Shown: one piece after another, positions 1 to 53,432 of the stretch
How the letters are laid out: the number at the start of each line of letters is the position of its first letter
Position numbering within the stretch: the first letter of the stretch is position 1
Assembly (NCBI GenBank): GCA_902796105.1
Contig: CADBNO010000256.1
Location: forward strand, 1-53,432
Length of the DNA stretch: 53,432 bases
Origin: an uncultured Lachnospiraceae bacterium
GTDB taxonomy: Bacteria; Bacillota; Clostridia; Lachnospirales; Lachnospiraceae
Direction of reading: 5' to 3'
Notes under the pieces: generated by a model
Seen by the model: only the letters and a program-made list of their open reading frames with translations
Told to the model about the DNA's origin: nothing
Databases searched by the model: none
Program-made: the position numbers and the translations under genes

Positions 1-66
1 ATACGAAGAAAGAACACCCCAACATATAGTCTTCGACATTTTACTGTACTGGTTTGAAAAATGTCC

Positions 67-96
67 TTGACAAGGGGTACACTTTACTCTGATAAT
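67..96 (+). promoter_or_regulatory. Putative sigma-70/SigA promoter for the adhesin gene
   Basis: TTGACA (67-72), 18 nt, GATAAT (91-96) upstream of the RBS GGAGG/ATG 217. Confidence 0.45.
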
Positions 97-216
97 GGCA
101 TAAGCTTTTCTACCTATTATACAAGAAGACAGAGAATAGAAGTGTATCCCGCATAGGGATATGCTCCTATTTTCTGTCTTTTTGTGTTTTCCGGAAATTC
201 TACGAAGGGAGGAAAT

Positions 217-3200
217 ATGTTTTTGAAACCACACACAAAAAAAGCAGCAAAAAGAGGATTAGCACTCCTTCTTTCTGTTGCAATGCTCGGTGGATCCGTA
301 CTGACGGATGCCGGCATCCTGCGTGTGAGTGCAGCAGAGACGCAATCCCCTGTGGAGGAACAGACACCAGATCAACAATCGACAGATCTGATCTATTTTG
401 CCACACCGGATACTGTTTCGGAAGAGAAAGCACCGGTATCTGCCGGTGATACTCTCGCAACGCAGGTCAAAGAACCCCAGACAACAACCTATCTGGGCGA
501 GTTCGACTTGAAAGAACAGATCACAGCCTACACTGTGACGGTTCAGGACCAGGACATTGCTGAAGTAGAGACCGTAGAAAAGAATACGGAAGTCAGCATG
601 ACGCTCGCTTGGTCGATGGACACATACAGTATCACAAACGAGGAGGGCTTGGCAGCCTTTACCTACACCCTGCCCGAAGGGATCGATTGGGAAGAGGTGG
701 ATACTGTATCTGACATGACCGGATATCTGGTAGAGGGAAACAAGCTGACCGTCTATCAGACAGCAAAGAAGGATGCAGGAGCAGTAGAAGGCAGCCTTTC
801 TATCTCCGGTCTGTTTGCAGCAGACGTGGTACAGGATCCGGAAGGAACACTTGTGTTCCCGGATGGGACTGCATTTATCGCTGCAAGCGTAAAGAAATCC
901 GGTCTGACATGGAGCGATGTCACGACGGAAGAATGGGCGGCAAAGGGATTGCTTCCTTATGAGAATTATGTATACGGTGAAGCAACCCAGAGCGGATACT
1001 TTGAGTATGACAGAAACCTCGTCAAGTACTATGACGCGATCCTTGACCTTGACACAGATGAGCTGTCCGAGGAAGACGCAGAGTATGTAAAACAGATCGA
1101 ATTTGTAGTGAACGGTGGTCTGGGCGAGATCGCAGAGGATACATACTTTGAGTATGTGGAGGATGTGGATACGATCATCGCCATGGCAGAAGAAGGACTT
1201 GATCTGAACAAGTTCTTTTACGGTAACGACCTGTTTGGGACCACACTGGATGATCTGTATGCCTTAAGGGAAGATGGGGACGACCTAAATACGCTTCTCA
1301 TGAAGAAGAGTTCCAAGTACAAGGATATCTCCGTAGCACGTGCGGTAGAGATTGGCGGACAGATCGCAGTAGCAACTACTGTAGCAGCATATCTTCCTAT
1401 CTTAATGGCACCTGCCGGTGGCAGTTCTATCGCAGGACTTCTCGGAGCAGGCGCAGCCAACTCGGTAACGAGCATGTTTAAGATGAACACTGGTTCCGTG
1501 GGAAGTATCCCCGCATTCGGACCGAATGCACACGGCCCTTTGTGGGACATCACCACTGCTCAGGAAGAGCAGGGCGGCCCTACCATGTGTGCAGGTTTCG
1601 GCAAAGGTTTGAAGACTGGTGATCAGTTAGAAGAAGTTGATGCAAGCAACCTGGTGGATGAGGATCAGGAAGCTGCCATCACTGCCATGTTGGAGCTGTA
1701 TGACATCTATCGTTACGGTGACAGCGGGGATGAAAACAACCAGACCCATCCACTTAAAGTCCTGACGCAGTGCATGATCTGGTATGTGCTTGGTGGAAAC
1801 GGTCTTTCCTACGACACGACATCCGGTACCTTTACCAATATGGTATCTGTCATGGATGAGGCGATGAGCAACATCGGACTGTCTGCAGCAGAGGTTGCCT
1901 GGGCGAACAGCATGATGGAGCAGTGGGCGGAGTATTATCATTATTATAATGATGATTCTTATGTACTTCCTAAACACAGAGTAACAACAGTCCACTTTTG
2001 GGATCATGTAGGCGGCGGCGCTAAGCAGCCGTTGATCACTTGGGTATCAGAAGCGGAAGTTGAAAACCCTCATTACGGCCGCCTTTTCGCTGAGAAGGTG
2101 GACGAGAATGGAAATCATTTGGCAGGATGTGCGTTTGGTATATACAACGAAGATGGAACAGCATACACATCTTTTATCATAGGTGATGAGAGACATATCG
2201 AAGAGAATATACTCCTTCCCAATGATACGCTTACAAGAACCTTTTATATTAAAGAATTAGCCGCACCTACGGGCTATCAGAAAGATGAAGAATTACACAA
2301 AGTTGTCATCACTGAAGCTGAATCCGAAACAGATGGCGTAACGGTAACCTTCGTCAATAAAACCCAAAAGCCCCACATCCGCGTGGTCAAGTATGAGGCA
2401 GGTAGCAATAACACCTACGTAACCGGCTTTGGTGAGTACCAGATCCTTAATTCGGCGGGGGCAGTAGTAGAAACCCTTAACCTCGGTGAAGGTGGTCCGC
2501 AGGCTTTATATCTGGATCCCGGAAACTACACCTTGCATGAGGTGACACCGCCCAAGGGATACCTTCCCGGAGCAGATGTACCCTTTACTGTATCCGGCAA
2601 CTTCTTTACCGATAACGGCGAAGCAGCAATGTACGATGATTACACCAAATACCGTTTCGCTAAGATCGACGCAGATACGAACGCTCCGCTTTCCGGTGCG
2701 ATCGTGGAGCTGTACAAAGCAGACGGTTACGGAAATTATTCTACAGCAGACAGGATCGACCGCTGGACAACAGACGGTACCCTGCACGAAGTAAACAGAT
2801 TGGAGATCGGTCAGCAATATGCCTACGTGGAAGTAGCCGCTCCCGACGGATACATGACCGCAGAACCTATCTTCTTTACGGTAGAGAGTACAGCAGAGCC
2901 TGTGACGATCACCATGAAGGACTCCAAAAGAAAATACAGTATCTTAAAAATCGACGAATCAACAGGAGAAGCCCTTGCCGGCGCAAGACTCCAGCTGTGG
3001 GATATCGACGGCAACAATCAGCCTACCGTGATGCTGGATGAGTGGACATCCACGACAGAGGCACACGTGATTGAGGGCCTTGCTGCAAAATCTTATCTGA
3101 TCCGAGAGATCGAAGCACCTGCCGGATATACCAATTTTGGTGATAAGATCATCACCTTTGGACATATCCACAGTGCAAGTTGCTATACGACCGGCACAGC

Positions 3201-6200
3201 TGCATTTACCCATGTTGGCTATGCACAGCCTAATTCCACCACATGGAACACGACGATCAATGGAACGATGAGCAGCACCTCCGATAGCGCGGCTCTCACA
3301 GGATTGAGCGGCACAACGACCACATATATTGACAGCGCAGGTCAGGTAGATGAAGACGAAGACGAGGATCCCATCAACGGATACAACTATCGTACCGGTT
3401 ATACGATCGATGTTACTCCAGGAGAGATCATCCGGTACCGTGCGTTGATGCGTATACCGGGCATCAACGACGAACCCAGCCCGATGATGCTGTATACAGA
3501 CAGATCCTGGTGGCAGGTTACGTATGACACAGACTCCACCACCGGACAGATCATCAGTGATAAGAGATACCTGTCAAGCTACAGTAATGACTTTGCCAAA
3601 GAATATATAAGGCATGAGAGCGGACATGACGAGCATGAAGATATCGACTGGACCGTTCTCCAGTGGGGTTATAGCACCGGTGACAGCGGTGCATACAGCG
3701 AGTACCGGGTGGAAGGCGATGAGGATGATGGTACTGACTGGCCGTGGAACAGACCTGTACTCAGCCGCAGTGATGAGGGCGGATGGGTAACTACCGGATC
3801 CACACTGACTACCGGAAACTATGGATTCAAAAACACCTGGTTTCCTAACGCCTCAAGCTATGACTTTTACAAGATGACACTCGACGAAAGCTATGAAAAC
3901 GGTGGTACGGATCAAGTCCTGCCCTCCGTATACGGCACTAAGCGAGCGTGGAAGTATGATTCTTATGAGAATCCCAACAACTGGCAGGCCGATGAGACCT
4001 ATGTGATCTATGACAGTTTTGTGGTTCCCGACGGAGCAACATCCATCACGATCACCTTGAACAGTGTAGAAGAGGCATTTGAGAGATCTGACTTAGAGCA
4101 CGCGATCACCATCTACCGTGAGGTAAATGAGCTGACCTGTGGAATGGAACAGGGAGATTTGACCAATCAGACCGTAGAAGTAGGCAATGTCGGTACACCG
4201 GTACACCATATCTCTATCAAGAAAGTAGAAGGTAACGGATCCGGTTCCCAGACTTCCCTGAGCGCAAGAGCATCCCTCGCAGGAGCGAGCCTTGAGCTGA
4301 GAAACGCAAACAATGCAGTTGTAGAAAGCTGGGTATCTGACGACAAAGCCCATTACATCACAGGCATTGAGCCTGGAACTTACACACTGGTGGAAGTAGC
4401 AGCCCCCGCGGGTTACGCGACAGCCGCACCCATGACCATAGTGGTACAGGATACGACTACCCTGCAGACCTTCTTCATGGAAGACAAACCGACCAGCGTG
4501 AAAGTGTTCAAACTTGACAGAGCAAATAATGAAGCACTGGCAGGTGCGACATTGCAGATCTGGACAGCGGATGATGCCGGCACTCCGATTTCTCTTTACA
4601 GAGATTTCGTAAGCGGACTTACCGAAAAGACCTTTGATAAGATGCCGGTCGGTAAATATGTCCTGATCGAAACAAAAGCACCGGAAGGCTACAAGATCGC
4701 AGACCCCATTGTATTTGATGTATTGGATTCTGCTGACCTGCAGACCGTGACCATGTATGATGATGCGATGGAATTGCACGTGAGCAAAAAGGAAGTAGCC
4801 GGTTCCGAGGAGCTTCCCGGAGCACAGCTGCAAATCTTTACGACCAAGGAATCCGATGGAACTGCGGACAAGATCTATGACAGCTGGACATCCACTGATG
4901 AAGAGCATGTGATCAATAAGATCCCCGCAGGGAACTATATCCTTCGTGAGATCCGCGCACCGAAGGGCTACCTTGAGGCAAGCGATATTGCCTTTACCGT
5001 GACCACAGACCAGATCATCCATACCGTGACGATGGAAGATGAGTCGATCGACATCACGATCGATAAGCAGGACGTACATACTCATGAAACACTGGTCGGC
5101 GCGCAGCTTGCCATCGCTAAAAAGGAAGTCGTAAACGGTTATGCCGTTCCCGGCAAGATGGTAGACGAGTGGACTACAGACGGTACACCTCATGAGATCC
5201 ATGCGATTGAGGCAGGCGACTATGTGATCTATGAGATCTCTGCTCCGACCGGATACAGCCGTATCGGTTATAAAGAGATCACGATCGCACCGATCAGTAC
5301 CGTACAGCCTTTTGTGGTAGAGGACGACTACGACTTTATGCCTTTTAGCTTAAAGAAAGTAGACGGAACTACCGGAGAAGTGATTGAATCTGATGCGGAA
5401 TTTACTCTGTATGAGTGGAGTGCAGCGGCAGGAAATTATGTCGTCAGCCCTAACTTTGAGATTGTCCGCAAAGCAGACAAGACCTATTCCGTAAGCCGCC
5501 TTACCACTTCCCAATATGCAGCATGGAGTGCATGGACAGACGGAAATCTTTACTGGACACCGGATAACCAGGGTGACTATTACTTTGTAGAGAGCAAGGC
5601 TCCTACTGGATATGTGTCAGATGCAACACCGGTATATATCAATGTACTTGACTCGGAGCTGATCAATAACCTTGATGCTACATACAAGGCAGCAAACGCT
5701 GACCCTTCGGTCTATCCGATCAATGACAGTACTGTATTCGCAAACCAGAAGACACGTAACCTGTTCACGAAATCTGATATCGTGTCCGGCGAAGTCTTAA
5801 GCGATGCGATCCTCCAGATCCTTGAGATCACCGGAGAGAACATTGACGGTTCTTTCATAACAACACCTGTTGAGAGCTGGACATCGGACAAGACAGAAGT
5901 ACATTACTTCTACGACAATGGTGCAAACCTTGTTGAGATAGCAAGTGCTTCGGATCTTCCGAGCGGCAAGACACTGATCACAAAGAACGGTCATCTGATC
6001 GAAGGACTCAAGCCCGGCGTATCCTATATCTTCAGAGAGCTGACCGCTCCGGAAGGATATGTAGGATATAACTGGTCGGACGAAGCGACACGAAATGCTA
6101 ACATGATTGAGAACGCCAACACAGAAGAGATCCGCTTTACCGTGGCGGATGATCTGTTAGTTGCAGAACACGACATGAAGGATCAGAGAGTGGTAGGTGA

Positions 6201-8886
6201 GATCTCTATCACCAAGGAAGGTGAAGTAGTAGTCAGTGCGGCAAAGACGTTTACTGACACCGTAAAGGATCTGTTCTATACCATGTTCGGTTACAAGGCA
6301 GGCAGAGTAAACGGCGCCAAGTTTGCAGTCTATGTCAAGGAAACGATCTACACGCCTGACGGAACGAACACCGTAGCAACATACGATAACAAGGATATGA
6401 ATGCTGATACTTTGGTTGCAACGATCGAAACTGGCACTAATGGTATCGCAAAACTGACCGGACTTCCTCTTGGTAAGTACTATATTAAGGAGACAGGAGC
6501 AGGTGACGGTGATTTCCTCCTCAACGATACTGTTGCTGAAGTTGAGCTGAAGTACCAGGGACAGGATGAGCCGGTAGTATATGACAGTGCAGCGTATACT
6601 AACGACAGACAGAAGGTACAGCTTAAGGTGACGAAAAAAGCAGATGCAGCAGAAGAAGCACAGTACTACAACGCTGATGAGATCGCTTCTGCTCCGACAC
6701 AGGACCTGCTTTTGCCCGGCGCTGTATTCGGCATCTACAATAAGAACGACATCCAGGGATTTGCAGTGGATGAGACGACCGGTATCGTGACCAGAAGAAC
6801 AGATGCATTGGTAGAGGCAGATACCTTGATCGAAACTATTGAAACAGATGCAAACGGCATAGGACTTTTTGCAAGTGACTTACCTTGCGGCATCTACTAT
6901 TTAAAGGAGATCAAGGCACCGGCCGGATACCATACATCCGATGAGGTATATGAATTTGATGCAAGCTACACCGGCGAGGATGGCGATGCTCTGATAAGCC
7001 TCTCATACGACTTCTACAACAAGCCTACCGTTGTCAAGATCACAAAGTATGACCTGACAAATGGACTGGAGCTTCCTGGTGCAAAACTGGAAGTAACCGA
7101 TGAAGAGGGTAATGTGGTAGACAGCTGGACTTCTACAGAGGAAGGACATTACATCAGACATCTGGAGCTGGATAAGGAATACACCTTAACGGAAGTATTG
7201 GCAAGGGATGGTTATACATCAGCGGAAAGCATTAAATTTACGATAACGGATAAGGATGGAAATGGCAACATCACTACTGTACAGGAAGTAAAGATGTACG
7301 ACAACAGAGTTGTAGGCGAGATCGCGATCACCAAGGAAGGTGAGGTTGTGATCAGTGAAGAAAAGACCTTTGTTGATACAGTGAAAGACCTCTTCTATAC
7401 TCTGTTCGGTTATAAAGAGGGACGGATCAAGGGTGCGAAATTTGCTGTATACGCAAAGGAGACCATTTATAATCCTGACGGACGTAACACGATCGCTGTA
7501 TACGGCGGGGTTGAACTGAAAGCCGATACGCTGATCGCAACGATCGAAACAGATGAAACGGGTATCGCGAAGCTGACCGGACTTCCTCTCGGTAAGTACT
7601 ACATCAAGGAGACAGGAGCAGGTGAAGGTGACTTCCTCCTCAATGATACGGTTGCTGAGGTTGAGCTGAAGTACCAGGGACAGGATGTACCCGTTGTAAG
7701 AGACAGTGCTTTCTATGAGAACGCAAGACAGAAGGTAGAGCTGACAGTGACCAAGAGATCTTCCGCACAGCTCGAAGGAACTTATTACAATGCTGACGAG
7801 GCAGACTTAAAGCCCGGAGAAGACTTATACATCGCAGATGCGGTATTTGGCATCTACAACAAGAACGACATCCAGGGATATGAAGTGGATGCAGAGACCG
7901 GCATCGTAACAAGAAGGACCGATGCGCTGTTAAAAGCAGACACTTTGATCGAAACGATCACGACAGACGGAAACGGCGTTGCCAAATTTGTAAGTGACCT
8001 CCCTTGTGGTACTTATTATTTAAAGGAGATCAAGGCACCGGCCGGATACCATACATCCGATGAGGTATATGAGTTTGATGCGGAGTATACAGGAGAAGAA
8101 GGGGAGCCCGTTATCTCCCTTGCGTATGACTTCTATAATACGCCTACCGTTGTCAAGATCACAAAGTACGATATCACAAACAGCAAGGAGCTTCCCGGAG
8201 CTCATTTGGAAGTAAGAGACAAAGAGAGTAACGTGGTAGATGAATGGACTTCTACAGAAGAAGGACACTATATCAGACATCTGGAGCTGGAAGAGACCTA
8301 TACATTGGTTGAAACCAAACCTGCGGATGGCTACACCACAGCGGAGAGCATTGAGTTCACAGTGAAAGACAAGGATGAAACAGGAAGCCTTGTCGTGGTA
8401 CAGGAAGTCAAGATGTACGACGACATCACGAAGACTTATATCTCAAAGCGTGACATTGACTACAAGGATATGCCTGAAAAACCTGATCTGTCCGGTGCGC
8501 AGCTTGAACTGTGGAGAGTGGATGCGAACAGGAACAAGGTGAAGCTGATAGATAGTTGGGTGAGCGAGAAATTGCCTCACTACATCGAAAAACTCCCTGT
8601 TGGCGATTACGTTCTTGTTGAGGTTAAAGCACCTAGTGGATATGAAAAAGCAGAAGATCTGTACTGCTCCGTCAAGGACACAAACGACAAGCAATACCTG
8701 ACACTGTTTGATGTGGAAGAGGATGAGGAAGAGATCGACCTTATTATCGAAGAAGCAAAGCTGAATCTGGAAGACCAGACCGGCGAAGGTTCGCACATCC
8801 TTTTAATGCTCGCAATGGCAGTATGCTTCATTGGTGCGGCATCGAGCGTTGCATTACGTCGCGCAAAGAAGCGCAAAGAGGACTAA
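217..8886 (+). CDS. Giant cell-wall-anchored SpaA/Cna-B isopeptide-repeat adhesin with putative N-terminal thioester (TED/TQXA-like) domain
   Basis: Signal peptide; many KxD...L.GA.L.....W.S/T......L..G.Y.L.E..AP.GY repeats; MCAG...TQCMIW...KQPLI thioester-like motifs; C-terminal QTGE + hydrophobic helix + RRAKKRK tail. Start moved to ATG 217 (AGGGAGG RBS). Confidence 0.85.
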   Translation: MFLKPHTKKAAKRGLALLLSVAMLGGSVLTDAGILRVSAAETQSPVEEQTPDQQSTDLIYFATPDTVSEEKAPVSAGDTLATQVKEPQTTTYLGEFDLKEQITAYTVTVQDQDIAEVETVEKNTEVSMTLAWSMDTYSITNEEGLAAFTYTLPEGIDWEEVDTVSDMTGYLVEGNKLTVYQTAKKDAGAVEGSLSISGLFAADVVQDPEGTLVFPDGTAFIAASVKKSGLTWSDVTTEEWAAKGLLPYENYVYGEATQSGYFEYDRNLVKYYDAILDLDTDELSEEDAEYVKQIEFVVNGGLGEIAEDTYFEYVEDVDTIIAMAEEGLDLNKFFYGNDLFGTTLDDLYALREDGDDLNTLLMKKSSKYKDISVARAVEIGGQIAVATTVAAYLPILMAPAGGSSIAGLLGAGAANSVTSMFKMNTGSVGSIPAFGPNAHGPLWDITTAQEEQGGPTMCAGFGKGLKTGDQLEEVDASNLVDEDQEAAITAMLELYDIYRYGDSGDENNQTHPLKVLTQCMIWYVLGGNGLSYDTTSGTFTNMVSVMDEAMSNIGLSAAEVAWANSMMEQWAEYYHYYNDDSYVLPKHRVTTVHFWDHVGGGAKQPLITWVSEAEVENPHYGRLFAEKVDENGNHLAGCAFGIYNEDGTAYTSFIIGDERHIEENILLPNDTLTRTFYIKELAAPTGYQKDEELHKVVITEAESETDGVTVTFVNKTQKPHIRVVKYEAGSNNTYVTGFGEYQILNSAGAVVETLNLGEGGPQALYLDPGNYTLHEVTPPKGYLPGADVPFTVSGNFFTDNGEAAMYDDYTKYRFAKIDADTNAPLSGAIVELYKADGYGNYSTADRIDRWTTDGTLHEVNRLEIGQQYAYVEVAAPDGYMTAEPIFFTVESTAEPVTITMKDSKRKYSILKIDESTGEALAGARLQLWDIDGNNQPTVMLDEWTSTTEAHVIEGLAAKSYLIREIEAPAGYTNFGDKIITFGHIHSASCYTTGTAAFTHVGYAQPNSTTWNTTINGTMSSTSDSAALTGLSGTTTTYIDSAGQVDEDEDEDPINGYNYRTGYTIDVTPGEIIRYRALMRIPGINDEPSPMMLYTDRSWWQVTYDTDSTTGQIISDKRYLSSYSNDFAKEYIRHESGHDEHEDIDWTVLQWGYSTGDSGAYSEYRVEGDEDDGTDWPWNRPVLSRSDEGGWVTTGSTLTTGNYGFKNTWFPNASSYDFYKMTLDESYENGGTDQVLPSVYGTKRAWKYDSYENPNNWQADETYVIYDSFVVPDGATSITITLNSVEEAFERSDLEHAITIYREVNELTCGMEQGDLTNQTVEVGNVGTPVHHISIKKVEGNGSGSQTSLSARASLAGASLELRNANNAVVESWVSDDKAHYITGIEPGTYTLVEVAAPAGYATAAPMTIVVQDTTTLQTFFMEDKPTSVKVFKLDRANNEALAGATLQIWTADDAGTPISLYRDFVSGLTEKTFDKMPVGKYVLIETKAPEGYKIADPIVFDVLDSADLQTVTMYDDAMELHVSKKEVAGSEELPGAQLQIFTTKESDGTADKIYDSWTSTDEEHVINKIPAGNYILREIRAPKGYLEASDIAFTVTTDQIIHTVTMEDESIDITIDKQDVHTHETLVGAQLAIAKKEVVNGYAVPGKMVDEWTTDGTPHEIHAIEAGDYVIYEISAPTGYSRIGYKEITIAPISTVQPFVVEDDYDFMPFSLKKVDGTTGEVIESDAEFTLYEWSAAAGNYVVSPNFEIVRKADKTYSVSRLTTSQYAAWSAWTDGNLYWTPDNQGDYYFVESKAPTGYVSDATPVYINVLDSELINNLDATYKAANADPSVYPINDSTVFANQKTRNLFTKSDIVSGEVLSDAILQILEITGENIDGSFITTPVESWTSDKTEVHYFYDNGANLVEIASASDLPSGKTLITKNGHLIEGLKPGVSYIFRELTAPEGYVGYNWSDEATRNANMIENANTEEIRFTVADDLLVAEHDMKDQRVVGEISITKEGEVVVSAAKTFTDTVKDLFYTMFGYKAGRVNGAKFAVYVKETIYTPDGTNTVATYDNKDMNADTLVATIETGTNGIAKLTGLPLGKYYIKETGAGDGDFLLNDTVAEVELKYQGQDEPVVYDSAAYTNDRQKVQLKVTKKADAAEEAQYYNADEIASAPTQDLLLPGAVFGIYNKNDIQGFAVDETTGIVTRRTDALVEADTLIETIETDANGIGLFASDLPCGIYYLKEIKAPAGYHTSDEVYEFDASYTGEDGDALISLSYDFYNKPTVVKITKYDLTNGLELPGAKLEVTDEEGNVVDSWTSTEEGHYIRHLELDKEYTLTEVLARDGYTSAESIKFTITDKDGNGNITTVQEVKMYDNRVVGEIAITKEGEVVISEEKTFVDTVKDLFYTLFGYKEGRIKGAKFAVYAKETIYNPDGRNTIAVYGGVELKADTLIATIETDETGIAKLTGLPLGKYYIKETGAGEGDFLLNDTVAEVELKYQGQDVPVVRDSAFYENARQKVELTVTKRSSAQLEGTYYNADEADLKPGEDLYIADAVFGIYNKNDIQGYEVDAETGIVTRRTDALLKADTLIETITTDGNGVAKFVSDLPCGTYYLKEIKAPAGYHTSDEVYEFDAEYTGEEGEPVISLAYDFYNTPTVVKITKYDITNSKELPGAHLEVRDKESNVVDEWTSTEEGHYIRHLELEETYTLVETKPADGYTTAESIEFTVKDKDETGSLVVVQEVKMYDDITKTYISKRDIDYKDMPEKPDLSGAQLELWRVDANRNKVKLIDSWVSEKLPHYIEKLPVGDYVLVEVKAPSGYEKAEDLYCSVKDTNDKQYLTLFDVEEDEEEIDLIIEEAKLNLEDQTGEGSHILLMLAMAVCFIGAASSVALRRAKKRKED
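6187..8424 (+). repeat. Internal tandem duplication of 1119 bp (373 aa) in the adhesin
   Basis: RVVGEI(S/A)ITKEGEVV...QEVKMYD occurs at 6187-7305 and 7306-8424 with long identical nucleotide stretches. Confidence 0.9.
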
Positions 8887-8915
8887 GGATTGATTATGGA
8901 TTGACAGAAAAAGAA

Positions 8916-8937
8916 CCCGCCCGGGTTTCCGGGCGGG
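8916..8937. terminator. Intrinsic terminator hairpin between convergent genes
   Basis: CCCGCCCGG-GTTT-CCGGGCGGG perfect 9-bp stem. The A-run on its left gives a U-tract on the minus strand. Confidence 0.7.
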
Positions 8938-8960
8938 AATAAAGAGAAAAATAAAAAGGG

Positions 8961-9119
8961 CTATGAATCAGTATCATCAATCAGCTCATGAACGGTACCA
9001 TTTCCGGACTCAAGCTGGCGAATCGCATTTTGCAGATGCAGCTGATTTATTGCATCGTAGAAAGGATCCTCCTGCTCGGATGGACTCTTGGTTTTCTCGT
9101 CATATTCTATCTTTACCAT
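8961..9119 (-). CDS. 52-aa orphan protein resembling the C-terminal part of RelB/DinJ-type antitoxins
   Basis: RBS AGGAGG before ATG 9119. DPFYDAINQLHLQNAIRQLESGNGTVHELI parallels DPFYSASNIAELERRIESIKNGTSTLKEHDLI of the antitoxin at 51482-51743. Confidence 0.6.
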   Translation of the reverse strand: MVKIEYDEKTKSPSEQEDPFYDAINQLHLQNAIRQLESGNGTVHELIDDTDS

Positions 9120-9242
9120 ACGATCCCTCCTATCTTCTTCTAATTGCAACACAAAAATCGAAGAAGAGCCAGACATACCGATGTTGACAGAATCATATCT
9201 CTCAGCCCCCATTTAGTGCCTGGGAGAAGAAAGGAAACCAAT

Positions 9243-9548
9243 ATGGGAAACAGCAGCCTTTATATATTGCTTGCTTTTGATGCATTTAATAAAAAAGAAG
9301 TAACGCAGATGAAAGGCCCGATGAGGACATTAAGAGAAGCGTTTTCACTGATGTACCTTGCGGAAATGCGGCTTGCTGTTTTCTGTATTGTCATTTCCCT
9401 TATACTACTCGGGATCACATTTATCACAAAGAGCAGGGTAGATGAGATCTCTAAAAACAAAACGTGGTTGATCCGTATTGTTCTGATCGCTGTCCTGATT
9501 TTTTCAATTGGTGGCATCATCGATACCGTATGGAATGCAGCCATGTAA
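9243..9548 (+). CDS. Small two-TM protein, VirB2/TrbC pilin-like
   Basis: AAAGGA RBS; two hydrophobic helices separated by a short charged loop; conjugation context. Confidence 0.45.
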   Translation: MGNSSLYILLAFDAFNKKEVTQMKGPMRTLREAFSLMYLAEMRLAVFCIVISLILLGITFITKSRVDEISKNKTWLIRIVLIAVLIFSIGGIIDTVWNAAM

Positions 9549-9577
9549 CACATTTTTGAAAGGAGGCTTTAATACAC

Positions 9578-10045
9578 ATGGAAGCAGTAAGCAAAGCAAA
9601 AGAAATCGCGGGACGTGCGAAACTGGCAATGTTCTCCGCAAAGATGGCACTGACAGGTCTGTGCATGGGTATCAGCCCTGTACTGACAGTCCATGCAGGT
9701 CCGGAAGATGGATCTTCCAGCTCCGATCTCGGCGTGGGACAGGTTGGAGTAGAGGACATCATCAAGAGCGGCAAATCCCTTGACGAAAGCTCTCTCGGCA
9801 AACTGGGTGAGAAAGTGGACGATATCGGCGGCGGCGGATATAATCTTTTTTTCAAAGTTGGAACCTACGCTATTGTAATAGGTTTCATTGTTGCTGGAAT
9901 TTTACTTATTTTAGCCGGTGCACCTAAAAGAGAGGAAGCAAAAGCAAAAGTGGGATATATCGTTGGCGGCGCTGTTCTTATTTTTGGAGCAGTCGTGATT
10001 ACAGCCACAATCCAAAAAATTGCCACTGGATTGTTTGGTGTGTGA
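9578..10045 (+). CDS. VirB2/TrbC-like pilin
   Basis: Signal-like N-terminus (VHA), then two TM helices linked by PKREEAKAK, the typical TrbC/VirB2 layout; AGGAGG RBS. Confidence 0.55.
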   Translation: MEAVSKAKEIAGRAKLAMFSAKMALTGLCMGISPVLTVHAGPEDGSSSSDLGVGQVGVEDIIKSGKSLDESSLGKLGEKVDDIGGGGYNLFFKVGTYAIVIGFIVAGILLILAGAPKREEAKAKVGYIVGGAVLIFGAVVITATIQKIATGLFGV

Positions 10046-10305
10046 CAAAGGGGATGATATCTTGGATGATTTTATTTTGACAATCCATTCGGAAACACCG
10101 GTCACGCTGCACGGAGAGGCATGTGTAGTAGCTGAATGCACGGTGCGGGATACATACGGAATCAATCATACGAAGCTGATTTGTATGCCCCATGTGGACT
10201 GGCAGAAGAAGAAATCCCTATTACTGACCCAGACGGGAGTTTAGGGATGGATGGAGGGCTATATCGGCCCTCCACAATAAGAGAGAAAGGACGGCAAGGG
10301 AACCA

Positions 10306-10620
10306 GTGATACTATTGACGAATCCTTTTGCGATTCTAGGCAATGATAATGGTGTAACAACAGAACTGGGTGTGACAGAGACAACAAAATTCAGCCTGGC
10401 AGACATAGTGGTGCTGTTGAAAGCGGTCATCCTCTATGGGGGCATCATCATGGCTTTATTCTCCCTTATCCTGTTACTTTTTATCAGAAATAATGACAGG
10501 CTCTTTGGGGAGCACAAAGAAAGAGTTACAAGGATACTTACTATCATCTGGTTGGCCGGATCCTCCGTAACCATTTTTAACATCTTAAAAACATTTTTTG
10601 ATTCCATATTTGGATTTTAG
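10306..10620 (+). CDS. Small two-TM protein, pilin-like
   Basis: Two TM helices with a charged loop (GEHKER), same topology as neighbouring ORFs. Confidence 0.45.
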   Translation: MILLTNPFAILGNDNGVTTELGVTETTKFSLADIVVLLKAVILYGGIIMALFSLILLLFIRNNDRLFGEHKERVTRILTIIWLAGSSVTIFNILKTFFDSIFGF

Positions 10621-10625
10621 GAAAA

Positions 10626-11249
10626 TTGGAGAAACTTATGCAGATAGCAAAATATAACGACTGCCGGTATGAGATCCGACAGGAACAGAATAACGAAATG
10701 ATACTGCTCTTATCGAATACCTGGCAACAGGGGTTTGATGTAGAAAAGATAGATGATAAAGAATACTACGCCAAACGCGTTCCCATAAATGATATCCAGT
10801 CCATGTGGGAGACATCTATCTCCATGTCTGCCACACGGGATGGAGAAAAGACGAGAGTAGACCTCTCTGATACCCCACTTGGCTACATGGTGGAATTCTT
10901 GAATACAGAAATACCATCAGATATACTCACCGTACTGAATAAGCACATACCGGCGGAGAATGAAAAATTGATCGTATTTGATACGCTCCAAAAAGAGCTG
11001 CCGGATGCATCGTTCTGGAAAATAAAAAAAGACCTATATGATTCCTCAATTAACTGTAGTCCCGTATCGATTACGGAAGCAGTTGCTTCCTGCGTGAAAA
11101 TGACCAAAATATCCGCTGATAAAGAGATCGCATGGTGTCCAAAGTGCAATTTCCGGTTTCCCTTGGAAAACTCCACGGTTCCTTTTGGGGAGGTATACAG
11201 CACGGAATGCCCGGTCTGCGGCAAAACGATAAGCAAAAAAAGAAATTAA
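10626..11249 (+). CDS. Hypothetical protein with C-terminal zinc ribbon
   Basis: CPKC-x19-CPVC at the C-terminus. Confidence 0.6.
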   Translation: MEKLMQIAKYNDCRYEIRQEQNNEMILLLSNTWQQGFDVEKIDDKEYYAKRVPINDIQSMWETSISMSATRDGEKTRVDLSDTPLGYMVEFLNTEIPSDILTVLNKHIPAENEKLIVFDTLQKELPDASFWKIKKDLYDSSINCSPVSITEAVASCVKMTKISADKEIAWCPKCNFRFPLENSTVPFGEVYSTECPVCGKTISKKRN

Positions 11250-11300
11250 TTTAAAAACCTGCTTGATGAAGCAGATGTTCATGCATGAAAGGGGGAAACT

Positions 11301-11624
11301 ATGCGTTGCGAGTATTTAAAGGACGATGGTACTACCTGTTTATTAGCGCGTGTTACTGGTCATCTTAATTGTCCTGGCCCACAACAATATGATCTATGTG
11401 AAGAGGTTAGGGTGGAGGCTCGGCAGGTACTAAGTGAGCCTATGCGCTGTGAGTATTTAGGTGGTGACGGCACTGCCTGCTTATTAGCGTGTGCTTCGGG
11501 CTATACTGATTGTCCTGGCTCACAACAATATGATTTATGTGAGGAGGTACGAGTGGAGGCTCGGCAGGAATTGATCAGGAGACAAATCAGAGAACTTGAA
11601 AAGGTTTTCAAGAATAGGAAGTGA
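11301..11624 (+). CDS. Cys-rich protein made of two tandem units of about 47 aa
   Basis: MRCEYL..DGT.CLLA...G...CPG.QQYDLCEEVRVEARQ occurs twice; GGGGG RBS. Confidence 0.6.
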   Translation: MRCEYLKDDGTTCLLARVTGHLNCPGPQQYDLCEEVRVEARQVLSEPMRCEYLGGDGTACLLACASGYTDCPGSQQYDLCEEVRVEARQELIRRQIRELEKVFKNRK

Positions 11625-11630
11625 AGCAGC

Positions 11631-11855
11631 ATGTTTTTCATAAACAGAAGTCTTACCAGTAAAAGGAAGCAATTAGCATACGAGATTGGCGGTCTTCCAG
11701 AAAATACAAGAAAGTTCCTACAATGCTATATCTGCAAGCATAACCCTCTTCACTGCGGCCATTTACGGGATAAACCGGATGAAGACGGTCTGTGTCGCAA
11801 GTTAAAGATACAGTCTAAGAGTCTATTGACGTCAGACAACGGCATCGGGTTATAG
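11631..11855 (+). CDS. Hypothetical protein
   Basis: ORF tightly packed in the + strand run; CxxC..C motif. Confidence 0.4.
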   Translation: MFFINRSLTSKRKQLAYEIGGLPENTRKFLQCYICKHNPLHCGHLRDKPDEDGLCRKLKIQSKSLLTSDNGIGL

Positions 11856-11865
11856 GGGAGGAAAA

Positions 11866-12069
11866 ATGAGTACATGGAACACTGACTATACGGAGTGGCC
11901 AAAAAGAAAAGAAACAGACTGCGTTGTTTTCAAAGACAATCACAACGATTTGGTTTCTTTCAACATGACCTGCTCCACGCAACTCTCAGGGGAAGAATTA
12001 GTAGAATACGTCAGATCTATCCGCAAAAAAGGAGGAGAAAATGGAAAACAGACTCATAGCTCTTTATGA
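11866..12069 (+). CDS. Hypothetical protein
   Basis: GGAGG RBS; in + strand run. Confidence 0.45.
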   Translation: MSTWNTDYTEWPKRKETDCVVFKDNHNDLVSFNMTCSTQLSGEELVEYVRSIRKKGGENGKQTHSSL

Positions 12070-12376
12070 TGGAACATGCTGTATTGATGATTTTTTTGTG
12101 ATCGAAACCAATGCTCCAGAGGAGCGACTAAAAGAACTGGAATCACAATGTCTGGATATAGCGCTCAACGGTGGAAGTGAAGATGAAGTTCCCAGCTGGC
12201 TTGATGAGCTTACCGATGAAGGCTTCACTTTTGACTTCGTGGATGGATGTGACAACCCTGATGCAAAAGAGTGGCTAGCTGCTGAATATCCGGATGTTAC
12301 GGAAATATATACGAAACGATATCCTGCACCGGCAGAAGATACTTACAAAATACCTATGCCATACGGTTGGATGTGA
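12041..12376 (+). CDS. Acidic hypothetical protein
   Basis: AGGAGG RBS; 111 aa, very D/E-rich. Confidence 0.6.
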   Translation: MENRLIALYDGTCCIDDFFVIETNAPEERLKELESQCLDIALNGGSEDEVPSWLDELTDEGFTFDFVDGCDNPDAKEWLAAEYPDVTEIYTKRYPAPAEDTYKIPMPYGWM

Positions 12377-12406
12377 CAAAAAGAAGGTCAAATTAAGAAA
12401 CAGGTA

Positions 12407-12415
12407 TGTGGATAA
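12407..12415 (-). promoter_or_regulatory. DnaA box
   Basis: TGTGGATAA is the reverse complement of the consensus TTATCCACA; adjacent to the AT-rich tract and iterons. Confidence 0.75.
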
Positions 12416-12517
12416 CTTTCGGGATGTTATATACATAGAAGATATTTAGGTATTTAGATATTTACTATTTATTATTTAGGCACCCCGCAAAGCCTTATAA
12501 ATAAAGGGCGAATTTGT

Positions 12518-12922
12518 TTCGCTACCTACAAAAAGACGGTTCGCTGCCTACAAAAAGACGGTTCGTTACCTACAAAAAGACGGTTCACTGCCTACAAAAA
12601 GACGGTTCGCTACCTACAAAAAGACGGTCAAAGGAAATGGGTTTCGCTGCCTACAAAAAGACGGTCAAAGGCAATGGGTTTCGGTGCCTACAAAAAGACG
12701 GTCAAAGGAAAGGGCTTCGCTGACTACAAAAAGACGGTCAAAGGAAATGGGTTTCGCTGACTACAAAAAGACGGTCAGAGGCAATGGGTTCGGTGCCTAC
12801 AAAAAGACGGTCAAAGGAAATGGGTTTCGCTGACTACAAAAAGACGGTCAAAGGAAATGGGCTTCGGTGCCTACAAAAAGACGGTCAAAGGCAACAAGGC
12901 TTCGCTACTACCAAAAAGACGG
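12518..12922 (+). repeat. 13 iterons (22-bp unit, consensus about TTCGCTGCCTACAAAAAGACGG)
   Basis: Five copies at 22-bp period (12518-12627), then eight copies separated by a near-constant 14-16 bp linker (TCAAAGGAAATGGGT-like). Confidence 0.9.
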
Positions 12923-12937
12923 TTGGGGATGAGATAA

Positions 12938-13762
12938 ATGGATAGAAGAGAGATAGAAGAACAATTAAAAGATAAGAATCGGATGGAATACCTGGTTGTT
13001 AAAGATAATGACTTCATTCAGAAAGCAAACTATGATCTTTCTGCATCCCAGCAAAAGCTGTTTGCAGTTACGATCAGCCAGATCAAACCAACAGATGATG
13101 TATTTGAAAGATATACGATAAACGCCAAAGATTTTGCAAAGATAGCAGGGATACCCGAAAAAAACATATACCGGGATCTTAAGACCATGATAGAAAGCTT
13201 TGACGAAAAAGCCAAATGGATCAAGATCGGTGATAACGTGATAAGGTTCAGGGTCTTTTCGGAGAGTGAATACAACGAGGGCGAAGGATGCATCACAGTC
13301 ATGCTCAATTCAAGATTGCAGGAATATCTGCTAAACCTTAAAAACAATTTCACATCTTATGAGTTGTGGAACATCCTTTCCTTGAAAAGTAAATACTCTA
13401 TAAGATTATACGAATTGTTTAAGAGTTACGAGTATCAGCATTATAAGAAATTCAACATTGATGAATTAAAAGAACTTCTTTGTGCAGAGAGTTACAGTAG
13501 GTACAGCAATTTGGCAGCCAGAGTAATAGAGCCTGCAGTAAAAGAAATCAATCAGTATACCAACTTAGAAGTTGCCTTCAAAGCAGTTCAAGAAGGGAAA
13601 ACCCATAAGGTAGTGGGGATAGAATTTACGATTAAAACAAAATCCAGTAAGGATGCTTTCCAGGCATACATGGAGACAGATACAAGGCTTACCAAGAAGA
13701 ACAAGCAGGTTCCTGGCCAGATATCCATGTTTCCTGCACAGGAAGGAGAAGCAGATGTATGA
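12938..13762 (+). CDS. repB: Plasmid replication initiation protein, Rep_3/RepB family
   Basis: VVKDNDFIQKANYDLSASQQKL, LKSKYSIRLYELFK, Y..YSNL..RVIEPAVKEINQYT motifs typical of Rep_3; iterons immediately upstream. Confidence 0.9.
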   Translation: MDRREIEEQLKDKNRMEYLVVKDNDFIQKANYDLSASQQKLFAVTISQIKPTDDVFERYTINAKDFAKIAGIPEKNIYRDLKTMIESFDEKAKWIKIGDNVIRFRVFSESEYNEGEGCITVMLNSRLQEYLLNLKNNFTSYELWNILSLKSKYSIRLYELFKSYEYQHYKKFNIDELKELLCAESYSRYSNLAARVIEPAVKEINQYTNLEVAFKAVQEGKTHKVVGIEFTIKTKSSKDAFQAYMETDTRLTKKNKQVPGQISMFPAQEGEADV

Positions 13763-14069
13763 CGAGATACTTGACCTGATTATACAAATGCATACCCGGA
13801 AGAAAAAAGTAGTCAAAACAACGCAGACGTGTTCGTTACTTATGAGCATCACGTGCTGGGTACTTTTACTGGCCGACGCTTTTACTGCTCCCTGTATAGA
13901 GATAAATCATATAGCTATGATCATGCTATCGCTTATAGGTGGGGCAATATGGATAAGCTGCGAACTCGCTAACACATTCCTAGAGATTGATTTGAACAGA
14001 ATGTATTTTATCAAAGATAAACATGAATCATACGAACATCAACAGGAAGAGGAGCAAAAAGATGTATAA
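13755..14069 (+). CDS. Two-TM hypothetical protein
   Basis: AAGGAG RBS; overlaps the rep stop; two hydrophobic segments. Confidence 0.55.
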   Translation: MYDEILDLIIQMHTRKKKVVKTTQTCSLLMSITCWVLLLADAFTAPCIEINHIAMIMLSLIGGAIWISCELANTFLEIDLNRMYFIKDKHESYEHQQEEEQKDV

Positions 14070-14547
14070 AAATATAAATATAATGGAGCCCGTGATAGAA
14101 AAGTACAATTGTCAAATTAAGAAACTCAAAATCATAAGCTGGTGGGCGATAGGAATGAGTTTAATCCTCGTATTCTTCACAGTTGTAAATGGTTACATAC
14201 ATATTCCATTAAAAGTGTATGAAGAAAAGCTCATGCTTCTTCTCCAAATTGCAGGATTTTGCATATTTCTATGGACTGAAAGTGAAATTGAACGTATAAA
14301 ACGGAATTTGCTCAAAATAAGGTTAGACATTGAACTTGGTGATTCGATTGACCAACAAAAGACACGGAGAGAAAAAAAGGATAAAGAAATAGTGGTTAAA
14401 AAATATTCAGATGAAGCAGCCCATCTTATTGCAAAGATAAGCGAGGACGAGCAACTCCTATCTGCTTTGGCTAAATATTTTGAATTAAAAGATGGCCAAA
14501 AAGAAGCGGTATATGGCTATATAGACGCACTGCATGAGCAAGACTGA
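14062..14547 (+). CDS. Two-TM hypothetical protein
   Basis: GAGGAG RBS; two TM segments, similar layout to the previous ORF. Confidence 0.55.
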   Translation: MYKNINIMEPVIEKYNCQIKKLKIISWWAIGMSLILVFFTVVNGYIHIPLKVYEEKLMLLLQIAGFCIFLWTESEIERIKRNLLKIRLDIELGDSIDQQKTRREKKDKEIVVKKYSDEAAHLIAKISEDEQLLSALAKYFELKDGQKEAVYGYIDALHEQD

Positions 14548-14620
14548 GAAAATGCAAGTATTTTGAAGAAAGTATATGTTTCGCGGATCATAAGCAAAAC
14601 AAAAAGGACGGTGAGAAAGA

Positions 14621-14974
14621 ATGTCACAACTGGGACAGTACAAGACCCCCGGAGAATTAAAGGATGAAGATAAGTGGTTTAAGTTTTTTACAAAAAAGCA
14701 GCTTGTGATTGCCATTGTAGTCCTTATCATCGACTGGAACATAGCAGTTATCTTTAACAAGATCCACTTGATCGTTATCGGCATCACCTTAGATGTATTT
14801 ATCACGATAGTAATGGCGATCATCACACTGCTTCCCATGCCGGCAAACAAGCACATATTTGGTGGGGGATTACCGTTATACAGGATCGCGTACCGGATCC
14901 TTATCAGAAAGCTGTTTAACAAGCATATTTACACAACGATGTACGAAGAAGAGATAAAGGAGAACAAAAAGTGA
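14621..14974 (+). CDS. PrgI-family (VirB3-like) conjugation membrane protein
   Basis: YKTPGELKDEDKWFKFFTKKQL followed by two TM helices; lies just before the VirB4 gene. Confidence 0.7.
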   Translation: MSQLGQYKTPGELKDEDKWFKFFTKKQLVIAIVVLIIDWNIAVIFNKIHLIVIGITLDVFITIVMAIITLLPMPANKHIFGGGLPLYRIAYRILIRKLFNKHIYTTMYEEEIKENKK

Positions 14975-16092
14975 AGATACTGGAACAAGCCAATTATTAC
15001 ATGAACATATTGATCTTTGCAACGGTCCTGATAGTTGCCATCTTTGCAGCGCTTCTTTATTACTTCGTAAAGAAAAGGAAGATACTGGCAGCAGAGGAAA
15101 AGATCAATTACAACACCTTTAACAGACAGTCTACCATGGACTACCTAAAGTTCGATGATATTGTGTCGGACGATGGAGAGGTTGCTATGGGCGGAGCCGG
15201 AATGTTTGTGATCGACGACACAACATTTGTAACTGGAATAGATGTCGTCGGATACAACTTCCACCACGCATCCGCAGGAGAGCAGCAGAGAACAATGATA
15301 GGTGCAATCGCCTTTGCTAACATCATTGAGATGCCGATCACCCTCAGACAGACTGTGGAAGCAGTAGACATCCAATACAACATTGACCAGTTCAAGGAAG
15401 CGAGAACAAAGGTGGCTAACGAACTGGTAGATGTAAAGGAAGCATATCAGGATATGGTGTTAAGAGCCGAGGCAAACCAAAGCAATCCGGAGGTTTTGGA
15501 AGTAGTCTTGAAAAATCTGGAAGGGTTGGAACGGAGGATGACATCCCTGGAGTGGAAGTTAAAAGAGGCAGATCAGATCATACGCTACGAGAAGCTTTTG
15601 CAAGAGAGAAGCTCTAACAAGGAAAAACAGAATCAAGTGCTTTTCTCTTATCACTATAACCCGGACGAATTTTCCGAGGAGCTGACGCCGGAAGAGATCA
15701 AGATCAAGGCAATGATAAATCTAAGAACCAAAATGGATATCTACATGGATGCGCTCTCCAACTGTGGATGTTCCTGCCGGCCACTTACAGCTGAGAAGCT
15801 ATGCTCGCTTGTGAGAAGACATCTTCACCCTGTCACAGCTGACTTGGTGAACACAGAGGACAGACTTGACATAGAGCTAGAGAGCCTTTTTGTGACATCT
15901 GATTCGCTGTTTGAGTTGGAGATAGAGAAGATGGGAGAGGAATCCTACCTTGCAATGCTGGAGATGGAAGAAGCAGCCAGAAAGAGCGCAATAGAAGAAG
16001 CGCAGGAGAAAAGAGAAGCAGAAACAAAAAAGATGATAGACCTGGCAGCAGATTTTGGCAGACAGGTGATAGCCAGTGCGGGAGGGATGTAA
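14971..16092 (+). CDS. Conjugation-associated protein (N-terminal TM, coiled coil)
   Basis: Overlaps prgI and precedes virB4; N-terminal TM; FDDI...G+F...G.NF motif resembling VirB4-associated proteins of Firmicutes ICEs. Confidence 0.55.
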   Translation: MKILEQANYYMNILIFATVLIVAIFAALLYYFVKKRKILAAEEKINYNTFNRQSTMDYLKFDDIVSDDGEVAMGGAGMFVIDDTTFVTGIDVVGYNFHHASAGEQQRTMIGAIAFANIIEMPITLRQTVEAVDIQYNIDQFKEARTKVANELVDVKEAYQDMVLRAEANQSNPEVLEVVLKNLEGLERRMTSLEWKLKEADQIIRYEKLLQERSSNKEKQNQVLFSYHYNPDEFSEELTPEEIKIKAMINLRTKMDIYMDALSNCGCSCRPLTAEKLCSLVRRHLHPVTADLVNTEDRLDIELESLFVTSDSLFELEIEKMGEESYLAMLEMEEAARKSAIEEAQEKREAETKKMIDLAADFGRQVIASAGGM

Positions 16093-16095
16093 GGA

Positions 16096-18390
16096 ATGCA
16101 ATACATAAATCAAGTAGCACAGACTTTAGTGCCGTATAGAGATCTTTTGATGATAGGCTTCATGGCGATACTCTTCACTATTGCTGTACTGATCATCAAG
16201 GTGATATTCCGTAAGGCTAAGGAGGCACTCTCCAGGCGGCAGAAGATATCAAAAGACAATTTAAAGAATGTGAACGTGAGGAAATTGTATCGCAGTATGC
16301 ACGGGAAATTGATCCGCACGATACTTTCCGCTGACGGCGTGAACACGAACCCACTAAGTTATATGACGCTCATGGACGGCGGAAGGGAAGTGTATATCAG
16401 AACATTCACAGTGACGGGAAAACCCAAAAGGGCCACATTTGCAAAGACTTTTACAAAACTGTTCGACTTTAACCACTGCACCTCCTCCGTATTTTTGATG
16501 CCGATCAGCGAGGAAGAAATGAGCAGGAAATTGGATAAACACATCACGATCTTAACGAGTGAGAGGAACGCGTCTAAAGATCCTAACCGTAGAAGAAAGC
16601 TGTATACCCAGGAGAGCGAAGCTAACAGCTGGGCGCAGGAGATAGAAAACGGTGATAACAAGCTGTTCCAGGTAGGTTTTTTGTTTTCTATCTACGCAGA
16701 CAGCTTACAGGAATTGAATAAACTCTCCGACAGCTTTTACACAGAAGCACTGGCAAAAGGTATCCTTGTATCTGCCTGTTACGGTATGCAGGGCGAGGCA
16801 TATGCCTTGAACGGACCTTTCAACAAAGAAAATAGAGTATCCAGCTCCACGCTGACGGATTCCCCGGTATGTTATCTGACAATGGATAAGTTCAGTGTAT
16901 CTACATTGATCAATTACCTGCAGTCCAACTTCTCCCATAAATCGGGAGTACCGCTAGGACGCGACATGATAACGGGTATGCCGGTGGTGTTCAACCTGTT
17001 TGATCCCAGCCATGATGCATATACCCTTGCGATTGCGGGGGGTTCCGGATCCGGAAAATCGACAGTAATAAAGTGCATGACCAGCAGAGAGTGTCTGTTC
17101 GGTACCCACTTTGTAGCTCTTGATTCACAAGAGAAGAAAGGTACAAGCGAAGGTGAGTACGCAGCACTGGCACGTGCGGTAGGCGGCATCAACTTCCAGT
17201 TGAGGAACGATGCAGAGGAATGTCTGAATCTGTTCGATATTTCCGAGACGATCCGTTCCGAAAAGATCACAGAGACCAATTATAGGGAAGTAAGAACAGT
17301 AGACCTTGCCGGAAAGACGACCACCCTTGTTGATATCTTATGCAGCATGATCCTCAACTCTGCCGAGAAGAAGTTTGATTCCGTTAATGACCAGACATAT
17401 GTTAAGAGGATCCTGACAGATGCGGTGACACAGACATACAACGAATTTGGCATAGAAGAAGGTAAAGTAGATTCTCTATATGAAAACCGTGTGGAAACAA
17501 AGGGCGGCATCACGACAAATCAGCAGCGAAAAAAGATGCCTACCCTGGGAGATTGCTTCAGAAGGCTCCTGATAAATCAAAACAACAACACGGAAGAAGA
17601 GCTAACAAGAGCATACACGCTTGTCACCTTTTCTTTGCAGGACAGAGTAAAGGAGATCATCTACAACAAGGAAACCATGCAGTTTTATTCCAGAGCCGCT
17701 TATGACACCATGACAGCCGATGAAAAGGAAAAAGTTACGGTGATAAGAGGAACAAAAGCATATTATGACGGTCAATCAACAATTTCCATCAGCCGTGACT
17801 GTCCGTTCGTGAATTTTGACATCAGCCTTTTGTCGGAAGTAGAAATGAGGCTGGCCGGTCAGATTGCAATGGCATGGATCACAGAGTATTTTGTGAAAAA
17901 GAACTCTGAAAAGCTCGATTCTAACGACAAGCTTATCTTGATATTGGACGAGGTACATAAGTGGTTCAAGGATCCATACGCACGAAATACGATCGACACG
18001 ACGGTGCGTGAAGCAAGAAAACGTAACGTAGGAGTGATACTTGCCACCCAGACGTTGACAGAGTATGACAACTACAAGGAGACAAAAGACCTCCTTGACC
18101 TGATGGAGTGTAAGTTTGTTTTCAAGCAGGGATTCCAGAGCAGGGATTACCTCATCAAAACGCTTGGTATCACATCCGCACAGTCTGACATGATCGTGGG
18201 AACACTCGGCGGCTCCGGACGTGATACGGAGGACGAGAAAAAGAGACACAGAGGCGAGATGTGTATTGTTGACAATAAGAAAGTATGCTTCTGTAAGGTT
18301 GATTATCTCAAGGAGACAGAAGGACTCCTTGCTGACACAAATGCAGCTGAGTACGAGCGAATGCTGAAACAAAAAAATGGAGTTGCGTAA
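16096..18390 (+). CDS. virB4: VirB4-like conjugative transfer ATPase
   Basis: Walker A GGSGSGKS, Walker B LILDEVH, REARKRNVGVILATQ, GVPLGRD...VFNLFD. Confidence 0.9.
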   Translation: MQYINQVAQTLVPYRDLLMIGFMAILFTIAVLIIKVIFRKAKEALSRRQKISKDNLKNVNVRKLYRSMHGKLIRTILSADGVNTNPLSYMTLMDGGREVYIRTFTVTGKPKRATFAKTFTKLFDFNHCTSSVFLMPISEEEMSRKLDKHITILTSERNASKDPNRRRKLYTQESEANSWAQEIENGDNKLFQVGFLFSIYADSLQELNKLSDSFYTEALAKGILVSACYGMQGEAYALNGPFNKENRVSSSTLTDSPVCYLTMDKFSVSTLINYLQSNFSHKSGVPLGRDMITGMPVVFNLFDPSHDAYTLAIAGGSGSGKSTVIKCMTSRECLFGTHFVALDSQEKKGTSEGEYAALARAVGGINFQLRNDAEECLNLFDISETIRSEKITETNYREVRTVDLAGKTTTLVDILCSMILNSAEKKFDSVNDQTYVKRILTDAVTQTYNEFGIEEGKVDSLYENRVETKGGITTNQQRKKMPTLGDCFRRLLINQNNNTEEELTRAYTLVTFSLQDRVKEIIYNKETMQFYSRAAYDTMTADEKEKVTVIRGTKAYYDGQSTISISRDCPFVNFDISLLSEVEMRLAGQIAMAWITEYFVKKNSEKLDSNDKLILILDEVHKWFKDPYARNTIDTTVREARKRNVGVILATQTLTEYDNYKETKDLLDLMECKFVFKQGFQSRDYLIKTLGITSAQSDMIVGTLGGSGRDTEDEKKRHRGEMCIVDNKKVCFCKVDYLKETEGLLADTNAAEYERMLKQKNGVA

Positions 18391-18396
18391 AGGTTT

Positions 18397-21300
18397 ATGA
18401 GAAGAAAACGAAGTCATAAAGGATCCCAATTACATACTGTTGCGGTTAAGGCCATGATTTTCTTTGTGTGCGTTTTTATGGCTGTCAGCATGGTGCCGCA
18501 GAAAGCATATGCGTATACAAGCTGGGTGCAGGACACAGATGCCTATAAAGAGTTTTATGAAAACGCATCCTTGTCCGACAAAGTTGACAACGCTTCTGCT
18601 ACATCTAAAGAAAAGGAAGGATTTCTGTCTAAACAGCTTGGAAATCTCCTCCACTGGCTTGCCAGGGATGCGCAGGAAGACCTTCAGACAGCAAACCTTA
18701 ACCTGACGATCGACGGTGTGGTATTTGGCAAGTTAGCACAGCCTACCGGCGTTTCCTATACTTCCTTTGACCTTTCTGACGGTAATATATACGGGATAGT
18801 GGGAGCTACGGTTTACACGATCTTTAGAGGAATAACATACAGTGGGCTTTTTATCATGTTTTTATACCTGCTTGCAAAAAATCTGTTCAGTACAAGCCCA
18901 AAGGCGAAAGAGGACTTTAAGCAGGGAGTATACGGCATCATCATCCATTTCGGCCTGATCTATTTTATGCCGCAGCTTGTCGATATTTTTATCTTTTTAC
19001 GCGACCAGTTCCTATATCTGATCGCTACAAAAATGATGGGTAGCGACAAAGCCTCGATCTTGGATACCATGCATACTGTGTATGAAAATAGTCCTAGCCT
19101 TGCGAGGGCAGTAGTCTATTGCGCTACCGTATTTGCAACGTTTTTTTATATCGGTAAATACATATCCGTAGCAATACAGGAAACACTCCTTTTTGGATTT
19201 TTCTGCGTCTTCAATCTTTTAGGTACAGAGAAAAAGAAATTCCTCACCGATTGGACGGGTGTTTTCTTCTCTAACCTCATGATGCCTGTGATCGATGTCG
19301 TGTGTCTCCTGTTGCCGTACAAGGCACTCGACGTAATGACTGCAGGCGGCAAAGTAGTAAGCTTTGGCGGAGGGATCATCATCATGTTTATGATATGGTC
19401 CGCTAATGCATGTTCCAGCCTTATCATGAAATTACTTGGAAATATGACCGGAACGCCAGCCGGACGTGGAATGGGAGGTCTGGCCATGATGGGAATGGCA
19501 GCAGTACGCAGCATGGGACGTGCCATGGCACCTGCCGGTAGATCCGCCGGCGCCGCTCATGGTGAAGAAGGATATAGCGCATGGAAAGAAGAGGTTCAAA
19601 ATCAGAAAAATACCGCAGAGGAAATGAATAAGCAGGCCGGCGAGATCACGAAGGGTATTGATAACCTGGATGATGAACTTGCATCACAGCAGACAGATAA
19701 TGGTCAACTGACGGAGAAAGAACTGGAAGAGCAGGCAGGCGTATTACCTACCAATGGAACAGAAGGTGCACCGGAAGAAGATTGGGATGCACCTCAATCC
19801 GGAGAAGCTGCAGCAGAAGTAGTACCGACAGAAACCGGCGAAGCACCAGAGGGCGGCGAGATACCACCTTCTGGAGAGATGAAGCCGATGGAAGAAATTA
19901 CAGGATCGGCAGAGAGTACGGATCAGGCAGAAGGCATGGATCAAGCAGAGGGTACGGATCAAGCAGAGGGTATGGCGAATGCTACATCTGATGATACGGA
20001 GGAAACTGGACAGGCAGGAGCTGATTCCGAGGTAAAAGCGGGCAATGCCGCAGCAATGGAGAATATAGAAACAGATACAGCGGATACGGATACGAAAGAG
20101 AATACAGAAGGAATGCCGGATGCAACCGAGATCAAGGATAAGACAGCGACATCCGAAGCAGAAACAACTGGAAACAATGATGCAACACAGACGGGACAGT
20201 TAAAACCCGATGCGGCAGCAGAATCCCAGAATGAAACGATAGAAAAAACCGATAAGGCAGCAACTTACCAGAACGAAGAGGCAAAGAAAGCCGCTGCGGA
20301 CACTGCACAGGGCGGCGACGGCAGCAGTGCAGCTACTAAACCTGCCGAGGATGACCTACCTCCGATGAGCGAGTTTGATAAAAAGCGGTATAACAACCTC
20401 AAAGAGATGGATGACCTTACTGCAGATATACAGAACGATAGGAAGTCCCTCGAAAAGATGCAGTCTGATCCGGGTATCGCAGCTAAGAGGGAAAATATCA
20501 AGACACTGGAGCGAGCAAACGGTGAATACGACAGAAGGATCGCTGAGACCAGGGAAGATCTGAAGGATAGGAACATCTCAGCAGAAGACAGGGCAAACAA
20601 GCAGGCCGAGTTAAGGGATCTTCAGTCAAAGAGACAAAGCAATTTCCATCAGATAGAGAAAGAGCGCACAGAGCTTGGCACGATGGAACAGGCAAACAGA
20701 GAAAAAACTGACAGAATGCAGGCGTCTATTTCCAAGAAAGAGGCAGTACTGGAGCAGAGAAAAGCCGCAGAACGACAGTTTGCACAAGTATCCAGAGATC
20801 ATGGGCGGGATGGATCAAGTTACAGTTCCGCAAAGGACATGCGCCTTGCAATGGAAACACGCAATAACAACAATCTGAAAGCACTGGAAGATGCAAGAAA
20901 TAGAGCAAATATGTCCATTAAGGATATGCGTGGTCTTTCACCGGAAACGGCAGCAGAAGTGGCCGAGATCCAGCGCAACAATATCCGCAAGGCAAATATC
21001 CAACGCGCCGTTGGAAACATAGCCAAGACAACTGTAGGCACAGGTATCACCGCTGGTGGCGCAGTAGTAGGTGCAGTAGTAGCGGCATATGGAGGACAGC
21101 AATCATCTATGACAGGAGCCATGCTTGGTGGAATGGCGGCGAGTGGTGCCGCGCGGAGGGTTAGTAGATCGATAAAGGCGATCCATGACAACCGTGAGGA
21201 AATATCAGATGATGTAATAGCCGCTGGAGCAAGAACAGTTGACATAGTAAAAGATAAGTACGAGCGGGATAAAAAGAGATTCAAACCGGCGCCAGCAACA

Positions 21301-21531
21301 AATGATCATAAAAACAATGATAATAAAAGAACCCGTAATGAAGGTACTGAGGAAAGCAAGAAGAGGATAGAGATAGAAGGTAGTCCAAACATGGAAGAAG
21401 TAGCCAACAGAGCCTATAACGTGAAAAATACACAATCCCACACAGAAAAAGGAAATGATGGTGAAAAACTGACAAAGGAAGAGGTTGCGCGGCGAGCGAT
21501 AGCCTTCAAGAAAAATCAAAATGATCAGTAA
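18397..21531 (+). CDS. VirB6-like polytopic membrane protein with long acidic/coiled-coil C-terminal extension
   Basis: About 6-7 TM helices in the first 370 aa, directly after virB4; low-complexity tail including DQAEG(M/T) x3. Confidence 0.65.
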   Translation: MRRKRSHKGSQLHTVAVKAMIFFVCVFMAVSMVPQKAYAYTSWVQDTDAYKEFYENASLSDKVDNASATSKEKEGFLSKQLGNLLHWLARDAQEDLQTANLNLTIDGVVFGKLAQPTGVSYTSFDLSDGNIYGIVGATVYTIFRGITYSGLFIMFLYLLAKNLFSTSPKAKEDFKQGVYGIIIHFGLIYFMPQLVDIFIFLRDQFLYLIATKMMGSDKASILDTMHTVYENSPSLARAVVYCATVFATFFYIGKYISVAIQETLLFGFFCVFNLLGTEKKKFLTDWTGVFFSNLMMPVIDVVCLLLPYKALDVMTAGGKVVSFGGGIIIMFMIWSANACSSLIMKLLGNMTGTPAGRGMGGLAMMGMAAVRSMGRAMAPAGRSAGAAHGEEGYSAWKEEVQNQKNTAEEMNKQAGEITKGIDNLDDELASQQTDNGQLTEKELEEQAGVLPTNGTEGAPEEDWDAPQSGEAAAEVVPTETGEAPEGGEIPPSGEMKPMEEITGSAESTDQAEGMDQAEGTDQAEGMANATSDDTEETGQAGADSEVKAGNAAAMENIETDTADTDTKENTEGMPDATEIKDKTATSEAETTGNNDATQTGQLKPDAAAESQNETIEKTDKAATYQNEEAKKAAADTAQGGDGSSAATKPAEDDLPPMSEFDKKRYNNLKEMDDLTADIQNDRKSLEKMQSDPGIAAKRENIKTLERANGEYDRRIAETREDLKDRNISAEDRANKQAELRDLQSKRQSNFHQIEKERTELGTMEQANREKTDRMQASISKKEAVLEQRKAAERQFAQVSRDHGRDGSSYSSAKDMRLAMETRNNNNLKALEDARNRANMSIKDMRGLSPETAAEVAEIQRNNIRKANIQRAVGNIAKTTVGTGITAGGAVVGAVVAAYGGQQSSMTGAMLGGMAASGAARRVSRSIKAIHDNREEISDDVIAAGARTVDIVKDKYERDKKRFKPAPATNDHKNNDNKRTRNEGTEESKKRIEIEGSPNMEEVANRAYNVKNTQSHTEKGNDGEKLTKEEVARRAIAFKKNQNDQ

Positions 21532-21545
21532 GGAGTGGCAAGTTT

Positions 21546-22727
21546 ATGGAAACACAGGCGATCAAAGTTTTACTGGGTTTCAAATTAAAGAACGATCGGG
21601 ACGACCGGGAGACAGAGAAGAAAATGATCAACCAGATGAAAGCATTGGGATATGAACCCACACTCTTCTCCCGGAACTCCAAAAAAGAGGTACAGGCATT
21701 TTTGGAGCAGAATCGTGATTGCAACTATGTCGCACTCATGGAAACGATAGGGCAGAGTTCCTGGACACAGAACGAATTAGCGGATCTGATGGACGAGCGA
21801 AACTTAAACCTTGTGATCGTTCTGACGGCGGCAAGGGCAAAACAGTTAGAATATCTGACCACGATTTATGCTGCAGGGATCACATCCGCCATCTTTGAGC
21901 CGGGAAGCGGCGTACCAGCTGAAGAAGTAGCAGAGCTTTTGATCAAGCAACGAAGCAGGAAGGCAGCAAGGGAATATTATAGGATCGACACCAAGAATAT
22001 TTCCATAAGAAGCCTGACAAACGAGATGTACAACGGGCTCGTAGTGAAACTCATGGATCCTGAATATGGGAAATCCATCATGGGACGTCTCCTAGGGATC
22101 GCTGGTACCATCAACCCCTATCAGATGGGTGATTTTATCAAGAAGCTGCCGGATAACCTTGTAGAAGAATTATCCCAATATGCCGAATACGGACAGCTGA
22201 TTGCACAGTTGAAGGAATGCGGCATCAAAGTAGCTTACAAGAGACCTAAGCAGTATAAGAGCATGAACGATGATGTCCCTTTTATCGAAGGAGCAAAAGA
22301 AGAACTGGCAGAAAGAGGCATGGATACGACGTATTTCGAGCCAAAACCGGAAGAACCACAGAAAAAAACCGGACTGCTTGGTTTATTCGGACTGAAAGGA
22401 AAGAAAAAGGAAGAGCACCTACAGAATGAAAATACAGATTCCGAGTATGCGCAACATCAGCATCCGGTAACAGAAAATGAACTTATAGAAGGACTGGGAG
22501 AATATTCTGAATGGGATGATTCCTGGAATCAGCAGGAGATGGAGGGAGAAAGTTATCCGAGTGATCTTACTGAAGACGGATCCATACCAGAAATCGAAGA
22601 AGAAAACGAGCTCGATCTGACAGGCATAGAACATAATAGCCAGCCACAAAGCACGAAGGTCAAAGCAACAGAGACAAACATTGATGCAGATGAAGCGGAC
22701 GGTGATGATTCAGAATTTTTCTTCTGA
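21546..22727 (+). CDS. Hypothetical protein in the transfer operon
   Basis: 393 aa ORF, AAGGAG RBS, acidic tail. Confidence 0.6.
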   Translation: METQAIKVLLGFKLKNDRDDRETEKKMINQMKALGYEPTLFSRNSKKEVQAFLEQNRDCNYVALMETIGQSSWTQNELADLMDERNLNLVIVLTAARAKQLEYLTTIYAAGITSAIFEPGSGVPAEEVAELLIKQRSRKAAREYYRIDTKNISIRSLTNEMYNGLVVKLMDPEYGKSIMGRLLGIAGTINPYQMGDFIKKLPDNLVEELSQYAEYGQLIAQLKECGIKVAYKRPKQYKSMNDDVPFIEGAKEELAERGMDTTYFEPKPEEPQKKTGLLGLFGLKGKKKEEHLQNENTDSEYAQHQHPVTENELIEGLGEYSEWDDSWNQQEMEGESYPSDLTEDGSIPEIEEENELDLTGIEHNSQPQSTKVKATETNIDADEADGDDSEFFF

Positions 22728-22799
22728 TCAGTATGCCCCCTTTGTATTTTATACAATGGATCACCAATGCTCAGGTCTTTTTAGAGGAGATGGAGGACA

Positions 22800-23219
22800 A
22801 TGGGATACGTTCTGAAAAAAAGTGAAGAATATCTGAACGGTTTCCACCGCTATTTCGCTCAAAAAAGGGCGGCAGGCAGACCGACAACTGAAGATACGCT
22901 ACCGCTCATGCAGGACAGCAGGACAGCTCTAAATCCTTTACCAAAGGCAGGCGATAGGATCTTACTCTTTGACACATATACGTTCTCGGATCTTCCGGGA
23001 GCAGCGCTCTATGACCGGTACGAAACAGACATCGGAGGAACGCCGATAGCTTATTATGTCAGGCAGGTTACAGAGAGTAACGTGGTTTTAGAGAGAACGC
23101 TTGAAACTTACAATGAAGATATAACATTGACACGTACTGTCCCCTGTAAGTGGATTACATCAGGGCACTGCGGTTGGATCACTTGTAATGATTATTACAG
23201 GAAAGGAGGAACATCATGA
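22800..23219 (+). CDS. Hypothetical protein
   Basis: GGAGG RBS; stop overlaps the next start (ATGA). Confidence 0.55.
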   Translation: MGYVLKKSEEYLNGFHRYFAQKRAAGRPTTEDTLPLMQDSRTALNPLPKAGDRILLFDTYTFSDLPGAALYDRYETDIGGTPIAYYVRQVTESNVVLERTLETYNEDITLTRTVPCKWITSGHCGWITCNDYYRKGGTS

Positions 23220-23641
23220 GGAAACTATACAAAAGTTTCATTGTAATATCAGTCATGCTTATAATGGTCTTCGCGATGAGCGGATGCTCGGAAGATACAT
23301 ACGAACATGCAAAACAGTATCAGGAGCAGTCTTTAAGCACTCTAAAAGACATTTCCGCACAAGCCCCCAAAGAAGCAGGAGAGGGTTTAGAGCACCTCGA
23401 AGAAAATATGGACAGAATGGCGGCCAACGGGACAAGCTATTTATCCAACAAATCAAAACAAGTAGGGATGTGGATTATAATCGCTTCCGAGTTAATAGGA
23501 ATCATTCTTGTTATCATCACAAAACAGACCTCAGCCATCAAGATCTATAAGATAGCCTGGATGGTATTCATCATTGGAATACCTTGCATAACATTAGTTA
23601 GTATTTATGGGCTGGCATTTCTTGCAAGCTGGTTCATGTAG
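23216..23641 (+). CDS. Putative lipoprotein / pilin-like membrane protein
   Basis: Signal peptide with lipobox-like MSGC, plus two C-terminal TM helices. Confidence 0.55.
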   Translation: MRKLYKSFIVISVMLIMVFAMSGCSEDTYEHAKQYQEQSLSTLKDISAQAPKEAGEGLEHLEENMDRMAANGTSYLSNKSKQVGMWIIIASELIGIILVIITKQTSAIKIYKIAWMVFIIGIPCITLVSIYGLAFLASWFM

Positions 23642-23676
23642 TAAACAAATATATATAAACAGGGAGGAAAAAAGAA

Positions 23677-24771
23677 ATGGCACAAACAATCAGAGACCTG
23701 AACAAGCAGCTTGCGGAGAAAGCGGAATTAAAGCTGAAAAATGCAGCGGATCCATACTCGCTTTATGAGGCAAGAAAAAAGAAAGACGAAAAGTTTGAAA
23801 TGACGTTCCCCCTTTCAGACGCTGACGGTAATCTCTACTATATTGACGAGAATAAGATCAAGATCATTCTGCCGATGGAGAAGTTACAGGCAACGGATCG
23901 CTTCTATAATTCCCGTTTAAGAGGTAATTATGTCGGCATCAAGACACTCGAAGTACAGATAGATAAAATTGACAGAGAGAATAATATCGTATATCTAAAG
24001 TCTGGCCGTTCTACAGAAAACATTGTAAGAGCAGTAGAGCGAGAGCTGTATGCCGAGGTGAACAGGCGCAGGGAGCTTATCAGAAAAGGAGAACAGCCGG
24101 AAGCATTTCCTGTATATGGTACCGTAGTTTCCGTGGATGCAGCGAGACAAAATGCAACGGTACGCCTTTTCAACCAAAATATCTACGGAACGATCCATGT
24201 TTCAAAATGGGCCAGCTCCTATACCAGATCCTTGCCGGAGGGCATAGAAGATGATGATATGCCGAGACAGTTTGACCTGCTGGGTGTCACAAATCTTGGT
24301 GGACAAAGATATTTCCGTCTTTCTGGAGAAAATTACGGAAACGATGCCTGGAGAGAGGTTCCGGATGAGATCTTTGAGCCAAAGGCAGTTGTCATGGTAG
24401 AGTGCCTTGAAACACCGGTAGGAGATAATCACTGGTGGGGCAAATGCCAGGGTATCGGTGTGGAAGTGATCGGTAATTACTCAACAAAATTTAAGATTGA
24501 AGTAGGAAGATGCTACCTCTGTACTGTAAAACGTAGTAATTCCAAAAACCACACACTGATCGTCACTCCTTTTAAATATATCCGCAAAGAAGGAGAAACA
24601 AAGGAATCTGTCGCTTATCTCACGAAAGATGACTTAAAGAACTTAATGGAAGAAAAGCGTAAAGAGCGACTTGCCAACGAAGGCACAACGGAAGGAAGCA
24701 ATACATCTGAGGAGCAGACCAAAGCACCGGAAGAAAAAAAGACCAGTAAAAAGTCGTCTAAATCAGAATAA
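23677..24771 (+). CDS. Protein with multiple S1/OB-fold-like domains
   Basis: LEVQIDKIDRENNIVYL and VYGTVVSVD...ATVRL....GTIHVSKW resemble S1 domains. Confidence 0.5.
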   Translation: MAQTIRDLNKQLAEKAELKLKNAADPYSLYEARKKKDEKFEMTFPLSDADGNLYYIDENKIKIILPMEKLQATDRFYNSRLRGNYVGIKTLEVQIDKIDRENNIVYLKSGRSTENIVRAVERELYAEVNRRRELIRKGEQPEAFPVYGTVVSVDAARQNATVRLFNQNIYGTIHVSKWASSYTRSLPEGIEDDDMPRQFDLLGVTNLGGQRYFRLSGENYGNDAWREVPDEIFEPKAVVMVECLETPVGDNHWWGKCQGIGVEVIGNYSTKFKIEVGRCYLCTVKRSNSKNHTLIVTPFKYIRKEGETKESVAYLTKDDLKNLMEEKRKERLANEGTTEGSNTSEEQTKAPEEKKTSKKSSKSE

Positions 24772-24799
24772 ACGCTAATTTGTATGACAGGAGAAAGAA

Positions 24800-25831
24800 A
24801 TGAGCAAAGAAGTAGATTTGATAAAAAAATGTTCTGATTCAGCGGAACGTTGCTTCATATACTCAGCAGAAGCTGACGAAAGCTATAGTCTGAAATACAA
24901 CTATTTTCCGGATTCCGTTAAGATGCACCGCTTCCAGTCAGGTGAATACGGAACGGTATCAGATACTTACATCTTGTATATGCTTACGCTGCTTGGCAAT
25001 GTTTCTGTTGAAACCATAGAAAATATGCTGGAGGCATATTCGAGAAACTACAAGAATCTCTTGATAGCGCAAAAGCTGATCACCTCATCCAGCTCAAAGC
25101 AGTCACATGTTGAGAGCAGGATAAAAGTCCTTTTGAAAAATGGATTTGTGTTTTCTCAAAACTTCGATATTGGAAGGCCGGACGGCATGTTTGACAAGAT
25201 CGTTTTATATGGAGTAGGTCGGGACACACAGACATTCATGAACCGTAAACTCGGGAAGAATGTAGTGATGCGCCCATGGGAAATGGCTATTCCCTTAAAT
25301 GACGCTATTTCCGAGGCTGCCAGCGCATTTGTCGCATCTATAGTTGCCTTAAAAGGCGGATGCAGATTAAAGTCCATCAAAGAAGATGCCTTTAAGTCAA
25401 AAGAAATGGGCACAGTACTTCTGCCGCCAACCCTGTTCCTTGACGGGACAAGCGAACTGGAAAAGTACCAGGTGCTTTTCTACCCTGCTTTCTTAAATCA
25501 TGTATCAACCTATCAGACAGATGGGGATTTTGAGCGGACGATCAAGTACAAGATGGATTGTGTGCGTAACTACATATATATGTACCGTAACGTTTCACGA
25601 AAGCCTTTCTGCATCTTTGTCTGTGAAAGCGGAAACGACATGGAAAAGGTACGCAAGGTACTTCAGCAATTAAAGCAGATGCAGGAAAGTCTTCCCTTTA
25701 TCTATTTTACCAGTGAAGGGGCTGTAAGGTACATCTCAAACTTAAGAGATGCCTTCCTACAGATCAGGCCTACCGGAGATGGCGAATTGGTGTATGTGAA
25801 GGCAACACCGCCGTTTATCAAAGCAAACTAA
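24800..25831 (+). CDS. Hypothetical protein (possible N-terminal winged helix)
   Basis: 343 aa ORF with RBS; no confident motif. Confidence 0.55.
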   Translation: MSKEVDLIKKCSDSAERCFIYSAEADESYSLKYNYFPDSVKMHRFQSGEYGTVSDTYILYMLTLLGNVSVETIENMLEAYSRNYKNLLIAQKLITSSSSKQSHVESRIKVLLKNGFVFSQNFDIGRPDGMFDKIVLYGVGRDTQTFMNRKLGKNVVMRPWEMAIPLNDAISEAASAFVASIVALKGGCRLKSIKEDAFKSKEMGTVLLPPTLFLDGTSELEKYQVLFYPAFLNHVSTYQTDGDFERTIKYKMDCVRNYIYMYRNVSRKPFCIFVCESGNDMEKVRKVLQQLKQMQESLPFIYFTSEGAVRYISNLRDAFLQIRPTGDGELVYVKATPPFIKAN

Positions 25832-25851
25832 TATAATTGAGGTGACAGAGA

Positions 25852-27177
25852 GTGTTAAAGAATAAACGTTCCCCGTATTTATGGATCATATTGATCCTTG
25901 TATCCCTCGCAGCTCTTATATATCTGGGCTTGCGCGGTACAGGCAGCAGGGTTACAGAGGAGGAATATAACCCCATTGCGCAGCTTGCGATAGAAAAGAG
26001 TGAGTCGTATGTAGACATGGTACCTCTTCCTTTGACTTATACGTTCTCATCCATGCCCTATATGATAGATGTACTACAATCTGCATATTCACAGACTCCG
26101 CATGGCATTGCGGGTGTGATCTCGGACGGTACCTATCTGTATGTAGGAGAATATGCAACCAAAGAGGGAACAGGATTGAACCTAACACTTGACGAACTTC
26201 CCATGTTTTTCGTGAAAGGGTATAACCGTAGCGGATCTTTTATCACGCCAAAAGCGCAGGCAACAGGCTATCTGCAAGGATTTGGAACGAACTATTGTTT
26301 TTGCAGCATACAGGCAGCAGGAGCTGACGGTTCCAAAGAGTATCTGGCAGCTGTACTTGACTTAAAGAGCGAGGACGAGAATGGTGTTGTGGTGGCTGTT
26401 ATGATCGACGGAAAAGGCAAAGAAAAAAGAACCTATGCTATGGAAAGTGCTATGTCCATAGCCTCTACGATAAGAGAAAATCCGGAATTTGAAACAGCTG
26501 ATACAAAAGAACAGAACAAAGAGCCCGCAGAGATCAACCCGGCCACTCTGGTTGCAGAGGGAGTAGAGATTAAAGTTGCAGAGCCGGCAAAAAGACCGGA
26601 GAACGAGGAAGGAAATGATGCTGTAAGCGATTCAAGTGCGGCATCAGAGCAGGAGTCTACAGTCGAATCTTCTGAAACGCAGACGAAACCTGCAGATACG
26701 CAGTCTACAAAACCTAAAGGATCCGAAAGCGTACCGGAGTCCTCTGAAACGCCCAAGCCGGAGCCGGTACCGGAGTCCTCCGAAGCATCCAAGCCGGAGC
26801 CGGTACCGGAGTCCTCCGAAGCGCCCAAGCCGGAGCCGGTACCGGAGTCCTCCGAAGCTCCAAAACCAGATCCTACACCGGAACCATCAGAAGCTGCGTC
26901 CTCCGCGCCGGCAGAGGATCCAAATGATGTAAGTATTAAATCTTTTGCTTGTCCGTTGGCGGGAGTAGGCATGAGTGTTACAGTGACAACCGGAAGCTAT
27001 TGTCCGGATACAGTCGTCACAATGGAAACACCAGACGGCGATACATTGACTGGAGTATCCGACGGAAGTGGGACATACACATTTAGCACGACATCCACTG
27101 ACGGTACCTATACGGTTAAGACTACACACTTTTCGCAAGTCAGACATGTAAGCGTCAGCGCGCATTTTGGCGGTTGA
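25852..27177 (+). CDS. Membrane-anchored exported protein with Pro/Glu/Ser-rich linker
   Basis: N-terminal TM; KPEPVPESSEA(S/P) repeats; shares LPY/MPY and GY(L/I)xG motifs with the next two ORFs. Confidence 0.65.
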   Translation: MLKNKRSPYLWIILILVSLAALIYLGLRGTGSRVTEEEYNPIAQLAIEKSESYVDMVPLPLTYTFSSMPYMIDVLQSAYSQTPHGIAGVISDGTYLYVGEYATKEGTGLNLTLDELPMFFVKGYNRSGSFITPKAQATGYLQGFGTNYCFCSIQAAGADGSKEYLAAVLDLKSEDENGVVVAVMIDGKGKEKRTYAMESAMSIASTIRENPEFETADTKEQNKEPAEINPATLVAEGVEIKVAEPAKRPENEEGNDAVSDSSAASEQESTVESSETQTKPADTQSTKPKGSESVPESSETPKPEPVPESSEASKPEPVPESSEAPKPEPVPESSEAPKPDPTPEPSEAASSAPAEDPNDVSIKSFACPLAGVGMSVTVTTGSYCPDTVVTMETPDGDTLTGVSDGSGTYTFSTTSTDGTYTVKTTHFSQVRHVSVSAHFGG

Positions 27178-27224
27178 CCGGCACATACGCTTAAAAACAT
27201 CATTGAACCATGAAGGAGATAATC

Positions 27225-28385
27225 ATGAAAAAATCAGAGAAAATAGCGATAGGAATACTGTTACCGCTGTCCATTGTACTTCTTATATTGTACGTACTGA
27301 CTACAGAGTATGCACGCGCGCAACAGAATATTCTTGCATATCCAGAAGGAGGACTGAGTGATTCCCTTTTTGTACAGCAGAACAATAGTTACACGAAAAA
27401 CGATGCCCTGCCGGTGACATTTGCTTTCAACACCCTTCCCTATTATATCGACACAATGAAAGGATCTCAGGCGAATGTAGGGCAGGGATGGATCATCCAG
27501 GCGTCCGACTCGGTATTCATCTTTTTGTCTGAGTACAACGATACAAATAACGATACAGGTGAAGATGTTATTTTAAGAGAATTTCCATCCGCGATCCTGA
27601 TCGACTATGACCCTGTATATACCTACACACAACAGATCAAGTCCCAGAACGGTTATATCAATGGCTTTGAGGCAGAATACAGCTTTGACATGATCACGGT
27701 GTCAAATGGCAAAAATGCGAGGACATGCTACTATGCAGCATATGATCTAAAGAGGATCAATGAGCAAGACCATGACCACATGCTTGTGGCCGTAGTTACA
27801 ACCACAGCTGATTCACAGTCATTTACGGTCTGCAAAAATGCTCTGGATGCAATGGCAAGATCGATAAGATATGACGAAAAATTAAACAAGAAGATCGAAG
27901 AGGCAAAGAAGGAGCAACTTGAAAAAGAGCAGGTAGAGCAGGCGGCAAGCAAATCCTTACAGGAGACAAGCCAAGAGAGTGAAGGATCTGGATCAAACCC
28001 CTATATAAAACCTTCTACTGTAAATCATCCTGACGAACTTATCCAGCATCGTGTTTATGACTATAATTTTGACAGTCTCGTTGAGGAGACGGATGAAGAT
28101 GCAAAATTTGTACCATTGACTGTAGAAAAGAACTACAGCGATATGTATATCTATTTTACCATGGAAAACCTGTGGGAAGATTTCGCACCCGGCAGATGTG
28201 AATTTACACTGTACAATGCCATGCGAGAGAAGATCAGTAGTCCGGAGTATTCAGAAGATGGATCCAAAGTAACATTCCACGTAGGAGAAGTTACTGACGA
28301 CCAGCAAGGTCTGTTCATCATCAAGATCACGCACTATAGCGATTTCGGCAAAGGTACTGTCGAGGTTTCGGACGGTCCGGAGTGA
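27225..28385 (+). CDS. Membrane-anchored exported protein (paralog of 25852-27177)
   Basis: AAGGAG RBS; N-terminal TM; LPVTFAFNTLPYYID and GYINGF parallel LPLTYTFSSMPYMID and GYLQGF. Confidence 0.65.
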   Translation: MKKSEKIAIGILLPLSIVLLILYVLTTEYARAQQNILAYPEGGLSDSLFVQQNNSYTKNDALPVTFAFNTLPYYIDTMKGSQANVGQGWIIQASDSVFIFLSEYNDTNNDTGEDVILREFPSAILIDYDPVYTYTQQIKSQNGYINGFEAEYSFDMITVSNGKNARTCYYAAYDLKRINEQDHDHMLVAVVTTTADSQSFTVCKNALDAMARSIRYDEKLNKKIEEAKKEQLEKEQVEQAASKSLQETSQESEGSGSNPYIKPSTVNHPDELIQHRVYDYNFDSLVEETDEDAKFVPLTVEKNYSDMYIYFTMENLWEDFAPGRCEFTLYNAMREKISSPEYSEDGSKVTFHVGEVTDDQQGLFIIKITHYSDFGKGTVEVSDGPE

Positions 28386-28429
28386 TCCTCACGGAAGATA
28401 ATGTCACACAGCTACGAAAGGACACATTT

Positions 28430-29590
28430 ATGAACATCAAATTAAAGGACAACAGCCAGTGGATAGAGGGAGAAGAAAAAAAGAAGAAGAGAAGGATCAT
28501 CTATATTGCAGCCTTTTTCCTCATGTGCGCTGCTGTGATCGGCGGCAGCACATTTTACAGGTATTACAAAGAGAAGAACGGAAGCGTGTATCCGGAGTTG
28601 GAACTATACGATGTGCCGGATCAAGGAGAGTCAACAGTGACCGTCCGGCAGGGGTATGACAAAGTACTAAAGGTACCTGACCTACCCTACACTATGATGA
28701 TACCCGGAACCGTACTGGTTGAAGGGGATTCATTTTGCATCCTGGAAACAAACGGCCATCATATTGCGATAGGTAAGATTGACAAAAATACAGGGACTAC
28801 GGATTTTATAAGAAATCTCGTACTTCCTTCACTGGGAACGAGCGCTACGGAAACACTGACATTCCAACAGAAAAGAGGATACATCAACGCAAGGCTTGTG
28901 TCTGCACAGGTTGACACGTTCAAAAGGGGCAGTGAAAAAACGATACACAGCATTTCCTACAGGATCCTCTTAGAAGAAAACGAAGATATAATCCTGACTG
29001 GGTTCTCCACAGGGATGGATACTGCTATCTTGAATGATGAAATATTGAGCATATTTAAGTCCGTCTATCAGATGGAGGGAGAAACAGACCAAGGTGAAAG
29101 CAGTGACCCCGGCCAGATTGACAATCTGACAGCTAACGATGGACAAAGTATTGTATATGAAGGGGATGGAGCGCCTATGGATGATGATTTCCTTGAAGAA
29201 GGTACCCCATACAGTACAGAAAAGAACCTGAACCATCTGTATCCGATAGACCCCAATATTGAATACATGGACGTAGAAGAGGTTACGATCACGGTTGACA
29301 AAGACATGGATATGGGGGTTTTTATCTTCAACTATGTGACAGAAGTAAAGTTGAACAGCATCACCCTGTATGATCCAACAGGGGAATTGGGATATGCTCC
29401 GGATGGGTTCGATGATTTCTTTTATCCGGAATATATCTGGCATATCGATCATCCCATGCAGGGAGACTGGAAAGTTGTTTTCTCGGCTCCGTGCTACCTG
29501 GGGACAAGCCAGGCACTGTGCTATCCCCCTGAAGCATATACGGGGCAGGAATCAATGACGCAGAATGGTGATCGCCATAATGACTGGTAG
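28430..29590 (+). CDS. Membrane-anchored exported protein (distant paralog)
   Basis: AAAGGA RBS; N-terminal TM; LPY and GYINA motifs; C-terminal beta-rich TLYDPTG...GDWKV segment. Confidence 0.6.
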   Translation: MNIKLKDNSQWIEGEEKKKKRRIIYIAAFFLMCAAVIGGSTFYRYYKEKNGSVYPELELYDVPDQGESTVTVRQGYDKVLKVPDLPYTMMIPGTVLVEGDSFCILETNGHHIAIGKIDKNTGTTDFIRNLVLPSLGTSATETLTFQQKRGYINARLVSAQVDTFKRGSEKTIHSISYRILLEENEDIILTGFSTGMDTAILNDEILSIFKSVYQMEGETDQGESSDPGQIDNLTANDGQSIVYEGDGAPMDDDFLEEGTPYSTEKNLNHLYPIDPNIEYMDVEEVTITVDKDMDMGVFIFNYVTEVKLNSITLYDPTGELGYAPDGFDDFFYPEYIWHIDHPMQGDWKVVFSAPCYLGTSQALCYPPEAYTGQESMTQNGDRHNDW

Positions 29591-29610
29591 CAAGGAAAGG
29601 ATATACGTTT

Positions 29611-32382
29611 ATGGAACAGAATCTGCCGGAGAACCCATACGATGCAGACAACCTTGATGATTCCGCATACCAAGGGCTGGCAGATGCCGCGGAAACAGGG
29701 GCAAGAACAGTAGTCAGATGGGCCGCATATAAGACAGGCGTACCACAAAAGCTGAAAAAAATAGGGCTTATCCTCATAGGGATATTCTTACTGTTCATGT
29801 CTGCTTTTTTACTTTTGTATGGTGCAGGTGATTATATCAAAGAAAAAGCCTCTGACTGGTGGGACGATTTCCAGCACAGACGAGTGGGTTCAACAGAAGA
29901 TGATTTCATACCCTATTATGATCAGGCCGGCGCCATGCTGGATGCACTGAAGGAAGGTAAGGTGGACATTGGAAATGACATGGTGATGCTTTCCAAGGAA
30001 GACCTTATCATGATCTTAGAATATGTCCAGGAATACAACAATAACCTGATCTATTGCACGGATCCGGAAAGGATACGGTATGAAGTGTCTGTTCGGGAAT
30101 ACGAAGAAGTACCGGATGATGTGGCAACACCACTCCATGACAGAGACGAAATGGCGCCAATACCTACGCATATCGAAGCAAAGGACTGGTCAACGGAGCT
30201 GCGTTATCAGACAGTATCTTATAGTACTTTGGGACAGAACTACTACAACGAGTACACAGAGGAAGATAATTTCGACGTCTCCTGGCAGACGATCACCGCT
30301 CTGTGCGAGATGATGGCCGAAAACAATTATGAGAAATTTGGATCAAATGAAGACGGCTGGGAGAGTGCAAATGGTGCCGGTTTTGAACACGATTATTCCT
30401 TTGAAACATCGATGGATGGTTACTTCCTAACGGATGCGCAGGTTCAAGCGTTATGCGAACTGGTATCTTATGACTTCAGCTGTTACAAGGTAAGCGGTGG
30501 AAAAGACTACGTGGAGTGGACAAAGAAGCTGATAGAGGACAACGATGTACATTACGATGAGGAGGAGCCAGAGTACAGTTACGGGATCGATCTAAAGAAA
30601 GAAGATGTTAAAAAATATTCCTACAGGAAATATCCGGATGTATCCTTCGGCAAGGACGAAGATCAGGTTGACTACGAAGACCTTCGCGTGCCAGAATTAG
30701 CACCTTATAGTATATCAAACTTTTATACCCTCATCACCTATCAGTATGAAGGGTCAGACGATGAGCAGGAACAAGGTTCAAAACAATGTATATCCATGAC
30801 ACTTACCGTTGACGCAAAACGGTTCATGACCATGGTAACAGCACTGATCCCGGACTTTACTTTCGACCATTTCTTTGAGTTGTTAGAGCTGCTGCCGGGT
30901 ACAGAAAAAGAGATCGAGAAATACAAAACGATTGAAAGGTTGTATGAAAAAGGAGAAGAAGCGCAGGAACGGTATAATAATGCCATTACTTCCGGATTGG
31001 ACACAAATATCACATTGGAGGAAGTAAACGCAGCATATCAGGCAAGGAGTATACTCACCGAAGGGTTTCCCTCCATTGGAGTATATATAGGAACAGGCGC
31101 ACATAGTCAGAAAAGTACCATAGCAAACTTTAAGGGTTATGGGGCAGTTTACATAGGGAGTCATATGAGCGGAGGGGCAGTAGTGGAGAGTCCACGGAGA
31201 GTCCCAGCAGTGTATGATGCGTGGTTTAACGTTTGGCCAGAAGCTGAAATTCCTATGGCGTGTTCAGACGGCCTTTCCCTAGAGCAAGTGAAGGAGCTCT
31301 GTCAAAAGACAGCAAGTTATGGGATAACTGCATATCCAGAAGTGCCATATTTTTTCAGACAGGATGAAACGGCTCAAGCACTTTACGACTGGCAAGAAGA
31401 AAACAATGCGTCGATCACAGCAGTACTGGCTATCATAAGAACAGAAGGGAATATGACCAGCGGGAAAGCAGACCGTACATGGAACCTCCTGAACTGGGGA
31501 TCCATAGATTTTAAGGAAAAATACAATGGATCAGATTACAGGAATGATACGGACAAATTCATAAAAGCGCTACTGGAACAGATGGATCTTGTCACAGACA
31601 AGTATATAAATGCGGGACAGGAAACATATTTCAAGATGCAGTTTGGGTCAGACTTTGACTGTCAGATTCCCTCACAGGAAGCGTATGAAGAAGCAGAAAA
31701 GTCCATATCACACGCATTCTGCCCGTGGTGGGATGATTGTGCCTTCCCTTTCAGACTGGGAGATAGTGAAGCATTCCTGAAAGGAAAAGGATGGTGCAAC
31801 AACTGCGCAGATTTTCGTTCACAGCTGCTGGGTTCAGTAGGAATCACAGTATCCAGTGGCTTTGTATGGCCGGTACCGGAATACAACAGGATATCCTCAT
31901 ACTATGGAAACAGAGAAGCACCGACGACGGGAGCTACATCGTTCCATCAGGGTGTCGATATTTCGGCACCGCTCGGGAAAGCTATCGTGGCTGTGGCAGA
32001 TGGCGAAGTAACGGAAGTGACTTATGACGATTATATAGCGAAGAACAAAGCGGCCGGGACAAATTATCGGGCGACCTATACCGTAAGGATCAAACATGAC
32101 GATGGATTGACACAATCGAGATATCTCCACATGGAGGATGCTCCGATGGTAGGGGTAGGCGATAAGGTAGTTGCAGGACAGCAGATTGCTGTGGTAGGAA
32201 GTGGAGGAGTATCCACCGGGCCACACCTGCATATTGAGATAAAGGAGAACGGAAAATTGGTAGACCCCATGAATTATCTGGAAGAACCGAAGAAGCAAAC
32301 AACGATAGGGAATGCGAAAGATGCAGCGCCGGTAGTAAAGGTTCCTGAAAAGAAGGCTGTGCTGACCGATGATTCTCCGTGA
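29611..32382 (+). CDS. Conjugation cell-wall hydrolase with C-terminal M23 peptidase domain
   Basis: WPVP..ISSYYG.R, HQGVD, YLHM, STGPHLH M23 motifs; N-terminal TM anchor. Confidence 0.85.
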   Translation: MEQNLPENPYDADNLDDSAYQGLADAAETGARTVVRWAAYKTGVPQKLKKIGLILIGIFLLFMSAFLLLYGAGDYIKEKASDWWDDFQHRRVGSTEDDFIPYYDQAGAMLDALKEGKVDIGNDMVMLSKEDLIMILEYVQEYNNNLIYCTDPERIRYEVSVREYEEVPDDVATPLHDRDEMAPIPTHIEAKDWSTELRYQTVSYSTLGQNYYNEYTEEDNFDVSWQTITALCEMMAENNYEKFGSNEDGWESANGAGFEHDYSFETSMDGYFLTDAQVQALCELVSYDFSCYKVSGGKDYVEWTKKLIEDNDVHYDEEEPEYSYGIDLKKEDVKKYSYRKYPDVSFGKDEDQVDYEDLRVPELAPYSISNFYTLITYQYEGSDDEQEQGSKQCISMTLTVDAKRFMTMVTALIPDFTFDHFFELLELLPGTEKEIEKYKTIERLYEKGEEAQERYNNAITSGLDTNITLEEVNAAYQARSILTEGFPSIGVYIGTGAHSQKSTIANFKGYGAVYIGSHMSGGAVVESPRRVPAVYDAWFNVWPEAEIPMACSDGLSLEQVKELCQKTASYGITAYPEVPYFFRQDETAQALYDWQEENNASITAVLAIIRTEGNMTSGKADRTWNLLNWGSIDFKEKYNGSDYRNDTDKFIKALLEQMDLVTDKYINAGQETYFKMQFGSDFDCQIPSQEAYEEAEKSISHAFCPWWDDCAFPFRLGDSEAFLKGKGWCNNCADFRSQLLGSVGITVSSGFVWPVPEYNRISSYYGNREAPTTGATSFHQGVDISAPLGKAIVAVADGEVTEVTYDDYIAKNKAAGTNYRATYTVRIKHDDGLTQSRYLHMEDAPMVGVGDKVVAGQQIAVVGSGGVSTGPHLHIEIKENGKLVDPMNYLEEPKKQTTIGNAKDAAPVVKVPEKKAVLTDDSP

Positions 32383-32414
32383 TCCTTAAGCAAGAAATAA
32401 AGCGAGGGCGCCGC

Positions 32415-32671
32415 GAAGTTAAGATAACTTTATACTATACTTAACTTCGTACCCCTTGTACCCCTGTTTGGTGCCACGGGAGAGAGGGGCTGCCCTACCC
32501 CATAAAGCCTCCCATGACATACCCGCAGGTCTCCCGCACGCGGAGAAAAAAGCTTGAAGGCGCTGAAGTTAAGATAACTTTAGGCTATACTTAACTTCGC
32601 GCCCCTTGTATCCCTGTTTGGTGCCACGGGAGAGCGGGGCTGCCCTGCCCCATAAAGCCTCCCATGACATA
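32415..32671 (+). repeat. 107-bp direct repeat x2 (32415-32521, 32565-32671), each starting with a 34-bp quasi-palindrome
   Basis: GAAGTTAAGATAACTTTA(TA/GG)CTATACTTAACTTC...CCCATGACATA duplicated at 150-bp period with few mismatches. Confidence 0.9.
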
Positions 32672-33067
32672 TATTTCATTCTTTTTTTATCCATCCAAAT
32701 CTGCGGCCGGCGGTAAGCGCCGTCCGCAGATAACGCTGGTGCCATGGGGCGCGGTTTCATATTACTTTTGGCGCGCCTCTTGACATAAATTTCTTCCTTT
32801 GTAGATAGCCCTGGCGGGTGGCAGACCGCCGGGGCATTGAAGCAGAAGGAAGCGGTGATATGATTGCAGCTTCCTTGACATAGACCACGTATCCCTTCCT
32901 TAGTTATGCCCTTTGCGGGTGCCTTACGCACCCGCTGAAAGAGAGAAAAGAGAGAAGAGAGAGAGGACACCCAAGCCGCGCGCAAGAAAAGACAGCAAAA
33001 AAAGAGAGGAAAGGCGGCGAAAAGGACTTGCGAAGTTAAGTATAGCCTAAAGTTATCTTAACTTCAG
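32563..33067. repeat. Segment flanked by perfect 38-bp inverted repeats (32563-32600 and 33030-33067)
   Basis: CTGAAGTTAAGATAACTTTAGGCTATACTTAACTTCGC and its exact reverse complement. Confidence 0.9.
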
Positions 33068-33106
33068 TAACCTAGAAACTAATTTTTCTATATAAGGAGG
33101 CATCTT

Positions 33107-34915
33107 ATGTCCGATACAACCTATTTAAAAGACGATATTCTTACCACCCAGGCGATCACAGCTTCCGTCAAGGAACAGACCCTTTACCCAAACGATGGCT
33201 TGCAGGGATCCTACCCGTTCTTACGTGCCGACCGCTCCGGTAACCACAAGCTCGTCTTTGTCCTGATCCAAAAGACAGAAAACAAGATGGTGGTACCCAA
33301 GCAGGTCGTTTCAGCCTCTATTGCTGACGGTACGGTACTTTCCAGAGAACCTGCGGAGAGGTTCTACGCTTCCCTCCAGGAAGGCATCACTACGCCCATA
33401 GGATCCATCAGAAAGGATCAGGATCGAGAAACCGCACAAGCCTATCGGGAAAAGGCCCTGCCCCTTATGGACGAAATGCGCCTTGAGATACTGGAACATG
33501 GCGAGACTTCGGCAGATAAGTACATGGAATATCTTAAGTATTCCCTCTACCCTTATACGGATGAGCTGGCCGAGCGATTCTTAAGAGCATCCCGCATCTT
33601 CGTGACGGCATCCTCCATCACCATTCCCTGCTCCTCCTGTGGGAAAAAGTTTCAGATCTCTACAAGTGGTCTGATCCCCGGCAAGATCATCTCAAACACC
33701 TGTCCATTCTGTCAGGATATCGTACAGACCTCTTATGTAAGGACTGGAAAATGTATCACTTTTACGGATCGATACATGGAAGAGTACCGCTTACGATCCG
33801 TCAAAAAACAAAAGGAGGCCGAGGAAGAAGAACGGCACACCTTCTTTGAGAATCTCACGGAAGAAAAGAGCTTCTCTGTGGAAGCATCTTCCGCAAAGGG
33901 CAGGAAAAAACCTGCTGCCGGACAGAAACTTCCCCAGGATTCTTCTGAGCAGACAGATATTGCTGCCCCTTTGCCTGAAAAAGAGAAAGAGAAGACACAA
34001 CCGCTTACTTCATCTCAGGAAGAAACGTCCTACACCGGCATGGCAGCAGAGGAAAAGGAAAAACCTATACTTACTCCGGTTCCAAAAGAAGCAGAGGTAA
34101 CAGAGGCAGCAGTGACGGAAGAGACCTCTCCGACCATCATGCCGACAGTTCCTATACCCCCCGTGATGCCCCCGCAAGCTCCCACAGAGACACAGAATGC
34201 CTTCTCACAATCCATAGTACATGATTATGATGCTCCGGAACATAAATCTGTCAAATCTGCTTTCGCGGCGATCCGGGCAATACTCGCCTCCGACTGCAAA
34301 ACTCCGCCGGTAGTCATTGCCCTTGTGGGAAATCCCGGAAGCGGCATCCTGACTTCTCTGATCCGGCTTTCCGGGTACAAGAAAGAGGATATAAGGATCC
34401 TTGGCGCTGACAGAGCATCCAGAGAGGACTTTACCGCCCCCTGCACGGTCCTTTTATGCAACGGCAGCAGTCCCTCCGCAGAGATAAGGGATGCCATTAC
34501 AACAATGCAGAAGGGACAAGCAATATTTTTGGCGGGCACAAAAGAGAACGTGGATGCTGCAGTCCTCTCCGATCCCGTCATAAATCACTATCTTTTATAC
34601 CGTATCTTCTACAAAGCATACAAGCCGGAAACTCTATATAAGATCATGGAAGACAGATTTATGGATTACGGGGTGTCCTTAGAGCCGACAGCAGACAGAA
34701 ACGAGATCCTTACCGCCCTTTCAGGCATCGATGCCCTTGCCGTAACTCGCATATGCGCATTCCTGTACTTCAAATGTGTTATGAACCGGAAAACACCTGA
34801 TCAGGAGCTGACTGTGACCCCGAAAGAACTGCTTCAGGAACTTACAAGGGAAAAGCAAAAGACATCATTCTCTGAACCAGGTAAAGAAAACACGCAGGCA
34901 GAAGGGAAAGTGTGA
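33107..34915 (+). CDS. Hypothetical protein: zinc ribbon, low-complexity linker, degenerate AAA+-like C-terminus
   Basis: CSSC-x19-CPFC; LVGNPGSG lacking the Walker A Lys; AAGGAGG RBS. Confidence 0.6.
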   Translation: MSDTTYLKDDILTTQAITASVKEQTLYPNDGLQGSYPFLRADRSGNHKLVFVLIQKTENKMVVPKQVVSASIADGTVLSREPAERFYASLQEGITTPIGSIRKDQDRETAQAYREKALPLMDEMRLEILEHGETSADKYMEYLKYSLYPYTDELAERFLRASRIFVTASSITIPCSSCGKKFQISTSGLIPGKIISNTCPFCQDIVQTSYVRTGKCITFTDRYMEEYRLRSVKKQKEAEEEERHTFFENLTEEKSFSVEASSAKGRKKPAAGQKLPQDSSEQTDIAAPLPEKEKEKTQPLTSSQEETSYTGMAAEEKEKPILTPVPKEAEVTEAAVTEETSPTIMPTVPIPPVMPPQAPTETQNAFSQSIVHDYDAPEHKSVKSAFAAIRAILASDCKTPPVVIALVGNPGSGILTSLIRLSGYKKEDIRILGADRASREDFTAPCTVLLCNGSSPSAEIRDAITTMQKGQAIFLAGTKENVDAAVLSDPVINHYLLYRIFYKAYKPETLYKIMEDRFMDYGVSLEPTADRNEILTALSGIDALAVTRICAFLYFKCVMNRKTPDQELTVTPKELLQELTREKQKTSFSEPGKENTQAEGKV

Positions 34916-35367
34916 CTTTTATGGATATTTCAAAACTTTATCAGCCAAAAGCCGAATTACCAAAAGATTTCTGGTATCTGATCGACCAGCAGAGCATTGG
35001 TGCCATCTATCTTTCTGAACTGGTGGAACTGGCTATGCTATACCCCTACAAATCTCTGAAGGAGTTGTATCAAATCGGCCTCTACGAAGACCGGTTCCCC
35101 ACGAAATCCGAGGAGCCTACGTATAACACGATCTATCAGGCGATCCGGTTTGCCCTGCGGGATTTCCCGGCATTCGCCTCCGGAGAACTAAAGATCAAGG
35201 AGATCGTGTTTGAACTAGCGCACAGGGGCATCAAAAACACCTGCATCATCGAATGTCCGCACTGTCACAGGAAGTGGATCTTCGATGATTCCTGCATTAA
35301 AGCAGGGGAGAAATATGAAGTCCTCTGCAGGCATTGTCACATCCCGCTTGCCCGGACAAAAACATGA
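34912..35367 (+). CDS. Possible Spo0A C-terminal-like DNA-binding domain fused to a zinc ribbon
   Basis: GAIYL...KELY...TYNTIYQAIRFAL resembles Spo0A_C (GY.YL...KELY...VERAIRHAI); CPHC-x19-CRHC. Confidence 0.4.
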   Translation: MTFMDISKLYQPKAELPKDFWYLIDQQSIGAIYLSELVELAMLYPYKSLKELYQIGLYEDRFPTKSEEPTYNTIYQAIRFALRDFPAFASGELKIKEIVFELAHRGIKNTCIIECPHCHRKWIFDDSCIKAGEKYEVLCRHCHIPLARTKT

Positions 35368-35447
35368 TATTTTTGCTTTTTTTCTCTTTCGAGGAAGGAT
35401 CCGTCGCTTTTGAGCCTAATAAAAATGTAAATTCTGGAAAATGATAC

Positions 35448-35476
35448 TTGCAAAACATGTTTTTATATGCTACTAT
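35448..35476 (+). promoter_or_regulatory. Putative SigA promoter of the sortase gene
   Basis: TTGCAA-17nt-TACTAT with an extended -10 TG. Confidence 0.5.
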
Positions 35477-35534
35477 GATCTTACAACGATATGTGCTATC
35501 ACATCTTATATTTGATAGCACACAAAGGGAGTAT

Positions 35535-36407
35535 ATGAGAGAAACCAGTCATACGGACAAAAAAACGGAAAAAATTAACGCAAAAAGGATAGCCGTTGCT
35601 TTCCTGACCGCTCCGATCACACTGATCGTGTTCGCCCTGGGTCTTTTGATCTGCCTTACCCACGTAGGGCACATGATCCATGATGATCAGGTCGCAGGAA
35701 AGCTGATCGCGGAATTTGAGGAGGAGGCCTCTGCATTCCCGCCTCCAGCGACGCAGACAGATACAGAAGCACCGGACAGCTCCTTTCCTGTCAGTGAAAG
35801 CAACACGGCGGGAGAGGAAAGTCAGACAGATGCTGAACCCTCACAGACAGTCACACAGGTACAGACATACACAAACGTGATCTCCCCTGTGGACGATGCA
35901 GCCGGATATATACGGATCCGAAACACAAACATTTCCTATCCGGTCATGTACTCCGAAGAAGAGGGCTACTATCTGGATCATGCAGCCAACGGATCAAAGA
36001 ACCGCAACGGAGCGATCTATCTCGCTCCAGAGAACAATGAAGATTTTTCAGATGCCATCAATTATGTTTTTGGCCACAATATGACCTCCGGGCTGATGTT
36101 CCGACAGTTGAATGATTACCTGAAAAAACCAGGCTTTCTGGAATCCCATAACGACTGTGAGATCGTCGTTGATGGAGTAATGAACCGTTACACCTTATTC
36201 TTCGCGGAATCCATCCCGTCCGACCTCGAAATGACGATCTACGATCAAAATGCATTAGGTTCTGAAGTCTACAAAAAATACATAAATGCCCTGTCCCAGA
36301 AAACGGGATATACTCTGACCGAAAATGACCGCATCCTTGTGCTCATCACCTGCACCACAGGACACAGGAGCAACCGTACCGTAGTCTACGGTGTAAGCAG
36401 AGAATAG
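35535..36407 (+). CDS. srtB: Class B sortase
   Basis: N-terminal TM; GYIRI.NTNISYPV, YYL.H, GAIYL, GHNM.SGLMF, LITC and downstream Arg. Confidence 0.85.
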   Translation: MRETSHTDKKTEKINAKRIAVAFLTAPITLIVFALGLLICLTHVGHMIHDDQVAGKLIAEFEEEASAFPPPATQTDTEAPDSSFPVSESNTAGEESQTDAEPSQTVTQVQTYTNVISPVDDAAGYIRIRNTNISYPVMYSEEEGYYLDHAANGSKNRNGAIYLAPENNEDFSDAINYVFGHNMTSGLMFRQLNDYLKKPGFLESHNDCEIVVDGVMNRYTLFFAESIPSDLEMTIYDQNALGSEVYKKYINALSQKTGYTLTENDRILVLITCTTGHRSNRTVVYGVSRE

Positions 36408-36583
36408 GAAGCATATGGATATCGAGGTGGGTATTTTAACGAAAATGTTAAAAGACACTAATCTGGAGGTCGCAAATATGGATCTTAAACCAAAAACGAT
36501 CGAAGATACTCAAAGTCTGACCGCATCCCAATTTAGGATCATGATGCTGGAGAAGATCGATTCTATGAAATGGGGGATATGAA

Positions 36584-37108
36584 ATGAAATATCTAATGCA
36601 AGCACTTCAGGGATTCACAACGATGAATGAACTGACATGTGTATTGAGCATACTGTGGATGCTCTTTATATCAGGTGGAGTGATGCTTACCTTATCATCA
36701 GCCCTATCATCAGCCCTGTTTCCCCATCGCGACCTATATGGAAAAGATATTCGTCCATGGATCGCCATTCCCATGGACTTGCTTGCAATAGTCGGGCTTG
36801 TCTTTTTCGTTCTGTTTCATACCGGAGCTGCATATGAAACAGAATCTGTTGCAGAGAGCTTTCGCATTGCTGCAGTAAATGGAACATACATAGAGCAATA
36901 TCAAGATAAAAAGGGATCTCAATTCCTGGTATATGTGAAGACGGAGAGTGATTCCTATACCCCTATACAGGTTAAGAATATTGAAATCATATATAAAGAA
37001 GATTGCACAGACCCTTATATGGATGTCTGGCTTCACACAAAGAAACTACTGTTTTTAGAAACGTATACTGCGAGAGCAACAATATATCTGCCCAAGGAAG
37101 AAAAATGA
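36584..37108 (+). CDS. Membrane hypothetical protein
   Basis: Two N-terminal TM helices. Confidence 0.55.
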   Translation: MKYLMQALQGFTTMNELTCVLSILWMLFISGGVMLTLSSALSSALFPHRDLYGKDIRPWIAIPMDLLAIVGLVFFVLFHTGAAYETESVAESFRIAAVNGTYIEQYQDKKGSQFLVYVKTESDSYTPIQVKNIEIIYKEDCTDPYMDVWLHTKKLLFLETYTARATIYLPKEEK

Positions 37109-37350
37109 AAATATTTCACATATTAGGCGCCGTGTTAAGCAAAAGACGACCTGGACCGTACATACTCACTGAAAAAATGATCAGACAGGCAGGCGGGCTC
37201 CCTATGTCAAGAGAACTCTATGAACGGATCACGAACAGCAAGATCGATGATAACTCCAATATGATCTGCTTCAATACAGAATCTATGTTGGAACTTCGGA
37301 AAGGCACTATAAACTCTGAGGAGGATACCAAAAATGAGAAATACGAATAG
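37105..37350 (+). CDS. Hypothetical protein
   Basis: AAGGA RBS, ATGA coupling to the upstream gene. Confidence 0.45.
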   Translation: MKIFHILGAVLSKRRPGPYILTEKMIRQAGGLPMSRELYERITNSKIDDNSNMICFNTESMLELRKGTINSEEDTKNEKYE

Positions 37351-37579
37351 TCTGAAGCCCATATGCGATTGTGGCGGAGAATTATATATTTATACGGAGG
37401 AACTCCACAAACTGTATCGGAAGATCAACAGAGATGGCAGACCATCCAAAAGAGCCATAGATATAAATGACGGAAGCACCGGTGTCGAAGAAAGGCTGCA
37501 CTGCTGGAACTGCGGCGCGGAATTCTGGTTTGACGAGGATAAGAACGGAAGAATAATCAAGAAAGACGAGTATATGTGA
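37334..37579 (+). CDS. Small zinc-ribbon protein
   Basis: CDCG...CWNCG; GAGGAGG RBS. Confidence 0.55.
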   Translation: MRNTNSLKPICDCGGELYIYTEELHKLYRKINRDGRPSKRAIDINDGSTGVEERLHCWNCGAEFWFDEDKNGRIIKKDEYM

Positions 37580-38135
37580 TAGAGAGCGAATAGTATAAAA
37601 CATAGGAGGAAAAAATGTGATGGATGATAAGAAAGAAGTTATTATGGGTATGGTCGTGGGGGCGGTATTGATTGCCTGTGTAATGTTTGCCCTGCAATAT
37701 TTGGGAAGCGTGGGAAGCTATGGGAAAGCATCGATACAACATATACAGGCGGATAGAAATACGCCCGTTCCGAATATCTCCAGCTATGCAGGGAATGACG
37801 GAACTTATAGTTATATTGTGGATAACAACACTGGAGTAGTCTATCTGCAATATACCGGCATCCGTGCAACAGCAATCAGCGTGATGTTAAACCCGGACGG
37901 AACGCCGATTATGGCAGAGCAGATAGGGATAGGAGAATAAAAATGGTCAGATATATCTGCAATAAGACTTTTTATGTAAACCAGCAGGATACAGACGGCA
38001 ATCACCGGTGTCGAAGAAAGGCTGCACTGCTGGAACTGCGGTGCGGAATTCCGGTTTGACGAGGATAAGAACGGAAGAATAATCAAGAAAGACGAGTATA
38101 TGTGATAAAGAGCGAATAGTATAAAACATAGGAGG
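37477..38135 (+). repeat. 133-bp direct repeat (37477-37609 and 38003-38135)
   Basis: 3' end of the zinc-ribbon gene plus the next RBS, duplicated almost identically. Confidence 0.9.
37617..37940 (+). CDS. DUF6440-like protein with N-terminal TM
   Basis: IVDNNTGVVYL...ISVMLNPDGTP motif. Confidence 0.55.
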   Translation: MMDDKKEVIMGMVVGAVLIACVMFALQYLGSVGSYGKASIQHIQADRNTPVPNISSYAGNDGTYSYIVDNNTGVVYLQYTGIRATAISVMLNPDGTPIMAEQIGIGE

Positions 38136-38140
38136 TACAT

Positions 38141-38371
38141 ATGAACATTGTTGCAAGAATTATTTTCAGCTTTTTCTTTACAGGGTATTTCACGTTGCTA
38201 TGGTTCGGAATAATGGAATGTGACACCTGCAGCCAAATTATCATTAATACCAACGACGGTGATGAAGTCTTAAGATATGCACGAGTCGAAACAATGACCA
38301 AAGTCTTGATTGCGTTGCTTACGCTCATTTTTTTATATTCCATATCCGTATGGATGGAGATCTGCATATAA
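38141..38371 (+). CDS. Small membrane protein
   Basis: AGGAGG RBS; two TM segments. Confidence 0.45.
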   Translation: MNIVARIIFSFFFTGYFTLLWFGIMECDTCSQIIINTNDGDEVLRYARVETMTKVLIALLTLIFLYSISVWMEICI

Positions 38372-38410
38372 CCTTCTACAACGCATTTTAAGACTGAAAG
38401 GATATAATAT

Positions 38411-38647
38411 ATGAAAAAGCTTGATAAGAAGATCATCTGGAGCATAGTACTGTTAATCGTTGGAATCAGCATCATTCTAATAGGAATAATTGCCAATCTT
38501 TTGCTTGACGGAAATGTCAGTCTGGACAGAGGAACAACATTCAGTTTCTTTTTTGTATTATCCGTTCCTTTTTGGTCGGTTGGTATCGGTAACTTGATTC
38601 TGATCTGCATAAGAAATAGGCACGAAAAGTCTAAAAACAAAAGATAG
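38411..38647 (+). CDS. Small membrane protein
   Basis: AAAGGA RBS; two TM segments. Confidence 0.5.
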   Translation: MKKLDKKIIWSIVLLIVGISIILIGIIANLLLDGNVSLDRGTTFSFFFVLSVPFWSVGIGNLILICIRNRHEKSKNKR

Positions 38648-38753
38648 TAACCTTATCGAAAGAGTACACCACTAGACTTGCGGATCAAAATAAAGCAAAT
38701 ACTCAGCCTAAACGCTGTGTATCCTAAACATCAAGCAGAAAGAGGGTGATACC

Positions 38754-39002
38754 ATGAGCGAGGTACTAGGATACCGCTGGAGTGTCTGGTTTAAGCGCAT
38801 CTGCGTAGAGCAGAGCAACTTCGTCTTTGAAGACGAGGATGACGCCAGATCGAACGCTACAGACTATCTGTACCGATACCTTAAGGAGAGAAAAGAAGCT
38901 GGATGCAACGATGGGGAAATAGAGGATATGTTCGACATCGAGATCACTGAAGTATTGGGAGAGGAAGAATTTGAAGATGTGGGACTTGACTATTTTCCCT
39001 AA
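38754..39002 (+). CDS. Small acidic hypothetical protein
   Basis: GAGGGTG RBS; 82 aa. Confidence 0.5.
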   Translation: MSEVLGYRWSVWFKRICVEQSNFVFEDEDDARSNATDYLYRYLKERKEAGCNDGEIEDMFDIEITEVLGEEEFEDVGLDYFP

Positions 39003-39523
39003 GAACCACAACTGACCGCTGCCATCGGCCAGGGGATTGACAAAGGAAGGAGAAAAAGCCTATGTTAAAAATAATCATTAGAATCGCGTTGTGGCTCATT
39101 TTCTTTGCATGAGGATAATAGAAACGACGTAATCCCTGCACTGTAACACCTTATACGGATATGATTCCTTCCATCATTGTATCGCTAATGATAGCTGTTA
39201 TGTTTGGCTACGCTCTGATTGATTTGCTAAAACAACAAAAACCGGCAAAACCGATATTTTACGGTAGCGGTATTGTGGAACAGATATATGAGGAGCCTCT
39301 TTGCTCAAGAGACAACCTCATAGATAGAAGCCGATTCAGTTACGGAGTAAAGCTAAAGCTTTCTAACAGGGGGGATGTTCCTGTAGGGCTGTTACATATG
39401 TATGAAGGTAGAAAATGTAGCAACAAAATCAATACAAAGTAGGTGATGAGGTTCTTTTCTTTCAAACCGAAAGCACCATATACTGTGCAGGATTGACTGA
39501 ACAGGAATAAACGAAAGGAGAAT

Positions 39524-40117
39524 ATGAAAATGAACGAACACGAAAATGCATTACTATCTTTTTTTTCAGACTCAAAGCACAACTGCCGGAGATACGAGAA
39601 ACAAGGTAATCAAAACGCATTGATCACAGAAACGGGAGTTTTATATGGGATCTCTAAATGCTGCATGGACATTGATCTCATTAACGTAGCACAGGACGAG
39701 GACTATCGGAAGTACATGGACATGTATATTCAATTCCGAGGACAAACACATGCGAATGACTGCGATAACACTACTCGCGATGCTAAAAAGGAAGGATACG
39801 CTTTAGGCAGTAACGAAATTACCCCCAATAAGTGTAAATGTATGTACTGCGGTGCTGAACTCGATTGGTTGCATTCTAATAATCCTTACGATGATGGATT
39901 GCACGATATTGCAGATAAATACAGCGATGATGGTAATGTGTGCTGTTCCCAATGCAATGCTATTACTTCTGTTAATCGCAGTTTAAAAAAATTGATAGAT
40001 CATCCCGAGGAATTTAATATTTGTTTGTTTCACATCAAAGAAACGATTAAGAGCCTCGAAGACAACAAGGATAAAGTTATTAAATACTATTCTGCTAGAA
40101 AAGCGAATCGAAACTAG
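39524..40117 (+). CDS. Hypothetical protein with Cys motifs
   Basis: AAGGAG RBS; CxCxxC...CCxxC. Confidence 0.55.
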   Translation: MKMNEHENALLSFFSDSKHNCRRYEKQGNQNALITETGVLYGISKCCMDIDLINVAQDEDYRKYMDMYIQFRGQTHANDCDNTTRDAKKEGYALGSNEITPNKCKCMYCGAELDWLHSNNPYDDGLHDIADKYSDDGNVCCSQCNAITSVNRSLKKLIDHPEEFNICLFHIKETIKSLEDNKDKVIKYYSARKANRN

Positions 40118-40160
40118 ATAAGTTTGTATAAAAGGAAAAATTAGGAGGAGGAAATAATTT

Positions 40161-40361
40161 ATGAGCAAAAAAATAGGAGTTATAACAATCTTCATAGGCT
40201 TCATCATGTGGCTGGTTGGAGCGGTAGTATGCTATGTACTGGGAGAGAATATCAGTTTTGATACCGGTGCATTCTCTTTCATAGCAATCCCGGGCGCGCT
40301 CTTGATAGTTTCTGGCATTCTGGTATTTGCCTATAATAAAATCTTCACTCCGGATGAATAG
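40161..40361 (+). CDS. Small membrane protein
   Basis: AGGAGG RBS; two TM segments. Confidence 0.5.
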   Translation: MSKKIGVITIFIGFIMWLVGAVVCYVLGENISFDTGAFSFIAIPGALLIVSGILVFAYNKIFTPDE

Positions 40362-40407
40362 TCGTGACCAATTAAGTCAATACATTTAAGAAAGGGGGCG
40401 TTGTTCC

Positions 40408-41556
40408 ATGCATTTTAATAGCATGGTTTTGAGTGACCACACAGTTATCTATCCCGCATACATGGATAAGGACGCAAGGCTTGCCCTACGATACAAGATC
40501 CAGGTAGAAGGTATCTCTATGTACTGCGGCTGTTCTGTCTTTTCGGAAAATAAGCTGGCTTATGCGGTTTCTTCAGACGCAAGGATCGTCCCAATGCATC
40601 AGAAGTATGAACACAACCCCCTGTGCATCCGGGCTGCAGATAAACGCAACACTTCCTACAGAGCTGAAGAGGACGGTACCGCCAGGGCATTCTTGAAATT
40701 CGATCCCAAGAACTTCACTGTGCCAAAAGAAGACCGCACCGTTGACAAACTGCCTGTTGAAAGTGACAGCAAAAAAAATATAAGCACAGATAATCCGCCC
40801 CTCGACTCACTAGGTCAATTCATCCTTCAGCTCAACACCGATACCTACAAGGAGCGTGTAACAGCAGGGAAAGGGCTGATATCAGCTGATTACTTCCTCC
40901 CGGCATTAACCAGCCGGTTAAAGAAGGTCTACATAGACGGTATAAACAAGCCCGTCAAAGACCTTGATCTGCAGAAAGACTACTTTTCCTTTTTCTATCA
41001 GCCGCTTGTAAGTATCGAGCAGGGCGAACACTCGCAGATCACGCTCAAAGGCTGGAAAAAGGATTTCTCAGTGTTCATATACAGCTCAATACTGAAGCGA
41101 GAGTGTGAGAAATTTGAGAAAAGATATGACATTTCCGTTTCTGAAGCCCTAGAAGATGAAAAACTTTCTCCTTTCATCATGGCAAGTGGATTTATCTACC
41201 TCAGACTTTCAAAGCGGGACACGCTGTATAAAGTATGCGGCAGGCTGCACATATTCCTGGTGAATAAAAACGGACTATATTGCAGGAACATGGAAGAGAG
41301 GGACGAACTGGACGCTATTTCTGATTTTATCCGAGAAAACAGCTTATACAAGACCGTACAGTTCCACCGCATCATCGACGAGGAAAGGCTGTTTGGTATC
41401 CTATCATGCCAGGGAAAACGTCAGATCCTGATCTGCAAAAAGAGCTTGCCAAACGGATATGCCGCTGAAGGAACTGACCACATATCCTTTGTGACTGATC
41501 ATATATCCTCGGAAAACCTCGCACAGATAAAGGAACTGCTAGTGGGACAGCCGTAA
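40408..41556 (+). CDS. Hypothetical protein (N-terminal CxC...H..xC, possibly DUF1173-like)
   Basis: MYCGC...HNPLC putative metal site; 382 aa. Family call tentative. Confidence 0.5.
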   Translation: MHFNSMVLSDHTVIYPAYMDKDARLALRYKIQVEGISMYCGCSVFSENKLAYAVSSDARIVPMHQKYEHNPLCIRAADKRNTSYRAEEDGTARAFLKFDPKNFTVPKEDRTVDKLPVESDSKKNISTDNPPLDSLGQFILQLNTDTYKERVTAGKGLISADYFLPALTSRLKKVYIDGINKPVKDLDLQKDYFSFFYQPLVSIEQGEHSQITLKGWKKDFSVFIYSSILKRECEKFEKRYDISVSEALEDEKLSPFIMASGFIYLRLSKRDTLYKVCGRLHIFLVNKNGLYCRNMEERDELDAISDFIRENSLYKTVQFHRIIDEERLFGILSCQGKRQILICKKSLPNGYAAEGTDHISFVTDHISSENLAQIKELLVGQP

Positions 41557-41583
41557 AACACATCGAAAAAAGGAGAACCACAT

Positions 41584-41883
41584 ATGCGAAAAGTAAAACA
41601 CAACGAGCAAAGCAATATAAAACTACTCACGAAATGCCCTGTCTGCGGAGGTCGCATCAAGATTGATGTCCTATATCAATTTTCCAATGTACACAACCTC
41701 ACACGTTCCGGTAAGGCATCTGCCCGGCATAAAAAAGAACCAGCCACTCCGATGGATTGCCTCGCGCTGTATTGCGAAAATATGGATTTTCAGACAGATT
41801 ACGAACTGGCCGTAATCACCCCACAGAATCCGGAATACCGAGTCATTCAGAATGGTGACAGATATTTCCTACAGTACAAATAA
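41584..41883 (+). CDS. Small zinc-binding hypothetical protein
   Basis: CPVCGG...LYCEN; AAGGAG RBS. Confidence 0.5.
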   Translation: MRKVKHNEQSNIKLLTKCPVCGGRIKIDVLYQFSNVHNLTRSGKASARHKKEPATPMDCLALYCENMDFQTDYELAVITPQNPEYRVIQNGDRYFLQYK

Positions 41884-41895
41884 AGAGGTAAATTT

Positions 41896-42807
41896 ATGAT
41901 ATTTTATTTAGACGACAGGAATCATCTGCTGCACCGATCTTTTTGCGTCTGTGCGACGGAAGATAAAAGAAAGCTGGAGAACGACGCAATAATATGGTAT
42001 GAAATCAAAAAATACAGAGGATGCCCTGAGTGCTGCAAGATCATTCCAATCTATGAATCAACAAAGCAAAAACTGGAGGAAATCCTTCAAGATGTTCCTC
42101 ATAAAACGCGGTATGAATACGAATCTGGGACTATACCGCAATACCTTTTCATAGAAACTTCTCGGTACAGCTGGAGGATCTCTGTAAGATCGGGAGACCA
42201 ATCATTTATTGTGGCCAGAAGAAACATACAAGACAAAAGCCCACATAATACAGTGGAAGGCTTTCCTCGATCGAGGGATCTTGTAAATACTTTTTCAAAT
42301 ATACGGCTCTACGAGATCCAAGGAGCGACCGATGGGTATTTTCTTCCATACCTGTCTTCCATCCGCAGCACAGCATCAACCCAAAATATAGAGTATCAAC
42401 TTACCGGATCAGGAACGGAGCAGGTGCTTTACCTTATGACAAAACTTGCTTTCTGGAAGATCACATACTCCAGGAAAAAGCAGAGCTACTCCCTTTACCA
42501 TGCACCATTTCATGATTCCCATAACCAGCGACTAAAAAAGAATGTCAAAAATGCTCCCTATGCTACTTATCACAGACAAACCGACGTATACCACAAAAAG
42601 AGCCCTGAAGCGTATATCATATACATAAGTGAGCATGACAACGCAAAACGTATAATCAAGGAGGAAGGCTATCAGGCACTTCCTACCACCACAAACAAGC
42701 AAAAACGCTATTTCAAGCAAGCGGAAAAGAAGAAACGGCAAAACGAGATCAACCGTACTCTGAAACTCTTGGATGAAATAGGCGAAAAATCGAAGAAAGG
42801 AAAGTAA
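41896..42807 (+). CDS. Hypothetical protein
   Basis: GAGGT RBS; H..C...CPEC motif and two internal repeats (LFIETSRYSWRI / LYLMTKLAFWKI). Confidence 0.55.
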   Translation: MIFYLDDRNHLLHRSFCVCATEDKRKLENDAIIWYEIKKYRGCPECCKIIPIYESTKQKLEEILQDVPHKTRYEYESGTIPQYLFIETSRYSWRISVRSGDQSFIVARRNIQDKSPHNTVEGFPRSRDLVNTFSNIRLYEIQGATDGYFLPYLSSIRSTASTQNIEYQLTGSGTEQVLYLMTKLAFWKITYSRKKQSYSLYHAPFHDSHNQRLKKNVKNAPYATYHRQTDVYHKKSPEAYIIYISEHDNAKRIIKEEGYQALPTTTNKQKRYFKQAEKKKRQNEINRTLKLLDEIGEKSKKGK

Positions 42808-42812
42808 GTGCC

Positions 42813-43379
42813 ATGTATGAAAGATCACTCAGGTTTTATTCGATATATAAGAAATATGTCCCCCCGCTCCTTATATCTGCTTCCATTATTGCTATGATAA
42901 CATCCAAACTCCATGTAGCAGATTACGCGCTCCTATTTTATACGTTAAGAGGATCCTATCTGATACTCGTAGCTTTCTGGCTGCTTTCTGTTATAGTATT
43001 AGGTATTGCCACCTACAAAAAATCTACTGCATGGAGACAGTTCGTACCGGATGATTTTACACTTTCCAAAAAAGCGTTCATAACAAAGTGCTTTCTGAAG
43101 CAAGCCACTTTTTTAAGCTTTGGACCGGTATCATGCATCATGATCACTGCCCTCATTGGATCCTTTTTGATACGAAACCACAGCATACTTGATTTCATTG
43201 TATCACCAGCATATTTCCTATTCCTGATCCTGTGTATTGCACTCAACCTTCTGGCTTTTGGACAGTTTGGCTGCTACCTTATGAAAGCTGCCCTTTATCT
43301 AAAACCCTGGCAGTTGTATGGGAAATATTACGATTATCCGGATGATTACAACGGTCCGGAAGAACAGAAGGAGCCATGA
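42813..43379 (+). CDS. Four-TM membrane protein
   Basis: Four hydrophobic segments. Confidence 0.55.
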   Translation: MYERSLRFYSIYKKYVPPLLISASIIAMITSKLHVADYALLFYTLRGSYLILVAFWLLSVIVLGIATYKKSTAWRQFVPDDFTLSKKAFITKCFLKQATFLSFGPVSCIMITALIGSFLIRNHSILDFIVSPAYFLFLILCIALNLLAFGQFGCYLMKAALYLKPWQLYGKYYDYPDDYNGPEEQKEP

Positions 43380-44767
43380 AGCTGACTAAAACGTTCTGTC
43401 TGATACTTGCCGGTCTTTTATGGGTTTTAGGGCTTTATCTTTGCATCACCGGCAGTTTCCGCGCAGGTATCCCTCCGATTATCGCAGCTATGCTCATCAT
43501 GTCAGCAAGCAGGAAGACGCCGCATAAGTCCGAAAAATCGTATGTGAAAAAAGGATTATGGTACGTAGTCAGAAATTATACGGTTATCCTTCTCTGCCTT
43601 GCCTCACTCGTCGGGATCCTATACAGGAATGGATCGACACCGGCAGAATGGCTCAAAAATGCTTTCGTCAAAGAGGAGAGTACGTCCGCCTCCTCCAACC
43701 CAGCTGTAGACCATGGCAGCTCCACGGAGAGCATACAACTATCAGAAGAAACACAGAAAGATCCCACACCAAACACTGCTAATGGCATAGGTGATAGTGG
43801 AACAGAAGCCAATCTTTCCCTTCCGCATATCCCCTGGAAGGAATATTGGGATAGATACGAAGATTTTACTGAATCCTACGCAAAACAGCAAAAACAAGCC
43901 TTAGAGGGACTTTCTGACACAGAACTATCAAGCCTGCTGCCAGTGCAACCCGAAACAGGGAATGAAGCAGCAGAAAACGATACAGGGGTATCCGGCCTGG
44001 AGATCCACTTCCTCGATGTCGGCCAGGGTGACTGCACACTCGTCATGTGTGGAAATGAAGCCATGCTGATAGATGCTGCACCGGACAATAACGGAACAAA
44101 GATCCAAAGCTACTTAACCAAAAGAGGCATCCATAAGTTAAGATACCTTATCCTAACACATCCTGACGCAGATCATATAGGGTCGGCAGATGTAGTGATC
44201 AGTAAGTTTCAGATTGACCAGGTGTTCATGCCAGATTACGAAAAGGATACTTACACATACCGTGACACGATAAAAGCACTTGATACTCAGGGACACAAGC
44301 CCTGTATGCCGCAACCCGGGAGTAGATTCCCGCTTGGAGACGCCTCATTTATCGTTTTGGCACCGATCACACCAGCTGAGGATCCCAACAACAACTCCAT
44401 TGTGATCAAGCTCACCTACGGAGAACGTTCCTTTTTATTCTCCGGAGATGCGGAGGAACCGGAGGAAACATCTATCCTAGCAAGTGAATGCGACCTCTCA
44501 GCTGATGTATTAAAGGTAGGGCACCACGGGAGCAAGACATCCACCTCTCAGGACTATTTATCAGCAATAGATCCCACCTATGCGGTGATAAGCTGTGGCG
44601 CTGGAAACGAATACCACCATCCGCATGGATCGACCTTAAACAAGCTCCGTGAGGCGGGAATACAGCTATTTCGGACAGATGAACAGGGAACTATCACAAT
44701 CACCTGTGACGGCGAGACAATAACATTTAACTGCGCTCCATCTGAAACCTGGCAAAGTGGATCTTAG
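43376..44767 (+). CDS. Membrane-anchored ComEC/Rec2-like metallo-beta-lactamase-fold nuclease
   Basis: IHFLDVGQGDC, THPDADHIG, FSGDAE, LKVGHHGS, YHHPH, FRTDEQGTI; three N-terminal TMs. Confidence 0.9.
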   Translation: MKLTKTFCLILAGLLWVLGLYLCITGSFRAGIPPIIAAMLIMSASRKTPHKSEKSYVKKGLWYVVRNYTVILLCLASLVGILYRNGSTPAEWLKNAFVKEESTSASSNPAVDHGSSTESIQLSEETQKDPTPNTANGIGDSGTEANLSLPHIPWKEYWDRYEDFTESYAKQQKQALEGLSDTELSSLLPVQPETGNEAAENDTGVSGLEIHFLDVGQGDCTLVMCGNEAMLIDAAPDNNGTKIQSYLTKRGIHKLRYLILTHPDADHIGSADVVISKFQIDQVFMPDYEKDTYTYRDTIKALDTQGHKPCMPQPGSRFPLGDASFIVLAPITPAEDPNNNSIVIKLTYGERSFLFSGDAEEPEETSILASECDLSADVLKVGHHGSKTSTSQDYLSAIDPTYAVISCGAGNEYHHPHGSTLNKLREAGIQLFRTDEQGTITITCDGETITFNCAPSETWQSGS

Positions 44768-44770
44768 CAT

Positions 44771-44800
44771 TTGACAGGGTTAGGTGCTATCATGTATTAT
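44771..44800 (+). promoter_or_regulatory. Putative SigA promoter
   Basis: TTGACA-18nt-TATTAT upstream of GGAGG/ATG 44852. Confidence 0.5.
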
Positions 44801-44851
44801 AAGATGTAGCACATGCGTTCAACTGCTATCTTTTAATTCTGGAGGGATTAT

Positions 44852-45541
44852 ATGGAAAAAAGCAACAAGCAAAAATACTGGGACAGGTATCATCAGGAAA
44901 ACTATGAGCAGATCAACATTCGTATAAGGAAAGAGAGTGATGACATCTTAAACCTGCTGGACAAAGTTCCGGACTATATTGGAATTTCAAGGACGCAGTT
45001 TATTTTAAATGCATTGAAAAAGGAAGCTGATATTTACACACCACAGCTAAACAAACTAAAAGCTTTCCAGGAACACATCGGAAAGCTGCCGTCCGAAGCA
45101 GACAAGGAATATGATACGGTATACGTTGGAATCGAAACTGTTACTGGTGCAAACAAATCCGAAATCAGCGGTATCACTCTCTTAGATGACAAGGGAAATA
45201 TTATGGAAAGCCTCACGATCACCCCTTTTGTCACAAAAGACGTTTCGACCACAGAGCAGGTCTTACCGCATGACCAGTCGATCAGCTGCATTAAGGGCAT
45301 CTTAAATAACACAGACCATCGAGTGTTTTTCTCAGAACGTGAGCGAGAAATACTTTGCAGCTACAACTTTACCTGCCCCAAAATGCTTAACGACCTATTT
45401 ATTACTTCATTGGTTAGTAAACGCAACGGAAAATCCATTACTCTCAAAGAAGCATCAGAGATATATGCGCCGGCAATACCGGCAGATGCTACAGAACTGG
45501 CACAGCTCATTAGGACGATCTACCAGATCAAGAGAATCTGA
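44852..45541 (+). CDS. Ribbon-helix-helix-like N-terminus fused to a degenerate DEDD exonuclease-like domain
   Basis: NYEQINIRIRK...SRTQFILNAL (RHH-like); VYVGIETVTG...EISGITLLD resembles ExoI hhhDxETTG with Asp replaced by Gly. Confidence 0.45.
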   Translation: MEKSNKQKYWDRYHQENYEQINIRIRKESDDILNLLDKVPDYIGISRTQFILNALKKEADIYTPQLNKLKAFQEHIGKLPSEADKEYDTVYVGIETVTGANKSEISGITLLDDKGNIMESLTITPFVTKDVSTTEQVLPHDQSISCIKGILNNTDHRVFFSEREREILCSYNFTCPKMLNDLFITSLVSKRNGKSITLKEASEIYAPAIPADATELAQLIRTIYQIKRI

Positions 45542-45558
45542 GAAAGGAACTTGATATT

Positions 45559-45933
45559 ATGTTAAATCAAAGAGAACTAGATATTATTGCAATCTTAGCA
45601 AGATCCGCGGATCCTCTCACTGCATCACAGATTGTAGAAATGCAGCGAGGATTGACGCAGAGTACGGTTACAGCTGTTCTGCGGAAACTGTTAAGACTCA
45701 ACATGGTAGAAGTATCCGGTGTTACACACGCCGGTAAAGTATTGAGCCGGCAATATGTAGTTACGCAATCAGGAATAGATGCTGTCACCGTATATTTTGA
45801 AGACATCTACCAAATGGTAAATAGTATCCTTAGTGCAAAAGATATAATGGAATCGATCTTTAAGGATACCCCTCCTACGGTGGCCGACATAAAAGATATC
45901 AAAAAATTACTTAAGTCAGCAAGCCAGGAATGA
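45559..45933 (+). CDS. BlaI/MarR-like winged-helix transcriptional regulator
   Basis: LNQRELDIIAIL...PLTASQIV...LTQSTVTAVLRKLL...VEV. Confidence 0.75.
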   Translation: MLNQRELDIIAILARSADPLTASQIVEMQRGLTQSTVTAVLRKLLRLNMVEVSGVTHAGKVLSRQYVVTQSGIDAVTVYFEDIYQMVNSILSAKDIMESIFKDTPPTVADIKDIKKLLKSASQE

Positions 45934-45957
45934 TGGTGGATTTTAAGTGGAGAGAGT

Positions 45958-46191
45958 ATGGCACGCAAATATATCACCCACGAAGAGGTAAAAAGCGCTT
46001 TTTCCGAAGTATATAATAAATTTTATCTGGTCTACAGAAAAAAGGAAGATACTCCGAGATCCGACGCTGACTGGGAGCAACTGCTGAATGCAGCCCGTAC
46101 CATTCGTCGCAAGTATGACAGTGAATTTGTGAACATAATGATAACCGGTCTTATCGAGCAGTTTGAAGCAGAAGAACGCGAGCAAAAATAG
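45958..46191 (+). CDS. Hypothetical protein
   Basis: GGAG RBS; 77 aa helical. Confidence 0.5.
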   Translation: MARKYITHEEVKSAFSEVYNKFYLVYRKKEDTPRSDADWEQLLNAARTIRRKYDSEFVNIMITGLIEQFEAEEREQK

Positions 46192-46201
46192 AGGTGTTGA
46201 T

Positions 46202-46498
46202 ATGAAAAAAATCCTTCGCGATAGTAATGGGTATCTGCCGCCCATTGATGTGATCTGTCAGCACACTACAACAGGTAACATTATCCCTCTTAGGGTTCGC
46301 ATTAAGGACGAGGATGGAGAATCTAATATTTATCCGGTAAAACAATACAAGGGCCTGCCTTCTTTAGACGGACTCCCTTTAGGCCGCGATCTGGAAGTGT
46401 TTGAGTGCGTGATCCCTGTGCGAAACATGCAGCGGCGCATTATCATCTATTTTAACAGGCAGGATGGAATATGGCGCTTATACGGAGCTTCAGAATAG
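46202..46498 (+). CDS. Hypothetical protein
   Basis: GAGGTG RBS before ATG 46202; beta-rich, 98 aa. Confidence 0.55.
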   Translation: MKKILRDSNGYLPPIDVICQHTTTGNIIPLRVRIKDEDGESNIYPVKQYKGLPSLDGLPLGRDLEVFECVIPVRNMQRRIIIYFNRQDGIWRLYGASE

Positions 46499-46602
46499 GA
46501 GAGGAATTATGAATTGGCCAATGGCAGCAACAATAGAGAAGATTTCTCCCAAAAGAGCATATAATAGCAATCTCTAAAGACAATTTGTCGAAAGGACATT
46601 TT

Positions 46603-48240
46603 ATGTTTGATTTACCATTTCCGGATATTCCACGTAAATATCCGCACGAACTGACAAGTGAAGAAATTTTTATAGCGATTTTAGCAAAAATTCAGCAGAA
46701 ATTTCCCTTGGAAGAACTGAAAAAAGATCCGCCTTCCCACATGGGCTGTTACCGTTTCTTTTCTCACTACTTTGCAAATGAGGACATGCTATATGATATA
46801 CCTTTTATTACAAGGATGTTTCTGCAACATGAGTTTACCAACTTAAGCCTATCAGACAACGAAGAACTACCATTGATGCACAACACCCTAGATACCACAC
46901 CGTCGCTCATGAATAGCCGGCTGATCATCAGCGCGATTGTTAATTGTGCAAACAAGGGAAATGAGTACGCAAAGCAGTTTCTTCTGAAACTGTATAAGAC
47001 GTACTACAAAAAGGAATACAACGCATTTAAAAGATTCCGTTCCCTTACAACAGAAGATGTTCTTTCACTCATCCACACACAGGACAAGATGGAAGAAGAG
47101 AATCTCACGGTCAACCTAGCAAGAATTCTCTATATAGCAGAACTATCAGACATACAACTGGATGCACAATGCGAGGTATTCTATATCCTCCTCAATGATG
47201 TGAGCGAGCCCGATGCAATAGAGGCCGCAATGGTGGAAGACGAGGACGAAGATTACAACCGTCCACTCTTCGAGATCCGCGAAGAGCTGGAATGTATCTA
47301 TGGTATAGATGAGCTGGAAGCCATTTATGAAAGCATATATATTTTTTTGGAAAAAGCCTGCGTACAGCATGGGCTAAACCCAGACTACATGGAACTGAAC
47401 CTCGGCTACGATGACCTATTAGACCGATTAGCGTTCACAAGAAGATTACTCATGCAATCCCGTCATATGCCGGAAATAGACGAGGAAGAGCTTGTCTTAT
47501 ACTCGATGATATTACTATGCGTGATCGCCGCGTCCAACAATGCCGCGGCAAACAGGATCATTATGAATACCACGCTGTTCGGAAAAGAAGGCTCCCTGGC
47601 CTATAAAGATTATGAGCCCAAATTTAGAGCGAAAGACATAGCAGTACCGGCAAAGAAGCCGCTACCACAACCGACACCGGAAAATCCAAACAAAAAGACC
47701 ATGGATCCACAGATCAAGTCGGCAGAAATCGAAGAATTAAAGCGTTCCCTTCGCCTCATGGAGTCCGAAAACAATGCTCTCCGTCTGGAACTTTCCGAGA
47801 AAAAGGCAGCCGAGAAAGACCATTTATCAACGAAAGAACAGCTGGAGATCGCAAACCGTGAATTGGCCGCCTTGCGAACCCACGTCTACAATATGACACA
47901 GCAGGATCCCGTGAAGGATATACCGCTGGAAGCCATGAAAGAGGAAATCTCGAAACTTCGGATCTTGATCATAGGGGGACATCCGAATTGGATAGCGAAA
48001 TTGAAAAACGAGTTCCCCAACTGGACGTTTATTACACCGGAAGCTAGCGGCACGACCGATACCTCTATCATCAACAAAGCTGACTACATATATTTCTTCA
48101 CGGAAACCATCAGCCACACAAGGTATTTTCAGTTTAAAAATATCATCTGCGAGCGAAAAGCCCGATTTGGATACTTACATGGTGTCAATATAGACAGCAA
48201 TATCCGCGATATCTACAAAGATACTGCTTGCATACGTTAA
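46603..48240 (+). CDS. Coiled-coil protein with C-terminal DUF2325 domain
   Basis: ILIIGGHPNW...ADYIYFFTETISH matches DUF2325 (hhhGG...AD.hhhhT..hSH); preceded by a coiled coil. AAAGGA RBS; only 15 bp from the next gene. Confidence 0.75.
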   Translation: MFDLPFPDIPRKYPHELTSEEIFIAILAKIQQKFPLEELKKDPPSHMGCYRFFSHYFANEDMLYDIPFITRMFLQHEFTNLSLSDNEELPLMHNTLDTTPSLMNSRLIISAIVNCANKGNEYAKQFLLKLYKTYYKKEYNAFKRFRSLTTEDVLSLIHTQDKMEEENLTVNLARILYIAELSDIQLDAQCEVFYILLNDVSEPDAIEAAMVEDEDEDYNRPLFEIREELECIYGIDELEAIYESIYIFLEKACVQHGLNPDYMELNLGYDDLLDRLAFTRRLLMQSRHMPEIDEEELVLYSMILLCVIAASNNAAANRIIMNTTLFGKEGSLAYKDYEPKFRAKDIAVPAKKPLPQPTPENPNKKTMDPQIKSAEIEELKRSLRLMESENNALRLELSEKKAAEKDHLSTKEQLEIANRELAALRTHVYNMTQQDPVKDIPLEAMKEEISKLRILIIGGHPNWIAKLKNEFPNWTFITPEASGTTDTSIINKADYIYFFTETISHTRYFQFKNIICERKARFGYLHGVNIDSNIRDIYKDTACIR

Positions 48241-48255
48241 GAAAGGAAATTACAA

Positions 48256-49929
48256 ATGGAAAAATTAGTTGAAAGATCACACGTCTCTACAATAAAGATC
48301 CGTCTGGAGCCGATAGGGGATAAGGCAGAGATCAAAAGAGTAACGGATTATCTAAAAAACGGGATGGAAGTACAATCCACCATGATGAACCAGTACATTT
48401 CTGCGCTCTATGTAGCCAAAAAGAATAATATTCCCCAGGAAGAATGGAAGCAGATTGCAGCTACCTACTCAAGAATCCCTGGATCTTCGAAGGGTTCCGC
48501 TTATAGCATGGATATCCTGCCGAAATATCCCACAGGACTTCCACTTGCAGGATCCATACCTTTCAATGTAAATAAAAAATTCAACGCAGCGTGTAAAAAA
48601 GGTCTTTTACACGGTACGATATCGCTTCCAACCTTTAGAAAAGATTACCCCCTCTATGTTCACAATTACTTTGTGAGCATTGCTGGCTCCAAAACAGGCA
48701 GTTCTGGGAAACCAGTAAGGACCGGCATTACACATACATACGCATCGATGGAAGATTTTACAACGGCGCTCTACACAAAAAGAACGCCCGAAATCATTCT
48801 CATTTTTGCAAACAATATTAAATTTCAACTCGTTCTGGGGGATATTGGAAAATCTATACAGCTTAGGAAAACTCTTGAAAACTGTTTCAACTACAAGAAC
48901 ACAAAATATGAAATCTGCGATTCCCAGATCCAGCTGAAAAAAGAAAAGATTTTTTTATTGCTTTCTGTAAGGATTCCTTCAATGGAAATTCCCTTAGACG
49001 AAAATAAAGTAGTTGGAGTTTCATTTGGCAAAGATATTCCTCTGATCTGCGCCCTCAATGACGAAAATCATACCACCTTAAAGGTAGGAGATAAGGCAAA
49101 CAGCAGCGATTACAAGACCAAATTGTACGAAAGAAGAAAGCAGCTGCAAATGAGTGCGGCTGATTGCCGAGGAGGTCATGGCAGATCCCGCAAGCTCCAA
49201 CGATTAGAACGGCTCCATGATACGCAAAGAAACTTTATAAAGACGTATAATCACACACTCAGCAAACGTGTCGTTGATTTCGCCCTTTCAAATAATGCAA
49301 AATACATCAATCTGGAAGACATGACTTTTCTGAAAAATCAAGATAAGGATTCCCTCGCGCTGGGCGATTGGGCTTACTATGAATTGCAATCTATGATCCA
49401 GTACAAAGCTGAAGCTAACGGGATTATAGTCCGCAAGGTACTTCCAGCAGCTCCAGTATGCGCAATATGCGGTCATCAGCTTACGGACGAGGAAGATGAG
49501 TTTTTCACCTGCCCCAACCCGACTTGTGCAAAGCATGAGGATAAACGGTTATTAGACTTAGACACCAATGCAGCATGTGCGATTGCAGACAGTAAGGATT
49601 TTACCAAGGAAACTTTAAAGCTCCTCCCGGATCACATAAAGAAAGAATGGAGCAAATCTAACCCAATCGTCGTCGCTAAGAGATACATTACGGTCACTAA
49701 TGACTTCCGAAGAGCAGACGCCGTACTCCTGAAGAATAAAGTAAAATACCAAAACTGCATTATATTTTCAAACGGGATCGTTAAGATCATGTGCGAAGAT
49801 GATTTTTACCATGAATTTGACATCAAGATGGACCTGAAGAATGCAATTGATAAGGAAGAGTACAAAATAATCACAGATATCATTAAAAACAAAAACGATG
49901 CAAATGAGAGATTAGCAGATACAGATTGA
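48256..49929 (+). CDS. cas12f: Cas12f-like (type V-F/TnpB superfamily) effector, predicted nuclease-dead, with C-terminal extension
   Basis: AsCas12f1-like motifs G.ISLPTFRKD.PL, SQI, RGGHGR, NH.LSK.VVDFA, INLEDM (E354), W.YYELQ..IQYKAE..GI.V, CAIC...CPNPTC, D436 in LDTNAA. RuvC-I reads VVGVSFG (S256, codon TCA at 49021) instead of hGhDLG. Directly followed by tracr-like RNA and CRISPR repeats. Confidence 0.88.
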   Translation: MEKLVERSHVSTIKIRLEPIGDKAEIKRVTDYLKNGMEVQSTMMNQYISALYVAKKNNIPQEEWKQIAATYSRIPGSSKGSAYSMDILPKYPTGLPLAGSIPFNVNKKFNAACKKGLLHGTISLPTFRKDYPLYVHNYFVSIAGSKTGSSGKPVRTGITHTYASMEDFTTALYTKRTPEIILIFANNIKFQLVLGDIGKSIQLRKTLENCFNYKNTKYEICDSQIQLKKEKIFLLLSVRIPSMEIPLDENKVVGVSFGKDIPLICALNDENHTTLKVGDKANSSDYKTKLYERRKQLQMSAADCRGGHGRSRKLQRLERLHDTQRNFIKTYNHTLSKRVVDFALSNNAKYINLEDMTFLKNQDKDSLALGDWAYYELQSMIQYKAEANGIIVRKVLPAAPVCAICGHQLTDEEDEFFTCPNPTCAKHEDKRLLDLDTNAACAIADSKDFTKETLKLLPDHIKKEWSKSNPIVVAKRYITVTNDFRRADAVLLKNKVKYQNCIIFSNGIVKIMCEDDFYHEFDIKMDLKNAIDKEEYKIITDIIKNKNDANERLADTD

Positions 49930-49939
49930 GATACAATTT

Positions 49940-50047
49940 CATACACCGGGCTGACTTTGCAGCCTTGAACGTGAGGTATAGGAGCCACGGTTTCGACGGA
50001 TCTGACCGAAAGAGCCGCCTACGCACTCACGAAAGCCTATGCTTGAG
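49940..50047 (+). ncRNA. Putative tracrRNA copy 1
   Basis: Hairpin GGCTG-ACTTTG-CAGCC whose loop CTTTG is complementary to the repeat 3' end CAAAG; long stem CGTGAG...CTCACG; 3' GCCTATGCT (50035-50043) complementary to repeat-A GGCATGGGT. Confidence 0.75.
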
Positions 50048-50257
50048 GGTTTGTAACCATCTATTTTGGCATGGGTACAAAGCGGGGGTGTAATTTTAAA
50101 AAATTCATGTTAAGGGTTGTAACCATCTATTTTGGCATGGGTACAAAGCGTAGATGTAGATATTGTTTTGTGTGAAAGCGGTTTGTAACCATCTATTTTG
50201 GCATGGGTACAAAGCAAAGCTATTATTGGGTGATGTTGCGATGTCAGTGAGGTTTGT
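50048..50257 (+). CRISPR. Mini CRISPR array A: three 36-bp repeats, two 30-bp spacers, plus a third spacer and a possible degenerate end
   Basis: GGTTTGTAACCATCTATTTTGGCATGGGTACAAAGC at 50048-50083, 50114-50149 (1 mismatch) and 50180-50215; unique spacers 50084-50113 and 50150-50179; GGTTTGT remnant at 50251. Confidence 0.9.
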
Positions 50258-50281
50258 TCCCTTACAATTTCAATAATTACA

Positions 50282-50389
50282 CATACACCAGGCTGACTTT
50301 GCAGCCTTGAACGTGAGGTATAGGAGCCACGGCTTCGACGGATCTGGCCGAAAGAGCCGCCTACGCACTCACGGAAGCCCATGTTTGAG
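50282..50389 (+). ncRNA. Putative tracrRNA copy 2
   Basis: 108-nt copy of 49940-50047 with 6 substitutions; anti-repeat GCCCATGTT (50377-50385) fits repeat-B AACATGAGT. Confidence 0.75.
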
Positions 50390-50491
50390 GGTTTGTACCC
50401 ATCTGGTTTAACATGAGTACAAAGCTTGAGGAAATCGTAGGATAGGTAAATTTTGGGTTTGTACCTATCTGGTTTAACATGAGTACAAAGC
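50390..50491 (+). CRISPR. Mini CRISPR array B: two 36-bp repeats and one 30-bp spacer
   Basis: GGTTTGTACC(C/T)ATCTGGTTTAACATGAGTACAAAGC at 50390-50425 and 50456-50491; spacer 50426-50455. Confidence 0.85.
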
Positions 50492-50514
50492 ACGTTATTA
50501 TTATTCCTCATTTT

Positions 50515-50554
50515 TATTCCACGTAAATATTCCACGAACTGACAAGTGAAGAAA
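50515..50554 (+). repeat. Imperfect 40/41-bp direct repeat of 46626-46666
   Basis: TATTCCACGTAAATAT-(TC vs CCG)-CACGAACTGACAAGTGAAGAAA: identical blocks of 16 and 22 bp. Confidence 0.85.
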
Positions 50555-50836
50555 ATGGGGTTTGGAGCGGATCACTAGGCACATTTCACGAAAATAACCC
50601 CTCTGGCTTCGTTGTCGGAGGGCGATTTATATGCCAAAATTGAGGTATGGAGGGCGAAAAAGAATTCATTCATTATAACCCAAATCCCGACAATCTCATC
50701 AAAGAGAACCATCTTCTCAGAAACTTTATCACTAACTATTCGTTAAATTATGGTTTTGCGCATAGTTGAATTTTGGTCAGAAAACACTCTCACAGCCTTT
50801 ATTTATAAGGGTTTTTCACAATTTATGGAGAATTTT

Positions 50837-51394
50837 ATGAAAAAAAATTCACACCTAACATTAGAATCGCGCCACAAAATAAAACAACTTATGGATGATC
50901 AATGTCCCATAAAACTCATTGCTGACAATCTCGGTGTAAGCCGAGGAACTATATACAATGAAATCAATCTAAATTCTTTACCAGACGGCACATATGATCC
51001 GGAATATGCAGAAATACAATCATCGTTGCGCCGAAACCATATCAAGGCAAAAACCGAGAAATTCCCTGCATTAGCCGATTTTATAGCCGAAAAGATCCTT
51101 GTAGACCACTTAAGCGTCGAACAGATCTCAGCCATGATATGTGCCGATAAGGATAATTTTCCGGATCAAACCATTTGCCAGGGATCCATCTACAACTCCA
51201 TAAAGAAAGGTCTGATTCCCGGCGTGACCATGGAAACCTATAAATCCAATAGAACAAAAATGTTCTCCAACGGACTACTAAGGCTTCCGAATTGGGTAAA
51301 AGAACAGACAAATTTTGTGGATGGTGACGAATTTGAGATTGACATCAGCGTAGAAAACCAGATCACCTTTCGGAAAATTGAGAAAGAAAAATAG
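50837..51394 (+). CDS. IS30-type N-terminal HTH fused to an AbrB/MazE-like domain (no DDE domain)
   Basis: HLTLESRHKI...IADNLGVSRGTIYNEI...Y.PEYA and LSVEQI...TICQGSIY match the IS30 transposase N-terminus; NGLLRLPNWVKEQTNFVDGDEFEI....QITFRK is AbrB-like. GGAG RBS before ATG 50837. Confidence 0.7.
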   Translation: MKKNSHLTLESRHKIKQLMDDQCPIKLIADNLGVSRGTIYNEINLNSLPDGTYDPEYAEIQSSLRRNHIKAKTEKFPALADFIAEKILVDHLSVEQISAMICADKDNFPDQTICQGSIYNSIKKGLIPGVTMETYKSNRTKMFSNGLLRLPNWVKEQTNFVDGDEFEIDISVENQITFRKIEKEK

Positions 51395-51412
51395 CAAATA
51401 TTACCGTTTCTG

Positions 51413-51457
51413 ATTGTATAGCAGGCGATTGGCATTGTATAGCATTTGGTATATAAT
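51413..51457 (+). promoter_or_regulatory. TA operon promoter with repeated operator
   Basis: TTGGCA (51429)-17nt-TATAAT (51452); ATTGTATAGCA repeated at 51413 and 51434. Confidence 0.6.
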
Positions 51458-51481
51458 ATAGTTGAAAGGATGGTGAGAAAA

Positions 51482-51743
51482 ATGACGCAAGTAAATTTCC
51501 GTATCGATGATGATATAAAAGCAAATGCCGAGAAAGCCCTTAGTTACATGGGACTTACCATGTCTGCCGCAATTACCATGTTTTTATTCAAGGTTGGCCG
51601 AGAAAAAAAGGATCCCTTTTGAAATTACTGCTGATCCATTCTACAGCGCATCTAATATTGCTGAACTTGAAAGACGTATTGAAAGCATCAAGAATGGCAC
51701 CAGCACCCTAAAGGAACATGATCTTATCGAGGTAGACAAATGA
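51482..51743 (+). pseudogene. relB: RelB/DinJ antitoxin, +1 frameshift in an A7 run
   Basis: MTQVNFRIDDDIKANAEKALSYMGLTMSAAITMFLFKVGREK / RIPFEITADPFYS...; removing one A at about 51603-51609 restores an intact frame. Confidence 0.8.
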
Positions 51744-51776
51744 AAAATCTGGCATGATAAAGCCTGGGAGGAATAA
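51740..51776 (+). pseudogene. Txe/YoeB toxin N-terminal remnant
   Basis: ATGA overlap with the antitoxin stop, then frameshifted IWHDKAWEE-stop, the typical YoeB start (W...AWEDY). Confidence 0.6.
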
Positions 51777-51882
51777 CAGCTACAAGCCTACTCATTTCTC
51801 TTTCCTCCATTCCTTATCTCATCCAGATAACCCGTCCCTCAGCTAAAACAGAGGAGCGGGATTGCACGGCGATCAATCTCAC

Positions 51883-52209
51883 TTACTCCGGATCTTCATA
51901 GAAATCAAAATTCCCTCTCAACACTTCATCATCAGCCATATGCTGTTCAAAAAATTCCAATATTTCAATCAGAGCCATTCCTATATCCACGCGATGTACT
52001 CCAAATTCATAATACATAGTCGGGATTTCTTCCATAGATACATTTGCACACCCAGGTCCCTTCGTCTTGTATTTTATCCCATTTTTTACATACTTAACAG
52101 GATAGCGATACGCCTCCTTATAATTTTTCGTGCTACAGTGATCAGCAATGATCCTCTCTGCCTGTTTAATGAATTCAGCTCTTGCTCGGTCATATTCATA
52201 ACTCGCCAT
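51883..52209 (-). CDS. Hypothetical protein
   Basis: AAGGAG RBS on the minus strand; in an operon with the next two ORFs. Confidence 0.6.
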   Translation of the reverse strand: MASYEYDRARAEFIKQAERIIADHCSTKNYKEAYRYPVKYVKNGIKYKTKGPGCANVSMEEIPTMYYEFGVHRVDIGMALIEILEFFEQHMADDEVLRGNFDFYEDPE

Positions 52210-52215
52210 CTGCTT

Positions 52216-52437
52216 CTACTCCTTTGTTCTTTTTATCAACTCATCCAACTCAACGCATTTACTCAAAAAGTCAATCCTCTCCTGCATCTGAAGGTACGTC
52301 GGACTATGCAGAAAAGTCCCTTCCTCCGCATCTACCAGTTCGTTTATCCGTTTTTCCTGTCTTTCTATGACCTCCATGTATTTTTCTATTGTTTCTTTCT
52401 GCTCATCGATGATCTGCTGCTTTGTTTTTTTCGCCAT
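52216..52437 (-). CDS. Coiled-coil hypothetical protein
   Basis: F..SP.Y..M motif shared with the ORF at 52439-53098. Confidence 0.55.
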   Translation of the reverse strand: MAKKTKQQIIDEQKETIEKYMEVIERQEKRINELVDAEEGTFLHSPTYLQMQERIDFLSKCVELDELIKRTKE

Positions 52438-52438
52438 A

Positions 52439-53098
52439 TCAACCTTCCCCCTCAGATGTCTTCTTTACAACGATCCCCTTGCAGATTTGCGACACCATAC
52501 CGGTAGAAATTCCCTCATAAGCTGCTATCTGTCGTATAGTCCACCCTTGTCTACGGTATTTTCTCACCCGCTTGATTGTAGCATCATCTGTTTTTGGTCT
52601 GCCGGCCGGCTTTGTCTGCTCCGGTCTATCAGGCTCCTCGCCTGCTATAATAGCCTTTAGATGGCTGATCACATCATTTTTCGCCGCAAGCTCCGCCCTT
52701 AATGCGATCAGTTCTTTCTCCATCTCTTCATATGCTTTATAATCCCAGCGCCTTACATCCCCCAAACCTACCCAATACTCGACATCATGTTCTTCGCAGA
52801 GCGCCTTGTTGTCATCCTCCAGCTTCTTTATCCTCTCCAATATCTCAGCATTGTTCTTATGTTCTTTCCGGAACCTGTCCTCATATTCCCGCAGGGTTGT
52901 GGCCAACGTGAGGTCTATGCGCATATTGCGGTATTTAGGGGAATTCTCAAAGTTTTTATCCGCATTTTTCTGCATCTCATGGATTTGTTGATAGGCAGAT
53001 TCCAACGATGCCTGCAATCCCCTTACCAACTCCTGCTCTTTTTTCGTCACAAGCACCCTCTCCTCCCCAAAATAATAAATGAACATATTTATGAACAA
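52439..53098 (-). CDS. Coiled-coil protein with C-terminal Hin/resolvase-type HTH (true start probably a GTG near 53050-53057)
   Basis: GRPKTDD..IKRVRKYRRQGWTIRQIAAYEGISTGMVSQI. Confidence 0.65.
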   Translation of the reverse strand: MFINMFIYYFGEERVLVTKKEQELVRGLQASLESAYQQIHEMQKNADKNFENSPKYRNMRIDLTLATTLREYEDRFRKEHKNNAEILERIKKLEDDNKALCEEHDVEYWVGLGDVRRWDYKAYEEMEKELIALRAELAAKNDVISHLKAIIAGEEPDRPEQTKPAGRPKTDDATIKRVRKYRRQGWTIRQIAAYEGISTGMVSQICKGIVVKKTSEGEG

Positions 53099-53151
53099 AT
53101 TATAGCATGTGCAACCGTAGGCGTCTAGTCAATGTTCATAAATACGTTCAT
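53079..53151 (-). promoter_or_regulatory. Minus-strand promoter bracketed by 19-bp inverted operator repeats
   Basis: TAGACG-17nt-TATAAT (extended TG) on the minus strand at 53127-53099; ATGAACATATTTATGAACA (53079-53097) and TGTTCATAAATACGTTCAT (53133-53151), 18/19 inverted match. Confidence 0.6.
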
Positions 53152-53224
53152 AAATTATTGTTTTCCCTTATTCTGCCTAATTCTTCCGAAGAAACCTTGT
53201 ATTCCTCTAGTTCCAATCCCATGA

Positions 53225-53432
53225 CTAAACCAAAGCACTATAAAATGCCACCATACGATCCATACGTGCAGACATATTGATCATCATAGCATCCAGAATA
53301 GTTATCGCTGTCATGCACTCCATGACCACCACTGCCCTGGGTACGATGATGGGATCGTGTCTGCCTTTTATGGTGAGTTCTGTTTCTTCACCGGTGTTAG
53401 TGACGGTCTGCTGAGGCTGATAGATGGAGGGG
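53225..53432 (-). CDS. aroC: Chorismate synthase, 3' end (partial)
   Basis: Manual translation PSIYQPQQTV...IKGRHDPIIVPRAVVVMECMTAITILD...; GRHDP..VPRA is the AroC signature. Confidence 0.9.
   Translation of the reverse strand, partial: PSIYQPQQTVTNTGEETELTIKGRHDPIIVPRAVVVMECMTAITILDAMMINMSARMDRMVAFYSALV

Follow-up and report, generated by a model that had tools for sequence, protein, structure and literature searches.

What can a Cas12f protein do once the RuvC-I aspartate, its main cutting residue, has been replaced beside intact guide-RNA genes? A locus of this kind lies in a 53,432-nt contig of an uncultured gut Lachnospiraceae bacterium (the whole stretch analysed, here called the window; Table 1). 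Our best explanation, which we consider probable, is that a V-F1 Cas12f carrying D256S, with intact tracrRNA genes and mini-arrays, likely does not cut but is a predicted binder of DNA behind a putative TTATN PAM, silencing targets as a transcription roadblock, and that the carrying element uses it against AT-rich accessory genes.

Table 1. Features of the Cas12f locus and its surroundings, in window coordinates
Feature	Position	Strand	Description
Conjugation-like gene block	14971..36407	+	VirB4-like, VirB6-like, M23, sortase; context of carrying element
DUF2325-like gene	46603..48240	+	545-aa coiled-coil protein with C-terminal DUF2325-like domain; upstream of cas12f
41-bp near-direct repeat, left copy	46626..46666	+	About codons 9-21 of DUF2325 gene
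cas12f (V-F1/V-U3)	48256..49929	+	557 aa; RuvC-I D256S, TS motif lost, E354/D436/Zn ligands kept, ~110-aa C-terminal extension
Codon 256 (TCA)	49021..49023	+	Identical in sister copy L163 and run X2
Predicted tracrRNA 1	49940..50047 (ends approximate)	+	Hairpin with loop pairing repeat 3' end, long stem, anti-repeat
Array 1	50048..50250	+	Three 36-nt repeats; spacers 50084-50113, 50150-50179, 50221-50250
Predicted tracrRNA 2	50282..50389 (ends approximate)	+	Second cassette
Array 2	50390..50514	+	Two repeats of second type; spacer 4, 50426-50455; spacer 5 from 50492
41-bp repeat, right copy	50515..50554	+	Hybrid of window and L163 alleles of DUF2325 5' end
Host aroC 3' end	53225..53432	-	5' end at end of contig C65

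The initial annotation described a Cas12f with Ser at the RuvC-I Asp, and this is borne out by the open reading frame and by a phmmer search, in which VVGVSFG aligns on VVGVDLG of CnCas12f1 (8hr5, E 3.7e-43). Asp occupies this position in 109/119 homologs, and the RuvC triad of the window protein reads S-E-D, not the intact D-E-D. As also described, the translation has AAPVC where the family has YTSQxC, keeps E354, D436 and the Zn ligands (all four cysteines), and is uninterrupted; the Zn finger and RuvC-III are both present, with no C-terminal truncation. The protein matches the PADLOC profiles Cas12u3 (E 1e-75) and Cas12f (E 8e-73), and Foldseek matches its model to 8hr5 (E 4e-24). The losses are concentrated in the nuclease half, with 20 of its 74 conserved positions gone, compared with 2 out of 45 for REC/WED (Fisher P=0.0015); in active sisters, 69-73 of the 74 remain. 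Specifically, the active-site neighbours R370, N371, S399, Q400, F437, R441 and N442 are missing, and A260D places a new acidic residue near the RuvC-I site. Changing the conserved RuvC aspartates to Ala abolishes cleavage in Sp/AsCas12f1 (dead forms D228A/D225A), according to the excerpted text of PMC8548392. We classify the window protein as a predicted nuclease-dead derivative of V-F1, not a canonical member, and it likely cannot cut DNA.

In the family tree, dead forms arose about 14 times, and the TS motif is missing in 20/21 RuvC-I-mutant proteins vs 2/156 others (tree set; kin not independent). The window Cas12f is nested among active, array-bearing gut-Firmicute Cas12f, on a terminal branch of 0.65 vs 0.17-0.47 for its sisters. 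The change from Asp to Ser is not clade-wide: on the question whether homologs share it and the gene neighbourhood, the closest relatives keep Asp and the DUF2325 neighbour is not conserved. Dead forms have arisen repeatedly from active ancestors in this family, which therefore offers active/dead sister pairs to study. Close Cas12f relatives were sought among 60 relatives and in 400 family genomes, with just one weak and two distant matches. The C-terminal extension is older than the inactivation, being common to the active-site-intact relatives P0004-P0008, P0025, P0072 and P0082; it is well modelled, and a fold search assigned it no fold.

The tracr/array cassettes reported downstream of cas12f are present, with five 36-nt repeats (starts 50048, 50114, 50180, 50390 and 50456), 30-nt spacers, two tracr copies about 92-94% alike, and the covarying pairing of the family. 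In silico, the tracrRNA sits between gene and array and pairs with the repeat. Among related loci, the tracr loop and repeat end pair at 5/5 Watson-Crick positions in 37 of 51 distinct tracr/repeat pairs, both window cassettes included (permutation mean 6.9, maximum 16). tracr1 favours repeat 1 (-13.7 vs -9.4 kcal/mol), and because tracr2 likewise pairs better with repeat 1, not its own repeat type, we make no claim of strict cassette specificity, an idea dropped when compensation proved only partial. In array 1, five nucleotides of the repeat end are duplicated ahead of the third spacer, and the start of a degenerate repeat follows the array directly, at 50251; in array 2, the right copy of the 41-bp duplication cuts into spacer 5, which is truncated after about 22 nt. 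An Rfam search gave no match, and promoter and terminator scans matched at chance level. Three short contigs in one RNA run, where RNA is indistinguishable from DNA, point to possible expression.

A sister copy of the locus (L163) is ~98.5% identical to the window in DNA and retains S256, and the cas12f frame is intact in both of these full copies. The two cas12f genes differ by 6 nonsynonymous and 9 synonymous changes (omega 0.18, P=0.001; one pair, 15 changes in all), and neighbour genes give omega 0.07-0.16 in six of seven, the seventh having no synonymous change. The spacers of L163 are entirely unlike those of the window, and spacer sets differ between the window, L163/X3, X2 and X20. Since L163 keeps S256, gives an omega of 0.18 against the window and has wholly different spacers, the compared sequences indicate that the window cas12f is not a decaying copy. 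Purifying selection, found in place of the relaxed selection that had been raised as a check, supports maintenance of the predicted nuclease-dead Cas12f after inactivation.

Three of the spacers match candidate protospacers: spacer 3 at 30/30 on a contig of run X2, spacer 4 at 30/31 on a contig of run X1, and spacer 5 at 19/20 in the same genome bin (G000:C75:11929-11910). TTAT stands at -5..-2 of all three, and the putative PAM, TTATN, was derived post hoc from these three sites. The frequency of TTAT is 0.0046 genome-wide and 0.019 within the AT-rich C75 target gene, and when spacer 5 was shuffled 2000 times, no version matched better than 17/20 at a TTATN site. These protospacers, together with purifying selection and spacer turnover, are in accordance with the initial reading of a maintained, predicted nuclease-dead, programmable binder directed at defence or competitor DNA. 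The C75 site lies 208 nt into an ORF, and its PAM end points toward the promoter; TldR blocked elongation when placed this way round, according to the available part of 10.1101/2023.11.30.569447. The product of the ORF is an unannotated 224-aa membrane protein for which Pfam, PADLOC and fold searches gave no assignment (the highest Z, 8.0, fell on generic helices), so that its defence label is one by neighbourhood only: in 3/3 other genomes with a match (400 genomes searched), the homolog adjoins R-M or Qat systems, namely type II R-M and an integrase (G302), a type I-like R-M fusion with MobA (G411) and qatABCD (G244).

Within G000, targets exist for 1/5 window spacers and 0/3 L163 spacers. 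No credible target emerged for spacers 1 or 2, blastn of the spacers against phages and plasmids found no credible match, and exact seeds of spacers 3 and 4 had 0 matches in viral contigs. Two viral matches of the spacer 2 seed were rejected, the match ending at 20 nt and the flank not being TTATN. When the array was searched against 150 genus genomes only the tracr matched, and the spacer 5 seed (<=2 mismatches) occurred in 3/150 genus genomes vs 4/151 for the reversed control, which is chance. The array of a dead relative (L068) had no match in phages, and matching 338 relatives' spacers to local loci to infer a PAM brought no result for the clade of the window.

As one possible output, the initial annotation named recruitment of an effector through the C-terminal domain or the DUF2325 partner, and neither proposal found support. 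The DUF2325-like gene ends 15 nt before cas12f, and the two are, judging from the sequence, probably co-transcribed. Its profile match is weak (E 0.004, under the cut-off), the ESM Atlas neighbours of its product are DUF2325 clusters, and it gives omega 0.12 between the window and L163. The partner is absent from the other 305 of the 308 Cas12f loci surveyed, a set that leaves out the closest active relatives. Two genomes with DUF2325 orthologs have no Cas12f match, both ortholog genes stopping at contig ends, and viral contigs contain no DUF2325 loci. By these comparisons, the gene is not a conserved Cas12f partner, and neither it nor the C-terminal extension is specific to the dead state. 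The module is bracketed by the 41-bp near-direct repeat; its right copy was rejected as a self-targeting guide, as it starts 23 nt past the repeat and lies on the same strand as the mRNA.

The proposal of a conjugative element stands in part: the window has a VirB4-like ATPase (below the cut-off), an M23 peptidase, a sortase, a pilin-like adhesin and Rep3. The 85%-complete genome yielded no coupling protein, and the scanned ORFs of the window included neither a relaxase nor an integrase. As previously noted for TnsB/TnsC/TniQ and sigma factors, Pfam recognised no sigma family above the cut-off and no TnsB/C, TniQ or Mu transposase among those ORFs; the left end of the element lies off the contig. 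A TniQ search of the genome was empty, but its control also matched nowhere. The element is tied to the genome bin by aroC, which is split between the window and the end of C65. Since G000 is an 85%-complete MAG and the window contig (C256) the compositional outlier in it, the placing of C256 and C75 in one organism depends on binning and on the split aroC.

Because the main cutting residue is replaced, the guide genes are intact and changing, and one guide matches its own assembly, the system likely binds and silences rather than cuts. In the proposed mechanism, a tracrRNA:crRNA complex would form with Cas12f, which may assemble as a dimer by analogy with other Cas12f1, and the RNP would bind its target without cleavage. 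Bound behind TTATN, it would repress as a transcription roadblock in the manner of Cas12m or TldR. The element would aim it at AT-rich accessory genes, that is, defence-island and mobile-element cargo; such genes may already sit in the host chromosome, where cutting would kill the element's own cell. A broader reading, possible but doubtful, is that gut-Firmicute mobile elements repeatedly (about 14 times) made V-F1 Cas12f a reprogrammable natural CRISPRi, which the window element would use as counter-defence on host-chromosome defence-island genes.

An unlikely alternative shares the biochemistry of our best explanation and differs in purpose: the RNP would interfere, by binding alone, with plasmids, ICEs or phages that enter the cell, in a competition between elements, and the chromosomal match would be incidental, the target gene being mobile cargo. 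Cas12m acts in this way in the available text of PMC11656645 and PMC11013384, target homologs lie on integrative or mobilizable elements, for two of the three protospacers the location is a short metagenome contig and G000 yielded no match, and the spacers have 23-43% GC vs 49% for the genome. Against it, the single target to be identified belongs to the accessory membrane genes and not to those for replication or transfer, and phage, plasmid and viral collections hold no credible spacer match. That weak or rearranged cleavage persists, for example with D260 in place of D256, making the protein an attenuated V-F1 nuclease, seems very unlikely. In its favour, the protein retains E354, D436 and the four Zn cysteines and has gained D260, and rearranged RuvC-II and RuvC-III sites are predicted still active elsewhere (PMC10691335, in part), but the many further lost active-site neighbours, the 19/20 PAM-flanked target within its own bin, and the co-occurring loss of the TS motif in RuvC-I mutants (whose kin are not independent) argue for inactivity.

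We give similarly slight credence to recruitment of an effector by the RNP, be it the DUF2325 protein or, by way of the C-terminal domain, a host factor, leading to activation or DNA modification. The close, selectively constrained DUF2325 gene, the well-modelled domain of unassigned fold and the position of the closest active relatives outside the neighbour survey are compatible with it; the extension predates inactivation, though, the 305 other loci hold no DUF2325 partner, the two genomes with orthologs gave no Cas12f match, and no sigma factor, TnsB/C or Mu transposase was seen among the ORFs scanned. Finally, a decaying relic, or a decoy merely sequestering RNAs while recombination passively shuffles the arrays, is hardly credible: the long terminal branch, the heterogeneous and partial repeats with the truncated spacer 5, and the failure to find Cas1 in G000 fit it, but selection after inactivation, conserved REC/WED, intact frames in both full copies, and spacers with exact PAM-flanked protospacers do not.

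Among known systems, V-F1/V-U3 Cas12f1 proteins (CnCas12f1, AsCas12f1, Os/Rh/Al3Cas12f) are the best sequence and fold matches and share the tracrRNA between gene and array, the Zn finger and a 5' PAM (predicted for the window), whereas the window protein differs in its lost RuvC-I Asp and TS motif, putative TTATN PAM, C-terminal extension and tolerated target in its own bin. Array-associated dCas12f without sigma-E are predicted repressors in Hoffmann et al. (PMC13472631, Extended Data Fig. 1a,b) and resemble the window in placing a dead Cas12f beside CRISPR arrays with no rpoE; in the portion of that paper available, the example worked through comes from a Chitinophagaceae MAG and has an RND efflux promoter as its target, whereas the window Cas12f is nested among active gut-Firmicute Cas12f and its known host target lies inside an ORF. 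The suggestion that the system may be undescribed applies at most to the window lineage. Cas12m (V-M/V-U1) is mobile-element-borne, RuvC-altered and array-programmed and silences by binding (PMC11013384, PMC11656645, both in part), but it uses a single crRNA without tracrRNA in the available text of PMC11013384 and has Roof elements, unlike the window with its tracr genes; among the fold matches, Cas12m comes no higher than 40th (8% identity at that rank), and no V-U1/V-M model is among the 11 PADLOC matches.

TldR resembles the window system in repeated, independent RuvC decay to RNA-guided repressors and in roadblock orientation. It is, however, TnpB-derived, with one fixed omega-RNA-like guide, no array, promoter targets and stable partner genes, whereas the window has guides from changing arrays with tracr, a target inside an ORF on another contig, and an unconserved neighbour. 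Sigma-E-linked dCas12f of Bacteroidota share broad Cas12f1 ancestry and related RNA hairpins, but form a separate branch of ~365-aa, single-guide activators, truncated before the Zn finger and RuvC-III and lying beside rpoE. Cas12k (V-K CAST) and Mu-linked V-F CAST likewise combine a dead type V effector with a tracrRNA; in the window, no Tn7 or Mu transposition genes were recognised.

The locus makes natural silencing by a compact, tracrRNA-dependent Cas12f programmed from arrays directly testable, through its putative PAM and named native target, and its Cas12f is a candidate small CRISPRi or base-editing scaffold. If the proposed reading is true, losing the nuclease allows a mobile element to turn Cas12f on genes that its host already carries. 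Should the element silence host defence genes, its changing spacers may point to undescribed ones, such as that for the C75 membrane protein.

The window cas12f gene encodes a 557-aa protein whose closest match among solved structures is CnCas12f1 (8hr5, E 3.7e-43). Its VVGVSFG motif aligns to VVGVDLG of CnCas12f1 and the RuvC-I Asp is kept in 109 of 119 homologs, verifying that the Ser reported in the initial annotation is real. PADLOC matches the protein to Cas12u3 (E 1e-75) and Cas12f (E 8e-73), and the top structural matches of its AlphaFold model (pLDDT 86.6) are CnCas12f1 and AsCas12f1, with Cas12m no higher than rank 40. In an approximate FastTree phylogeny, built without the catalytic-motif columns from the 182 proteins left after de-duplication of 286, the protein is nested on a long branch in a clade of D-E-D proteins (P0004–P0008; support 0.975), active proteins that share its C-terminal extension. 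The window protein is predicted to be nuclease-dead, as proposed earlier. The D-to-S change is not clade-wide, the nearest relatives being D-E-D. The window protein is an independently inactivated V-F1 Cas12f. The full triad is absent in 27 rows falling into 17 groups, three of which are the sigma-E-type outgroup; the sequences suggest about 14 separate losses in the family, one truncated row being excluded.

Dead relatives occur in other contexts. The viral contig of L068 carries phage-like genes and an S-Q-D protein (cluster of 93 members) that is a close sister of active L087; the array there is longer and distally degenerate, and no phage targets were found for it. The H-E-D protein of L195, also in a phage-like gene context, has three tracr/array cassettes around it. 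In Clostridium sp. AF37-5, an N-E-E protein (L089; cluster of 415 members) has tracr-like RNAs on both sides and degenerate repeats, with no array detected, a state that may resemble the collapse from array to single guide in sigma-E dCas12f. Separately, a spacer in an active Cas12f array on a Clostridioides difficile chromosome (L102) matches the AYTSQ-coding part of related cas12f genes (26/28 in L258, L116, L081 and L168, flank ending CCT), and this array is apparently aimed at competing cas12f genes.

A sister copy (L163), ~98.5% identical to the window in DNA, has the same codon 256 (TCA) and retains AAPVC, and a contig of run X2, from another study, spans codon 256 and is identical there. 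Of the 15 changes separating cas12f of the window from that of L163, 9 are synonymous and 6 nonsynonymous (omega 0.18, P=0.001); omega is 0.07–0.16 in six of seven neighbouring genes, the seventh having no synonymous change. Since both copies are dead, the measured selection acts on the dead form, which argues against the decaying pseudogene under relaxed selection raised at the outset. At positions conserved in 40 active relatives, the window protein keeps 43/45 in REC/WED and 54/74 in the nuclease half (P=0.0015), where active sisters retain 69–73/74. Judged by these comparisons, the gene is not decaying; it is real and maintained. The L163/X3 allele carries ~134 extra bases just upstream of the DUF2325 gene. 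Among 308 loci, the DUF2325 neighbour is found in the window and L163 only, and two genomes with DUF2325 orthologs have no Cas12f match.

Two arrays, together holding five 36-nt repeats, follow cas12f, each preceded by a tracr copy with the family architecture: a hairpin, whose 6-nt loop pairs with the end of the repeat, along with a long stem and an anti-repeat. Among 51 distinct pairs with 18 loop types, 37 show 5/5 loop:repeat-end pairing, both window cassettes included, whereas permutations gave 6.9 on average and 16 at most; related loci are not independent, and many of the 14 others appear to reflect repeats or loops cut short by the detection script. The window pairing comparison does not show strict tracr/repeat specificity per cassette. 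Spacer sets differ among the window, L163, X2 and X20, while L163 is not independent of run X3 because their spacers are identical; the runs with related contigs are recorded as animal gut metagenomes. Cas1 was not found in the 85%-complete, 2.49-Mb bin that contains the window as contig C256. New spacers may be supplied by machinery in another host or by inter-array recombination, the latter being allowed by the mixed repeat types. A 41-bp near-direct repeat, probably a rearrangement scar, flanks the DUF2325-cas12f-array module; its right copy combines sequence of two alleles and cuts spacer 5 short.

For spacer 3, taken at its previously assigned boundaries, an X2 contig outside any array matches at 30/30; spacer 4 matches an X1 contig at 30/31, and 19 of the first 20 nt of spacer 5 match contig C75 of the same bin. 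TTAT lies at −5 to −2 in all three protospacers, from which we infer, post hoc, a TTATN PAM. Per position, TTAT occurs at 0.0046 in the genome versus 0.019 in the AT-rich target gene. In 2000 shuffled versions of spacer 5, a 19/20 match at any site arose in 3, and at TTATN sites the best match was no higher than 17/20. No target was found in the bin for window spacers 1–4 or for three spacers of L163.

The C75 protospacer lies 208 nt inside its target gene, with the PAM end facing the promoter; the X2 protospacer has the same orientation relative to the one of six frames open over 90 nt (by eye). The target gene (27% GC), between lexA and IS66, encodes a helical 224-aa protein whose hydrophobic segments probably span the membrane. 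Annotation searches gave none for this family of 29 proteins. Of 400 other family genomes, 3 have a homolog, and its neighbours are in every case defence or mobile genes: type II R-M with an integrase, a fusion of type I-like R-M beside MobA, and qatABCD. This makes the family a candidate for defence. The gene upstream of the target, adjoining IS66, weakly matches Cas12a in PADLOC (E 1e-5). C256 is the compositional outlier within the bin, but the single aroC of the bin is split between it (3′ end) and C65 (5′ end); C75 and C256 presumably share one cell.

Coordinates of features in the window and at related loci
Feature	Position	Strand	Remark
SpaH/EbpB-like pilin or adhesin, 2900 aa	window 184-8886		sortase on same element
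Extra bases in L163/X3	window 46503-46507
41-bp repeat, left copy	window 46626-46666
cas12f ORF	window 48256-49929
41-bp repeat, right copy	window 50515-50554
IS30-type HTH protein	window 50750-51394		no transposase core; between arrays and aroC
RelB-like antitoxin gene	window 51446-51743		apparently split over two frames; between arrays and aroC
224-aa target gene	G000:C75:11462-12136 (L309:4463-5137)	- (L309)	candidate defence gene, by R-M/Qat neighbours
Dead Cas12f, S-Q-D, with array	L068:5995-8040
Dead Cas12f, H-E-D, with tracr/array cassettes	L195:1989-7700
Dead Cas12f, N-E-E, with tracr-like RNAs	L089:7390-7587 + 9182-9490
C. difficile spacer	L102:5052-5080
Match to that spacer	L258:6820-6845

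The window Cas12f has an altered active site, selection, an intact scaffold, spacer turnover and PAM-consistent targets. By analogy with Cas12f1 (PMC8548392), the dead protein would load tracr:crRNA, dimerize and form an R-loop at its target without cleavage; as for Cas12m (PMC11013384) and TldR (10.1101/2023.11.30.569447), it would then repress by steric block, here of elongation. It would work like Cas12m and TldR but belongs to neither. The same biochemistry would serve competition with incoming elements, a purpose we consider rather doubtful. Residual nuclease activity is improbable; effector recruitment, for which the C-terminal extension and the DUF2325 partner had been put forward, is slightly more so; and a relic or decoy, at odds with the selection on the dead form, is the least probable reading.

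Related systems have been described: a cluster of array-linked dCas12f that lack sigma-E and are predicted repressors of efflux promoters (PMC13472631), large branches of Cas12f whose catalytic sites are altered (PMC10691335), and V-M, plasmid-borne V-F and Mu V-F CASTs (PMC11656645); nothing further on arrays was found in PMC13622181. A search covering few subscription papers gave no description of the gut-Firmicute dead Cas12f lineage, a TTATN Cas12f PAM or a DUF2325 link, and the supplements of PMC13472631 and PMC10691335 could list proteins of this lineage. The observation is better supported than sequence reading alone had shown, and the dead Cas12f probably serves to silence accessory defence or cargo genes able to reside in the host chromosome.
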